This document shows positions 1-64,000 of a DNA stretch of 64,000 bases, piece after piece. Source of the stretch: an uncultured Methanosarcinaceae archaeon (GTDB lineage: Archaea > Halobacteriota > Methanosarcinia > Methanosarcinales > Methanosarcinaceae); NCBI GenBank assembly GCA_963833425.1, contig CAWHXP010000020.1, positions 32,001 through 96,000 of the forward strand, read 5' to 3'. Below the pieces are notes generated by a model. The model made no database searches, was not told the origin of the DNA, and worked only from the letters and a program-made list of their open reading frames with translations. Both the position numbers and the translations under genes were made by a program. Every line of letters starts with the position of its first letter. Within the stretch, counting starts at the first letter, position 1.

Positions 1-253
1 TAAAGGTAATAACCTATTGGGTATGATCGATATAAAAGAGCTCCTTCAGGCGGATAATAAAGCACTCTTGAAAGATATCATGAATAAGAATGTTATAACC
101 TTGAAGAAAGATAGCATTATTGATGAAGCCACGAAGATGTTTTCCAAATATGGCTTAGGGTCACTTCCAGTGATAGACAATGATAATAAAATAGTCGGAG
201 TTGTCAGGCAAAGAGATGTTGCGAAGCTAACACTCCATTTCATGGGAGATTAA
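1..253 (+). CDS. CBS-domain protein, C-terminal part (MgtE-like CBS pair); 5' end outside window
   Basis: Frame is open from base 2; CBS motifs 'LKDIMNKNVITL...LPVID...IVGVV'. Confidence 0.75.
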   Translation, partial: KGNNLLGMIDIKELLQADNKALLKDIMNKNVITLKKDSIIDEATKMFSKYGLGSLPVIDNDNKIVGVVRQRDVAKLTLHFMGD

Positions 254-576
254 TTCTAAAAAAACAGAGAGTATCGAACCGTTTAAGGTTAAGCTTTATT
301 TTACTGTGAATAAGAGACAATTACAACGGAGCATCTAAGAAAGTTAAATGTAGATGCTAAGATCAGCCGGATCAGCTAACCTAATAAAATGATTTTTGAT
401 CTTTAAATAGATAGTATTGTTTTTTTGTAATCCAGTCAAATTTAGTAGAAGCCTAATTCCTGGCTGAAGATTTAATTTTAGATCTAAATAAAAATTTGAT
501 TCAATTATCATGGAAAATAATAAGACCAATAGAATTTGTAGTAAATTAGTCAACTTTCCAGTCAAATATCTACGAT

Positions 577-966
577 TTACCCATGATTAATTTCGGTCTC
601 AATCTGCAGGAGCCAAACTTTTGCTTCTTTATTACCATCCTTATCGGTCATAGTGCAACCCAATTCATGAATAACACCAAGTTGTTGATCAAACTCAGCT
701 ATTTGCTCTTGCATTGTCTTTTCGTATGATATGAAATATCTATGTTTACCTGTTTTATCAAAAAATACCGGAGTACACAAAAAAGAATGTTTCTCGATTG
801 ATGGGTCACAATCTTCAATAAGTGCACTTGCGACTTTCCAAAGCTGTAACGTACCTTCTTCCCATTTACACGGACGATCTTGGAGATAATCTTCTTTTAA
901 TTCTGGCATTATTTGCAACGCAGTTTTTGGATCAATTTCTTGTCTGTAGCTATCAATGAAACTCAT
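577..966 (-). CDS. Hypothetical protein of the integrated element
   Basis: 129-aa ORF starting 1 nt after the stop of 968..1201, with an AG-rich SD-like sequence upstream. Confidence 0.6.
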   Translation of the reverse strand: MSFIDSYRQEIDPKTALQIMPELKEDYLQDRPCKWEEGTLQLWKVASALIEDCDPSIEKHSFLCTPVFFDKTGKHRYFISYEKTMQEQIAEFDQQLGVIHELGCTMTDKDGNKEAKVWLLQIETEINHG

Positions 967-967
967 T

Positions 968-1201
968 TTACTCTCCTTTCACTTTCTGCCAACCATAACC
1001 GTCGCCTTCAATTTCTATTTTCTTTACTTTACCTTCATTTACAAGCTTATAAAGCATGTTTTTAGCAGTGGATCTGCTGCATCCTACTAAACTCATAATA
1101 GTCGCAGTGGACTTGATACTGTCAATTGAAAGAGCACTTAGGAACATATCTTCTGTAAACTTCTGTTGAAATCTTGTTTTACCACCTTTCATATTATCCA
1201 A
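968..1201 (-). CDS. Small winged-helix DNA-binding protein
   Basis: 'STATIMSLVGCSRSTAKNMLYKLVNEGKVKKIE' fits a wHTH pattern. Confidence 0.7.
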   Translation of the reverse strand: MDNMKGGKTRFQQKFTEDMFLSALSIDSIKSTATIMSLVGCSRSTAKNMLYKLVNEGKVKKIEIEGDGYGWQKVKGE

Positions 1202-1443
1202 TCTAGCAGCCCATAATTTTTCAAGAAACTACGCTACTGTATACTATTTATTAGTATTTATACTTTATTATCACTTATTAATGGTAATGGTTATTGATAA
1301 TATTTTGATGCTTGAATAGCTGGTTATGTAGAAAATTTTGATGGAAGAAGTTTAACCGTGGAAATTTTAAAAATAGAACAGACAAAAATGTGATATTCAG
1401 GCTAACTCTGTTCGTTATGTATATTCCATATTAGAAGCAAGTC

Positions 1444-1752
1444 TTCCACTATTATATTCCCCAAAGTTCCCAATTATTCCTGTTATTTTTCCATTATATT
1501 CCCATTAAAAATAATATAAAAACAATAACAGGGGAATTAAAATCATAATAAAAAGGGGAATTATGTTCCCAAAATAAAAAAATGATATATGATATTTTAA
1601 AGTAATAGCCGAAATATTAGAATGTCAAAAAGTGTAATTTTCTATTTCTCTCTTGCATTTTCGGGTTTTTGGGAACAAAATGTCAACTGATTACGTTTCA
1701 ATGGGAATAAAACGGGAATATTTTGGGATAAATGGGAATTTTAGGGGAATAA
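1444..1752. repeat. Two oppositely oriented arrays of phased TTCC(C)/GGGAA motifs; candidate element origin
   Basis: TTCC at 1444, 1457, 1467, 1477, 1489, 1499; GGGA at 1703, 1714, 1725, 1734, 1745; AT-rich spacer between. Confidence 0.65.
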
Positions 1753-1778
1753 AAGGATCAGTTGACTTCATACCCTAA

Positions 1779-4027
1779 TCAGGCATCCTTCAGGAAGATA
1801 AACTCCTTATCAAATAGTGACCAGAAATTGAACTTTGAGTTATCTATACTGAATTTAAAAGCCTTCCTGCCACTACTGCTTATCAAGGTATCTCCTGCCC
1901 TTTTGTAGTCTATATCAGTTTCTTCGTCCATTTTTAACTCTTTGATCTTGTCAAGAAGCCCACCCACTTCCCTATCTTTTCTTCCAAATAGAGCGCGTTT
2001 AACGGATTGGTAATTAATGCCTGTGTAACTCGATATATCATTAATTGTGCATTTCCCTTTACTCGCTATATATTGGATTATCCGTCTCTCATTTTCGTTA
2101 ATTTTTGTTACTGTGTTCTCTTTTTGAGCTTCAAATAACCTTTTTGCCCTTTCGAAGTCTTCAATCTCAGCTAGTAAATATCCACCGTCGTCAAAGATTC
2201 TCTGCTCCCATTTGAAGGCAGCAAAACCGCGAATCATATCAAGGAACATTGGAAATATGCGTGAATTATTCATATCATGTAGATTTATCCTATCCACAAA
2301 GGGTATTTTAACATTAAATAAATTCTGTTTAAGTTTTCCAAACATTCGTCTACATATAAGTACTTCAGTGTTTATTTCCTGCCCGTTCCCACCATTCGCA
2401 GCTTCGTGTTTCTGCGCATCAAATATCCTTTTTTTCTGCTCGGGATTGCTGTCTGCATCAAAGGTGAGTTGACGCTTTGATAATTGATCTGATACAAAGC
2501 TTTCCACATTCGTTAAGTACCAATTTATACGGGGTGGAATTACCAGAGATATTTGTTTTTGATCTTTAACGGTTGTGTAGTAAGTTTCTTCCTGAAAGTT
2601 TGTTGTAGCTTGTTTTATGACTTCTTCAAATGCAGGGTCAGGATCCTTGTCATCCGAAAAAATAATGATACCTGGAGCTAAATTCATGTAGTAAGCAGCC
2701 TTCGCGCTTAATCCGGTTACACGTTTCCATTTTTTGGGAATTAAATGTAGATGTGTTTTTATTCCGTGTGATTTACCAGAGCCTGAAGCTCCATTTACTG
2801 ATATTTGCAAGCCTGCAGTATTAAGACAACACTGACAGGCTATTGAGACACATATCGCTTCTTGTGTATCTTCGGTCCCCTATATGCTTTTTTGCGATTG
2901 TGTTCAATATATAGTCTATCGGGTCGCCTTCTCTCAATACCCGATCTGATTCTTCATCTGCATGCTGGATAAGTTCTGGGCTAAGGTCCATTTCATCATA
3001 GTCTATGTTTAGGGGATTATCTTTTTGAACTTCTTGTTCGGATTTCTTCTGGCTATATATCTGTTTATTCTGGCCTCTGAAAGTGCAATTATCACATTTT
3101 GAGTTAAGGTCATCAGCAAGTGTAATGCTTCCTAACTCTCTCTGGATAGTTTCACATTTCCAAGGGCTTTTTATTTTGCATCCGTCTCCACCTAGTTCAG
3201 AATCACTTTGTGACTGTGTGTAATCATCTCTAAAAAGGTATTTACAGGCAAGGTGTAAAATTTCAGGGTCTGCACCATTAGCCTTCATATCTGCCATAAG
3301 TGCCAGAGTTAACTGTCTGCCTGTGCTGGTATGCAATTCTGTGATATTCGGACTTTCTTGATGGGCTTTGAATTTTTCACGTAGACAGGGCTTGCACTTT
3401 TGCAAAATCACTTTTAACTTATTATTGGTTCCAAATAGGGCTATAAGCCTGTTTATGAGTTTTTCAGGCATTTCTGGGGCATCTTCAAGTGTCCTGATTT
3501 CCCTATTAAATGAGTAAATCTGCCCGTTTTTATGCTTGCTTGGGGGTAGGACTGCATTATTGCCATTTGTTAAAATTTCTATGCCTAAATCGTGATGTTT
3601 TTTGAGCTTTCAGAGCTTCGGTGTATTTAAAGAAGATATGTCCCCGGTTCGTTGTCCTTTTCGACATCAACCAATTATCTGTGTTTAATCCAGCTGTGAG
3701 TTCGTTCCATATTGCAGGATTCCAGTCGTCCAGATCGATTAGAATAAGACCTGATCTTTTCCCGCATTGCAAGCCAATGTTTGCATTCTCAAAGTAAAAA
3801 CTCCTACTAGATCCCCAATATTTTTCTATTTCTCTTTCCGTTAAGGCACTTTCCCTTTTTTGCCAGTCATTTACCAAAACTCCTTTACCTGGGCTCTGTT
3901 TTCCCCCTGTTTTAGGGTTTATCTCAGGTGCATTGGGATTTATCAAAGGATGTACTATCATTCCTAACCTTGTGTAATTTAATGCAGCTTCAAGCATTGT
4001 AGGTTCAGAACTCATCTTTTCAGCCAT
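1779..4027 (-). pseudogene. Prim-Pol primase/polymerase fused to a P-loop NTPase (helicase-like) and C-terminal wHTH; about 748 aa after repairing two +1 frameshifts
   Basis: 'NIGLQCGKRSGLILIDLD' and 'RGHIFFK'; removing one A near 3600 gives 'LGIEILTNGNNAVLPPSKH' in frame with ORF 2821..3471; removing one base near 2874 leads into Walker A 'GASGSGKS'. Confidence 0.8.
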
Positions 4028-4747
4028 CCTTCAAACTGTAGATCCGTAACCGATACATTGGAAAAGGACTGATCAGGTGCTCGTTTTAAATTTATGAAAT
4101 GCCTGATGTTTTGTCTACTTCTTTCAGAATAAACCATATCAAGAGAATCAAAATTCATTCATCCTCTATCCTGTTGCTCTTCCCAACATCTCTTAGGTTC
4201 CATATGGAATTCATAGAGATGATGAGTCGTAGGTCTCTGCCTACTACTAAAAAAATATTCCAGATCGGAGAAACTTGGCATCAAAATCCCACTCCCAAGC
4301 GACAAGATCTCGTAATATCTGCTCTCGAGCAATTCTCTGGTTCTTCTGGAAGACGCCACGGGTTATAAGTATCGGTATGTCTAGAACAACTCTGTCTATG
4401 CCAATAATAAAACAAATTATTAATTTGACTAAGCACCTTGTCTCTGTGTCCATCTGCGGATGTGACGAGAGAATTGTAAGTAATTTGAAATCTGGTACTA
4501 TCAAAATTGTGATAAAAAACACTAATACCACTTTGTTTATACGCAGAATATTTCATGGGTTTTATTCCCCCTTGAATTCGAAGAGAACAACAGAACCCTT
4601 AGCATCAGAACCATCATTTGAATAAGATATTATTATTAACTATGAAAGTATAATTAATAATAGTTCAGTCATTGGAGATGACGATCTGAATTGCCTAGGA
4701 CAGGGCTCAATCTGTCCTGGGCTCAAATCTCTCAATTTTTGTTACCT

Positions 4748-5152
4748 TTATTCATTTTCTCTAGGTCGTTCACCGGAAATCTTCAATGCATTATCTCCAA
4801 GCATCTCGATTTTCACAGAATCCCCTTCTTGGAAAATATTATGCACTGTCTTACCCTCGAGTAACACTTTGAGAATGTCTAAGGATTCAAATTCTTCTGC
4901 ACTTTTAGTGACCAAATCTGATAATGTAGCCACTTTTAGTGTTTTAGAACTAAGTGCTGCAAACATTTTAGGCTCCCGAAGAACGTTTATTTGAGATAAA
5001 TAATTGTCTAATATTTCATACAATGATATTAGTACTTCATCTATATGCCTAAAACTGGCATCAGTTATTTCAAGCATATATTCGTCCGATAACGAATTCA
5101 AATTTTCTTTACACCGAATAGCTAAATCTTTTTTATAATTCATAGTAATCAC
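4748..5152 (-). CDS. Hypothetical protein (element cargo)
   Basis: 134-aa ORF with normal composition; a GGTGA SD-like sequence precedes the internal ATG. Confidence 0.55.
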   Translation of the reverse strand: MITMNYKKDLAIRCKENLNSLSDEYMLEITDASFRHIDEVLISLYEILDNYLSQINVLREPKMFAALSSKTLKVATLSDLVTKSAEEFESLDILKVLLEGKTVHNIFQEGDSVKIEMLGDNALKISGERPRENE

Positions 5153-5269
5153 CTTACAAAATTATCCATATTTTCGAATTTGTTGAATTAGATGTCCTTA
5201 GGCTGTACATGCAACCGTTAGTTGCAGAGCTAAAAAAGGAAATTATATTTAGCATGTAGACTATGTTAT

Positions 5270-5575
5270 TCATGATGCGTAACTTCTCATTTCTGGGTCG
5301 CTCTGTTCTTGTGGGTCACTCGCGATGAAAGTAGGCGTCTGTATGGGTGTTTTGCAAACTTTCCGACTGCTTGGCCGCGACGGTATTTGCGAAACGCCTT
5401 TAGCAACACTTTTAATTAATATAGCCTGTGCCTGTTCATACACATTTCCACACTTAATTCTATAGTCAATTAAGTCAGAGAATTCTGTATAAAATTTTTT
5501 AAACATTTCTATCGTTTCTGGTTTTAGATCGTTCATTTGCTTCTCTCTCCCAGATGCATTACATTTTTTGAACAT
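5270..5575 (-). CDS. Hypothetical protein (element cargo); start may be the internal MNDLK
   Basis: 101-aa ORF co-oriented with its neighbours. Confidence 0.5.
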   Translation of the reverse strand: MFKKCNASGREKQMNDLKPETIEMFKKFYTEFSDLIDYRIKCGNVYEQAQAILIKSVAKGVSQIPSRPSSRKVCKTPIQTPTFIASDPQEQSDPEMRSYAS

Positions 5576-5601
5576 GCAGCTATCGAACTCTCTTGTGTAG
5601 T

Positions 5602-5781
5602 TTAATAGACGATATTTTCATGGCACGTATCACCTGCTATAATTCTAAGTTGATTTTCACTGTCCATCTCTATCATCACACTTTTCACATCTGAATCCCA
5701 CGATTTCATCCAAATCATCGGTAGAGCTATCATAAAGCTTCCTCCCTGTTTTATCACAGTTCTTTTCCCGAATTTAAACAT
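5602..5781 (-). CDS. AbrB/MazE/SpoVT-type DNA-binding protein
   Basis: 'KRTVIKQGGSFMIALPMIWMK...VMIEMD' swapped-hairpin pattern; GGTGA SD before the ATG at 5781. Confidence 0.7.
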   Translation of the reverse strand: MFKFGKRTVIKQGGSFMIALPMIWMKSWDSDVKSVMIEMDSENQLRIIAGDTCHENIVY

Positions 5782-5980
5782 GATTTCACCTTTATGTGCT
5801 AGCCTGTTGATTTGCTGTAAAGAGAAATCCCAAGAAGCTAAGGAAAAATGCCACATCGGGCTAGCAAATAATGCAGAGTATGCAAAAATTTGATTTTATC
5901 TTTATAGCCAATTCGCGAGACTTTCAATTATTACTATTGTAGCACAAATCTAATAGAGGTTAGACATTTATATTTATTTT

Positions 5981-6065
5981 TAATCGACAATAATTAAAAA
6001 ATCAGCGATAATTGACAATAATTAAAAAACTTGACGATAATCGACAATAATTAAAAAATTGGCGT
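5981..6065. repeat. Three tandem 28-29 bp direct repeats (core TAATYGACAATAATTAAAAAA)
   Basis: Copies start at 5981, 6009 and 6038, between divergently transcribed genes. Confidence 0.85.
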
Positions 6066-6152
6066 GAATCAACAAAAGATCACAATTTGTCGAGTATTAA
6101 ATTTATTATTTATAGATATATTCTAATATGAATTAGAACTAGCTATTATGGT

Positions 6153-7172
6153 ATGCAACGAGATAATCTGCAAGTAGAAACGACTGCAGAACGAATTTTA
6201 GGCAGTTTGTTAGAGTCTTATAAAACGACTGCAGAACTAGCAACCGAACTAGGTTATGTCAATCAAGCAGGCAATGCACGTTACAATATGATTTATAGAG
6301 CTTTAAAACAACTTAAAAAAAACGGTTATGTTGAAGGTTATAAAGTAAAATTAGGAAAATATGGAAACGATCCGACATTATATTCAATAGGTTTCAATAT
6401 TCAGAATCTAACTTACATATTGGAAGAATATCCAGGCTTAATATCAAAAATGCAAAAAAATGATTCAATTTGTGAGAATATATTCCGCGAGCATTTGGAT
6501 TTAATTTATGATTCAAGTAAGAAGGATGGGGATGAATATGCAGAAGTGACACTTTTTGAAAAAATAGAAACATCATTTAAAAAAAAATTGCAGTTATCAT
6601 ATGAATTTTTCAGACTTTTCTTGACTACTGACAAAAATAAATTGATTAATAACATTAAAAAACATAATGGATTTTTAGAGAATAAGGTATGCATGACGAA
6701 TCGTAAATCTGATCCGGATCCGAATAAATTGATAGAAATCGATAGAATAACCTTCGACATCGATAAAATATTCAGATTATGTGTTTGGAGGGATACATCT
6801 AAAGGACAAATGTGTATAGAAGGTGTAAACTACTTAGCACAAATGAAATGCGAACTATCATGTGAAGAAGAGCAAGAAGAATATATCGAGTACTTACGAA
6901 TAGAAACAAGATTCTCAGATTTACAAATCAAAAAATTAAGACAGGAAGTCATAAAATACTTGAACCAAATAAAAAACGAAATAGCAGATGCAGACAGTGA
7001 GAAATTAAAAGAAATAGTTGCCCATATTTGGTTTTTAAGATTCGTACTCATAAACTACATAATAAAAACAAAAAACGAAATGTCGGATGCAGAAATTACG
7101 AAATTAATAAACTCTGATGATAAATATAATATTGAAACAGATTTGTTAACTCTTTTGTACGAGAACACCTGA
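6153..7172 (+). CDS. N-terminal winged-helix regulator of the integrated element
   Basis: 'KTTAELATELGY...IYRALKQLKKNGYV' wHTH; 339 aa, intact. Confidence 0.7.
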   Translation: MQRDNLQVETTAERILGSLLESYKTTAELATELGYVNQAGNARYNMIYRALKQLKKNGYVEGYKVKLGKYGNDPTLYSIGFNIQNLTYILEEYPGLISKMQKNDSICENIFREHLDLIYDSSKKDGDEYAEVTLFEKIETSFKKKLQLSYEFFRLFLTTDKNKLINNIKKHNGFLENKVCMTNRKSDPDPNKLIEIDRITFDIDKIFRLCVWRDTSKGQMCIEGVNYLAQMKCELSCEEEQEEYIEYLRIETRFSDLQIKKLRQEVIKYLNQIKNEIADADSEKLKEIVAHIWFLRFVLINYIIKTKNEMSDAEITKLINSDDKYNIETDLLTLLYENT

Positions 7173-7429
7173 TTAGAATAAATTAATTCCCATTAAAAAT
7201 TTCAAAGTTAACGGGATAATAGTCTTTGAATACAGGTTAACATAACAACTTATTGAATATTTCTCCATTTACTCGACTATTGCGCTACCGCATTCTAAAA
7301 ATAAGGAGATATGCGCTTTAATACATTTTGGATAAGCGATCTTTTTATTCTATCTGATTAGCTTTGTTTAATATATTAATACATGTATTCAATAACCATA
7401 AATAAATAATAACATTTTATGTTTAAATT

Positions 7430-8647
7430 TTAAGTTTGCTTGTTCAAGAGTTTTTTGACTTCGATGGCTATTTTCTCCAAAACTTTTGGGTCTACACTGG
7501 AAACTTCTAAGAAGGATAAATCTAGTTTTTCTTTATCTTTTTCTAGTTTTAGGGAGGTTGCTTGATCGAGAACCAGTGAACATTGGCTACAAAATTTATC
7601 ATCCGGTTTTAACACATTATTACACCGTGGGCATCTTTTAAGTGTAACGTGTCTTTTGTCTTCAGTTTTGAGCCCGTATTTCTCAAAAATACTATTGTTA
7701 ATTTCGTGATCTGTGAAATTTGCATAAATTTTGAACATTTGAGTACTGCCCCGACTCCAGCCCGCTCTGTGCTTAATTTCCTGCTCATTAAGACCATCTA
7801 AAATCCAGTTTGTTATAGCCATATGTCGTAGCAAATGTGGATATACATTTTTCTTGATGCCTACTTTCTCGGCTGTAGTCTTTATCATTTTTCGGATAGC
7901 TTTATAACTTACAGCTTCTTTATTTTTGTTAAGAGTAATCCATAAGGGAGCTTCTGGATCTTCGTGAAAAGGATGAACTGCAAGCCACTGATTCAAATAT
8001 CCAGCGCTCCAAGTAAGTGGTAACCCTTTTGCTGATGTAGTCTTGTTAACTCCCATTTTTGAAAGGTAAATCATCGCCCCATATTGGTTAAAACTCACAT
8101 TTTTAACCCTACAGGATGCCAGAGCTCCCACTCTCATTCCGCTATCTGCAAGAATTGCAATGATTGCTTTATCTCGTGGATGCCTACAGCCTTCAAGAAG
8201 GTGGGTGAACTCATCTTTGGTCAGTATGTCGGAAGGTTGCACAGGGCTTTCAACTGATTTTAGCTTAAGATCCATGACCCATTTAGGAGAGTTCCCACCT
8301 GTGGACCATCTGAAAAACTTTTTAATCAATTTTTTATAATTTCTGATAGTGTTAGAAGATAATTTTCTTTCATCTTCAAAGGAAATAAGCAATCTATCAA
8401 AAGTATCAGGATCCAACTCGTTCAAGGTTTCATTAAATCCCAGTTCTTGAAGTTGCTCGACCATCCAAGTTGTATAGTATAGGTACCATACTAGTGTTGT
8501 TTTCGCAGCTCCTTCTCGTCGAAGAGCAATTGAAAAATTTTCAATTAATGCTTTGTTTTCTTTTCCAATCTCTGCATTTTCCAATCTCTGTTTTGCTTTT
8601 AAGTAACCAACATCAATACAATGAACATCATCAACCGATTTAGTCAT
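7430..8647 (-). CDS. Tyrosine recombinase/integrase with C-terminal zinc ribbon
   Basis: Catalytic motifs 'SGMRVG', 'PHLLRH', 'AGW', 'IY'; C-terminal 'CPRC...FCSQC'. Confidence 0.92.
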   Translation of the reverse strand: MTKSVDDVHCIDVGYLKAKQRLENAEIGKENKALIENFSIALRREGAAKTTLVWYLYYTTWMVEQLQELGFNETLNELDPDTFDRLLISFEDERKLSSNTIRNYKKLIKKFFRWSTGGNSPKWVMDLKLKSVESPVQPSDILTKDEFTHLLEGCRHPRDKAIIAILADSGMRVGALASCRVKNVSFNQYGAMIYLSKMGVNKTTSAKGLPLTWSAGYLNQWLAVHPFHEDPEAPLWITLNKNKEAVSYKAIRKMIKTTAEKVGIKKNVYPHLLRHMAITNWILDGLNEQEIKHRAGWSRGSTQMFKIYANFTDHEINNSIFEKYGLKTEDKRHVTLKRCPRCNNVLKPDDKFCSQCSLVLDQATSLKLEKDKEKLDLSFLEVSSVDPKVLEKIAIEVKKLLNKQT

Positions 8648-8859
8648 GTATATCTAACATATATTTAGGACTATAAACTTTTGGATTATAGACCAAATAG
8701 ATAAATAAACTTTAACAGAAACAAACAAGTATACTGACAAATTCAAAGAGCAAATTCAAGAGTTGAATTTTTAGCAAATCATAGCGTGGAAAGAGAGATT
8801 TGAATCCTCAATCATTTAAGGAAGTGAATAGAATCCACTTTATCTAAACCCACAAAAAA

Positions 8860-9095
8860 GGAAAGTGCGATAATAATCCAAAAACAAAAGCAAAAAACTT
8901 GCTAGATACGTTTATAAAGCACCAGGAAAAAAATATTTAGGTCCCTTATAGATCTGAGAGCTTCATTGAAAGCAACCAGAAGGAAGCACATCAAAATAAT
9001 TAAATTACAGCAAATAAATGGTGAAAACTTTCAGAAAAACACAATTAGCTGTTGCTTTGCAGAACTAGAGTTTACATATCTACAATAAAATGGAG
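8860..9095 (+). pseudogene. IS66-family transposase C-terminal relic
   Basis: Broken translation 'NNPKTKAKNLLDTFIKHQEK...IKLQQ...VYISTIK' resembles the IS66 C-terminus (recalled pattern). Confidence 0.6.
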
Positions 9096-9169
9096 AATCT
9101 TTATAGTTAAATCGAAAATTTAAATAGGAAAATTTTCAACTATATGTTTCGAAAGGATAAAAATTAGAT

Positions 9170-9525
9170 GGAAATTTAATGCCAGTTCTAAGTATTTGGA
9201 AAATTGATACAGCAATTCTAATTGCTGAAAATAGGCAATTTCAATGATTTTTCTTTAGAGATAAGCTTTTTCATAGCTTGAGTATTTCCAATATCAATCT
9301 GCTGATAAATCTACTACTGATGTATCACAAAAGAGTATCAAATTAGAAAGATGGATTCTAATACGGATTGTTTAGGTAAAGCCAGACCGAAAATTGCAAT
9401 TGAAAATGGTTTTTTAACCGGAGAATAAATAAATTGGACATGTGAAGATAATTAATATCGTAGCACGGAAAATTGAAACAACAATCTGGTACCTTTTGCA
9501 AATGATAAAATTTATGAAGATTAAC
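9170..9525 (+). pseudogene. IS110-family transposase relic
   Basis: Broken translation 'AILIAE...DKL...SADK...RWIL...VARKIETTIWYL...IYED'. Confidence 0.55.
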
Positions 9526-10028
9526 GAGGAAACTAGAAGAGCTAAATTCAACAAAGGGAGATTATTGAGACATCTCTCTTTTTTGTTGATGGACGTATAT
9601 AAATAGTTAGTGGATTAAGCGTAATTTTGAGGAAAAAAATGATGGAGAGATATGTAAGAAGAATCTCAGATATTTTCATACCAAATTACTTCCGAATTAC
9701 TTAATAAAATTAAGTAGATAAAGAGATCTAATGTTTCATACTCGATAATAAGTATGTACATTAAATTAAGAAATCTACCCGCATAATGATCCCAAAATAG
9801 TTTTGTAGGGACTTGAATAATCTATATTTCATAAATCTAAAATATTGATTTTTCTATGGACAAGTACAAAAAAATAGTATTAAGATCTATGGATTAGGTT
9901 TTTTTTCTTGGGAATTATTTGGGATAGATTGTTAATAAATAAGAACAGTCATTCGGAACTACAGCTGATGAGAACTACTATTTTCGTGGATAGATTTATT
10001 TAAGGGGTAAGATAAAATAAGATTCATT

Positions 10029-10322
10029 ATGGCTAAGGTAAAGGTTAAGTTATTTGCAAATCTGCGTGAAGCTGCAGACACACACGAACTCCTACTTTCT
10101 GGAGAGAAAGCTTTCAACGTTCTGCTATCCCTCACGGAAAAATATCCAGTGTTAAAAAACCTTATTTTTGAGAAGATAGATGAAAAAAATGAAACTCTTA
10201 CTCTTTGTGGCTCCGTCAGTGTTCTTATCAATGGAAACAATGTTCGACACTTGGAAGGGCTTGATACCATCCTTACAGATTTAGATGAAATCGCAGTTCT
10301 TCCTCCTGTTTCAGGGGGCTGA
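10029..10322 (+). CDS. Ubiquitin-like small archaeal modifier / MoaD-ThiS family sulfur carrier
   Basis: 'VKVKLFANLRE...IAVLPPVSGG' with C-terminal diglycine. Confidence 0.92.
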   Translation: MAKVKVKLFANLREAADTHELLLSGEKAFNVLLSLTEKYPVLKNLIFEKIDEKNETLTLCGSVSVLINGNNVRHLEGLDTILTDLDEIAVLPPVSGG

Positions 10323-10344
10323 TTTTTTCCAGGAGGAGTGGATC

Positions 10345-10510
10345 CTGGGTAGGATGTTCAAAGATAATAATTATATTGATGAAGCTTTGAGACTTTTCCT
10401 TGAAAGCATCTCATATATCTGGGTGCAAAGGAGTTATTAATTTGAGCCTGTACAGATAGTGTGTGCTTTGTGCAGAGGCTATAGTTTTCGGGAGGAATAG
10501 TCCTACTACA
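10345..10510 (+). pseudogene. moeA: MoeA (molybdopterin molybdotransferase) 5' remnant
   Basis: After an AGGAGG SD, 'GRMFKDNNYIDEALRLFLESIS...AEAIVFGRN', then degenerate; expected position after a moaD-like gene. Confidence 0.55.
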
Positions 10511-11487
10511 CATATGTTAATAGACCTCTTTCAGGTCGTCTGGCAGCTTGATCGTGTCCATTCAAACGTAATACTATTTAAAATTTTTGATATATATAAC
10601 CCGAAAATAATTAGATACATAATTTAGCTTCTTTTGTAGGAGATAATTAGCTTTAAAACTTGAACTCATTATAACGGAAAAAGAGCTTGAAAATAAGAAA
10701 ATTGCCAGGTAATTATCCGGCAGAAGTGAAGTAATCATGAACATGATTTTCAGACGAGAATCTAGGTATTTTAAAAGCTTTTTTGATTTATTGTAGTCAA
10801 TGCAAGTGGAATTAAATGTAAAAATTGGCGATCTCAGAAGATATTAAAAAATCTCATCATTTAGGAAAGAATTTTTGTGAGATAACTGTTGGCTCAGCAT
10901 CCACTTTTATACAGCTAATGGAAAGAATACAGAATCAATCGGATTTTACTGAACCTTCAGTACACTACCCTAAATCAAAATTAGATTCTGAATTTGTTGA
11001 CCATACTGTTATTTCTTCATTCCTCTTAAATATTAAAACCTCTTTTAAACATAAAAATCAAACTGTAAATTAGGGAATTAATTTTTGCACTGTATTAGCT
11101 TTTTTCTTCACAATTTATATAATCTATTAAATTTAATAGCTAAAATATCGTCAAAAATTGAAAAAAATAATTATCTAAGAAGATCCTTGTTCAATTAATT
11201 CATAAAAATAGGTCAAAAATATTATGACAATAATATTGCTTTTCCATTTTTCTCAAATATGAAAACCTCCTTTCAAAATAAAAATCAAAACGTCAAATTG
11301 AGGATAAAAATGGATGACATCCATTTGGAAATAGAAAAATTGACGCTCATATCCCCCGGGTCATAACCCAGGGTTTTACGCTTCATCCGCCTTCTCGGAA
11401 CTTATTCTCGTCGTTAAAAAATGCTTAATTGTAGACATCATCTGGATATAAATTTTTAAATCGGTTTCAAATGAGGTTTGGCGTAAT

Positions 11488-12720
11488 TTAGTGGTGAATT
11501 GAGTCATAAGCACTCTCACCATGGATAGATATATCGAGACCTATGAGCTGTTCTTCATCTGAAGCTTTGACCGGAGTTATTAGATTTATGAATATCAGCA
11601 TGATATAAGTAAACACAAATGCATAAATCGAAGCACCAGCAACAACCACTATTTCTTTGATAAAGAAACCGGTTCCGCCATAAAGAAGTCCATTGGTCAC
11701 TGCCGGATTTATGACATTTGAAGCGAAGATTCCTAGGAAAATTGTCCCAGTCACTCCTCCAATTCCATGGACACCCCATACATCCAGAGCATCATCCCAT
11801 TCCATCTTATTTTTAATATGTACCGCAAAATAGCAGACAATGGCTCCGAGGATACCCATTAGCGCAGCTACTGGCAGGGACACGAAGCCTGCTGCAGGTG
11901 TGACAGTTGCAAGGCCAGCAACTGCTCCTGTCATAAGCCCTACAAACTTTGGTTTCGTTTCCTTGAACCAATCAACTATCATCCAAGTGATTGCTGCAAA
12001 AGAAGCTGCAACATCTGTGTTCATGAAAGCAAGTGAGGTAATTCCATCTACATGAAGCTCACTACCAGCGTTAAAGCCATACCATCCAAACCAGAGAAGT
12101 GCAGTTCCGATAGCCATTAAGGGAATGTTGTTTGGCTTTGAATGTTTATACATCCTTGAACCCACATAAAATACTGATCCAAGAGCTGCAAATCCCGCTG
12201 TCGCATGGACTACGATTCCACCTGCAAAATCAAAGATTCCCATTTTTGCAAGAAGGCCTCCTCCCCATATCATATGGACAAAAGGATAGTATACAAAGAG
12301 CTGCCAGCTGATTAAGAAGATGATGTAAGCCTTAAAAGTAATTCGATTTGCAAATGCTCCGGTAATCAGAGCCGGAGTAATGATCGCAAACATCATTTGG
12401 TAGGCTACAAAGACGAGTTCTGGGATTTCACCGTTTCCAAACATAGTAGTTGGAGTAATGCCGTGCAAAAACATTTTGTCCAAGTTTCCCATGATTGCGC
12501 CTTCTCCTCCGCTGAAGCACAGAGAATAACCAACTATAAACCATAATACAGTTGTCATCCCTAGAGAAACAAAACTCTGCATCATAATTCCTAAAATATT
12601 TCGCTTTGAGGCAAGACCTCCGTAAAAGAATGCCAGACCAGGAGTCATAAGCATCACAAGGCTTGTCGCAAGCAGCATAAAACCTGTTGAGCCAGTATTT
12701 AACATATATTCATCCCACAT
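11488..12720 (-). CDS. amtB: Ammonium transporter (Amt family); start probably 12705
   Basis: 'MTPGLAFFYGG', 'DFAGGIVVH', 'WFGWYGFNAGS', 'DDALDVWGVHG' with both channel histidines. Confidence 0.95.
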   Translation of the reverse strand: MWDEYMLNTGSTGFMLLATSLVMLMTPGLAFFYGGLASKRNILGIMMQSFVSLGMTTVLWFIVGYSLCFSGGEGAIMGNLDKMFLHGITPTTMFGNGEIPELVFVAYQMMFAIITPALITGAFANRITFKAYIIFLISWQLFVYYPFVHMIWGGGLLAKMGIFDFAGGIVVHATAGFAALGSVFYVGSRMYKHSKPNNIPLMAIGTALLWFGWYGFNAGSELHVDGITSLAFMNTDVAASFAAITWMIVDWFKETKPKFVGLMTGAVAGLATVTPAAGFVSLPVAALMGILGAIVCYFAVHIKNKMEWDDALDVWGVHGIGGVTGTIFLGIFASNVINPAVTNGLLYGGTGFFIKEIVVVAGASIYAFVFTYIMLIFINLITPVKASDEEQLIGLDISIHGESAYDSIHH

Positions 12721-13011
12721 AATTTATATTAGTAACTAGGAAGCCTCATATTCCTCTCCTTCTTCCTATTTATTTATATATAATATTTCCGATTTCCTAC
12801 AATAAAAAGATATTGCAGTTGCATGAGTTGATGCTTTAACTGACAAAAAAGTAAATTCACCTTATTTGACTAGATTAGCTAGCTATTTACTACTTTGGGA
12901 GTCTGAGAGTCTAAAATACTTCCACCTCTAGGTAGGGATGAACCAAAAAACTGGTCATGACAATCTACATGAGCATGATAAACCTTTTCAGAAAACTTTT
13001 GTAAAAATTAT

Positions 13012-14151
13012 TTAATTAATGTTCTCATTAATTTCTTCTTCAAACATTTTTCTAACAGCATTAGGCCCTTTTAGCTCTCCTGCGAGCCTGCGTAGTCTCT
13101 TAGTGTTGTTCCGGTACATATCATTTTTCAGGACTTCCCGAATGCATTCAAGAATGATTTCAGGAACAGTAGAATAACCAAGCATCATACCATAGCCTTT
13201 CTCATTGATCACTTTAGCATTATTCTCCTGCTCTCTGTGTTCTTTGTCAGGAAAAGAGAGGATAGGAATCCCGAAGCTAAGGGCTTCCATTATAGTACTG
13301 TGCCCACCCGGAGCTATGACTACGTCGGAACTTTTGAGGTATGGGAAAGCATCTTTTATAAAATTAAGGATTTGCACATTTTCTGGCAGATCAATCAGTT
13401 TTGAGGGATTAAAGGAAGGGCCTGAAATGAGTGTATAATGAATCGATGGATCGAGTTTTGCTGTTTCGAGCACTTTTTTGAAAATAAGTTCTCTATATCC
13501 GAACCCACCTATTAGAGAAACAATGTGTGGTCTCTTGAGAGGAATTTTTTCAACATCTTCATACTTTTCTTTTATAAGAGGGCCGCTGTAAAACACCTTT
13601 GCTTCGAATTTCGGGGTAAAACTCAGGTTTTCCTTGCAGACAGTATAGGGAAGTGGATAATCAGGAATAATCAGTTTGTCTACTTTTTCAAAAACCTGGT
13701 TGTAAAACTTTTTTGCAATTCCCCCAAGAATTCTGAGAGATACTCCGTTGTTTTCGAAAAATTCTTCCATATTTGATTGGTTGGTGATAAGATATATAGG
13801 AATTTTGAGCGTAAAGGCAGCAAGCACTCCCAGATAATAACTGTCTGAGAAAACGATATCAGGTTTTTTATCTTTTATAAGTCTTAGGAGCTTCGGGCCA
13901 CCCAGAATTTGGCTGCTTTTAAGAGTTGCTTTAATTGATCCTTTGATATCCAAGGCTCCTGCTTTTCCAACAAGTACTATTTCTGAAGGGATTTTATGCG
14001 CAGTGTACCCCGTTTTTTCTACCAACTCTTTTGAGTAGCCATAGGCTCCAAAGTGCACTTTGTGCCCAGCAGCAATAAACTCTTTCCCCAGCGCTAGGCA
14101 TCTACTTGTGTGGCCAAGCCCTTCTCCGCAGATTAAAATCATTATTATCAT
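13012..14151 (-). CDS. GT-B glycosyltransferase (MurG/GT28-like)
   Basis: 'GEGLGHTSR', 'GGHSTIMEAL', 'EQENNA'. Confidence 0.88.
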   Translation of the reverse strand: MIIMILICGEGLGHTSRCLALGKEFIAAGHKVHFGAYGYSKELVEKTGYTAHKIPSEIVLVGKAGALDIKGSIKATLKSSQILGGPKLLRLIKDKKPDIVFSDSYYLGVLAAFTLKIPIYLITNQSNMEEFFENNGVSLRILGGIAKKFYNQVFEKVDKLIIPDYPLPYTVCKENLSFTPKFEAKVFYSGPLIKEKYEDVEKIPLKRPHIVSLIGGFGYRELIFKKVLETAKLDPSIHYTLISGPSFNPSKLIDLPENVQILNFIKDAFPYLKSSDVVIAPGGHSTIMEALSFGIPILSFPDKEHREQENNAKVINEKGYGMMLGYSTVPEIILECIREVLKNDMYRNNTKRLRRLAGELKGPNAVRKMFEEEINENIN

Positions 14152-15018
14152 CTATTATATCTCCTTTTTCAAGATGGTTTATGCATGTCTTCACTACCTG
14201 CGATCAATAAGCTGCCGAAAGTTATGATGTGGAGCTTAAGCATTGAATTACAAAATCAGAGACGCGATATATCAAAAGTCACTTTCAAAAATGTGCATGT
14301 GAGCGATTTTGATCCTAAGTTTAGAAGTCCTATATTATAATTTCTTCATTATCAGTAGTTTCAATTTGCTGCAATTAGAATGAAGATTCATATTCGTTTA
14401 GAATTTTTCCTCAATTATTTAAATAAGAAAAACTTCATCTATACATCTAACGATTCCATTTTTTTTATAATCGCCTCTAGAAAATCAATAATTTTAAAGG
14501 CCTAAAGTAGAAATTCAGTATATTTTCCACTAAATCAGTTTGTGATTTTTTGAGTGGGTATCTTTTAGATTTATACCTTATTAATCGAAAACGAAGTGCA
14601 GATTTCTTTCTTGATTAAATTTCATTAAGTAGTTCAGGAGTAATTTTATTGGGATATTATATAATGTCTAAATTCCATCTGTTACTAGTCAATAATATCC
14701 TGCCAGATTACTGATTTCAGTTTGTATACTGTGATCTAAATAACTGACATTTAAACATTAAAAATGTTACACATGATACATAGAATTACAAAAATAGTTG
14801 TTTGCAATGGTAATTTTAAACATATCATCATCTTATACAGGATACCAATTTATCTTTAAGTTTTTCCTTCGCGGAAGTCCTGTTCAAATCTGTCTCTCTG
14901 ATTCATGTATTTGCACAATCTTTTTTCTATTTCATTATTCTTTGATTTTAAAGAAAGTCCTCGCTATTTTTTAATATTGTTTAAAATATTTCATAACTTT
15001 TCGGTATGATTTCCAAAA

Positions 15019-17316
15019 TTAAGCTGTCTTGTAGCCGCAGATTTCGTCTCCATTTTTTTCTGAATCATTCAACTCGATATACGCAAAAAAATTCCCCACG
15101 AGGCCTCCTAAGTTTTTTGGGTTGGCGTCAATGAATTCTTTTCTTTCTTCTGGAGGGAAATACTCAAAGACTGAAAATTTACCAAGCTTACGTATCTGGG
15201 AACCCTGATAGCGAGAATCCATCAAGATCCGAATTCCAAAATCCTCTGGAGAGCGGACAATTCTTCCTATAGCCTGCCTTACTTTTCTGATTGTTGGCAC
15301 CTGAATTGCAAATTCCCATCCATCCCCGCAATCGAAAACAGTATCATAAGCAGATTCTACTGCTTTAATTCGATCGTTTAGAGCCGGATATCCTACCCCT
15401 ACTACGATAACTGTCCTACCACGATTATCTCTGAAATCAACGCCTTCAGTTAATGTTCCCCAGAGATAAGTTATAAGTAAAGATTTTCCTCCTTGCTCCC
15501 CGATTCTGAAAAATTTCTGTCGGATTTCTTGTGTTGAACACCCTATCTCGTCAAGGAATATAGGAATAGAAAGCTCAGATTCAAGGATTTTAGCATAGCG
15601 GAGTGCCTCAGCATAGCTTTGAAAATAGATGATAACGTTTCCTGAAGATGCGACAATGGCTGCAAGAAGAGCTTCTTTCAAACTCTCCAGAGTTTCGGGA
15701 TTATCCCGATTTTTTGCAAAAAGAGGGGGAACCGAAACTGAAAGTGTAAGCCTTCTTTCTTTGGGAAAGGTAATGCCATAGGAAATTTCTTCGACCTCTC
15801 GGGAGATACCGAGTGTTGACTTGATCATCTCAAAGGGGCGAAGTGTAGCTGACATGAGCAATGCTGCATAAACGGAATCAAACAATGGTTGAGTAATATT
15901 TTTGGGAATACATGTGAAAAGTTCGATCCTGCTAACTAACCTATTACTTTTTAAATCCCTGCGCACATTCAAAATGGGGTAGTAGTTTTGTCTGTTTGAA
16001 AGTATAATATAAGAAGACAAAAAATCTGCAACATACCTGATATGAGAACGCTTATGGACTGAATGAATCCCTTTTTTATAATTTTCTGCATAGATTGCTT
16101 CCAGCCTAACTCCAAATTCTTTTATTTCTCTAAGTACGATCAGGATTTCCTCTTCATCTTCAAATCCTTCTTTCTTGGCATCCCGCAAAAAGTGAGCTTT
16201 CAGAATGTCGAGACGTTCATAGGGGTCACTGATCTGAATATCTCGCCATTTTTTACTAAGGCTGCTCTTTTCTCCGAACTTCAACTTTGAGTTATACGTG
16301 TTACTGAGAGTTTTCAACAGACAAGAAAATAATCTTTTGGCATAAAGTCTGACTGCATAGTCCTTGTCAAGTGGAATGCCATTTCTTGGGTTATTGACTA
16401 TTCCAAGTACCGAAGAGCTGCCAGGTTCGGAAATTTCGCCTACTTCATAAAGAGATTTCTCGATGGTCAGTTCGGATAGCATTATGGAAGAATGAGAACG
16501 AGCAGACGCCTCTATATTATGTGCCTCATCAAATATGAGGATAATATCTTCCAAGTCGCGTTCAAGCCACTTCAGAAGAGTCATGAAAATTTCGGCACTG
16601 AGTACATGGTGAAAATTGCATATAAGAAGTTCGGTATTTTTGAGTTCCCTTTTGAGCAGCTCATATCCACACATATCTTGGTCCTGTGCGTACTTCATCA
16701 CCTCCTCTGGACTCCTTACATCGGAAAAGAGCCAGGATGAAAATTCATCTCCTTCAAATTTCAGGACCTCATAGAGCTTGGAACAGTGATGATTCCTCAA
16801 AGACTGAGCCCTTTCCCGAGCTTCTTCGACTTCTTTATTAAGCTCATTCATGAGAGCAATAAAAGAAGTATCTTTTGTCTGTTTATATTTTTTATAAATT
16901 TCTTCAAGCTCTTTTTCCTTTGATGAAATTTCCCGTTCAAATTCAAGAAGTTCGTATGTATTTTCACCATTTAGTTTGCATTCATCATAATCGAGATTTT
17001 CAGGGCACATAGAAGTCTTGCCTTTAAGTACAATAGTTTTTAAATTATTATTTAAGGATATTTCTTTTGCTTCATTTATAAACTGGATCATCTGTTGGTG
17101 AACATTAGTAACTACCATGATAATTTTATTAAGATTCTTTCTTACATTCAGTGCAGGAACAAGTGCACTCAGAGTCTTGCCGGTCCCACACGCTCCCTCA
17201 AAAAGTATTATTTTCTCCTGTAAGAGAGCCGAGTTAATTTTCTCCATTGCTTCTGCTTGGTTTGGGTAGCAGTTTTTCTTAGCAAAATAACGCATATATT
17301 CTTTTTTTTGTGTCAT
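15019..17316 (-). CDS. XPD/Rad3/DinG-family Fe-S DNA helicase
   Basis: Q motif 'YPNQ', 'GACGTGKT', 'DEAHN', 'SATL', 'QAIGRIVR', four Fe-S cysteines. Confidence 0.93.
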   Translation of the reverse strand: MTQKKEYMRYFAKKNCYPNQAEAMEKINSALLQEKIILFEGACGTGKTLSALVPALNVRKNLNKIIMVVTNVHQQMIQFINEAKEISLNNNLKTIVLKGKTSMCPENLDYDECKLNGENTYELLEFEREISSKEKELEEIYKKYKQTKDTSFIALMNELNKEVEEARERAQSLRNHHCSKLYEVLKFEGDEFSSWLFSDVRSPEEVMKYAQDQDMCGYELLKRELKNTELLICNFHHVLSAEIFMTLLKWLERDLEDIILIFDEAHNIEASARSHSSIMLSELTIEKSLYEVGEISEPGSSSVLGIVNNPRNGIPLDKDYAVRLYAKRLFSCLLKTLSNTYNSKLKFGEKSSLSKKWRDIQISDPYERLDILKAHFLRDAKKEGFEDEEEILIVLREIKEFGVRLEAIYAENYKKGIHSVHKRSHIRYVADFLSSYIILSNRQNYYPILNVRRDLKSNRLVSRIELFTCIPKNITQPLFDSVYAALLMSATLRPFEMIKSTLGISREVEEISYGITFPKERRLTLSVSVPPLFAKNRDNPETLESLKEALLAAIVASSGNVIIYFQSYAEALRYAKILESELSIPIFLDEIGCSTQEIRQKFFRIGEQGGKSLLITYLWGTLTEGVDFRDNRGRTVIVVGVGYPALNDRIKAVESAYDTVFDCGDGWEFAIQVPTIRKVRQAIGRIVRSPEDFGIRILMDSRYQGSQIRKLGKFSVFEYFPPEERKEFIDANPKNLGGLVGNFFAYIELNDSEKNGDEICGYKTA

Positions 17317-17649
17317 GTGTTTAACCTGATATCTCCCCTACTCCGAAAGTCTTGTGTATTTTCAGACCCTTTGACTTTATGAACAAATCTCTCAAAATGT
17401 TAGTATTTCTGAAAATATTGTCAAATATATCCAAAGTTGGTTACATTCTTTAATTGAATAAAAACAGTGCCTAATACTAATAATCAACATAGAAAGGATA
17501 AGATTTATTTTTAGTTGTTGAGTGAAATTTTATTTTTGCTCTTCGAATTAAGAAAATAAATCTCTCAAAAAATTCAGAACAAAATCCAGATATATAGGAC
17601 CATCCAGTTGAACAATCATTGTTTATCTATAATACAATATCTACAAAGA

Positions 17650-17750
17650 CTCATTTTCCCATTCGCAGATAGCATCCATAACCCATAGCACCGTTTTTCC
17701 GAACGATGTCAAAGAACATTCAACATAGGGTGATTTAGGGATCAACTTCC
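17650..17750 (-). pseudogene. HxlR-type HTH regulator C-terminal relic
   Basis: 'PYVECSLTSFGKTVLWVMDAICEWE' resembles the HxlR 'VEYSLT..G..L...CEWG' pattern. Confidence 0.4.
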
Positions 17751-17920
17751 TTTAGGATTAACCATAATATTTATTAAGTTTCTTGCGCCGTTTAGTGAGC
17801 AATTTTGGAGAAACGCAATGTCAGCTTCGCCGAAACATTATAAAAGAAAATTCTCTGTTCGAGCTGCTAGAAAATAACAGGCGTCTATTTATCTACAATT
17901 ACATTCAAAGTACTTCAATC

Positions 17921-18773
17921 GGTTCCGTTGCAAAAATATCAGAATAAGCACGTAAATCATATGGATGATGAACAAAAGTCAAAATATCCGAGAAAAATGT
18001 ACCAATATTACAGAACTATTCCAAATAATTGATTGGTATATTTAGCTTCATTAAGACCCGAGTAGTTTAGATTCTTGATTTGTCCTTTTTTAACCATATT
18101 CAAAGCTTCAAATCCTTTTAAAATCTTAATTGCAGAGCGAAAAGACTGAAAGCTTAGCATTGGAGCAATTATCCACTTGATAGACCTATGATCTTGTTCT
18201 ACAATGTTATTCAAATACTTGACTTGTCTAATTTCAACCCTTTTAGAAACTTTTTTTCATTTTTCAATTCGTGTATGGCAATAGGATAAGCTGGATTCTT
18301 ATCAACTGTTATTGCTCTCGGCATTTGATTGTGATTTGAACTCAATGCTTTCTTAAGGAATCTCTTTGCAGCTTTTCTATTTAGTTTTGCACTTAACATG
18401 AAATCAATTGTGTTTCCATCTGAGTCAACTACTATGTAAATATATTTCCATTCACCTTTTATTTTTATATAAGTTCCATCAACTTTCCATGAATCGTTCG
18501 TTGGTCTTAAGTGCTTTCTTATCTTCTTTTCTATTTCAGGTGAATATTGATGCACCCATCTCATGATTGTCGGATGGTCGACATTTATTCCCCTTTCTGC
18601 CATCATTTCCTTTAAATTTCTATAGCTTAATGTATTTTTAAGTACCATCTTACGTTTAATAAAATAATTTCTCCTCATAGTGCTTCCATTTAAAGGAATT
18701 TACTGGCATACTATATGCTCCTAAATTTCTACTTTTTCAGTAAATCCCACTCATAATTTTTTGCAACGGAACC
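17921..18773 (-). mobile_element. IS6-family element, 853 bp, frameshifted transposase
   Basis: TIRs GGTTCCGTTGCAAAAA at 17921 and its complement ending at 18773; 'LSYRNLKEMMAERG', 'DKNPAY', 'NNIVEQDHR'. Confidence 0.9.
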
Positions 18774-19261
18774 CTTCGAAGAAGCTCCCTGAGAACTTCA
18801 ATATCAATAGACACAAGTAAAAAGGTAATGTCGGGATGGAAAATTAGTCAAAAAACAGATCATGAAATCAAACATGTAAATGCTTTGATAAGGCAATCAA
18901 ATAAAATGAGAAAGTCTGATTGTTATGCAACGGATAATGGGTAAGATTCAGAAAAAATACATTCTATTATTAGAGAATAAATCAAAGCAGATTCAATTAT
19001 ACCTGTAAGAGAGAAAAAAAGGAAGAAAATAAGGGGAAAATATAGAAAACAATTGAATCTGGTATTTAACAAAATTAAATATAATCAAAGAAATATTGTG
19101 GGGATAATATTTTCTAAAGTTAAAAGAAAATTAGGAGAAACATTAAGGTCAAGAAAATTCCGTTATCAAATAAAAGAGATTAAAATTAAATTAATAGTAT
19201 ACAACATAAACAAAACAGTTATAGAAATAATTTGCATCAAATTAAAGATTTCTACAGAGCC
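18774..19261 (+). mobile_element. 3' half of an IS5-family element truncated by the adjacent IS6
   Basis: 'SISIDTSKK...DSEKIH...YNQRNIV...VKRKLGE...QIKEIKIKLIVYNI' with stops; ends GATTTCTACAGAGCC. Confidence 0.7.
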
Positions 19262-19289
19262 AGTTTTAAGTATATTTTTGAACATATAG

Positions 19290-20681
19290 ATGCAAATGCC
19301 TGATATTCTTATAAAAAATACAAGAATATATCATAATAATTCCCTTCAGCCTGCAGAAATCATTATTAAAGACAGCAAGGTTATAAAAATTGGAAAAGAC
19401 CTCAGAGTATCGAGTTCTGATATGATCATAGATGCCGCCGGTGCTCTTACTCTACCTGCAGGAATTGACGTGCATGTTCACTTCAGAGAACCCGGCATGA
19501 CAACAAAGGAAAATTGGTACACAGGTTCTTGTGCTGCAGCTGCTGGAGGAATCACTACTGTCATAGACCAGCCAAATACTATTCCCCCTACAACGGACAG
19601 ACGATCTTTTGAACAAAAACTCAAACTTGCCAGAGGAAAATCTATTATTGATTTTGGGATCAATGGTGGGGTAACGGGGAATATAAATAATTTAGAAAAG
19701 CTCTGGAAATCAGGAGTTACTGCTTTTGGAGAAATTTTCATGGCTGAGTCTACAGGTGGGTTAAATATCACTGAAAAGGCATTCATTGAAGCCCTCTACG
19801 AAATTAAAAAATTAGGAGCCCTTGCAAGCATCCATGCTGAAGACGAATATATATGTATCGAGCTGGAAAGGCTTCTAAAAGGGTATATTTCTTATGACTA
19901 TCATTCAAAAGTACGCCCCAATGAATGCGAAGCAGTTGCTGTTCAAAAAGCCTTAGAGATTATTTCCAAACTAAAAGTTAAGGCACATCTTTGCCATATA
20001 AGCACCCTTGAAGCTATAGGTATTATAAGAAAAGAAAAATATCGTGCGATAAGGGAGAACAAAATACCTCTATCTACTTGTGAAGTTACTCCTCATCACC
20101 TTTTTCTTTCAATAAGGGACTGTGAGAGACTCAGATCTTTCGGCAAAATGAATCCACCTCTTCGGGGAAATCAAAGTATCAAAGCCGTAGTAAATGGGAT
20201 AAATGATGGAACTATTGATATGGTAGCTTCAGACCACGCTCCACATTTGGAATCAGAAAAGGATACTGATATAAGGTTTGCTCCCTCCGGTGTGCCTGGA
20301 GTTGAAACTCTTATGCCTCTCATGCTTGCCGCAGTAAGGAAAAATATCCTTCCCCTTGCACAGATGATAATGGTTACAAGCTGGAATCCAGCAAAGTCTT
20401 TCGGGCTTGATCTTCATGCCAAAGGTAGGCTTGAAGCAGGTTTTGACGCAGATCTTATAATTGTGGATCCCCGTGCTCTTCAACCTATTAAAGCTGAGAT
20501 GCTACATAGTAAAGCTGGCTGGACACCTTTTGAAGGCATGGATGCAGTCTTCCCTAAGTATACTTTATCCAGAGGTGAGGTTATATGGATTGAGGAATCT
20601 ATTAATGCAAAACCTGGGAGGGGCAATTTTCTGAAAGGGGAGGGGAAAAAATCAGAAGAAGACTTTGAAGAAACTGAATAA
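19290..20681 (+). CDS. pyrC: Dihydroorotase
   Basis: 'IDVHVHFREPG', 'CEVTPHHL', 'KMNPPLR', 'ASDHAPH'. Confidence 0.92.
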   Translation: MQMPDILIKNTRIYHNNSLQPAEIIIKDSKVIKIGKDLRVSSSDMIIDAAGALTLPAGIDVHVHFREPGMTTKENWYTGSCAAAAGGITTVIDQPNTIPPTTDRRSFEQKLKLARGKSIIDFGINGGVTGNINNLEKLWKSGVTAFGEIFMAESTGGLNITEKAFIEALYEIKKLGALASIHAEDEYICIELERLLKGYISYDYHSKVRPNECEAVAVQKALEIISKLKVKAHLCHISTLEAIGIIRKEKYRAIRENKIPLSTCEVTPHHLFLSIRDCERLRSFGKMNPPLRGNQSIKAVVNGINDGTIDMVASDHAPHLESEKDTDIRFAPSGVPGVETLMPLMLAAVRKNILPLAQMIMVTSWNPAKSFGLDLHAKGRLEAGFDADLIIVDPRALQPIKAEMLHSKAGWTPFEGMDAVFPKYTLSRGEVIWIEESINAKPGRGNFLKGEGKKSEEDFEETE

Positions 20682-20801
20682 AGCTCGATACAGAAGATGA
20701 ATAATATTTTTTTAGTAGAAAAAGAAATGTATTCATAAAAAAGTTTAGCTAGAATATTAAAGTGAAAAAATAAATATGTTTACGGAGAGCAGCTATTACT
20801 A

Positions 20802-21350
20802 TCAATACAAATCAATTGAGTCTAGCTGCGATTGCAAAAGTTCTTGATGCTTTTTTTCCAGGAACTTATAAACTGCACCGTGGGTAGCTCCATCAAGTAA
20901 CATCTTTATGGCTGTCCTTATTATAGTATTTTGTTCAGGGTGGCCAAGAATTGATACAGTTTTCCCGTATACTGAGATCTTGACGTTTATTAGAGTTTCT
21001 GCAAGCTCCCTAGTTCTCCCATTCCTTCCTATAATCCGGCCCTTTATGCGTTGGAGTTCTTTTGGAGTAGTAGCAATATCTGAAAGGTCAATGATCTCAA
21101 GCATAAGCATGTCATCTTCCAAAAGTTCAAGGGCTTTTTCGGGACTGAAACCTCTTCCGATAGCTTTGAGAGTTTCTAGAATCCTGAATTCTTTCAACGA
21201 ATCTCCTTCACAGGTGACATCTATTTTTCCACTGTCGCTGTCAATATCTAATTGACATACAGTTTTGTCCTCGATAAATTTTTTAGTTTCTCCTTTAGGG
21301 CCTATAATTGCTCCAACTCTTTCGTGGGGTATTTTGACATACTGAGTCAT
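20802..21350 (-). CDS. dim2: KH-domain pre-rRNA processing protein (Dim2/Pno1)
   Basis: Two GxxG KH motifs ('IIGPKG', 'IIGRNG'); start MTQYVK immediately after rio1. Confidence 0.9.
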   Translation of the reverse strand: MTQYVKIPHERVGAIIGPKGETKKFIEDKTVCQLDIDSDSGKIDVTCEGDSLKEFRILETLKAIGRGFSPEKALELLEDDMLMLEIIDLSDIATTPKELQRIKGRIIGRNGRTRELAETLINVKISVYGKTVSILGHPEQNTIIRTAIKMLLDGATHGAVYKFLEKKHQELLQSQLDSIDLY

Positions 21351-21351
21351 G

Positions 21352-22128
21352 TTATTCCGCCTGTATTTTTGTAAATAGTTCTTCAGGTTTGTCTTTGATA
21401 CCATAGCGTCTGAAGAACCGAAGTATATTTTGTATGTCCCTGTAGAGAAACTCTCGAGCATTAGGATGTCCCAGGGTCACAGATTGCCCCATATCAATGA
21501 ATATAGGAGCCAAATTATTTGGGTCAATTAAAATGTTGTACTCGCTCAAATCTGCATGTACAAGACTTGCTTTTTTGTAGAGGAGACGCATGTATTCGAC
21601 TATTGTGCCAAAAACAAGTTTTTGGTCATCGTTTTCAAGAGACGTATTCTTCAGGGAGGAATATGGTATCTCTTTTTCTCCCATAAACTCCATGATAAGA
21701 ATGTTTTTCTCGGCAAATATCGGCTCAGGTACCCGGACTCCTGCGCTTTTTGCACGTTTGAGGTTCTGAAACTCCTTACGTGTCCATGCAAAAATTATAT
21801 CTCTCTTGTTATTTCTAATGTTTGTGAAGCGAGGGTCTTTCATGATATAGGCGTCCATAGCCCTAAAAGTGCTGCTGGAAATCCTATATATTTTTACTGC
21901 CAGTTCTTTTTCCGGACCCTCCGCATAGAATACATTTGCTTCTTTTCCAGTACTAATGGATCCACCCATTGCTCTTATTATGCCCTTATTGGAGATAGTA
22001 TAAAGGAGCTTAAGGGTAGGTATATCAAATACATTTTCTTCCACTTTAAGCCGCTCGGAGTCTTTCTCCTTAGCGCGTAATCTGTCCCTAGAGCTATCTA
22101 TTCTCCTTATTTTTTCTTCCTGATCCAT
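21352..22128 (-). CDS. rio1: RIO1 serine kinase
   Basis: 'ISTGKEANVF', 'AVKIYR', 'LVHADLSEYN', 'IDMGQSV'. Confidence 0.95.
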   Translation of the reverse strand: MDQEEKIRRIDSSRDRLRAKEKDSERLKVEENVFDIPTLKLLYTISNKGIIRAMGGSISTGKEANVFYAEGPEKELAVKIYRISSSTFRAMDAYIMKDPRFTNIRNNKRDIIFAWTRKEFQNLKRAKSAGVRVPEPIFAEKNILIMEFMGEKEIPYSSLKNTSLENDDQKLVFGTIVEYMRLLYKKASLVHADLSEYNILIDPNNLAPIFIDMGQSVTLGHPNAREFLYRDIQNILRFFRRYGIKDKPEELFTKIQAE

Positions 22129-22135
22129 TCTTATA

Positions 22136-22465
22136 TTATCCTTTCAGGTACCCTTTTCTCTCAAGCCATTCTACCTGTGGCCTTGTGTACTTCCAGATTA
22201 CGTCTGCCTTTTCATTCTGAAATTCCCAGGGCACAATGATGACAACATCCCCTTCTCTGATCCATGTTTTTTTTTTCATTGAACCAGGGATTCTGCCCAT
22301 ACGTACGATCCCATCAATGCAACGAAGTCTCAATCGATTTGCGCCAAGAAGACTTTCGACTGTAGCTAGAATTTCATTATTGTCTCTACGCGGTGTGCGT
22401 ACCCTTGTAACTGTCTCTTCCATTTCAGACTTGGTTTTGGACGTAGGTTTCTTTAAGTCTGCCAG
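22136..22465 (-). CDS. eif1a: Translation initiation factor aIF-1A; start CTG 22465 or ATG 22423
   Basis: '[19 protein letters not shown]', 'WIREGDVV'; conserved eIF1A-rio1-dim2 gene order. Confidence 0.93.
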
Positions 22466-23429
22466 TGTGATACCTCGTTATCTATAGTTGATTATGTGCT
22501 ATAACTATTTAGCCGGTGGGGAAAAAATATCAATGACCATCTTTACTAAGATTCATTGAACAAAATTATATAAGCATATTTTCTTCAACTATCGGCTATA
22601 GATCCTTTTTATTTTTCTGTCAATTTATCTCCAGAAATATCTATTGAGTCAAAATAGATATCAATTAGCTGATTTTTGGTATACTGATTAATTTCGTTGT
22701 ACTTTTTATTTTTAGACCCTGAGTATTAATATATCTTTTTTCGAGCTTTAAGGTTATTTGTTCCGCAGCTTTCAATTTAATATAATTAGTTTAATTTTAC
22801 GAATTTCGTTCTTCCTTTAATAATATCTTATTGTTATTTTTTCATTATTTTGCCTCGAGACGATAACTATATATATTAAATTTGACGTTGTATTGCCTAG
22901 TGCGTAAAATAAGTGGAAATAGATCTGAAATGATAAATTCAAGTATGAAATTAGGTGATTATCTGAAGCAAATTTTCGTGTAATGTAGGTATTCATTTTT
23001 ATTATGCTATATAAATATATTACATATAATTCATTGGAGATCAGTTACCATTCGGTGGCTTCTTACCATAACATTTCGATCATGGTTATATAACTGGGAT
23101 CTTCTCTTGCCTGAAAAAATTTGTGCTTATAAATATAATATGCACGAGTTGTACTCTGTTCCTTATTAATTGGTAATTACTACTTATTAAAAATAGATCC
23201 TTGAGTTTTTCCCGCTTGATGAAAATTTTGTCATTTCAGATAATCCTAACTTGTAGGTATTTTTCATAAAAATTTCATCTTAAAATTGAAAATAACTGAA
23301 TTGATATTGGTTTGTGCAAGTTTACGTGACCAAGAGCCTTGAGTATGCTATACGCAATCAAAATTTCGGTGGCTCACACATTTGTAAGCAAATGATTGTG
23401 TCCCCCCTCGCTATGGATATAAAGAAATT

Positions 23430-23865
23430 ATTCAAAATCAGATGTTTTAATGTGCTAAATGCTTTTTTCTTCTGTTTTCCTAATATTCATGACCTTTTTT
23501 AATTAAGTAGGAAGTTGTACCACCCCCAACAATTTCAATTTAGTTCTCATCAATTCGTAGTTCATCATCTTCCAAATGTTTTTTAATATTAGAGCACTCA
23601 CTAAATATTTGTTTTTCTGTGATATTCTTTGATCTTTACCACTCTTAAAAGAGAATATTTTGGTTCACTGCCAACTAAGAGATGTACATTATCACCACCA
23701 TTATAAATATAGATCAAAATCAAAACATACCATACACCAATTTCAAAGCATATATATTCAAATAGCTGATAATGTCATTGTCTAAAAAAAATCACTGTAC
23801 TTTATATAAAAAATGATTTGGTGTCTTATTTTATAGGTACAATAATTTGCATGAGGTAGTTCCAT
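23430..23865 (-). pseudogene. tnpA: Highly degraded IS200 TnpA (Y1 HUH) transposase
   Basis: 'MELPHANYCTYKIRH...GDNVHLLVGSEPKYS...VGGGTTS' resembles Methanosarcina IS200 TnpA (recalled); end-like motif near 23940. Confidence 0.6.
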
Positions 23866-24613
23866 TGCATGGTTCGAATATATCGTAAAATATGAATAAT
23901 AAATCAATAAAGGTTCTTAAAAAAATTTTCATCCAAACAACGAGCTACAGGGTATTATAATTAGGTAAATATTGGATACTATATTTCTATTCTTCTAACT
24001 ATGTTAAGTCTCTCTTTAATTTAACTGGAAAAGGGACCTACCTCTGTTGAGTATATATTCAAAACTTTGAAAATTTAGGTCGCATTCTCCAATTCCTTTT
24101 CCCTAGGAACCACATATTGTGCATTAACAAAAACAGAAATATTAAAAATTACATCTTCAGAAAAATTCAAACTTCTATTTCCAAGTTTGATCAATAATTG
24201 AGGATCTTCACCTTAGAACTCATTCAGTGGTACATAAAAGAATGTAATAACTTCTGCTATTAAATTGTCAATTATTAGAGAAACTTTTGATTTATCATGG
24301 TCAACTGGAGGAGTAATTGATAGTAAAATTTGAAGATACTAATAAAATTCCAAAAAATATAGAACAATTTATTAAATTCTTATTTTTGCTTCTACTCTCT
24401 CTTTGATATGTGTATTTATATTTTGAATTCTTTTTATTCCATATAATTTTTCCTGATGCACAATCTTTGAAGCTCGTTTAATTACCTGGATACTGGCAAA
24501 ACGCTGATCTAATTGGATCATCCTTTGGAGTGTAGAAGATGTGTTAGTAGAAATAGAATCAGATATCAAACTCGATAAGCTTGATATAAAGACTAAAGAC
24601 AAGGAGAAGTAAT

Positions 24614-24847
24614 ATGGTCTGTCCTGTGTGTGCAGTCGGAGGAATTGCGTATGTTGCCAGTAGGATCTTTGGGTTTCCTGATGTAGTTGTTGCTTTTGTG
24701 ACCGGAATGCTGGCGACTTCTATGGCATATTGGGGAAATCACATTATGTCGAAAAAATGGAAGAAAATAAAAGGTCAACTTGTAGCAATCAATATCTTAT
24801 CAGGGATTATATGTTTATATTCACTTAAATTAATTGGATTGTGGTAA
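24614..24847 (+). CDS. Small membrane protein with N-terminal CxxC
   Basis: AAGGAG SD; 'MVCPVC' followed by three hydrophobic segments; intact. Confidence 0.7.
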   Translation: MVCPVCAVGGIAYVASRIFGFPDVVVAFVTGMLATSMAYWGNHIMSKKWKKIKGQLVAINILSGIICLYSLKLIGLW

Positions 24848-26359
24848 ACGTAAAGAACTTCTTTCCACAAAAAAGAATTGGAACTTCGAATTTATTCTAA
24901 AGCAAATTTCAGTCGCAATTATTAAGAGCCTTTATGAGTGGATATCATTGGTAAGAGATTTTAGGCCTCCAATACTCAACTGCATAGGAATTTATCAAAA
25001 TCCTCTCATAAAATATCAACAATATCACGAATTAACTGTAAATTAAAAGTTAAATTTTTACGCATTGTAATAATGTTATTCTTACGATAATGAATTTTCT
25101 TTCCAATAGCCTCCTGAGATTTATGAGTTCACAGGAATTTCTCCAGTGAATCCTAGCATTTTTAGAGTATGTTTAAATGCCAATGAAATAGAAGTATGAT
25201 CCTTAAGTGGAGGAATAACAATTATAAATTAAATCTATTTATCTAGGGTAAACATTCTACTGTCAATCTCTAATCGGAAAAATATTTTCCCAGTTTTGTA
25301 ACAAAATTTCATAACTATTCAGCCGGAGTAAAATAGCATTGTAGCCATCTTATTTAAAATTTGATGCAATTTTGTTCTAACAAATTTTCTTCAATTGATG
25401 ACTGTTGATTTGTTTTTCAGTTTCGCATTAGTTGAAAATTACACAGTTTGACAACTAAAAAAACAGAATTAATAAACGGATTTTGTGTAGATGAATATTT
25501 ACTGGATTTTATTTTTTTGCTTTACCATACATATTTATATCAAACTTTGGGAATTGTATTTTTCCCCTTTGTTTAGAAGGAATTGCAGGTTGCAGCTAGC
25601 TGAATTAATGATTTATTTTGTAATCCTATAATATATTCTCAAAACTTCAAATTTCGCTTCTTAAGCTTTTTCATAATCCATTCTACAAAAACACTATACC
25701 TACGAAATTGGCTGTGTTAACATTATTTGACTTCGTTTGGAAATTTGAAGAAGCTGATTATTTTCATAATGCAGAGTGAACTTTTGGAACACTTATGATC
25801 TTTATTTTATGCCGGCTGCTGCGAGGTCTTGAGCGGATCTGTAAAGGGAGTGTAGGCTTCCCGGTAAAAAAGCCTATAGATTCGGAGTTAAGGTGATCTG
25901 TAGTATTTTTTTCGGCATTTTAAACTCTGAATAATGTATTATATGCGCAAAGTAACACAATTTCAAAAGTTCATCAATACGTTGATGGCTATAAGATCCA
26001 ATCGTAGTAATGTAAATTTTCCAAATTCCTCTATCAAGTTCCCTTCTCCCAGTTTCAATACTTGTATTGAAAAAAGAAAGCCTCAATGTCCAGGCAAGAT
26101 CCGAAAAAGTGAACTTCAACATAAATCCAAAGCAAAAGCAGGAAGAAACCGAGAGGATTAGGCAGGACATTCTTGCAAAACTTACGAGACCTGAAACGAT
26201 ACAGGGAATCCCATACTTAACATCGCAAATGGCAGAGAAGATCGAGAGCATCCCATCCAAGATTATTCTAACATTGCATTTTTTATGGTCAACTGTTCAA
26301 AAAAACCTGTTTTTTTGTTTAAAAATTTAGGCCAGATATCGCAACAAAGAAAATGTCAG

Positions 26360-26476
26360 AAATACCGGATTCGGTTTTGCTTGAGAAAATTAAGGCTGAA
26401 AAAGAGAAGGTGAAGAATGAAGGAATAATTTAAAAAAATCGAAACTTCTACCTTCAATTGATCCTAAAGAAGTAGG
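26360..26476 (+). pseudogene. hsdS: Type I restriction-modification specificity subunit linker relic
   Basis: 'PDSVLLEKIKAEKEKVKNEG...LPSIDPKEV' matches the HsdS 'PASVLLEKIKAEK' motif. Confidence 0.6.
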
Positions 26477-26694
26477 TCAGATATAACACAGCTCATAAAA
26501 ATATTTCTATTAGCAAGAAGACTGCTTCGCGCTCCTAAAACTCCAAACCAGACCGTACAACTTGGCGCAAGAATGGTATGCTTACCAACATTTCCCGCCA
26601 CCATAGTTATATTTGGTCCAATAACGACTCCATCTCCAGTAGTTAACCCTATTTAGTTGCTGTAGGATCTATTTACAATTTAGAAAAATCAAAT

Positions 26695-27112
26695 TGGATA
26701 ATTCCCATAGCTATTATTACTATGACTATGGTGATGACTATGACTCCATAAAATATGATTAATGTCTTCGAAAAGCAGTCCTTGCCCAGCTTTGCACATT
26801 ACTTTTGTAAGGACTGGTATCTAATGAAAACGGATATTTAGACTATATTTCGTCTCTTGTCTTTTTTCGGATATCATTGTACAAAGCTCTAAAAAGCCTT
26901 TTCTGCCATAAGTAGTAAGCATCCAAAATCCAGAAAGCCATAAAAGGAAAAAATGTCAGATTTACGAATCTTGGACTTGAGTTTTGAGCTGCAAGAGCGA
27001 AAAGAGCAGCTACTATTTTGACTGTCCAGCCTTTTAACAAAAAAGAATTATTTGCCATCCTAACAACGCTCTGAATGAACTCTAGATGTTTTACTGGATC
27101 TTCTTCTACCAT
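26695..27112 (-). pseudogene. Three-TM membrane protein, premature stop at 26843 and a later frameshift
   Basis: 'HLEFIQ..RMANNSFLLKGW...FWILDAYYL.Q.RLFRALY', continuing past the stop as 'PFSLDTS...SW...KTLIIFYG'. Confidence 0.65.
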
Positions 27113-27574
27113 AAAAGTCCTTATTTACATTATTTATCTCTAGTAATACCTATCAGTATCTCATAAAACTAATTGAATTGATTAGCTTTCAAGGAAATAT
27201 CAACCTCGATAAACATTACTCATAATTAAAAAATTAGGTTCTTGAAATTATTCGTATTACAGTTTGAATGTACTCCGAAAATCCAATAGACATTTGGATA
27301 TTGGTCTTATAAGAATACATTTAGATGATAACTATAAATATCAATTATTAGAGAATTTTTCGTTTAGTCTATCTCCCTATTGAAGCTTAATTGACCTAAA
27401 GGGAGAAATTATTGGAAAAAGCTGCAATGAGATATCTAGTTTCTAATTCAGGTTTTAGCTCTGGGTCGTGTCCATTAATTTTTAACACATTTTAACTAAT
27501 CTGTAAAAATTTATAATTTTTCTTAATCTTATCGGCAAATAGAAAATTAAACAAAAAACAAGGTAATAGAAAAT

Positions 27575-28420
27575 ATGAATTACATAATCGCCTCAAAAGA
27601 AGCAGATAAGCAAATAATGGATCAGCTTATTCAACTCTTAGAGGAAGCTGGATTTTACGTTTATAGTGATCGCAAGAAACTTAAAGATGGAGATTGTTGG
27701 CGAAATAAGATCTACTCAGCTATTTGTTCTTGTCATGCAGCGGTTGTCCTGGTTACTCAGGAGGCCCTTGATAATGCGAAATATCCATGGGTATTTAAGG
27801 AATGTTCCATGTTTACAATGTTGAAATATGCAAACAGCCAGTTTCCGATCATTCCTATTACAATGACTGGAGTAACAATTGAGGATATCGATAAATCTTC
27901 CTTCAAAGCACTCCAGCTTAACGAGATTATGGCAGGGTCCTACGAAGACCTCAAGACTGTGATGGACATAATTAAAAGCAAGCTAGGTGAACCAGAATGC
28001 TCAGATGGCCCTCTTTATTATCTTCACAACCTTATTGCAAATATTTCTATTTTGAGTGATAAAACAGAAGACGACTATCTGGACTTCCTTTGTGCCATTT
28101 CAGGGGATCTAAGCCTGCTTCCGCCGCGTATTCAGGAGGCATTTACAGACACATCTCTTCTTTTTTTAGGCCACAGGATAGCTGATTGGGATTTCCGTGT
28201 TTTTTCTGGATTCTTGCTGAATACTTAAAAATAAGTAGTCATAAAAAACACTATTCTGTGCAAATCGTGCCAAGGAATTTTTCTGAGGCCCAAAAAAAAA
28301 GCTCATGTATATCTGGATCACTATTTTACGGAGCTTGATATCCACGTATACTGACACGATTGCCGTGAATTTGCCGCAAAATTCGTAACACGATGGGAGG
28401 CTTTCAATAGTGGCACCTAA
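27575..28420 (+). pseudogene. TIR domain fused to a partial SIR2-like domain; frameshifted near 28200
   Basis: TIR 'GFYVYSD..LKDGDCW..I..AI..CHAAVVLVT...WVFKE'; SIR2-like 'TEDDYLDFL...LLPPRIQEAF..SLLFLG.RIADWDFRV', tail 'CREFAA...RW'. Confidence 0.75.
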
Positions 28421-29962
28421 GTTCCAGGCTTACGTGGTCCCTCGACCCTTTGAAGAGAAACACAATATCATTTTTTTTCTGAAGATACCGTGAAGCTCAA
28501 GATCTCCGGTCCTTAGTCATTGCGCATTGTTTGGTTCTCGTCTATGCCCAGTCGGGTGCAGGTAAGACTTCACTTATCAATGCAGGGCTTATTTCTCTCC
28601 TGAAGGAAAAAGGGTTTGAAGTTCTCCCTGTGGCGAGAGTTAAAGGTACACTTTTTGAAAATATAAAAACGGACTCGATATCAAACATATACGTCTTTAA
28701 TACTCTCACAAGCTGGGCTGAAGGTGAGTATGATGTTGAGCGCCTGGCTAAAATGAAATTTGTTGATTTTTTGGGTGCACGAGAGCATACGCTGGATGAA
28801 GATAGTATGCCTTACGCCGTGTAGTCATCTTCGATCAGTTTGAGGAAATATTCACTTCGTATCAAGACCGCTGGAAAGATAGAGAGGGATTTTTTGAGCA
28901 ATTAAGCACTGGTCTGGAAGCAGATCCCCTTGTAAGAATAATTTTTGTCATGCGGGAGGATTTTATAGCTCAGCTAGACCCTTATGCAGAGGTTCTACCA
29001 GAAAGATTGCGGGCGCGTTTTCACTGGAACATCTGCGCAGTGAGGCTGCTCTGCAGGCAATCAAAAGGCCATTGATAGGTAGTACTCGCTCTTTTGTAGA
29101 AGGCCTAGCAGAAAAACTTGTTGACGATTTGCTGAAAAGTCGAGTTAAGACAACGCCAGGCAAGACCGCTGAAATAAAAGGAGAGTTCATAGAGGCTTTG
29201 CAACTTCAGGTGGTATGTCAGGATCTCTGGCGGGAGTTACCGCCGGATGAAAAACAAATCACTTTTCAGCACCTGGAAAAATATGACAATGTAGAAAAGA
29301 TACTTTACAGTTTTTACGACGAAGCTATAAAGGCTGCGGCAGAGAAGGCACACATTGATGAGAAGGGCCTTCGCACATTGTGCGGTGAAGTGTTGATCAC
29401 GGAGATGGGAACACTAGGACGGTGTACCGGGCTCCAGAGTACACGGGTGATATTCTCAATGTACCCATTGACGTGATTAAAAGCATGCACCTTATTAGAG
29501 CAGAGTGGCGGGCAGGTACACGCTGGTATGAACTGACACACGACAGGTTTATAGAACCGATACTAGCTTCTAACAAGGTTTTTAATGATGAATTGGTAGA
29601 GAATAAACCGCTAGAGAAAGAATTGGCAGAAAAAGAAAGAAGTAGAAACCGCATTATTAAAGGTTTTGTGGTCTTTTATATTACTATTTTAAATTTAATT
29701 ATTTTTATTCTAGTAGGATTTATAGCTTATCACTAGTATCAGCACGAGGAACAGACGAACCATAATTATTTGGTGAATAACGTTGTGTTCAGTCATAATG
29801 GAAAAATATGTCGCTATAGCGAGTGCTGACAATGCTGCTAAGTTGTGGATGTTTATCAGTACAGAAGATCTTATTAAAGAAACCAGCAATCATTTAACCC
29901 AGAATCTTACACCAGAGGAATGAAAAAAGTAGATTGGTGATGAGCCTTATCACAAAAAGTTA
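28410..29962 (+). pseudogene. nSTAND1-like NTPase + TM + WD40 protein, multiply frameshifted and internally deleted
   Basis: 'PRPFEE', 'AQSGAGKTSLINAGL', 'IFDQFEEIF', 'MREDF', 'LQLQVVC', 'YELTHD', a TM helix, WD relic 'NVVFSHNGK...ASADNAAKLW', tail 'LTQNLTPEE'. Confidence 0.8.
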
Positions 29963-29963
29963 G

Positions 29964-30114
29964 TGCGAGGGGGGTGAAATTCGAACCTACGAATATTTTG
30001 TAAAAGTATCTTAAGTCTGACTTATCCTTTCGCTTTGAGTTACTTATTATTTTATTTAGTCATGTATATTGGATCTTAAGTCTGCAGCCTTTGACTGTGT
30101 TGGGCAACCCTCAC
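29964..30114 (-). pseudogene. Split, degenerate tRNA-Leu(TAA)
   Basis: 5' half GTGAGGGTTGCCCA..GTCAAAGGC..AGACTTAAGATC; 3' half ..TTCGTAGGTTCGAATTTCACCCCCCTCGCA; 12-bp anticodon-arm duplication around a 53-bp insert. Confidence 0.75.
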
Positions 30115-31250
30115 ATATTAAAGGACATATTTAAGAATGTTAGGAGAGCCAACCTATAACACAAGAACAGGCTTTAAGAGAAGATCAACATTTATTTTAG
30201 TTTATTGAATCCATAGTTTTACCTTATTGCAATTGAGTAAACGGCTGTAGTCACCTTTAATACCGCCTTCCCATATACAGATTTGAACCTGGTTTTGGTT
30301 CAAATCCTTTATGCGCTTTTACCCAGTTTTTACCGTCCAGTTTTTTATCATGTAACATTTTCATAGTGTATGCTATAGCATCAATTCTTCAAAAGTATCT
30401 ACATCGTTATACCCGCCCCCAGTATTCCATATCATGTTATGTACCTCTTTAACCAGGTTGCGTATGATTCTAATAAACTAATAAATGCTTCATACTCAGA
30501 TATATTCAATACTTATAAAGAAATCTATACAGTTCTATAGTAGTTGATCTTGTCTCGGAAGCCAGGTACACTGCTTACATATTTTGTATGATGCCAATAC
30601 CATGTGCCTGCGTCTCCGTCAGTGGTGTCGTAAACATAATCTCCATTTTCATACTTCCATATATTTTGAATTTCCTTAGCAAGCGAAAAATTTCAAATAT
30701 ACTTTTCTGATGTATCCATTTCAACCATTTCAGAATACAATCTCAGCTCAAAGTCGTAAGGCACATCCGAGCTAGCTGAAAAGATTCACCTGCTTCTCAT
30801 GAAAGTCCTGCAAAAAGAAATGCGGATAAACACATTAAAAAATAATTATTCATCAAGATATCGACTGGAAGTATACATAATCTCAACTTTAAGGATTATC
30901 AAAATTTGTGGAATGGGGAAAATCTCCCCACTAAGACGTGACGAGATGACAGGGCCAAACAGATACTCTCTGTCCGGGTTTGTTTCTGAACAATCGATAT
31001 TGGTATCAATACTGTATAGATTTAATTACAAAGCTTAAAAACTCTCGTCGAGAAAAAGTATATTCTTCACCAATGATGAAAAATTGAAGATTCAAAAAAC
31101 TTTCTAAAATAGAATACATACGCAAAAAGATTTATGTACCCAAAATAGTATATATGAGCCTGCATACGAGCTACATTTTTGTGATCAGTTAGGCTACAAT
31201 TGCAAAATAAATGCAGGAGCACTGCCATTATAATTGGAAGGTCACAGCAA

Positions 31251-32168
31251 ATGCATGAAGATTTAGAAACAATAATTAAAAAAGGATTCTACAGTTGGAT
31301 TAGAAATTTAAACATCTGCATTCCATTCGTCCTCAACTTTTTTGTCGATTTGATTCTTTTAATCCTATTTTTAGTATTATTGAGTATTTTGCTTTTTGCC
31401 TCAAATACAGGAAATGTAGTTGACCCTACTGCCCTTTCCCAAAAGGAGATTCTTTCCACATTATGGAAAGGATTTACGAAAAATATTATATTGTCTATAC
31501 TTTTAATTCTTTCATTTTTCCTTTTTGAGATGTTCATACAGTCCTTTTTCACGGCAGGTGCAATAGCGATGGCTAAGAAGGCATCTGAGACTGGAGATAC
31601 TACCCTCTCCGACATGTTCATCGCAGGTTCGAGAAATGCTTTCAGTTTTTTTTTGACAAATTTGTTAATAACCCTTCTGGAGGTGGGAGGAATCATATTT
31701 ATGGTACCTGGAGTCCTCATAGTAGGAGATTTAAGTACGCTGATCGAAAATCCAATCGCTCAGATGCAGGGAATGGGAATAATTGCTGCAAGCTTAACTT
31801 TATTGGGAACATATCTAATAGCCATAAGTATAGTGTTTTCACCTACCTTATATGCCCTTGTAATCGATGAACTTGACACTTTTGAAGCTTTAGGCACAGG
31901 TTTTCACTTCTTTATGGAGAATAAAATGGATGTTTTCTTAATCTGGATAATCTTTACAGTGTTGGCTTTTATCAACGTTCTTGTAAGTGAGTATACTGAT
32001 CCTGGAAATAGTCTGATCTCAGGTTTTATATCCATCCTCCAGATAGTTATTCTACAACCTCTTAAAACTGTAATATGGACACATATTTATGTAAGTAAAA
32101 AAGGACATAAACTTTATGATCCATCTCATTTGCTTTCCTATCCAGCTAAGGGGAAAGAAGATTTATAG
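31251..32168 (+). CDS. Conserved multi-pass membrane protein
   Basis: About six hydrophobic segments; intact; start MHEDL. Confidence 0.75.
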   Translation: MHEDLETIIKKGFYSWIRNLNICIPFVLNFFVDLILLILFLVLLSILLFASNTGNVVDPTALSQKEILSTLWKGFTKNIILSILLILSFFLFEMFIQSFFTAGAIAMAKKASETGDTTLSDMFIAGSRNAFSFFLTNLLITLLEVGGIIFMVPGVLIVGDLSTLIENPIAQMQGMGIIAASLTLLGTYLIAISIVFSPTLYALVIDELDTFEALGTGFHFFMENKMDVFLIWIIFTVLAFINVLVSEYTDPGNSLISGFISILQIVILQPLKTVIWTHIYVSKKGHKLYDPSHLLSYPAKGKEDL

Positions 32169-32300
32169 TACTTGAATATGTGTCTATTAAGCAGTAGATA
32201 AATCACCGAGTTCACAAAATTTGTTATATACTCCTAATAAAAACAACCAGCCAAAAATTTGGAATTATCGAAACGCTCGGTTCTATTTTTATATTCGCTC

Positions 32301-33209
32301 TTAAGCTCGGCCTAACAGTTTGCAGGTCTGGCATATATCTTTAGTACAGGTTTCTCCACATATTCTACATTTTTCTATTTTTGTAAGGGAAAATTCTTTT
32401 GTAAGGGATCCTACAAGTTTGTCAAAACCTCGGAGCAGAGAATATTTGGTTCCCGGATGTCTTATCTCAAAATTATTCAGCATCTCCCTCACTTCTTCTC
32501 GTAGGGCTTCATCTGCATACTTACATTCGCTGAGGTCAACTGGGAGAGAATTTACGAGAGCATAGAGAGCTACTTCTTTTTCAGGAATATTTCTTAGTGG
32601 TTTCGCCCTCAATACTAGGCCTTCTATAGCCGCAGGCGGAGCAAGCCTGATCATACGTTTTACATCTCCCCTTAAGTGGTTGAGTAGGATAGTCTGGGCT
32701 TCATCATCTAGGTTGTGGCCAGTGACTAACTTTGTTGCTCCAATTTCAAGAGCTATCCTATTGAGAATATTTTTTCGAAGGACGCCACAGTAACTACATG
32801 TGCCTTTTGTTCTGTCAGTTAAAGCCAATTCGTCCATAGTTACTCCGTGTGTTTCTTTGAAAGATCTAATGATATGTCGGATCTCAAGTTTTTCTGCGAG
32901 ATTCTTCGCAATTTCGAGGGAATTATGACGGTACCCCCATATTCCTTCGTCGACTGAGATCGCCACAATTTTAATGTCGAGTCTATCTCCTAGAATTTTG
33001 TGCATCACATAAAGGGCAACTGAACTGTCCTTACCTCCACTCAAAGCGACTGCTATTATGTCATTTTTCCGGATGCTATACTCTTTCCTAATTGTCAGCT
33101 TGATCTTTCTCTCAACATCCTCTACAAAGTGTTTCTTGCATAGGTGCATTCCGGAGTATTTCTGAAAAATAATAGATTCATGATTACATTTTTTGCATTT
33201 GATTGTCAT
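32301..33209 (-). CDS. ncsA: tRNA 2-thiolation protein NcsA/TtuA (TIGR00269-like)
   Basis: N- and C-terminal zinc fingers, PP-loop 'SGGKDS', 'CSYCGVLR', 'TGHNLDDE'. Confidence 0.88.
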   Translation of the reverse strand: MTIKCKKCNHESIIFQKYSGMHLCKKHFVEDVERKIKLTIRKEYSIRKNDIIAVALSGGKDSSVALYVMHKILGDRLDIKIVAISVDEGIWGYRHNSLEIAKNLAEKLEIRHIIRSFKETHGVTMDELALTDRTKGTCSYCGVLRKNILNRIALEIGATKLVTGHNLDDEAQTILLNHLRGDVKRMIRLAPPAAIEGLVLRAKPLRNIPEKEVALYALVNSLPVDLSECKYADEALREEVREMLNNFEIRHPGTKYSLLRGFDKLVGSLTKEFSLTKIEKCRICGETCTKDICQTCKLLGRA

Positions 33210-33825
33210 TTAAAATCCTTTTTCTACCGATTTCCTGAAAATTACTTGAAAAAACGAAACTCACAAAATCTGACAATATGAATATTTGTGGGAATAAGTT
33301 GGTTAATAAATACTCAATATTATTAGTTGTATGTATAATTAGAGGATTGCTACAACCCTTTTATTTTCACAAATTTACATGTACCAATAATTAGCATATG
33401 ACAAAATTAAAGGATTTGTCGAAAACCTAAATAGTTTTTGTACCAGCTTTGTTCCAAATTTTGTGCCAGGTTTTTTTCTAGGAAAGGAGCTATTTTTATA
33501 TATCTTTTGTTACTTGTTCAATATTCTAAATCTCATAGTTCCTAAACCATTTTTACAAATCATATTTATCATCAATTAATTATTTAACGCAGCGAAATAA
33601 TGTGCAAGGTCAATGAAGAGTTGATGAAAGATCTAAACGTTTACAAAATTGAGATGAACGAATTATAGGATTGAAAAAAAGTTTAATTTTTAAAAATAGA
33701 TAAACCCAATATAGTCTTAATAGTTTTAGACAAAGAAGGGATTTTAAAACTCGATTTTTTAAAATTATATGTTATTATCTTGATATTTCAATGTGATATT
33801 TCTAAATTACCCAAACTTACCTGTA

Positions 33826-33914
33826 GAGGGTTTCGATAAACCTCTGATTCTCATTAGTTATTTATATCCAGTTTATACGCACATGATTAAATTTAAGGGT
33901 TTATCGGAATCCTC
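33826..33914. mobile_element. 89-bp MITE, copy 1
   Basis: TIR GAGG(G/A)TTTCGATAAACC; flanked by TGTA on both sides. Confidence 0.75.
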
Positions 33915-34224
33915 TGTAATGTAATTTTCAGTACTGCGTTCTCGAGGGTTATGAAAAATTTATTTCGTTTGCCCGACTCAATCATTCACACATGACGAAA
34001 AATACGATATTGTCTCATACCCTTGCTGCCTGCTACATATTACGAGTTAATATTACTATAGTATAATCTTTGTTAAGGTCCTTTATAAATTCTGCAATCT
34101 TTGAAGTGGGTACAGGATCAGGAGCAGCTGCAGGATGCATCTAAAAAAGAGTGGGACCACAACATTTTAAAAAATTCGATGAGTATACTTGATATGCTAT
34201 TTCCAACAACTATTGGCAAGACCC

Positions 34225-34944
34225 TCAAACGTTATCTCTCGAACCTCTCCATGTAGGTATATTTCCATCTATGCATTCGATTTCTCCCTTTTCTGTAAGA
34301 TAATCCAGGATTTCTAGGAGCTCTTTTTTTTTGATATCTAGATCGTATCTGGCCTTAAACTCGGATATAATGTGTAGAATATCCAAGGTCCTGTTCAAGA
34401 TGATCTTTTCTATAAATCCAGCAATATCTTCATACCGAGCCCACGGATATATGATCCATCGCCATTTGATAATTTTTTGGGCATAAAAGTCAGGCACATA
34501 AGTAGAACAGGTCTTGTGCTGGAGCACTGCAGTCCTTACCTCAGAGGGCTTAAGACTCCATATATAGTTCACAGCAAGGTTGAGTGTATCACCAGTATCA
34601 GTCAAATCATCAACAATCAGCATTTTTTTCCCAGTTATATCCACAGAAATAGGGAGCCGAATATTTGACTCTGGTCGCATGTCTGAAGCTCTTGCATAAT
34701 GCTCAATCCTCATTGAAATAAGGTTATTGAAAAGCAATAAATCTGAAATCAGCCTCCCAGGAACATAGCCTCCTCTACCGATGGCTACAATTATATCAGG
34801 AGTATAACCCGATCCTCTGATTTTTCGGGAAAGAATTTTGGAAAGCTTTAATACATAATTAAAGCTTATAGCTTCGCACCTTAAAAAGTTTTTATATTCC
34901 AGAGAGCAACTGGGATGCTGTAGTTGGCTATTTTTTTCTTGCAT
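34225..34944 (-). CDS. Type I phosphoribosyltransferase
   Basis: 'IVAIGRGG', PRPP loop 'LIVDDLTDTGDTL', 'WIIYPW'; GGAGGTGA SD. Confidence 0.88.
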   Translation of the reverse strand: MQEKNSQLQHPSCSLEYKNFLRCEAISFNYVLKLSKILSRKIRGSGYTPDIIVAIGRGGYVPGRLISDLLLFNNLISMRIEHYARASDMRPESNIRLPISVDITGKKMLIVDDLTDTGDTLNLAVNYIWSLKPSEVRTAVLQHKTCSTYVPDFYAQKIIKWRWIIYPWARYEDIAGFIEKIILNRTLDILHIISEFKARYDLDIKKKELLEILDYLTEKGEIECIDGNIPTWRGSRDNV

Positions 34945-35601
34945 AAAATAAATCACCTCCTGCCTATTGTCTTGTAGGTAGTATATAATACAAATTTATG
35001 GATGATGCGAATTAGTAGTGCGTTAAAAACATAAGAACAATTAACTTGGTACTTCAAAATCTCTCATATATCTTACTTCTTCAGCTCATGAATATAAGGC
35101 ATTTTGTTCTGCTTAATTTTCTGTCTTTTTCTCTTATCAGTACAGCCCTCTGCGAGAAAATTGATATATGGTATATGTTAAATATTTTATATAAAGATAA
35201 TACTAAAAACCTTACATTAAAGTCGAAAAATCGCTACACTTTGTATTCAAAGTAGTGAATGAAAATCTTTAACCCGTGAAAAATGGGAACTGCTTAAAAA
35301 AAGTTTTTTTAGATTTCAAATGGAATGGTTACTTTAAGCAATAAACTGAACGAAAAAACATTTAATGCCTGTACTAAATAACATAGGCAATGCATAATTA
35401 TTTTGGAATAATTTCCATGGCAGTTTCCTAATTTTGTGCCAATATCTATGAACAACAAACATCAAGCCTTTGTTTCGGGAAGAGTTCATCAACTCAAATT
35501 ATTTGAATCAATAGCTTCAATATCATAGTAGCAATATAGAAGGCTACAGAGAGTACTCAAAAACAGAAATTTAATGAAAGCTCACTAAGGAGAACATTTT
35601 T

Positions 35602-36069
35602 ATGTCAATAATAAACACATCACAAGGAGTGGGTGGTATCCTGAACATTTTTAGAGATCTTGCAGAAGGAGCGGAAAAAATCACTTTTGTAGGAACTCCG
35701 GGTTTTTGCACTCCCTTTGCTGAACTTCTAAGTTTCGTAGTTCGAGACAGAAAGCTTGCCTTCATCCCGAGTCTAGACTTTGAGAAAGCTAGATCAATCC
35801 ATATGACTCCTGAAGGTATGCAGCTCGGAGAATCCACAGATGCACATGCAGACGTAATCGTCCTTCTAGGTGGGCTTGCAATGCCGAAAACCGGGATAAA
35901 TCCTGAAAAAGCGAAGGTAATTGTCAGAAAGGTTCTCGAAAATTCGGGAAAAAAAAGAATTATAGGATTATGTTTTCATTCTATGTTCATGCAGCAGAAT
36001 TGGGATAAGATGATCGACTTTGATTATATCATCAACGCTGATCTGGCTGTTGAAGTGACGGATATCTAA
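35602..36069 (+). CDS. DUF2124-like methanogen protein
   Basis: 'ITFVGTPGFCTPFAEL', 'LLGGLAMPK', 'GLCF.SMF'; AGGAG SD. Confidence 0.75.
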   Translation: MSIINTSQGVGGILNIFRDLAEGAEKITFVGTPGFCTPFAELLSFVVRDRKLAFIPSLDFEKARSIHMTPEGMQLGESTDAHADVIVLLGGLAMPKTGINPEKAKVIVRKVLENSGKKRIIGLCFHSMFMQQNWDKMIDFDYIINADLAVEVTDI

Positions 36070-36953
36070 AATTTCATGCGATTCCTTCCTTTCTACCGAT
36101 AAATAACACGGATAAAAACAATTTTTTATATTCAAAATCCAATTGATCCTTAATGTCATCATATGGTTTTGATCCTGTATCCGTGGAAATAATTTGCAAA
36201 TGATGCTAAAAAGTAGTATATGAAAAATGAAACGGATAATCGGAAAATTCCTGTTCATCCTCCGACCTGAAGTTCCATATGCTCAGCTTAAGCCAGCTAG
36301 GATCTATTAATCCAGTTATTTTTTGAGGAACCTGCAGTTTAACAACTATCATAATGTTCATTATTAGGAGTACTTCTACATTTTTTGACAGGTACCTTCT
36401 TTTCCAAAACTCTATTTTCTGCTTTCTTTGTTTAATTCTCTTTGATCTCTACAAAAGTTAAAATTCTGGCTGTAAAGCCCTATTTAGGTGTATTACAACA
36501 TAACTTTATTTTGAAAGTTTATTGTTTTCGTTGAGATTCTTAGAACCTATGTACCTGAGAAGAAAAAAAAAAACCATGAGTGGAGATTCCTAAATATTTT
36601 TATTTTGATTTTCCTAAATTTTATACTATCGATTTCATCATTTCAGCTGCGTATTAATCCTATTTACTTTTAAGCTTAATAAGGCAATGTATCAAAAATT
36701 TTGTAAAATCTGATTGACTCTGTATCCTTTTTCTTTCACCACAAAAAAGGTCCAAAGTCAATGGATTATGTATTCAAAATGCGACTATTTTTGTGTAAAA
36801 TCACAAATATTAGTAAATTATAAAGGAGGAAATCACATATTGGAATAATCCACCTTCATAGAATGTGCAAATATTTGACATGAATTTATAGTAAATTCAT
36901 GACAATGCCAAAAATGTAGAGGGATATCTCTACGAAATAGAATTTGGTATCAA

Positions 36954-37073
36954 CAGGACTTACGCAGTAGAACTGAAAAATCAATAACATTAAATCTTTA
37001 ATAGTTTTAAAATGAAAAATTTAAATTAATTGTTTATTGTGTTTAATTTTGTACTTCAAGCACCCAAGTCCTG
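36954..37073. mobile_element. ~120-bp MITE (TIR CAGGACTT...AAGTCCTG); related copies at ~38466-38584, ~39801-39917 and partial ~46634-46690
   Basis: Shared internal segment CTTGAGGTACAAAATCAAGTACAATAAACAC in either orientation. Confidence 0.7.
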
Positions 37074-37093
37074 AGACGATATGGAGTTTAAAA

Positions 37094-38249
37094 ATGGATA
37101 TCTTAAAAAAACAAAGGGAAAAATATGCATATTGCGGACAATGCCTTGAAGTCTGCCCTCGATATAATGATCCCAAATTGATTGAAAAACTCTGCATGTA
37201 TTTAGAAGGAAACTCAGACATTAATTTTGACTCTCTTCTTCGCTTTCTGACCTGTGGGCTTTGCACCTGCGCCTGTCCTGAAGAACTTGGGATCAAGCCA
37301 CTTATTTCTCATGCCCGAAGAAGTGAATAAATGAAAACGGTCTTGTGGACCGGTAGACCATAGCGGACTCGGATGCTCAAAATAACGTTTTCAAAAAAAT
37401 AGCTGAAATGAGTGAGATCCCAGTATATAAATATAGTATCGGTTCTGTAGTTTATTTCCCAGGTTGCGCAGATACCTGTATCAATACAAACATTTAGAAA
37501 GCTACAGTAGCTTTTTTGGAGAAAGCAAGGGTAGATTACACTGTTTTGAGTGGAATTGAGTACTGTTGTGGAGCTGTATCTAAGGTGCTGGTGATCTAGT
37601 CCGATCCACAAGAACGGGCAGCTAAATGTTGAAGAAGTCCGAAAAAGAGGAGCAAAAATACTTATAACTGCCTGTCCAGGATGTTTCAAAGCTTTTAAGG
37701 ATATATATCCAAGGCTGTTTGGAAAATTTGATTTTCAGGTCATGCAAGTTTCCCAGTATCTAGAACTTCTGTTAAGAAATGGCAAACTTAGTCCAGAGGC
37801 TACTCTTATCACAAAGTTTTTTATCATGATCCCTGCCACTTGACTAGGGGAATTAGAGTCTATCAGGAAGCAAGAAATGTGCTGAAAAAATTAAGGGAAC
37901 AGAACTTGCAAATAAAACTCCTAAAAATTCGTCATGTTGCGGTTTTGGAGGTGGAGTGAGGATTAACTATCCTTATGAATCCCTTTCCATGGCATCGGAC
38001 AGATTCAGAGCTGCAGAAAAGCTGGGATGTGATGCAATCATCACGAATTGCGGGGGTTGTATGCAAAACCTCATTGAGGCTGGAAAAAATGAGAAAATAA
38101 TAATCTTTGACCTTACTGAGTATCTTTCCCTTGCTTGCGGAATAAGAATCAAGCGTGGAAATAAAAATATTTTTGAGCTGGTCAACAGGGCTTATATGCT
38201 TTGTATTTCAGGCTACTGTGTTGCTAGTATTGAATTAGATACTTTATGA
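37094..38249 (+). pseudogene. HdrD/GlpC-like Fe-S oxidoreductase with CCG domains; several stops and frameshifts
   Basis: 'CGQCLEVCP', 'CGLCTCACP', 'YFPGC', 'YCCG', 'TACPGC', 'YHDPCHL', 'CCGFGGG', 'TNCGGC' spread across frames. Confidence 0.85.
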
Positions 38250-39459
38250 CCAGGACATTTTTGTTTTTCTGGAAAATCATAACTCAGCTGAAATAACAAT
38301 ATATATTTTTATAGTTCCATGAAATCTTAGGTTTTGGGTATGAGCTATTTAAAACTATAACCACACAAATTTCGATTTTTCGATAGCTTGCATAATTTTA
38401 TGTAAAATTTGCTTTATCCCACCTTTAATCCTCTTTTTTGATTACTGCTCATTACAATAGATGTATGGGACCTATGAACTTGAGGTACAAAATCAAGTAC
38501 AATAAACACTTATGTTTTAATTTGAATCTTAGATAATTGAAGGTTTAATGCTATTGATTTTCGAATTCAACCAAGTAAATCCATATTAGTTCTCAGGTTC
38601 TCTATTGCAAGCTTAATATGTGGCTAGACTAATTATGGTCGACTTACGCATTAATTACATTTTGAAAAATAAATTTTAGTTGTAAACATAATTATTGACG
38701 CTTAAATTGCTCGAAATTCTATAACCACAGAAAAAAAATGAATTTATATAAAAAGATCATCTGATACTCTTTCTTGTTAGTCGGGTTTTCCGTAGTCCAA
38801 CTCTGCATTTAAGTTTAGTAGAAAAAAGGTATGTACTTTAAGATGTCAGAAAAACACCAAATCGGATCAATTATCAAATTTTACTTCAGGCTTATTTCTC
38901 GCATTAACCTTTTCATTTGAGTTTGTCTTTATCTAGGTTCTCGTCACCCCAAAGCCTTTTCAAAATTATTTATTCACATATATACCAGTTATTCCTAACT
39001 TTTTTGACCACTTAATTTTCATTAAAATATAAAATAACCACCTTGGTTATTTTCAATTAATTATGCGAAAAATAATTTCTGGATAAAAATTACTTCTTCA
39101 TAAAATGTTTTAAAATCAGAAAACAATTTGATATTAATTCGGTATATTTTACTTCAAAATATTTTCATAAATTTAATCTTTTTCCTTTTCCCAAAAAACA
39201 CAGATTAATTTTATATGATTTCGTTTTTGTAGTGCACAATTAGCTGATTGATATTTTCATCATAGAATAAATTTTGTTCAAATGTACCCGTTTTCTAAGC
39301 TTCTCTGCATACAGAGAACCAAAACTTTCATTGTTTGGGAAATGAGATTAGAGCGCAAGTATGTGACTTTTCTGGATAAACATCAACTCATTATTGATGG
39401 AACAGCATAAATAATCAATGAATGAAATTAAGGAAACTGTGCATAAAAAATAATTATTT

Positions 39460-39690
39460 TTAGCCATCGTTTCCTATTGCGTCAACAGGACAGTTTTCTA
39501 GTGCCTCTTCACAAGCTTTTTTTTCCTCGTCGTTTTCAGGCTGCTTATATACGTAGGAATTTGAATTTTCGTCATTCATTTTGAAATTCGTTGGTGCAGT
39601 ATCCACGCATAACTGACACGCGATACATTCATAATCACAATAATAAGGTCCAGGAACATTTTCAGCAGCTTTATCTGATTTATCAGCTAT
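39460..39690 (-). CDS. Single-cluster ferredoxin, 76 aa, ATA start; absent from the ORF track
   Basis: 'ENVPGPYYCDYECIACQLCVDTAP..F...YVYKQP...ALENCPVDAIGNDG'; GGAGG SD 8 nt before ATA. Confidence 0.8.
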   Translation of the reverse strand: MADKSDKAAENVPGPYYCDYECIACQLCVDTAPTNFKMNDENSNSYVYKQPENDEEKKACEEALENCPVDAIGNDG

Positions 39691-40160
39691 ATTTCACTCC
39701 TCCGACTGAATTTATCTTACAAGAAGAATACTTAAGAGGAATTCTATATATAATTTAACATTTAAAATAATTTTTCATCTTGAAAATTCTTCCGTCTATC
39801 TAAATTTACACATTTGTGGTACAAAAATTATGTACAATTGACTTTAGAGCTAAACTTGTGTTTCAGACAATTTAAGGCTCTAATGCTACTGATTTAATTT
39901 CAACCATATAAGTCCTGTACATAATTATGATCTTGAGCTTATCTCAACTTTGTTGTTAATAACTAACTCTATCTTTTCTATATAGTTGAAATCAAATAGT
40001 TCCCAAATAAAAAAATTCCATGAGCTCTTTATGCTCCAGGAGTCCCAAGAGCTCCAGGAGTCATAGATCAGCAATATTTTCTTATTTCGTATGGAACTTA
40101 GGGAATTCAGAAATTTTAACACAAAAGAAAATTATGCATCGGATATTAGTTGATACTTGT

Positions 40161-43001
40161 CTATTTTTCTGTTAATGTGAATCTCATCGCGAATTTCACC
40201 CCATTGTCCCTTCTCAGGTCAAATTTCCCATTTAATTGGTCTACGAGGGTAGCTACTAGCTGAAATCCAAGACTATTAAGGTCTTCAATTTCAAAATTAT
40301 CAGGAATACCAACACCGTTGTCTATGACCTCTAGGGTAAAACCAGTGCTTTTAAAGCTATCTTTTTTGTTTTCGTCTCTGTGAAGTTTGATTTGAATTTC
40401 TCCCTTAGCGTTGCTGGGAAATGCATGTTTGAGAGAGTTGGAAACGAGTTCATTAATAATCATTCCTAATGGGATAGCAGTATCCATATCAAAGAAAAGG
40501 CTCTCTTCCAGATCCAGGTTTAAACTGACATCGATATTTCCAAGTCTATATATCTGATAAAGGTTATCAACAAGCTTCTTAAGGTATGATGTGAAACTCA
40601 CTGTGTCTCCCTTTTTGCCTTCATGTAGTTCCTCATGAATGAGAGCCATAGATGTCACTCTGTATTGGCTTTCCCTGAAGGCTTCTAGGACTTCGTAGTC
40701 CTTTATACTCTTTCGGTCTCTGAACTTTTCAGCTTGGAGGTCAAGGAGAGAAGAGATAACCTGAAGATTATTCTTGATTCTATGGTGAATCTCCTTTTTG
40801 CGAGCTTTCTGAATATTTGCCAAAGCTTCTTCAGTTTTTTTACGGTTTGTAATATCCTGGACTGTCCCTTCCATTTGAATAGGAATATTTTTTCCATCAA
40901 AAATAACTTCACCTTTCTCATTGACCACACGTTCTTCTCCATTAGCTAAAATAATCCTATGATCGATGTTATAGGGCTTTCCTTTTAAAGCTATTTTAAC
41001 GGCATTATCTACATAGCCTCGGTCATCTGGATGCACATAGCTTAAAAATGCGTCGTAAGTTGCGCCGAATTCTTGAGGAGTGCGCCCAAAAATACGATAA
41101 ATTTCATCGGACCAATATAATTCATTTGTTACAATATTCCAATTCCAATTTCCAAGGTGAGCTATTCTTTGAGCTTCAGAAAGACCTTTCTCACTTTTTT
41201 TCAATGATGTATAAGCTTCTTCAAGTTCATTTGTACGTTCTTTAACTTTTTCTTCTAAATTGTCGTATGCCCTTTTTATAGTTTCTTCAGCTTTTTTGCG
41301 CGCAGTAATATCACGTGCTGCAGCAAAAGCACCAATAATCTCACCAGATTCATCCTTATATACTGAAGCATTGAATAAAACAGGTGTTAAGCTTCCGTTT
41401 ATATGTCGGATTTCAAGCTCATAGTTAAACACTGCTCCTTTTTTGAAAATTTGTTGATACCCTTCTTTCGCTTTTTTAAGATCAGTGAAATAATTCGTAA
41501 AATCGGTGCCAATGAGTTCTCTCCGTGAATATCCAGTAACTTGTTCTGTGGCTTCATTTACATCGGTTATTTCCCCATCACGCCCAATGGTTACTAAAGG
41601 ATCCAAGCTAGATTCAATCAAACTACGATTGTAAATATTTGACAACCTAACAATTTCTTCTGCTTTTTTGCGCTCAGTGATATCTTGGACATGAGCGATC
41701 GTATAGATCGGGCAGCCTTTAGCATCGCGTACTGGGGACGAACTAACTTCGCACCATATAATTTGTCCTTTCTTATTGATATACCGCTTCTCAATCCACA
41801 ACAACTGCTTATCCTGATCAATAACTGCCTTGTGAGCCGAAAAGCTTGGATGCGTGTCCTCAGGATGGGTAAACTCAAGAAATGAACGGCCTATAATTTC
41901 ATCGTCTTTGAATCCAAGCAATTTACAGAGAGCATCATTAGACCTCAAAAATCGACCAGCTGGAGAAACTAATGCCATACCGACTGCACTTTCATCAAAA
42001 GCTGAACGGAATCTTTCCTCGCTCTCCCGTAACGCCTTTTCAGCTTGAGTGCATTCATTGATATCACGAGCAACATGGATACATCCAGTGAGTTTTCCTT
42101 CAGAATCATATAGTGGCGAGACACTTACTATGAAATAGCCCCCCAGTGCTTCCTCGTGAACTTTCTTAACATGCTCAAGCTTGTCCTTAAGCAATCGCCT
42201 ATATGGACAAAAAGATGGGGGGTAATCAATCCCATGTACAATATGATAACAGGTTAACCCTATACACTCTTCTTGTATCAGCCCTAATCTTGTCGCCATT
42301 GCCTTGTTTACACGAACAAATCGATATTTATCGTCGAGTATGGCTATAAGGTCTGGGATAGCATCAAAGGTAAGTTCACACTCTTTTATTGATCTAAAAG
42401 CTGCTTCTTCAGCTTTCTTCCACCATAAATTATCTATGTGGCCCCATTTTCCTTCCTTTTTGATCAAAGAAAATTGATGGATGGAGGCTACTTCAATAAT
42501 CTCGGATGCCTTGCATCTATCAAGGGGATAGTTACAACAAATTATCCTCTGTTTATCGGTGGCTAGGTCTATTTTTTTACCATATTCAATGAAATCATTC
42601 CAATATTTATCCCCTATCCAAAAAGCGTTTATGCTCAACCTCAAGCCATCGTATCCACGAGCTAGGATCTGGTCGATTCTCTCAAACCAATCGTTCCAGA
42701 TTTTCTTAGGATCTAAAACATCATTTTTTATATGAGTGTAAGAAATAATTTCTATTTGTCTATTTTCCAGATAAGTATCAAAATCAGGAATAGTTCTTCT
42801 CAGGACTCTTTTTGCCTCTTCTACATCTGAAGGTTCTGATGTGATCCACATACAAAACTCGTTATTTTCCAGTCCTTCTTTGAAGTAGGGAACCAAGTTA
42901 TCCATCAAATCTTCTTTTGTCTGGTAAAATTGGCAGAAGTGAGTTCCCCATGGCACATTTCCAATGATTTCAATACCAGAATTTATTAAGTTTTCCTTCA
43001 T
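40161..43001 (-). CDS. MEDS-PAS sensor histidine kinase (HisKA_2 type)
   Basis: MEDS 'VPWGTHFCQFY', four PAS repeats, 'EIHHRIKNNLQ', 'NELVSNSLKHAF', 'DNGVG'. Confidence 0.93.
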   Translation of the reverse strand: MKENLINSGIEIIGNVPWGTHFCQFYQTKEDLMDNLVPYFKEGLENNEFCMWITSEPSDVEEAKRVLRRTIPDFDTYLENRQIEIISYTHIKNDVLDPKKIWNDWFERIDQILARGYDGLRLSINAFWIGDKYWNDFIEYGKKIDLATDKQRIICCNYPLDRCKASEIIEVASIHQFSLIKKEGKWGHIDNLWWKKAEEAAFRSIKECELTFDAIPDLIAILDDKYRFVRVNKAMATRLGLIQEECIGLTCYHIVHGIDYPPSFCPYRRLLKDKLEHVKKVHEEALGGYFIVSVSPLYDSEGKLTGCIHVARDINECTQAEKALRESEERFRSAFDESAVGMALVSPAGRFLRSNDALCKLLGFKDDEIIGRSFLEFTHPEDTHPSFSAHKAVIDQDKQLLWIEKRYINKKGQIIWCEVSSSPVRDAKGCPIYTIAHVQDITERKKAEEIVRLSNIYNRSLIESSLDPLVTIGRDGEITDVNEATEQVTGYSRRELIGTDFTNYFTDLKKAKEGYQQIFKKGAVFNYELEIRHINGSLTPVLFNASVYKDESGEIIGAFAAARDITARKKAEETIKRAYDNLEEKVKERTNELEEAYTSLKKSEKGLSEAQRIAHLGNWNWNIVTNELYWSDEIYRIFGRTPQEFGATYDAFLSYVHPDDRGYVDNAVKIALKGKPYNIDHRIILANGEERVVNEKGEVIFDGKNIPIQMEGTVQDITNRKKTEEALANIQKARKKEIHHRIKNNLQVISSLLDLQAEKFRDRKSIKDYEVLEAFRESQYRVTSMALIHEELHEGKKGDTVSFTSYLKKLVDNLYQIYRLGNIDVSLNLDLEESLFFDMDTAIPLGMIINELVSNSLKHAFPSNAKGEIQIKLHRDENKKDSFKSTGFTLEVIDNGVGIPDNFEIEDLNSLGFQLVATLVDQLNGKFDLRRDNGVKFAMRFTLTEK

Positions 43002-44753
43002 TCAGCATTTTCTCCAATTAACGTTAAATTGACTACTAAATCTTGAAAATCATCTTTTGAATTTGCTCAGCAAACTTAGAATATAACCTAATATATAAAT
43101 ATTTTTATTCAAACCATATGATGCCAAATAATAATTCTCATCAGCCTTTAAACTCTTGAATTTGATAATTAGTGATGTTGGTTGCTTCTTTAGGGAAAGA
43201 CACAGTGTTAAATTTATGAAGGCCCAAAAAAATAACATAAACATAATTAATATATAATTATTATTTGATTTTAAAACATTTCATGAACAATAAGTTTTAC
43301 TCAGAAACGGTTATTTTTATAATTAATTTAAAATAAATAGTGGGTAATTTAATATTGTAGCTTAAATTCAATAGATAAAGAATGAGGAATGGCCGGTCGG
43401 GTCCATGAGCTTTGGAGTAATTGTAGAAGATTTAGATATCCCTTAACCATACCGATCTTTGCAGATCAGAGAGAATTATAAACTTGCATGAAACTTTTTT
43501 AGTTTTCGATCTATCTTTAGACTATCTTTTTCTTAATTCAGCCATTCCACATCATGTAAAAATATACAACTTATGACCGAAAACTGGCGCATTAAAAGGA
43601 AAAATCAAACTGTTACTGCAATACATATGAGATAATCGATTTTCAAATATCATTAAGTTTATTTAGAATCCCACATGGAATTTATGCCTGTCAATAAAAC
43701 TTCAAGAATCTGCTGACCAGCAGAATTCCCACGATGACAGGCCAGGACAGGACTTTCATTACATGTTGTCTTTTGTACTCATATCCGAAGATGTATCAAT
43801 AGTAAAAAACTAAGTAGGCAGAGTTGTGATGCAATAAAAACTGTTTATTTTCTACGTTTATTCGAGTTAGTCATTTTCAGCTCTTAAACAATCATTGTAA
43901 TTCCCATCCAGTAGCACTTCTTGTCGTTGTATTCCTGTCCCGTACATTTCCACAGCTATACTGATCAGCGTTTCTATTCTAATCATGTTGTTAGCGTAAT
44001 AGATATTCCATGGGCGTTAGAGGACGCTCAGATCTGGGTCCGAGACCTTACGTCTAACCAAGTGATGGATGATATCTAAAAATGCTACTGTCCAGGCTAA
44101 TGGGAAGGCGAGAGAAAGGAGCTCATAGAACGGTCCAGGAAACGTCATGTCAAAATGGCAGAAGAATCTCCGGACAAAAAAAAAACCTTTCCAGCATCCA
44201 TATTATTGGGAAGTGTTTACAGTTAACGGAGCATGAAATTAAGGTCAAGATTAATAGTGCACATGTTTTAAAGCTAGGTTTTTTGCCTTCTTGACGTATT
44301 ATTCTTTTTTGATCGATGTCGTCGCATTAGTTTTATGGTTCTTGAGCTTTTTGGAGACTCTACAACATGCCATTAATGACTTTTCGGATAGTCTCTCATT
44401 TTTATCATTTCATACTTTCAAAGCGCTATTTTTGTTTGGCTACGATTTCTATAGAAATATCGTTATCTTTATAATATTATTTTGAATAAACAACACAAAA
44501 TAATAACATTTAAGTAAATGGTTTCTAACGTTTGTTACTGAAAAAGGTGATTATCCTGGACTATTTTTCTCTGGATCTGCAAATCGCAAAAGAGCCGGAA
44601 GGTTCTCAGAACCTGTACAAAGCTTCAATTTTGGAAAATGGAGATATTAAGGCTACTCGGAATTTTGAACTCGGGCACGACCTGAAACTTACTCAGATGC
44701 TGGATATGATAGAGAAAAAGTAGTCAGTACCAAGCCCCAGCCTGAAGAAACAA

Positions 44754-45242
44754 CTAAAGACCACCTACTAGTGCTCCGGAACCAAAAGAAGCATCAGAAA
44801 ATGTACCCATGTCATGAGTACCCCCTGTTATTGTTTCATCGACCGCCAATTCAATGCCGTTCGTGAATTGTTTATTCAGCACAACATTTGCAGAAGATGT
44901 GTTACCAGAGCCTGACAACACCAGATGTCCGTTCTGCAGATCTACTGTTGAGTCATTGCTTCCTTTTTTGTAAGCTGTCCACTTTGACGTATTTAACCTG
45001 CCTGAGCTAAAGTTATCATATTCCCACATGACTGTATCTCCATTGGGAGAATAGCCAGATGTATTGTACACATTGAAATATTGAGCGTTGCCATTCATGT
45101 TGACTTTAAGCCACAAATTGTGCTGTGGATCTATGTAATACGGCTGTGCAGCTGATTTCTTGATTGAGGATTCTGGAAGCGCAATCGCAGACAATAAAAT
45201 TATGCTGATTAATAAAAAGAGTATATTATATTTTAGTCCCAT
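44754..45242 (-). pseudogene. Truncated secreted/cell-surface protein (DUF2341-like)
   Basis: Signal peptide, 'LWLKVN', 'PNGDTVM..YDNFS'; ends abruptly against another gene fragment (44532-44723). Confidence 0.45.
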
Positions 45243-45749
45243 AATATTCCATTTTTTAGTACTATTTAGATGATATTAATGAATTATAGGCTAAGTTCCA
45301 AAATCGACTGTTTTTTTAATTTCATATCTACTGCTGAATTTTGAAAGCGCGACGAATGATACTTATGAAAATTTCAATAAACTTCTGATTTGTCACGAAT
45401 TAATTATATAAATTATATCAGCGTATGACTTAATTGATGAGTTTGTCGAAATAATATCACAGTTATTTTATAAACATTTTTGTTTTTAGTATTGCTTGAT
45501 TTTAATAAAAATATGTATATAAACTTATTCTTAGATAAAATGTTCTCAAGTTTTGGCTGAAATTAAAAGAATGCCTAGATTTTGCAACAAAAAAAATCTA
45601 TGCATCAGTGAAAATAAGAAAGACAGAAACTTTGTTAGCATACCTTCGTTGACATAGTCTTTTTTAAGTCCACATTTTACAAAATGATGAAAATTTTACC
45701 TAAGGGGATTTGTTCTAACCAGTTTCATAAAAATTGCGCTTAAATGATA

Positions 45750-45838
45750 GAGGATTTCGATAAACCTCTGATTTCAACAAATTGCTTATATACCCTTTAT
45801 AAACTATCTACTAAAAAGTGGGGTTTATCGAAATCGTC
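45750..45838. mobile_element. 89-bp MITE, copy 2
   Basis: GAGGATTTCGATAAACC...GGTTTATCGAAATCGTC. Confidence 0.8.
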
Positions 45839-45951
45839 AATACTATTTGCAAACGAGTATATAATATCCTGCGCCTGATAGTACTTATTTTCTAAAAAAA
45901 TAACGGCTAATAAGTCGCTTAATTGAAAAAAAGTTTTTAGAAGGATGGAAT

Positions 45952-46586
45952 TTGTCGTTAAGAGGCACTAAATCTGAAAAATTTTATTTGCTTGTAAAAA
46001 AGGCCCTGGAAATGGAGGCAATTGATGCTAAGATAATTCCCACTTCCAAGATTTTTATAGAAAAAAGATTTGTTTTAAAATGCAGGGGCTGTATCGGCTA
46101 TGGGAAAAAACTTACCTGCCCACACCATGTTCCTACTGTTGATGAATTTCGAGAGATGCTCAAGGAGTACAGATATGCGCTGCTTGTCAAGTTCAGGTCT
46201 CCTGCAGTCGCAGACGAAGAAATTGCAAAAGCTTCATACAAAACCTGGCTTGACCCTACCGAGCCTGAGGAGACGAGGAAAAAAGCAGCTAAGTTCTGGT
46301 CAGATTATTTTGACTACAGCAAAAAGATGGCTTTCTCGATGCTCGAGCTTGAAAAGACAGCTTTTAATGAAGGTTTTACCTTTGCAGTCGCATTCGTAAA
46401 CGGTTCATGTAGGCTTTGTGAAAAATGCAACGTGGAAAAGGGAATCTGTATCCATTCAAATATGGCAAGGATTCCTGAGCATGAGTTGGAATTAATATGA
46501 AGAAAACTGCCGCTGAATCAGAGATGCCCATAGAATTCCCCATTAAAGGGCAACCTGAACCAATGTCCATTCTATTGATTGACTAA
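45952..46586 (+). pseudogene. DUF2284-like Cys-rich metal-binding protein; single frameshift near 46482
   Basis: 'LKCRGCIGYGKKLTCP', 'GSCRLCEKC'; shifted tail 'VGINMKKTA...PMSILLID*'. Confidence 0.75.
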
Positions 46587-46923
46587 AAATATCAATTAAA
46601 ATAAACCTAATTGGGTATTTACTAATTTGAATTTAGGACTTACTCACTTGAGATCTAAAATTAAGTACAATAAACACTGTGGTTTTATATTTATATAAAA
46701 ATTAGCCAAAAAGTTATCATTACCATGTGACAGTTCATCACAACAGCTGACATACCCACTAATATCTGTCTATTAATACCATGTTGTGACTGGGTGAGGA
46801 ACCCTTATATTAACCAGCGCATGTGGCTATGCTAATCATGAGATTCAAAAATAAATACAATATGATCAAAAAAGTTATATTTAATTTAGGGGGTATGAGA
46901 TCATTCTCATACCTGCTGCTCCA

Positions 46924-47382
46924 TCACTCGATCATTATTTTTCTTTCTGCCAATTGACTTAATTTTGGAAGGGTAACCGTCAAGACCCCGTTTTTAAGCT
47001 GAGCAGATGCTCCGTTTTCGGTTACCCCGTTCGTGAGTGGGATCTCACGATAGTATTGCATAAGAGCCCGCTCTTTCCTGATGTAACCTTCCTTTTTAGC
47101 CTCTTCCTCTTTTCCTTGTCCAGCATTGATTATGAGAGAATTATCTCTGAGGCTCAATTCAATATTTTCTCTATCAATGCCTGGCAAATCTGTTGTGACA
47201 ATTATCTTATCAGATTCTTCTATAACGTCGACAAATGGAGACAGGACTTCGCTACCGAACCGATTATCAAACATCGGGAAAGAGCTAAACATCTGCTCCA
47301 TGTATTCATGCATCCTTCTGATCTCGTCAAAAGGGTTCCATGTGCATGCATCGTAAGACGGCCTTTTTACTGGCAGTGTCAT
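46924..47382 (-). CDS. Hsp20/alpha-crystallin small heat-shock protein
   Basis: 'PFVDVIE', 'DLPGID', 'ASAQLKNGVLTVTLPK'; GGAGG SD before MTLPV. Confidence 0.92.
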   Translation of the reverse strand: MTLPVKRPSYDACTWNPFDEIRRMHEYMEQMFSSFPMFDNRFGSEVLSPFVDVIEESDKIIVTTDLPGIDRENIELSLRDNSLIINAGQGKEEEAKKEGYIRKERALMQYYREIPLTNGVTENGASAQLKNGVLTVTLPKLSQLAERKIMIE

Positions 47383-47542
47383 GTATACATTCCTCCGATA
47401 CTTTTTTCCAAGATAACAAGCTTGTTCGAGGCTATTATTGACGTTATTTTCAATCTTTTCGCATACTTTCAGTGAGGGCCTATATAGTAACCACGTAGTT
47501 ACTATCATATAGTAAGTGTTATTAATATTTAAATGTTTTGTT

Positions 47543-47644
47543 TATAACCGGCTTTGCATCTAATGTCTGATAATTGCACCTAATGCCTAACATTCGCATC
47601 TAAAGTCGGGCTAAATTGGGACTTTAGGTGGAAAGCCGGTTATA
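47543..47644. repeat. 102-bp inverted-repeat element with internal 20-bp repeats
   Basis: TATAACCGGCTTT(G/C)CA(T/C)CTAA at both ends; GCA(T/C)CTAA recurs at 47556, 47576 and 47596. Confidence 0.75.
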
Positions 47645-47802
47645 GCAGTAATTTCGATTTTCTATAGTTCCTAATGACTATTCTTATACAGTTTTTCTGG
47701 GCTAATTTGCAAAAGAGACTTGAATTTACCCAGAATAATGATATCTCTACAATAGTCCTAATATTTCAGTAATTTAAAGTTCTAAAGTGAAAATTATGTA
47801 TA

Positions 47803-47891
47803 GAGGATTTCGATAAGCCTCTGATTTCAACAAATTGCTGATATATCCTTTATAAACTATTTATTAAAAAGTGGGGTTTATCGAAATCGTC
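47803..47891. mobile_element. 89-bp MITE, copy 3
   Basis: Near-identical to 45750-45838; ATA on both flanks. Confidence 0.8.
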
Positions 47892-48517
47892 ATAGTCTTC
47901 ACTAACTCATTTCGTAATTCATAATTATATAGTTGGAATTAGATACCTTTTAATCGAGAGCATAGTGCTTAACTTCTTTCTCGATTAACTTTATTTAAGT
48001 AATCCAGGAATGATTTGACTGAACTATTGCACAATGATTCGATTCCGCAGATTAATGTTTTGCTGATATTCGAATTGACAATTGATTTCATCTGATATGC
48101 TGCGAATCGAGCCATAGACGACTTTTATTCAGAGAACAGTTATGCTACCCTCATTGACGATGTCGCAGATAACACAGTACGCTCAAAACCTTGTTCACAG
48201 TTAAAATGTATTTGCTGCATTTTGAACTGTTCGCCATCTCAAAAAAAACTTTGCATGAAGGATACTAAACAAGTACAATAAGTCTCATGTTTCATCGCCT
48301 ACAAGCAATTATGCCGCCTTAACGGCATGGCCTAAGCGCGTGCCATTTACTTCAAGTAATTTCAAGACTTTTTTCACAGCGATCGTTTTACTGGCTTCTT
48401 CTTCATCCTTGAAATTCAGTAGGTTCAGCATAACAATTATAACCTCATATGGATTCGAAGCCTTGGCATTCACTGCTTCATCATTTGTACAATAAAACTT
48501 ATATAAAATTCTTTTAG

Positions 48518-48900
48518 TCAATAATGCCTAAGTGTATCCCCATTTGAGTCAACTGCTCGGTAAAGATATTTCCATTTACCTTTTACTTTGATATAGGTTT
48601 CATCAACTCTCCACGAATCATTTGTTGGTCTTAAATGTCTCATTATCTTCTTTTCTATTTCAGGGGAATATTGATGTACCCATCTCATGATTGTTGTATG
48701 GTAAACTTTTATTCCCCTTTCTGCCATCATTTCCTTTAAATTTCTATAACTTAATGCATATTTTAAGTACCATCTTACATTTAATAGGATAATTTCCCCT
48801 TCATAATGCTTCCATTTAAAGGAATTAGATAGCATGTTACTACCTTTGGTTTTCTTTTTATTCTATTGTATCAGTAGAAAGGATTTTTTGCAACGGAACC
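48518..48900 (-). mobile_element. IS6-family element, 5' half only
   Basis: TIR ends at 48900; 'FKWKHYEGEIILLNVRWYLKY...WRVDETYIKVKGKWKYLYRAVD'. Confidence 0.88.
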
Positions 48901-49348
48901 GCTTAAAGTATAAACTCAGTTAGTTATAACACTGGTTTTCTGAAAAATTTTAGTCCCGAAACAAGCCATTGGGGATTCGATTTAAATAAATTGTAATTTC
49001 TGCAAAAATGAATTAATTAAGCAATGTTAAGTTATGTGAATCTAGTAATCGCCCATTTAGAAAGTACTATAAAATCAAGGTATATAGGAGTGTTGCTTGG
49101 CTAAATAAATTACCCCCAATACGCTGGAGATCATTTGCAGATACTTCAGCTCGATATTTTTCATTTTACAGGTAAAATAGAGAGAGCATCATTTGCTCTT
49201 GATTCAACGAAAATTAGACTATTGTACTTTAGGATTTCACTTGATTTTGTCCTAATGGTATATTCTTGATAGAGAACTAAATTTTCATTATAAAGGAAAT
49301 GGAATTATAAAGCCCTTCACTAAGTGACAAAGTGACAATAGTTTTTTG

Positions 49349-49498
49349 GGTTCCGTTGCAAAAAATCTGGCTCTCTTGCAAAATCAGTATAAACCTTTAC
49401 AATTAGGAAATTTAATTAATCTAGTCACCGAGAAACTGACATACAAAGGCAAGAATTATAGTCCCAAACTAAGGAAATATTATTTTTGCAACGGAACC
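49349..49498. mobile_element. 150-bp non-autonomous IS6-derived MITE
   Basis: Perfect IS6 TIRs GGTTCCGTTGCAAAAA at both ends and no transposase. Confidence 0.85.
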
Positions 49499-49835
49499 CT
49501 ATCCCTTGATTTAGGTTTAACTTGTTCTAATCTAGAATTTATTTGCATTGAGTGCAGTTGTTTCACTAAATTACTTTTATAAATTTTTATGTACTTGGTT
49601 TTTTTAAACGACAATCATTATTTAGGTTTAGAACAACTAAATTTGATTTAAATAAGTTAACCTTTACTTGAGATAATATTAAGACTTACACAGTTTAACT
49701 GAAAAATCAATTGCATCAAACCATATGTTGTTTAGAATTCAAGTTTTAACCACTTAGTCTATTACACTTGGTTTAGTACTTCAAGTGTGTGAGCCCAAAG
49801 CATATTTACTTGACTTAATATTTCATGGTGATCCT

Positions 49836-50543
49836 ATGCATATAATGGAAGGCTTTTTACCGATTTTTTGGTGTCTATTATGGTTTATAGCATCAATACC
49901 AGTGATCGCATATGGTATTTACAAACTGAACAAGTTAGTGAAAGAAAAAAGCGATATATTACCTATCCTTGCTGTCGCAGGTGCATTTATCTTCGTACTT
50001 TCCTCACTAAAAATGCCTTCGGTTACAGGAAGCTGTTCTCACCCTACAGGAACAGGTGTGAGTGCAATAATGTTTGGCCCTGCGATTACTGCAGTTCTTG
50101 GGACTATTGTGCTGATATTCCAAGCTCTCTTCCTAGCTCATGGCGGGATTACAACCCTTGGAGCGAATGTATTCTCTATGGGTATCGTTGGTCCGTTGGT
50201 GTCATACATAATTTATAAAGCTGGAATGAAAGCCAAAATTAACTTTTATTTTATTGTCTTTCTGGCTGCAGCTTTCGGAGACTGGGCTACTTATATTATA
50301 ACTTCTATGGAACTTGCATTTGCATTTCCTGCAGAAGGACTATTAAATTCTGTGGGTTTCTTCAGCTCATTCAGCAAATTTTTAGAAGTCTTCGCAATTA
50401 CTCAGGTGCCCCTAGCAATCATCGAAGGTGCTGTTAGTGCCCTACTCTTCAAGTATGTGATTGAAGTTAAGAGTGATATCCTTATTGAAATGAAAGTATT
50501 GAAAGAATCTTTAATTCGTAAACTTAGGGGGCTTTCTTCATGA
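49836..50543 (+). CDS. cbiM: Cobalt ECF transporter substrate-binding component
   Basis: N-terminal 'MHIMEGFLP', 'GSCSHPTG', '[11 protein letters not shown]'. Confidence 0.95.
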
Positions 50544-50887
50544 GCAGGAAACTTGAATTTATCGTGATGGCTATAATTTTGATTTTTGCAGCTCAGTTTT
50601 TTTATATGTCTTCTACCACACATGCCGACTATGGTGGAGCTAATGACAAACCCGCAGGTGTTATTGATCAAATTACAGGTGGGGCTTACAAGCCCATTGC
50701 AAAACCTATATGGGTACCTCCAAGTGATGAAATTGAAAGTCTGCTTTTTGGCCTTCAGGCAGCTACAGGTGCAATAATTATTGGTTACTTTCTTGGGTAT
50801 TACAGAGCAAAAAATAGTTTTGAAAGCGATTTCGGTACTCAGATGGATAATAAGCTGCAAATGGACGAAAAAATTCAAAAAAGTTAA
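50540..50887 (+). CDS. cbiN: Cobalt transport protein CbiN
   Basis: 'YGGAND', '[26 protein letters not shown]'. Confidence 0.92.
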
Positions 50888-51019
50888 TAGGTTTTGTAAA
50901 ATGTGATTAGCTCTTTATCCTTTTCTTTCACTGCAAAAAAGCAAGCTGTTGAGTCAACTATTATGTTAATAAAGGTATGTTTCTATTGTTTATTGATGAA
51001 TAGTTTTTGCGCTAAAATC

Positions 51020-51611
51020 TTTGAATTTCCTAAGCTCCATCCGAACGAAAAACTTGATTTGCCGAAAGTTAACGTTTTTAGGTAATATTTTATCATCTTT
51101 GAGTTCATTTATAGCAGCTGGATAAACTGGATTTTTATCAACAGTTATTACCTTTGGAATTTGATTCTGATTAGAATCCAAAGCTTTCTTAAAAAACGTT
51201 TCGCAGCTTTTCTATCACGCTTTGCACTTAGCATAAAATCAATTGTGTTTCCATTTGAGTCAACTGCTCGGTAAAAATATTTCCATTTACCTTTTACTTT
51301 GACATAGGTTTCATCAACTCTTCACGAATCATTTGTTGGTCTTAAATGTCTTCTTATCTTCTTTTCTATTTTAGGGGAATATCGATGTACCCATCTCATT
51401 ATAGTACTGTGATCAACTTGATTTCCTCGTTCTATCATCATTTCCTTTAAATTTCTATAGCTCAATGAATATTTTAAGTACCATCTTACATTTAATAGGA
51501 TAATTTCTCCTTCATAATGCTTCCATTTAAAGGAATTAGATAGCATGTTACTATCTTTGGTTTTCTTTTTATTCTATTGTATCAGTAGAAAGGATTTTTT
51601 GCAACGGAATC
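51020..51611 (-). mobile_element. IS6-family element, frameshifted and 3'-truncated
   Basis: TIR ends at 51611; near-identical to 48518-48900. Confidence 0.88.
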
Positions 51612-51692
51612 GTCCAGATGTTACAAGGGCGTATGTTGCAAACACCAGTGGCAGATGTGAAATTTAATTCTTTTATCTATGTTTTTTACTGC

Positions 51693-53674
51693 TTACATGA
51701 ATAGACTTAGTAACCTGAATGCAATACCGCCTATCATGATTGCTGTGCCTATTTCTGCTATTGTTACAGCAGTTGCTTTTCTCCATCCAAATTCTGATGC
51801 CATAGCTAGTATATTGGCTAGGCATGGAATGTATATCATGCTGACCAACGCCAATACTATTAATTGCACCGGAGTCATTATCGAGCCAAAGTTCGTAGTA
51901 TGGAAAATTACAGCCAGTGTTAATAGAGTCATTTCTTTCCTTACGATTCCGAATATCAACAATATACCAGATACTGCTGGCAATCCAAGCCACCAGACAG
52001 TTATCGGCATTAGTGCATTATTAATCGGAGTTAGTACTCCAAATGCATATAATGCTTGCACTGCAGCACTGCCGATTATGTAAGCTGGGAATACGATCAT
52101 AATCAATGATTTGGTGCGTGCCCACGTCTGTTTGAGTATAACGCTGAGAGAGGGTACGTGATAATCTGCCATCTCTATGATAAGACCAACAGACTCTCCA
52201 GGCATTACTTTGAATGCTATGCGACCTACCACGATAATTAGCAGTATATCAAATACATATAGTGCCAGACCCCACCAAATACTTACAAATGTGGCTACCA
52301 ATCCTAAAATAACGATAGTCCTCGCCGTGCAGGGTATTAGTGTAACCAGGTAGGCTAAGAGTGTTTTTTGCTTCGGGGTTTCCATTATCCGACAAGAGTA
52401 AACCGCTGGCACATTGCACCCATACCCGAGAATAAGGGGAATTACTGCCTTACCATGCAATCCAAGCTTATGCATACCGCGATCGAGCATGAATGATATT
52501 CTAGTCAAGTATCCAGAATCCTCAATAAATGCAAGTATTAAGTAAAATGGTAGTCACATACGGGATTATGAGAGTTACTCCGGCTACAAATCCGGTGAAA
52601 GCTCCATTCCATATGATATTTTCTATGGGACCTGTAATGACTGGTTCATACTGCTCTATCGCAGTTAAAAAGTCTTGTATAAAGTCCGAAACACGGGCGC
52701 CTATGAGGAACGTCCAGATCAACAGCCCCCCAATGACCATGATAGCAGTCACATATCCCAATACTGGGTGCAGAGCGATATTATCCAAGGTTTCTGTCAA
52801 CGTTCTTTTTTTCACTCCTGACATGACGTCCCTGAAGACCTCGTGAGCAATCAGATCAGCTACATGATAGCGTTCACCTGTGATCACTATTCCAGATGGC
52901 TCACCATGTATCTTCTCGATCTCGTCAGCCAGTGAATCAGCTAACATGGGAACATTCGGGTCAGCCTTTTCGAAGAGGCTGCGAATCTCAGCATCTTTCT
53001 CGATGAGTTTGATAGCCATCCACCGTGAAGGATATCCAGTTTTTACATTGCCCATGGCTGCTATAAGCTTCTCTAAGCGCTGCTCTATTTCTTGACCATA
53101 TTTTATTTTGTTTGGAAGTTTTTTATTTTCGATTGCATCGATGATTATTTCTGTCAGTTTATCGATACCAATTCCCTTGATTGCTACAGTGGTGACTACA
53201 GACACTCCCAGGAATTTCCTCAAGTTTTTTAACATCAATGGATAATCCTTTTTTTTCCATGAGGTCCACCTGGTTGAGTGCCATGACCATCGGTACGCCT
53301 AATTCAATCAGTTGTAGTGTGAAAAACAAATTTCGTTCCAGTGCCGATGCGTCTATGACATTTACGACTATATCCGGCTTTTCAAGAGCGATGAAATCTC
53401 GAGATACGATCTCTTCCATTGAATATGTGGAGAACGAGTATATTCCTGGCAGGTCGATTATCTTGATCCTCATACCTTTATAATGCAATAATCCCTCGGC
53501 ACGCTCTACAGTCTTCCCCGGCCAGTTGCCTATTATCTGATCCACGCCAGTTAATTGGTTAAATATGGCACTCTTACCCACGTTAGAGTTCCCTGCAAGA
53601 GCAACCACCCTTTTGAAATCTTTCATTTTTTTAGATGCGGAATCACACTGCCCACAACTTTTACATCCTGCCAT
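51693..53674 (-). pseudogene. feoB: Ferrous iron transporter B split by two +1 frameshifts (~53216, ~52553)
   Basis: 'GNSNVGKS', 'GNWPGKTVE', 'DLPG', repaired 'EDSGYLTR', 'GYGCNVP', 'IPCTAR', 'YIPCLA'. Confidence 0.9.
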
Positions 53675-53687
53675 TAAATACTCCGTT

Positions 53688-54392
53688 TTATCTTGACATG
53701 TTTACAAAAATATTATCTGCTATTTCCCTTGCTATCGCTAGATTAGTCCTTCTGACGCAGATTTCTATGGGGCCATTCATTGGTGCTTTTCGCAGTAGTT
53801 TGACTTCTGTATGCAACGTTAATCCAAGGTCAGATAACCGCTGTACAATTTTCTTATCTCCCCTAAGGAATTTGATGCGGCCCTTTTCACACGGTTCAAG
53901 GTCAGTGATCGGAACAATGCTCCCATCATTTGCTCTACGTTTCCGTGAACTGGTAACTCCGTTACATTCATCACATGTGCCTACAAACATAGTACAGGAA
54001 CTGATATGACTTCCATGTGGGCACCTCGCAGGAGCATTAAGAATCTTACATAAAGCGTTTTCCGTCTCGTCAGAAATATCATGCTCCATCTTACATGCTT
54101 CAGCATGTGCCTTTTTTTCATCGATGTGAAGAGTATCTGTAAGAAATACTTCTAGAAGCCTATGTTTCCGTTTAATTTTAATAGCTATTATCAACCCTTC
54201 CTTTGTAAGAGTAGCGCCTTTATAAGGCGCATAAACTACAAGGCCTTTTTTCGCCATATGCTGAATTGCTTCTGTAACACTTGCTGGCGATATTTTAAGG
54301 CATTTCGCTATCTCAGTAGTCCGTGCAGCGCCGTGTTTGCCTGCTATATCATAGATCGTTTTCAGATATTCTTCCACTTGTGCTGATGGCAT
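53688..54392 (-). CDS. DtxR/MntR-family metal-dependent repressor with C-terminal FeoA domain
   Basis: 'EEYLKTIY', 'SPASVT', 'RKHRLLE.FL', 'ACKMEH', 'CPHG', FeoA-like 'RLSDLGL...APMNGPI'. Confidence 0.92.
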   Translation of the reverse strand: MPSAQVEEYLKTIYDIAGKHGAARTTEIAKCLKISPASVTEAIQHMAKKGLVVYAPYKGATLTKEGLIIAIKIKRKHRLLEVFLTDTLHIDEKKAHAEACKMEHDISDETENALCKILNAPARCPHGSHISSCTMFVGTCDECNGVTSSRKRRANDGSIVPITDLEPCEKGRIKFLRGDKKIVQRLSDLGLTLHTEVKLLRKAPMNGPIEICVRRTNLAIAREIADNIFVNMSR

Positions 54393-54433
54393 CGAATCAC
54401 TACCACGGTTAAAAACAATCTACGTATATATAG

Positions 54434-54467
54434 ATTTTGGGTAACCTAAAATACGTAGCTTATATAA
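54434..54467 (-). promoter_or_regulatory. TATA box followed by a DtxR-type operator
   Basis: TTATATAA (54467-54460), then the 19-bp imperfect palindrome ATTTTAGGTTACCCAAAAT. Confidence 0.7.
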
Positions 54468-54736
54468 CGCGGGACAAAGAAAATACACTTTTCCGAGGCA
54501 ATGAACCACATTGTCAAAGCCCAAAAAAATAAACATAGCTAGATACCAGAAGAAAATCAGCAAAACCTTCGTCAAGAATGGAAAAATAGAACACAATTTA
54601 ATAAACATAGGGGATTTTCGATAAACCTCTGATTCTCACGAGTAATTGAATATACTATTTTTAACTCTAAGGCAGATAGTCTCCTTCCTCGAATGGTATC
54701 GACCCATCGAGGAAGGGCAGTTCACGCATATAAAAC

Positions 54737-55633
54737 TCACATCTCTTTCAGTCTCTTAATTCTCTCATCAATGGGTGGATGTGTGGCGAATAGAGAATTC
54801 GCATTTTTAAAAAGTAATGGATTAGTAAAATAAAGATGCGAAACAGCCCCATTCACCTTGGTATTAACATTATTGTCCTTAATCTTCTCAAGTGCAGAAG
54901 CAAGCCCCATAGGATTGCGCGTAAGGTACGCCCCACTTGAATCAGCAAGATACTCTCTCTGCCGTGAAACTGCGAGCTGAATCAACTGCGTGAAAATCGG
55001 TGCAAGTATAGCAAATACAATACCAATCCCCAAAAATATAATATTTCCATCCCTTCTGTCTCTGTTTCCACCAGAAAACCACAGACTTCTAAGAAAAATT
55101 TGTGAAGCAATCACTATAATACCAACAAGCACAGCAATCATCGAAGCGAATCTGATATCATAATTATTAATATGAGACATCTCATGTGCAATCACGCCCT
55201 CAAGCTCCTCTCTATTCATGGTCTTAAGAAGCGCAGATGTCACCGCAAGAACAGCATGCTTCGGGTCTCTCCCAGTCGCAAAAGCATTTAGATTAATATC
55301 ATCATCAATAATCACAAAACGTGGTGCAGGAATTCCTGCTGCTATCGCAAGCCCTTCAACAACATTCGAAAGACGTTCATTCTCAAGTGGCTTCGGTTCA
55401 CGAGTCTTCGTCACTGCAAGCACAATAGTATCTGAATACCAGTAAGAGGCAATCGTGCCAAGAGTAGAAAGAACCACAGCGATAACCAAAAAGAGAAAAA
55501 CAAGCGAAGGATCATAGATTTGCGCAAATACATAGCCAAAACCCACTAGGACAATGCTTACAATTCCAACAAGGATAAACGAATTTCTCTTATTCGCAGC
55601 TATTTGCTCTTCCATAGTTCGCAAAGACATCAC
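54737..55633 (-). CDS. htpX: M48 zinc metalloprotease HtpX
   Basis: 'NAFATG', 'AHEMSH', 'SRQREYLAD', 'FATHPP..ERI'. Confidence 0.93.
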   Translation of the reverse strand: MMSLRTMEEQIAANKRNSFILVGIVSIVLVGFGYVFAQIYDPSLVFLFLVIAVVLSTLGTIASYWYSDTIVLAVTKTREPKPLENERLSNVVEGLAIAAGIPAPRFVIIDDDINLNAFATGRDPKHAVLAVTSALLKTMNREELEGVIAHEMSHINNYDIRFASMIAVLVGIIVIASQIFLRSLWFSGGNRDRRDGNIIFLGIGIVFAILAPIFTQLIQLAVSRQREYLADSSGAYLTRNPMGLASALEKIKDNNVNTKVNGAVSHLYFTNPLLFKNANSLFATHPPIDERIKRLKEM

Positions 55634-55668
55634 ACCCTAACAAAATAAAGAGAAGGAAAATATTACTA

Positions 55669-56217
55669 TTAGAACTGAACCTTTACAGGCTCTCTTTCCT
55701 TAGACTCAGTCTCCAGATAAGTCCTTGTCTTCTTACCAAGTATTCCAGCAAAAATAGAGCCCGGTAGAGTAGTAACCAAGTTATTAAAAACAAGCACACT
55801 GTCATTATAGTGCTGCCTTGCATAAGCAACCTTATTCTCAATTCCAGAAAGCTCTTCCTGAAGCATAAGGAAATTCTGATTTGCCTTAAGTTCTGGATAA
55901 TTTTCGGCTATTGCAAAAAGCGATTTAAGAGTCCCAAAAAGCATATTTCCAGCTTGATCCTTTTCTTCAATCGTCTTTGCGCCCATCATCCTTGCTCTTG
56001 CATCAGAAACAGCCTCAAAAATTGATTTTTCATGCGCTGCATAACCCTTCACAGTTTCGACAAGATTTGGCACAAGGTCAGCCCTTTTCTTCAGCTGAAC
56101 ATCAATCTGAGCCCATGAATTATCTATTGTGTTAGAAAGCACATTAAGTCTGTTAAAATAATACACAAAGACTAGCACAAGTACCAACAGTACGCCTAAA
56201 ACGATATACTCCATCAT
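55669..56217 (-). CDS. lemA: LemA family protein
   Basis: 'QIDVQLKKRADLVPNLVETVKGY', 'ENYPELKA', 'ARQHYN'. Confidence 0.95.
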   Translation of the reverse strand: MMEYIVLGVLLVLVLVFVYYFNRLNVLSNTIDNSWAQIDVQLKKRADLVPNLVETVKGYAAHEKSIFEAVSDARARMMGAKTIEEKDQAGNMLFGTLKSLFAIAENYPELKANQNFLMLQEELSGIENKVAYARQHYNDSVLVFNNLVTTLPGSIFAGILGKKTRTYLETESKEREPVKVQF

Positions 56218-56315
56218 ACAACTACCTCACAATATGTATATAATCTACTATCTACTACATCCAACTTTCTACAGGGTTGGATAGTTCACTTATCTTAAGC
56301 GAAGTATAAGTTTTT

Positions 56316-57635
56316 TCAAAAAAAGTCTAACTTTGTAGACCTTGCTAATGGCCTTTTTAATTTTGACAAAACAATAGATTCAACATCAGTGTAATTATTT
56401 TTAATTATCTCGATATCCTGAATCTGAAACAAAGTTTCAATTACAGCCTCGATATCATTTGGCAAAGTTATATACCTAATATTACCCCGGCCTTCACGAT
56501 ACTCCGCATTAATAAGCTGTCTTGCAGAAAGAGTTGTTAATCGTGTTGATATGTATGTTTCGCCGTTTGGCTTTTGCTGTAAAAGTTCGCAAATTTTACG
56601 ATATGTTACTACTATAACACCAGAATGTGCAGGAGTTTTTGAATTAGTTTGTTTGACAACATTATTAGCGATATAAACGGACAATATCAAGTATTTGTCA
56701 TGTAATGACATCCTTTTCAACATATCTATTGTGACTCTATCATTGACTACTTTTTCTGCCATATCTATATGTTCACTTGTAATTTTTGAGCCCTTCGTTT
56801 GGATTACAATTCTAGCAGCTTCGGCTAATATGTCAATGGCACGTCTAGCATCTCCATGATATCTATCCGCAACATTTTTAGCACAATACAAAATTACGTC
56901 ATCAGAAATTACACCATCTGCAAAAGCATCTTTTCTTAACTGTAAAATTTCATACAATTCTTTATCATTATAATCTGGGAAATCACAATACCTGAATCTT
57001 GCAGATGATTGCACTTTATTATTAAGTGTAGCTAAGAAGTCTTTTTGATTCGAGGCTGTTATAATTTCTATTGCTACATTACTCGATTTTATTTTTTGAT
57101 GTGCAAGCGCTCTACTGAACTGATAAAGGATATTGTCAGGTGATACGAAGGCATCTATTTCGTCAAAGAACAGAATTAATGTGTAAAATGTATGTTCATG
57201 AGCTTTTTTATCTATTATAGACCAGATATCATTTAGATACTGATAAAATTGTCTCCCAGTTTGCATAGAGATGCCAGTTAACTGAGTCAATATTTCCACA
57301 CACGCTGGAATTTCAGAAGAGAATGCTGTACAATCTATTACAACCGTATCAATTAGTATGTCTTTATCCTCTGCTTTTAACCCTTCAGTCAGGATTCTTA
57401 AAAGATATTTTACTGTGATTGTTTTGCCAACACCTGTATCTCCCCAAATATACATGTTACTAGGCTCACCCTGTCTCAAAATTGCAGAAAGATTATGGCC
57501 TATAACCTCCATTTGTTCATCTCTGGCAATTACAGTGTCAGGAACGTATCTACTATTTAGTAGATGCTCGCAAGCTATAATAGGACTAGCAGGGTCGAAA
57601 AACCTTGTATACGGCACTCTAATCTTATCTATCAA
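56316..57635 (-). CDS. cdc6: Cdc6/Orc1 replication initiator, divergent copy A
   Basis: 'GDTGVGKT', 'FFDEID', 'FPDY', 'GDARRAID', C-terminal WH domain; TTG start with SD. Confidence 0.9.
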   Translation of the reverse strand: MIDKIRVPYTRFFDPASPIIACEHLLNSRYVPDTVIARDEQMEVIGHNLSAILRQGEPSNMYIWGDTGVGKTITVKYLLRILTEGLKAEDKDILIDTVVIDCTAFSSEIPACVEILTQLTGISMQTGRQFYQYLNDIWSIIDKKAHEHTFYTLILFFDEIDAFVSPDNILYQFSRALAHQKIKSSNVAIEIITASNQKDFLATLNNKVQSSARFRYCDFPDYNDKELYEILQLRKDAFADGVISDDVILYCAKNVADRYHGDARRAIDILAEAARIVIQTKGSKITSEHIDMAEKVVNDRVTIDMLKRMSLHDKYLILSVYIANNVVKQTNSKTPAHSGVIVVTYRKICELLQQKPNGETYISTRLTTLSARQLINAEYREGRGNIRYITLPNDIEAVIETLFQIQDIEIIKNNYTDVESIVLSKLKRPLARSTKLDFF

Positions 57636-57697
57636 TATACCACCTACTTATTACATAGTCTATTTTAACATATAGAACTTACGATTTGAGAAGATAT

Positions 57698-58159
57698 GAT
57701 TGAAAGTACTTTTTTGACATCATGCGACACTATTAAATAACTACTTTCGATTGAGATACTTTCACTCGACCCCCTCCCCCCCTCCGCAAGTAATATAGTA
57801 GTTGTTGCAGGAAAAGAAAATAAATTTTTTGAAGCTTGTATGGATAAATTGTGATAATTTAGATTTTATTAGATATCTACTTATACTATTAATTTCATAA
57901 CTCTACAACAAGATATTTTTGATATATATCATTTTATCTGATAGATACCTTTTAGTCTCCAAACAAGCATCATAACTTCCTGAACCCTACCTACTATTAA
58001 TATAAAATATTTCTATAAACCCCTATTTTTGGCTGGTCACTTATAAAGCTTGTATAAGCACTTTGGTGGAATTGGAGTTTGATCTAACGTCTCTATAGTA
58101 CCTTTGAGGGGGGAGGGGGTATTTAGTGAAAGTTCTTGGTTTTTGTAAATTGAAAGTAC
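57698..58159. other. Putative replication origin: inverted ORB-like repeats with G-strings flanking an AT-rich tract
   Basis: ACTTTCACT..ACCCCCTCCCCCC at 57758-57785 and its inverse at 58106-58134; extra GAAAGTA motifs at ~57701, ~57742 and ~58151. Confidence 0.7.
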
Positions 58160-58279
58160 AGTCAACCGATGCGCCTTCCAAAATCTATATAGATCAAAAG
58201 AACTTATTTTAACCCCAACAGGATTTAAATTGGATGAATCTACTTCCCTATACAGGTACGCTGCCCTAGAAAAGAATGG

Positions 58280-58557
58280 GGCTGAAGCAGCTTGGAGCAA
58301 GTTAATAACTATCACAACTTTAAAGGCAGAATGAACTGGTAAACGTGTAGAGTTTGTTGACCCAAGAAATACATCTCAAATGCGCTCTGGATGTGGTAGA
58401 ATAATGAGAAGAATTATCAGACAGAACATATAGTTATCTTTTCTGTAGTTTGATAGTGGATAGAGATTATAATACCGTCATTAGCATACTATGACTGGGA
58501 TTCTAATTTGTGGAATGAGCCTAAATGCTAGTGGCTTCAGTCATGAGAGTCGCCACT
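58280..58557 (+). pseudogene. tnpB: IS200/IS605 TnpB C-terminal relic with right end
   Basis: 'AAWSKLITITT.KAE..GKRVEFVDPRNTSQM.SGCG...DRDYN'. Confidence 0.8.
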
Positions 58558-58864
58558 AAATCTTCAATCCTATTAGTTGCTTTTGTTGGCAATAGTGTCT
58601 GTGTGGTTTAACGCTAAGTATTGAATTTTTCTCCCTAGACAAGCATCAGCGTTGCAGGTGGTGGATTAAAGCCTTCAACTTTATATAATTTTTAAGGTAG
58701 AATATGTATATATAGCTATAGTTCTTTATTTAATTAGATAACTATCAAATACAATCTCGATCAATGGAGCTATTTGTTTGTGCACTCCACTACCATTTTG
58801 TACCATGCGCAAAATACAGAAGAAAACCTATTTATGTTCAATAGATAGTGGATTTACTGGAATC

Positions 58865-59124
58865 TAAAATTCATGATACGCCTTCTTAGAAGCGTGTTAT
58901 GATTTGTGATTGCGATACCTATATTGATAGGGATCGAAATAGTTCTATCATTATTAAGCCATGTTTCCTACCCCAAAATACAGATGGAGGGGATATCAAT
59001 AACTTGTTGACCTTCGATAATATAGAATTCCCGATGGACATTAAATTTGAGAACAGATGAAGGAATTGCTCGAAGGAATTCCCTTCTTCGGAGGGTATCA
59101 ACTCGCTAGAGGGGAGAAGTTCAC
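58865..59124 (+). pseudogene. tnpB: Second TnpB 3' relic with right-end-like hairpin
   Basis: 'KRVMICDCDTYIDRDRNSSIII', then a GC-rich hairpin region ending AGTTCAC. Confidence 0.6.
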
Positions 59125-59210
59125 ACTTATCCACGTGAATTGTTTATTTGTTGGTTATAGAGTTATTTTTCCAACAAAATTTAAATACAACTGCCAACAA
59201 TTAGCATACG

Positions 59211-60470
59211 ATGATTTCTGAAGACACCGAGATAACTGATTACGAAGAAATTTTTGAAACACGTCAAACAAAAATTTTTAAAGATTCTAGTGTGTTATCT
59301 CCTGATTATATTCCCAAAAAGCTAATTGGACGAACAAAAGAAGTATTGGAACTTGCCAAGGTCTTCAAGCCGATTGATTATAAGGGTTATCCGTTCAATG
59401 CCTTAATTTTTGGGAAAACTGGTTCTGGCAAGACAGTTGTAACAAAGTTCCTACTACAAAAATTGATGGAACGACTTGAAGCGACTCCTAATATCATGGA
59501 TCATCATATTCAATGTATCTATATCCAATGCAAGACCAATTGTACAATAAATGGGGTATTAAATGAGATCATTAAACATGTAGATCCAGCAAATAAAATG
59601 CCTCGAAAGGGTTTTGCTCTTGGTTACTATTATGAAGAACTCTGGAATGTAATAAAAGAAAAAAGTGTGTCACTTGTAGTTGTGTTCGATGAGATAGACC
59701 GCTTAAAGGATGATGAAATCCTTTACAATTTAAGTAGAGCTGGAGAAATGCAAAAGCTGCCAGAAAGGCATTTTATCTGTATAATTGGAATTTCTAATGA
59801 CCTTGATTATGGTAAGGAGTTAGATAGCCGGGTTATTTCTTCAATGAGTCCGAAAGATCATGTTTTTGCTCCGTACAATGCAGAGCAAATTATTATGATT
59901 TTGAATGAGCGTGTAAAGATAGCTTTTTGTGATGGCGTTGTGCCCCAAGAAACAATCAATTTATGCGCTGCTTATGCGGCTCAAGATCACGGAGATGCTA
60001 GAAAAGCCATAAAGCATCTGAAAATGGCTGCTGTATATGCAGAAGAGAATGATTTTTCTCAAGTGCTACCTGAACATGTAGAGGCTACTTTAGAAAGTTT
60101 AGATGTCGATAGGATTCAGGATATGGCAACGTATCTTCCACTACATGAAAAAATTGTTCTTCTTGCTATTTTAAAACTAACAAATTATGGAAATCCAAGT
60201 ACTAACTCTCAAACTGTAACTAGTTTGTACAATCAGATGTGTTTTGAAATTCATAAGAAGCCACTGCATCGAACAACAATAGCTAGTAAATTTGGAGATT
60301 TCAAGATGATAGGCCTCATAAAAACCTCTTCCGTGAGAAAGGGGAAGGGTGGAGGATGGAAAGATATTAGGCTATCAGTTCCTTCAGGTAGTGCAATTGA
60401 AGAAGTATTATATCAGGATTATAATTTAGAGATGTTGAGGGATTTCAAGCCTGCTCCATTTTCAAATTGA
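59211..60470 (+). CDS. cdc6: Cdc6/Orc1 replication initiator, divergent copy B
   Basis: 'IFKD..VLSPDYIP', 'GKTGSGKT', 'VFDEID', 'FAPYNAEQ', 'HGDARKAI'. Confidence 0.94.
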   Translation: MISEDTEITDYEEIFETRQTKIFKDSSVLSPDYIPKKLIGRTKEVLELAKVFKPIDYKGYPFNALIFGKTGSGKTVVTKFLLQKLMERLEATPNIMDHHIQCIYIQCKTNCTINGVLNEIIKHVDPANKMPRKGFALGYYYEELWNVIKEKSVSLVVVFDEIDRLKDDEILYNLSRAGEMQKLPERHFICIIGISNDLDYGKELDSRVISSMSPKDHVFAPYNAEQIIMILNERVKIAFCDGVVPQETINLCAAYAAQDHGDARKAIKHLKMAAVYAEENDFSQVLPEHVEATLESLDVDRIQDMATYLPLHEKIVLLAILKLTNYGNPSTNSQTVTSLYNQMCFEIHKKPLHRTTIASKFGDFKMIGLIKTSSVRKGKGGGWKDIRLSVPSGSAIEEVLYQDYNLEMLRDFKPAPFSN

Positions 60471-60484
60471 GGAAAGAAAGACTA

Positions 60485-60650
60485 TGTAGGTATTGAATAT
60501 TTTGCAGTTATTTCGACAGGAGATAAAATTGAGAATCCTAAATATCTAAAAAATTTTCTGCAAAGATTGAAATATCTACTGAAGAGAGTTTCATCTAAAA
60601 TAAAAGGTTCAAATAACCGCAATAAAGCTAAATTGCACCTTTCAAAATCT
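60485..60650 (+). pseudogene. tnpB: TnpB internal relic
   Basis: 'VGIEYFAVISTGDKIENPKYLKN.LQRLK.L.KRVS.K.KGSNNRNKAK'. Confidence 0.75.
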
Positions 60651-60881
60651 AGACCAAAAAGATTATTACAGAGATCGAAAATATTTAGGAAATCAGGCAA
60701 ACATTTTTGAATAAGCAAAAGAAAATTAGCTCCCGATTTTCGATATCAATAACTATTTTGCAAAATAAATCCTTTAAGAGAATTCATCCTATCTAGAAAA
60801 AATAGCAATAGGTTTTGTTGAGTTTGGGATTATGACAGCGGATAATGGAAACTTGGTCATTTAAAATTTAAGTAAGTGAAT

Positions 60882-61257
60882 TTACCAAAATCTCCACCAC
60901 GGTTTTTTAGCTCCAGGTGCTTCTATAGCTTTCTGATTGATGAGAGTTTGGACCTGTAGAACATGTTTATTGTACATTTCAATCAGATCCTCTTTATCCT
61001 TCTTTAAGTCCTCTATCTGATTTTGTGCTTCTTCCAATCTTTTTTCCATTTCTGGAAATCGTGCTTCCTGGTTGCTTCCCAATGTTCCGGATTGCTTCCT
61101 AATGCTTCCTGGTTGCTTCCCAGTTCCTGATGTTCGATAAGCTTTTCAAATGCTGTAATTACGGCCTTTGTGGGGCTATCATATCCTAATGCTTCTACTT
61201 TCTTCCAAAGGCCTCCGGGACACCAAACATTGATTTTGTGTTTTCTTCCGCTGTCAT
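60882..61257 (-). pseudogene. Ribbon-helix-helix + coiled-coil protein ending KKPWWRFW; 125 aa after repairing two 1-nt deletions
   Basis: MTAEEKHKINVWCPGGLWKKVEALGYDSPTKAVITAFEKLI, then LGSN(Q/P)EA x3, a coiled coil and APGAKKPWWRFW. Confidence 0.75.
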
Positions 61258-61286
61258 GAGGAAGTTTTAGGAATTAATTCAATATG

Positions 61287-62060
61287 AAACTTCCTACATT
61301 TCCTACTGTTTATCAATATTTCCTAATGCTTCTCTATTCTTTTTTCGCTTGCAGTTCTTATTTTCTTCCCGATGCTTCCTATATTTCTCCCTCATGCTTT
61401 CTATATGACTTCCTATTGTTTCTGGATTGCTTTCTTGTACTTCCTATTTTCTTCCTGCTTTCTGCTCATTTCTTCTTATTTGCTTCCTAATTCCTCTTAA
61501 ATACTTCTATTGCTTCTTTATTTTCTTGCTTCTATTTTCTTCCTAATGCTTCCTCTATATCGCCTTCATGTTTTCTATACGGCTTCCTATTGTTTCTGGA
61601 TTGCTTTCTTACTTCCTACTTGCTTCCTTATTCTTCCTATTTGCTTCCTGCTTTCTGCTCATTTCTTCTTATTTGCTTCCTATTACCTCTTAAATACTTC
61701 TATTGCTTCTTTATTTTCTTGCTTCTATTTTCTTCCTTATGCTTCCTATATATCGCCTTCATGTTTTCTATATGACTTCCTATTGTTTCTGGATTGCTTT
61801 CTTACTTCCTACTTGCTTCCTTATTCTTCCTATTTGCTTCCTGCTTTCTGCTCATTTCTTCTTATTTGCTTCCTAATTCCCTCTTAAATACCTCTATTGC
61901 GTCTTTATTCGCTTGCTTCTATTTTCTTCCTTATGCTTCCTATATATCGCCTTCATGTTTTCTTATGGACTTCCCATTGTTCCTGGATTGCTTTCTCTTA
62001 CTTCCTATTGCTTCCTATTCTTCCTAATTGTTTTCTAATTCATCCTGGATTAATTCCTAA
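61287..62060. repeat. Pyrimidine/purine-skewed tandem array: ~193-bp units built from ~10-bp phased TGCTTCCT-like motifs
   Basis: CTCTTAAATAC recurs at 61494, 61687 and 61881; dozens of (T)GCTTCCT/CTTCCT motifs. Confidence 0.9.
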
Positions 62061-62332
62061 TACTTACTAATTATTTCTAATTGGCTATGTGTCTACTTGT
62101 CTGTAATATAACAAATTTCAAGAATTTTTTGAGAATGAAATTCCACGTTTAGTATTGCTTGTTTACGAGACATTTTCTTATTTTCTGGGTTTTTGATTGA
62201 TTGCAGTTAATTGACGGTGGAATTAATGGTAACTTTTTGCGATTCCCGAGATATTAATAACATAATTTTAGGCAAAAAGGGTGAACTTTTAAGCTTATAG
62301 AATTTTTATAATAGAAGATTCAATTAGATTCA

Positions 62333-63370
62333 ATGGAAAGACTTGTAAAAATGGTAATGGCACTTTTAACCATTATCCTCCTAACTGCAGTTATTGTTTA
62401 TGCAACACTTCCTTATATAAACTATTTTTTAGGGGCCTTTATCCTTTACATTATATTCAGATCCATTTATCATTTTTTGTAAAGAAAACCAGGCTCAATA
62501 AACAATTAGCGGCAGTTTTGGTGATAATTATTTCAATATGTGTTGTACTCATTCCATTGTATTTTCTCCTAGGTATAATTATTAATGAAATACAACAGCT
62601 TTTACTTAACCAGGCTTTATTATTACATCTATTAGATCTGAAAACCAATTTCTCACTACTTATCTTTCAGGGCTGGGTATTCCTACTGATGTTCTCCAAA
62701 AACAGATACAAGAAAGGGTTATGAGCATTGGTTCTGAAGCTGTCAATTACACAAGTAAGTTCATTCTTGGTTCAATTCAGATATTGAGCCAGCAGTCTAT
62801 AGGCCTCTTAATTATGTATTTTTTGTTTTACTACCTCTTAACAGGAGAAGATTCTATTTTTGCACACAAAATTTATGCGGCAGTTCCATTCAATGAAGAA
62901 AAACATCCACTCTACTGGACGAGTTCAGAAGAATTGTCAGGACAACTATGATTTCTAACGGGGCTATAGCCCTTTTTCAGGGTGCAATTCTGACTATCAC
63001 TTTTTTGATCGTAAAAATTCAGGGAGCTTTTCTCTGGGGTTCTATTGCAACACTCCTTTCTTTTTTGCCAGTTTTCGGATCAACTTTAGTCTGGGTTCCT
63101 GCAACAGTTATTGAGTTTCTACTGGGAGATTATACTGCAGGGAGTGCTATTCTTGCTGCAGGGATATTTGTAGGTGTAGTGGATAGTTTTCTTAGGCCCA
63201 TGATCCAGAAAAGAGTTGGAGAAATACATCCTTTTCTATCTCTTATTGGGATTATCATAGGAGTATCCCTTTTTGGATTGATCGGAATCATTATAGGCCC
63301 ACTTCTCCTTTCCTACTTTATTCTGACCTTAGAAATGTTTTCCAAGGAGTACCTTTCTGAGCTGAAGTAA
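62333..63370 (+). pseudogene. AI-2E family transporter, frameshifted
   Basis: Hydrophobic segments across three frames; 'LPVFGSTLVWVP', 'DSFLRP', 'IHPF', 'GIIIGPLL'. Confidence 0.85.
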
Positions 63371-63727
63371 AAATATAATTGTGAGGGTATTAAATGAAAG
63401 ACAGACAAAATATAGGGGTGGCTAGCACAAATAATGTTATAAGCCAAAACCAGACCACAGACACAATAACAGTGGACTTTTATGATGGTATAGTAAATAA
63501 AAATAGACGGAGTTACGCTAGTAAATTCGGTCCGTGGCTTGGATAAGTAACATTATGGAGATCCACTTAAAATTACAACTTAAGCGCGAAAACTGCAATT
63601 TCTAAACTCAGGTGCACTCTATGTCATGATGGGAAGCAAAAACCTTGCTATATTTACCTCACGTAGGATAAAAAATAAATGAAAATTAAATGACTATCCA
63701 ACTTACAAATTGGTTTATCTAATCTAT

Positions 63728-64000
63728 TTAATAGCTTTTCTTATTTTTCAAAGCTATTTCATTCTGAGGGTTAATTTCGATTGATTTGTCATATGCTTTT
63801 ATTGCTTCCTTGGACTTACCTGATTTATATAGAGCAACTCCTTTATTGTTCCAAGCCATTGAATTCTTCGGATTAATTTGAATTGATTTGTCATATGCTT
63901 TTATGGCTTCACCGTATTTATTTAAATTGGCAAGAGCAACTCCTTTAGTGTACCAAGCATTTGAAGCCCTAGGGTTAATTTTAATTGCTTTGTCATATGC
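63728..64000 (-). CDS. TPR-repeat protein, C-terminal part; 5' end outside window
   Basis: 'AYDKAIKINP...AWYTKGVAL..L.KY.EAIKAYDKSIQINP' 34-aa repeats. Confidence 0.88.
   Translation of the reverse strand, partial: AYDKAIKINPRASNAWYTKGVALANLNKYGEAIKAYDKSIQINPKNSMAWNNKGVALYKSGKSKEAIKAYDKSIEINPQNEIALKNKKSY

Follow-up and report, generated by a model that had tools for sequence, protein, structure and literature searches.

According to our analysis, the window, i.e., the whole 64,000-nucleotide stretch of DNA analysed here, carries a small minus-strand gene encoding an RHH-like protein and, directly upstream of it, a long array of direct repeats, and we consider with moderate confidence that a repeat-binding autoregulator with an iterated, recombining operator is the best explanation of this arrangement. 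The gene product would be a small dimeric DNA-binding protein composed of an RHH head, a coiled-coil stalk, a Q-rich C-terminal helix, and a basic Trp-rich tail, predicted to recognise a direct repeat of about 10 bp, TAGGAAG(C)A, whose copies recur on the same helical face (every 10.7 to 10.8 bp). Predicted sites lie upstream of the promoter, in an inverted pair that covers it, and inside the heptads coding for the linker, while the TAGGAAGCA repeats are the predicted binding sites of the 118-amino-acid orthologue. Their occupancy would most probably repress the gene's own promoter, in the way that omega, CopG, and ParR bind repeats as iterated operators. Since copies of the motif stand on either side of the promoter, they would recombine unequally with one another and so repeatedly duplicate and delete blocks of the locus. 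The initial annotation had proposed a one-protein archaeal partition system, an interpretation which our results support in part: the layout of the protein, the array, the link between the two, and the inverted pair stand, but the link to a replicon does so only partially.

The array is real and unmatched elsewhere in the 4.07-Mb genome, where the densest 800 bp, located here, contain 30 GGAAG motifs against 8 in the runner-up and a mean of 0.8. Between its borders (Table 1) we counted 28 exact GGAAG motifs, in addition to degenerate copies, and purines make up 78% of the gene strand. The 64-kb window contains 40 copies of GGAAGC (shuffle mean, 21.2; maximum, 33), and 18 of them fall in 61063-62015, on the minus strand without exception. 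On the same strand, 36 GGAAG motifs are found in 61040-62100, with 16 of their 35 spacings measuring 9 to 11 bp, and Fourier analysis of the array gave a peak at 10.8 bp with a power of 0.50, compared with a null maximum of 0.28. The first unit is 95% identical to the second, and the third reaches 93.9% (blastn). These counts, together with the Fourier and unit alignments, bear out the earlier description of a phased, single-strand GGAAG(C) array of units of about 193 bp; its designation as non-coding holds for the upstream part but not for the whole, since five GGAAGC motifs fall within the coding region. The arms of a 33-nt inverted repeat flank the array on both sides. A plus-strand open reading frame of 125 amino acids within the array (61510-61887) is not treated as a gene here, because it is the pyrimidine-rich complement of the array, whose sequence at this place differs in G019. 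Similarly, reading TAG as pyrrolysine was rejected, since TAA and TGA stops would still interrupt both the array and the gene. An Rfam search of 56000-64000 returned zero matches, and no tRNA genes were found in the window.

Table 1. Features of the locus and its surroundings, with positions in the window
Feature	Position	Strand	Basis or remarks
cdc6_A, second accessory Cdc6/Orc1 gene	56316..57635	-	Divergent from cdc6_B; Pfam
41-nt inverted pair with G/C strings	57758..58133	.	Between the two cdc6 genes; candidate origin-recognition boxes
cdc6_B, accessory Cdc6/Orc1 gene	59211..60470	+	Convergent with RHH-like gene; Pfam Cdc6_lid, Cdc6_C, AAA_22
Gene for RHH-like head, coiled coil, Q-rich helix, and KKPWWRFW tail	60882..61257	-	Translations, intact orthologues, AF2 models, fold matches
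Intragenic GGAAGC(A) repeats (n = 5), 10-11 nt apart	61063..61120	-	Encode three LGSNQEA-type heptads
Inverted pair AGGAAGTTT (61259-67) / AAACTTCCT (61287-95)	61259..61295	.	A+T-rich spacer; ends one base before ATG
TAGGAAG(C/T/A)A-like direct-repeat array	61296..62030	-	Motif counts, self-comparison, Fourier
Array units, full (193/194 bp)	61427-61619, 61620-61812, 61814-62006
Array unit, part	61300-61426
Distal arm of 33-nt inverted repeat	62039..62071	.	Partner arm 61256-61288; 82% complementary

In this assembly the gene runs through three frames, namely, an ATG frame from 61257, the RHH frame, and a 66-amino-acid open frame ending in KKPWWRFW, because a single base is missing from each of two sites. 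The first is the A-run near 61237-61240, where all six related contigs that cover it have an extra base after 61240; the other is GGAAC in place of the expected GGAAGC near 61084-61088, within an extra heptad repeat, and 20 nt at 61070-61072 are missing from relatives. Intact relatives encode 118 amino acids in G019 and L076 and 125 in L077 and L078, and the latter make the 125-amino-acid reconstruction proposed earlier a reasonable one. RNA-library contigs that extend over the gene and its promoter are no proof of transcription. The inverted pair adjoining the start codon had been placed over the likely promoter, and this is sustained by the relatives: its arms are identical in G019, where the spacer has one change, and unchanged in L076 and L078. 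Judging from this conservation, the pair is a probable operator over the promoter.

The three-part protein that had been described was recovered, with an RHH head at the level of fold and a long helix after it. The AF2 model of the 52-amino-acid head (pLDDT, 79.2) shows an extended stretch (residues 6 to 13) and, after it, helices at 15 to 23 and 29 to 42, and a strand and two helices matching solved RHH domains support, at fold level, assignment of the modelled head to the RHH fold class. When the model was compared with 48,161 PDB chains by VIA-align, about 40 of the best 50 rows, which we inspected, appeared from their entry names to be RHH proteins. The top match was 6iya_A, which we take to be CopA_SO (Z, 4.8; rmsd, 2.3; 44 residues aligned), and others were presumably omega (Z, 4.5), Arc (Z, 3.8), and ParG (Z, 3.3), these Z values being low (5 or less) because the head domain is small. 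None of the 11 family members searched matched an RHH family profile in Pfam at an E value of 10 or less, nor did NCBIfam or PHROGs contain an RHH family profile matching the protein; with the Pfam, NCBIfam, PHROGs, and PADLOC profiles, as with the PDB sequence search, we obtained coiled-coil noise only, and Foldseek returned nothing at an E value of 0.001 or less. One data source labels two distant family members as "Arc/MetJ-type RHH," and the precomputed family of the protein is PF28256. The head is followed by a predicted long helix (AF2, residues 57 to 106), and the profile matches are of the coiled-coil type only. Q95, Q97, and Q102 are invariant among the aligned family members, and the KKPWWRFW tail is nearly invariant; from its chemistry and composition, this tail may tether the protein to the membrane.

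The gene belongs to a multi-copy family which, within the searches made, is found in Methanosarcina only. No relative was found among the 2.9 million viral contigs of IMG/VR or, apart from a single spurious coiled-coil match, among the 72,556 plasmids of PLSDB; family members are labelled "hypothetical" in all sources examined, and our literature searches found no paper describing the family. Its members differ in the repeat that they carry. The GGAAG-type genes (the window gene and G019) have 6 to 9 GGAAG in the 200 nt upstream, a further 3 to 6 at +100 to +260 of the coding sequence, and no GGATA, whereas the GGATA-type genes (L027 and the C10 paralogue) have 3 to 6 GGATA upstream, 6 to 9 in the coding sequence, and no GGAAG, on a background of 0.2 to 0.25 per 200 nt. 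A specific link between protein and array, as first suggested for this locus, thus gains comparative support, since the motif covaries with the paralogue. Inside the coding sequence, each 21-nt heptad of the linker contains two motif copies read in two different frames, an arrangement which coding alone does not demand, and the paralogues share this layout with GGATAY / GYKQDIE. From the covariation and the phased upstream repeats, it follows that the RHH-like protein most probably binds the repeats and regulates its own gene. Part of this sharing of motifs between upstream and coding regions could have arisen incidentally when the gene was partially duplicated, as in the 300-bp case of G019.

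In the family at large, at least three identical 5-mers spaced 9 to 12 bp apart within 250 bp upstream were found in 23 of 77 metagenome loci, compared with 15 of 660 control windows. They lie mostly at -70 to -30 and comprise 12 different 5-mers among the 23 loci, 9 of which repeat the same 5-mer at least twice in the linker-coding sequence; many of these loci are close kin, so the independent lineages number about ten. Most paralogues have 3 to 6 upstream repeats or none. With respect to upstream arrays in homologues, all orthologous loci have one but only about 30% of the family has phased repeats.

The orthologous loci in question are five, the window and L075 to L078 (L075 having the sequence of G019), and the array is present in each of them in a different form: units of 193 bp in the window, a 300-bp duplication in G019/L075, units of about 129 bp in L076, and 7.5 copies of 64 bp in L078. 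The 300-bp tandem duplication of G019 takes in the promoter and the gene's 5' half and is joined within TTAGGAAGCAA, which is common to the coding sequence and the array. Such different unit lengths point to recurrent expansion of the array by unequal recombination, and in the present genome the array, of about 750 bp with 193-bp units 94 to 95% alike, is a recent expansion. In public contigs from three runs, 61331 is joined to 61978, skipping 646 bp; in these public runs all shares are at most 0.17, and short-read contigs reach no array interior and are silent on its absence. The 193-bp unit is colinear with the promoter and 5' coding sequence (score, 150.5; mononucleotide-shuffle mean, 69). 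We do not claim that the unit derives by decay from the 5' end of the gene and dropped this origin because the score is no better than that of permuted motif blocks (block-permuted, motif-keeping null: mean, 135.7; standard deviation, 11.2).

Two cdc6 genes lie on the far side of the RHH-like gene, each with an AAA+ domain, a Cdc6 lid, and a C-terminal winged helix matching Pfam above the cut-offs. As initially noted, the nearer is about 400 bp away, the end of cdc6_B lying 411 bp from the stop of the gene. A relative of cdc6_B with 96% identity occurs in G019 only, the conserved chromosomal Cdc6, of which G000 holds a copy on a separate contig, being about 36% identical; cdc6_A shares 30% identity with cdc6_B and 28% with the chromosomal one. 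The inverted pair between the two genes may be akin to archaeal ORB elements. The adjacent cdc6 pair is an accessory insertion or deletion, present in some strains only: L078, with an 86% identical orthologue, an intact gene, and an expanded array, has DtxR/FeoB downstream and no cdc6. In 53 family loci the flank was long enough to show which gene follows downstream: 22 have a TerS-like gene there and 3 have cdc6. Family genes are usually convergent with this small-terminase-like gene (phrog_4102; E value, 5e-25), for which C20:92-95 kb, at the window locus, gave no match. The window/G019/L076 lineage has an accessory cdc6 at most 4 kb from a family member, and so do L038, L019, and L042, three of the seven further accessory-cdc6 loci inspected; L088 is another case. 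Chromosomal flanks (FeoB, DtxR, and AI-2E permease) are seen in G000, G019, and L078, and the locus is chromosomal in every record examined; complete genomes were uninformative on the synteny borders, since LemA and the permease lie at distant places there and reach no more than 52 to 65% identity. The suggested linkage to a replicon therefore holds to the extent that cdc6 adjoins the gene in some strains, and fails in its low count among family loci, in L078, and in the lack of a PLSDB or IMG/VR relative. Being multi-copy, often decayed, and usually convergent with a TerS-like gene and sometimes with accessory cdc6 genes, the family resembles what mobile elements leave behind. No ParA/MinD-type gene was detected with the PF13614 and PF01656 profiles on the 127-kb contig, which extends to the whole contig what had been remarked for the window; the 8 and 11 genome-wide matches to these profiles, respectively, are all off this contig (C20).

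Among known systems, R1 ParR on parC, omega, and ParG/CopG are small RHH dimers that bind short direct repeats about one helical turn apart around their own promoter, and their cooperative coating of DNA doubles as autorepression. The window locus shares with them the iterated, centromere-like repeats around its own promoter. Unlike them, it is archaeal and chromosomal and has no partner NTPase matching the above profiles on its contig, its protein has, in addition, a coiled coil and a conserved module at the C terminus, its predicted sites continue into the coding sequence, and no sequence-profile relationship to this class is detectable. In archaea, SegAB and the AspA-ParB-ParA system of pNOB8 use site-specific DNA-binding proteins to build segregation complexes, SegB being reported as RHH type, and include a ParA-type ATPase, unlike our contig; no sequence relationship to them was seen. 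A further comparison is offered by pSK1 Par, which binds repeats upstream of its own gene. According to PMC11500499, Par (Staphylococcus) and RocS (Streptococcus pneumoniae) consist of an N-terminal DNA-binding domain, a parallel coiled coil, and a short C-terminal membrane-binding peptide and operate without a dedicated NTPase; given their DNA-binding head, coiled coil, and C-terminal membrane helix, which the head, coiled coil, and putative membrane-tethering tail found here parallel, the likening of the window protein to pSK1 Par was apt. Conserved glutamines before the tail are also shared, but the head is RHH-like rather than a MerR-type winged helix, and the tail is an eight-residue Lys/Trp/Arg/Phe peptide rather than a MinD-like amphipathic helix; DUF536 (PF04394) had no match in 11 family members at an E value of 10 or less. 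RacA of Bacillus subtilis is alike in its DNA-binding head and coiled coil, repeated centromere-like sites, and DNA anchoring (PMC11500499) and differs in its winged-helix head, dispersed GC-rich sites, DivIVA anchor, and the lack of an array at its own promoter.

Could the protein then be a partition or anchoring device, which coats a centromere-like array, gains multivalency from its coiled coil, holds DNA at the membrane by its KKPWWRFW tail, and aids inheritance of an accessory cdc6-type replicon or chromosome region in the manner of RocS and pSK1 Par of Firmicutes? We deem this unlikely, even though the head, coiled coil, Q-bearing region, and C-terminal peptide match the RocS/Par layout (PMC11500499), the language-model neighbours include DUF536 and "regulator of chromosome segregation-like" clusters (0.86, at lead level only), and the array in every orthologue far exceeds typical operator length. 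Accessory cdc6 genes near family members in several loci also speak for it, extra archaeal Cdc6 copies generally stemming from integrated plasmids or viruses according to PMC3914693. Weighing against it are the lack of a ParA/MinD-type NTPase on the contig, the absence of the family from the viral and plasmid collections, the chromosomal position of the locus, the preponderance of TerS-like over cdc6 neighbours, and L078, whose array has expanded beside an intact gene without cdc6; a DUF536 or MerR-type head was not detected, and the membrane affinity of the tail is suggested by its composition only. A more elaborate form, to which we give slightly less credence still, would see an archaeal counterpart of RocS/pSK1 Par built on an RHH head, polymerising along the phased array, pinned to the membrane by its Trp-rich tail, and segregating or silencing captured cdc6-type replicons NTPase-free, with linker heptads carrying sites so that protein length and site number co-evolve.

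The long array might, conversely, be functionless and result from short purine-rich repeats that, once seeded when the gene's 5' end was partially duplicated, slip and cross over unequally, a reading that we find doubtful and, by a shade, the least credible of those so far set against autoregulation. It accords with the clear promoter and 5'-half duplication of G019, with unit length and copy number varying from strain to strain, with units that are nearly identical within a strain (near-perfect in L078) and hence young, and with the colinearity of the 193-bp unit, yet the latter does not exceed the block-permuted null. Moreover, the motif and its 10.7-bp phase are retained as other sequence decays, unrelated paralogues have phased motifs of their own at the corresponding place in the promoter, and no orthologous locus seen lacks the array. 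Far less probable is that the array belongs to a replication module, as iterons or control sites of an accessory Cdc6 origin or as a pac-like site for a terminase-like partner: its distance is 1.3 kb to cdc6_B and 3.2 kb to the ORB-like inverted pair, and TerS-like genes usually converge with the family, but the array of L078 persists and expands without the cdc6 block, GGAAG is absent from the cdc6 intergenic region (57636-59210), the window locus has no TerS-like gene, and the motif covaries with the RHH-like gene, not with cdc6. Against self-regulation itself count the lack of an RHH profile match, the low fold scores and empty Foldseek result, the restriction of phased upstream repeats to about 30% of family loci, and a window copy that is out of frame twice. 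Moreover, a simple autoregulator needs few sites, and the 15 to 30 in every orthologue, grown independently, hint at a further role.

The locus thus offers a testable pairing of a putative DNA-binding protein with its candidate site, for which the natural "specificity swaps" between paralogues, GGAAG versus GGATA, are built-in controls. Two of its features are unusual, namely, a 21-nt linker unit that amounts to seven codons and two helical turns at once and an upstream array whose expansion is independent, and its unit length different, in each of the strains examined. If the protein does not anchor DNA, the locus would be a good model for the growth and shrinkage of iterated operators; if it also does so, archaea would have their first described segregation-type device that works without an NTPase, and the locus would help in studying how Methanosarcina handles the replication modules that it has captured.

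According to our analysis, the GGAAG array upstream of the RHH/coiled-coil gene exists and is extreme. The window holds 40 copies of GGAAGC (shuffle mean 21.2, maximum 33), 18 of which fall in 61063-62015, every one on the minus strand, while the minus strand of 61040-62100 has 36 copies of the shorter GGAAG, with 16 of 35 spacings at 9-11 bp. When the whole 4.07-Mb assembly was scanned, the densest 800 bp contained 30 GGAAG copies, the runner-up 8, and the mean was 0.8. With its flanks the motif reads (A/C)A(A/T)TAGGAAG(C/A/T)AA, its positions give a Fourier peak at 10.8 bp (power 0.50 versus at most 0.28 in 200 random placements), and 78% of array bases on the gene strand are purines. The units measure 193/194 bp, units 1 and 2 being 95% identical, the third 93.9% (blastn) and the fourth partial. 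The counts, the Fourier peak and the unit identities bear out the phased array of ~193-bp units described in the initial annotation, and the inverted pair reported there is present exactly where it was placed. No Rfam family or tRNA was found at the array/gene region.

The gene is split over three frames in this assembly: the first is opened by ATG, the second translates as KINVWCPGGLWKKVEALGYDSPTKAVITAFEKLIEHQELGSNQEALGSN, and the third stays open for 66 aa and closes with KKPWWRFW. Gene order is shared with the related genome G019 (cdc6, RHH gene on the opposite strand, array, AI-2E permease), where the orthologue is intact at 118 aa, and the 125-aa product reconstructed in the initial annotation agrees with the 125-aa form encoded by the fetched loci L077 and L078. 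Public contigs of related strains have one extra base in the A-run at 61240 (6/6 covering contigs), and 20 nt at 61070-61072 are absent from five of the covering contigs, so that this assembly has one heptad repeat in excess, itself one base under 21. Since the conserved FeoB and permease genes are split too, FeoB into three pieces and the permease, unbroken in G019, into at least three, the frame breaks may reflect either a real pseudogene or assembly indels.

In the AF2 model of the whole protein (pLDDT 73.5), an extended N-terminal stretch leads into helices 15-23 and 29-47, followed by one long helix at 57-106. The head was modelled alone (pLDDT 79.2) and compared with 48,161 PDB representatives; about 40 of the 50 fold matches listed are, going by entry names, presumably RHH proteins, and the matches listed include CopA_SO (Z 4.8), NikR, omega (4.5), ORF56, PutA, SvtR, AmrZ, Arc (3.8), and ParG (3.3), all with scores that are low in absolute terms. 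Because of these low scores, and because neither Foldseek nor any sequence-profile library searched gave a significant match for the protein, the RHH-like head proposed initially, which structure prediction and fold comparison uphold and the other searches do not, is predicted to be RHH-like at the fold level only. When 11 members are aligned, conservation lies in the C-terminal 45 residues, and Q95, Q97, T98, L99, I100, Q102, K103, I105, G109, K112, P113, and W118 are invariant; the KKPWWRFW tail is rich in interfacial residues, as Trp/Arg peptides are.

The chief new finding concerns how the protein is linked to the repeats. The motif also lies within the gene, where five GGAAGC copies code for LGSNQEA heptads; every 21-nt heptad accommodates two of them, spaced 10 and 11 nt and read in two different frames. 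An equivalent layout with another motif, GGATAY, is shown by the paralogue lineage of locus L027 and of C10, another contig of the window's genome, with six copies directly upstream of the promoter at 10-11-bp spacing and at least nine within GYKQDIE heptads. The two types are fully reciprocal: in GGAAG-type genes GGATA is absent and GGAAG numbers 6-9 upstream and 3-6 in the linker, and GGATA-type genes show the converse. Seven other paralogues lack an excess of either motif, the top count being 2 GGAAG upstream of paralogue C20a. One GGATA-type paralogue looks as if it were a recombinant with a GGAAG-type gene, judging from its 3' end (see the table). Phased upstream 5-mers, counted where one 5-mer occurs three or more times at 9-12-bp spacing in the 250 bp upstream, are seen in 23 of 77 metagenome loci (3 of 80 were dropped, having <150 bp upstream) versus 15 of 660 control windows from those loci, so the phased repeats expected upstream of homologues accompany part of the family and are missing from the remainder. 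They typically lie at -70 to -30, comprise twelve distinct 5-mers, and recur in the linker-coding part in 9 of the 23; many loci are close kin, and independent lineages number about ten. Because the motif changes with the paralogue, keeps its helical phase, and brackets the promoter, it is best explained as the predicted binding site of the protein itself, and autoregulation would be the simplest consequence of such putative self-binding.

Arrays are present at all orthologous loci of at least 86% protein identity, in various lengths. L075, identical in sequence to G019, has 23 GGAAG within 900 bp upstream, a region that includes a tandemly duplicated 300 bp (promoter plus 5' half of the gene) joined within TTAGGAAGCAA, common to CDS and array; L076 has 15 upstream copies and a unit of ~129 bp, the 196 bp of upstream sequence present in L077 contain 7, and L078 has 24, with a 64-bp unit repeated 7.5 times in near-perfect copies. 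In three public runs, contigs pass directly from 61331 into 61978 and lack the 646 bp between. The unit lengths of 64, ~129, 193, and 300 bp are each near a whole multiple of 10.7 bp, which follows if recombination occurs between motif copies and is therefore no independent evidence of selection. Descent of the 193-bp unit from the 5' end of the gene is not claimed, the colinear alignment scoring 150.5 versus 135.7 +/- 11.2 for permuted motif blocks.

Homologues come from metagenomes and a small number of genomes and are all labelled hypothetical. Whole-genome searches detected the family in four of eight sampled genomes of Methanosarcina, the genus of the window, and gave no match in 72 genomes spanning 15 other Methanosarcinaceae genera; in G000, the window's own genome, three paralogues are intact, alongside many decayed fragments. 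Family members usually have as neighbour a convergent gene of 140-149 aa matching small-terminase PHROGs (phrog_4102, E 5e-25), with ~40 tblastn matches in G000, many of them decayed, and at least 10 RHH/coiled-coil copies adjoined. None lies beside the window's RHH copy, and the loci inspected showed no large terminase adjacent to this gene. The pair is an odd, possibly selfish two-gene cassette.

Both cdc6 genes near the array are accessory; cdc6_B shows 35-37% identity (cdc6_A 28%) to the conserved chromosomal Cdc6, whose gene lies at the start of complete chromosomes and, in G000, on another contig; cdc6_B has a 96%-identical counterpart in G019 only. The 41-nt inverted pair between them resembles the paired origin-recognition boxes that a captured replication origin would carry. 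A family member lies within 4 kb of cdc6 in three of seven further accessory-cdc6 loci fetched (L038, convergent as in the window, L019, and L042), L088 is an additional linked case, and no member was found near several other accessory cdc6 genes. Supernumerary Cdc6 copies in archaea are, according to PMC3914693, generally traced to integrated plasmids or viruses. Speaking against a strict link, L077 and L078 share the permease side, array, and gene with the window and diverge 57 bp past the stop codon, L078 continuing with DtxR and FeoB without cdc6; therefore, the cdc6-origin-cdc6 block was inserted or deleted beside the RHH gene, and array expansion occurs both in its presence and in its absence.

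Coordinates of features in the window, unless another contig or locus is named
Feature	Position	Strand	Remark
RHH/coiled-coil gene	60882-61257	minus	
Inverted pair AGGAAGTTT / AAACTTCCT			ends one base short of the ATG of the RHH gene
cdc6_A	56316-57635	minus	divergent from cdc6_B
cdc6_B	59211-60470	plus	convergent with RHH gene
41-nt inverted pair	57758-57798 and 58093-58133		between divergent cdc6 genes; G/C strings of 12-13 nt
TnpB/IS605 OrfB-like translations	60484-60710 and 58340-58430		fragments, by eye; DNA matching 60484-60647 is multi-copy in other Methanosarcina genomes, with no second copy in G000
FeoB	51693-53674		three ORFs; frame breaks numerous in assembly
AI-2E permease	62333-63370		at least three ORFs
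~95-bp dispersed repeat	62167-62260		20 more copies in G000, others in many relatives; high-depth cover by metagenome and RNA-library contigs; could be a MITE or small RNA gene
Small-terminase-like gene	C10:36169-36615 (L001:4170-4616)		example; usually tail-to-tail with RHH/coiled-coil gene
GGAAGC repeats	L027:5460-5510		end a GGATA-type paralogue (coding EATGSNQED) in place of WWRFW tail
IS6/IS240-family transposase genes and fragments	18011-18699, 48521-48862, 50993-51211		element in roughly 100 copies genome-wide; abuts several RHH/terminase cassettes
Integrated element	580-8653		tyrosine integrase 7433-8653, Prim-Pol gene 3560-4030
Left end of integrated element	about 530-1306		90% identity to DNA beside terminase-like genes elsewhere in genome
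TIR-domain ORF, then nSTAND1 NTPase fragments	27551-29072		may be a broken defence gene

We lean towards an autoregulator of the RHH type, derived from a mobile element, with the array as its iterated operator, over-grown through unequal recombination. The initial annotation had proposed a one-protein partition system, in which the protein coats the array and the tail may tether DNA to the membrane, and this we hold to be rather doubtful. The layout does match RocS and pSK1 Par (PMC11500499); in that paper the single membrane helix of RocS binds only on oligomerisation, which a coiled-coil dimer on the array would, by analogy, supply; moreover, the arrays far exceed the length needed for regulation. 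The foreseen linkage of homologues to cdc6 or plasmid genes holds in part, at the three accessory-cdc6 loci and L088. However, in the 53 metagenome loci that extend 900 bp or more downstream, the neighbour on that side is cdc6 in 3 and the terminase-like gene in 22, no relatives were found in IMG/VR or PLSDB, and the L078 array is expanded although the cdc6 block is absent. A ParA gene, not visible in the window to the initial annotation either, is likewise wanting, no ParA/MinD-type gene being found across the 127-kb contig. That the array is purely non-functional we consider unlikely, and an origin or packaging site is highly improbable.

The components, namely RHH proteins, iterons, and a head/coiled-coil/tail layout, are of known kinds, and the protein family itself is uncharacterised. 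A literature search, with supplements and subscription-only papers outside its scope, found no description of dual-use heptad DNA with array expansion. Apparently new in this family are heptad-coding DNA that doubles as predicted phased binding sites and the recurrent, strain-specific expansion of the array.
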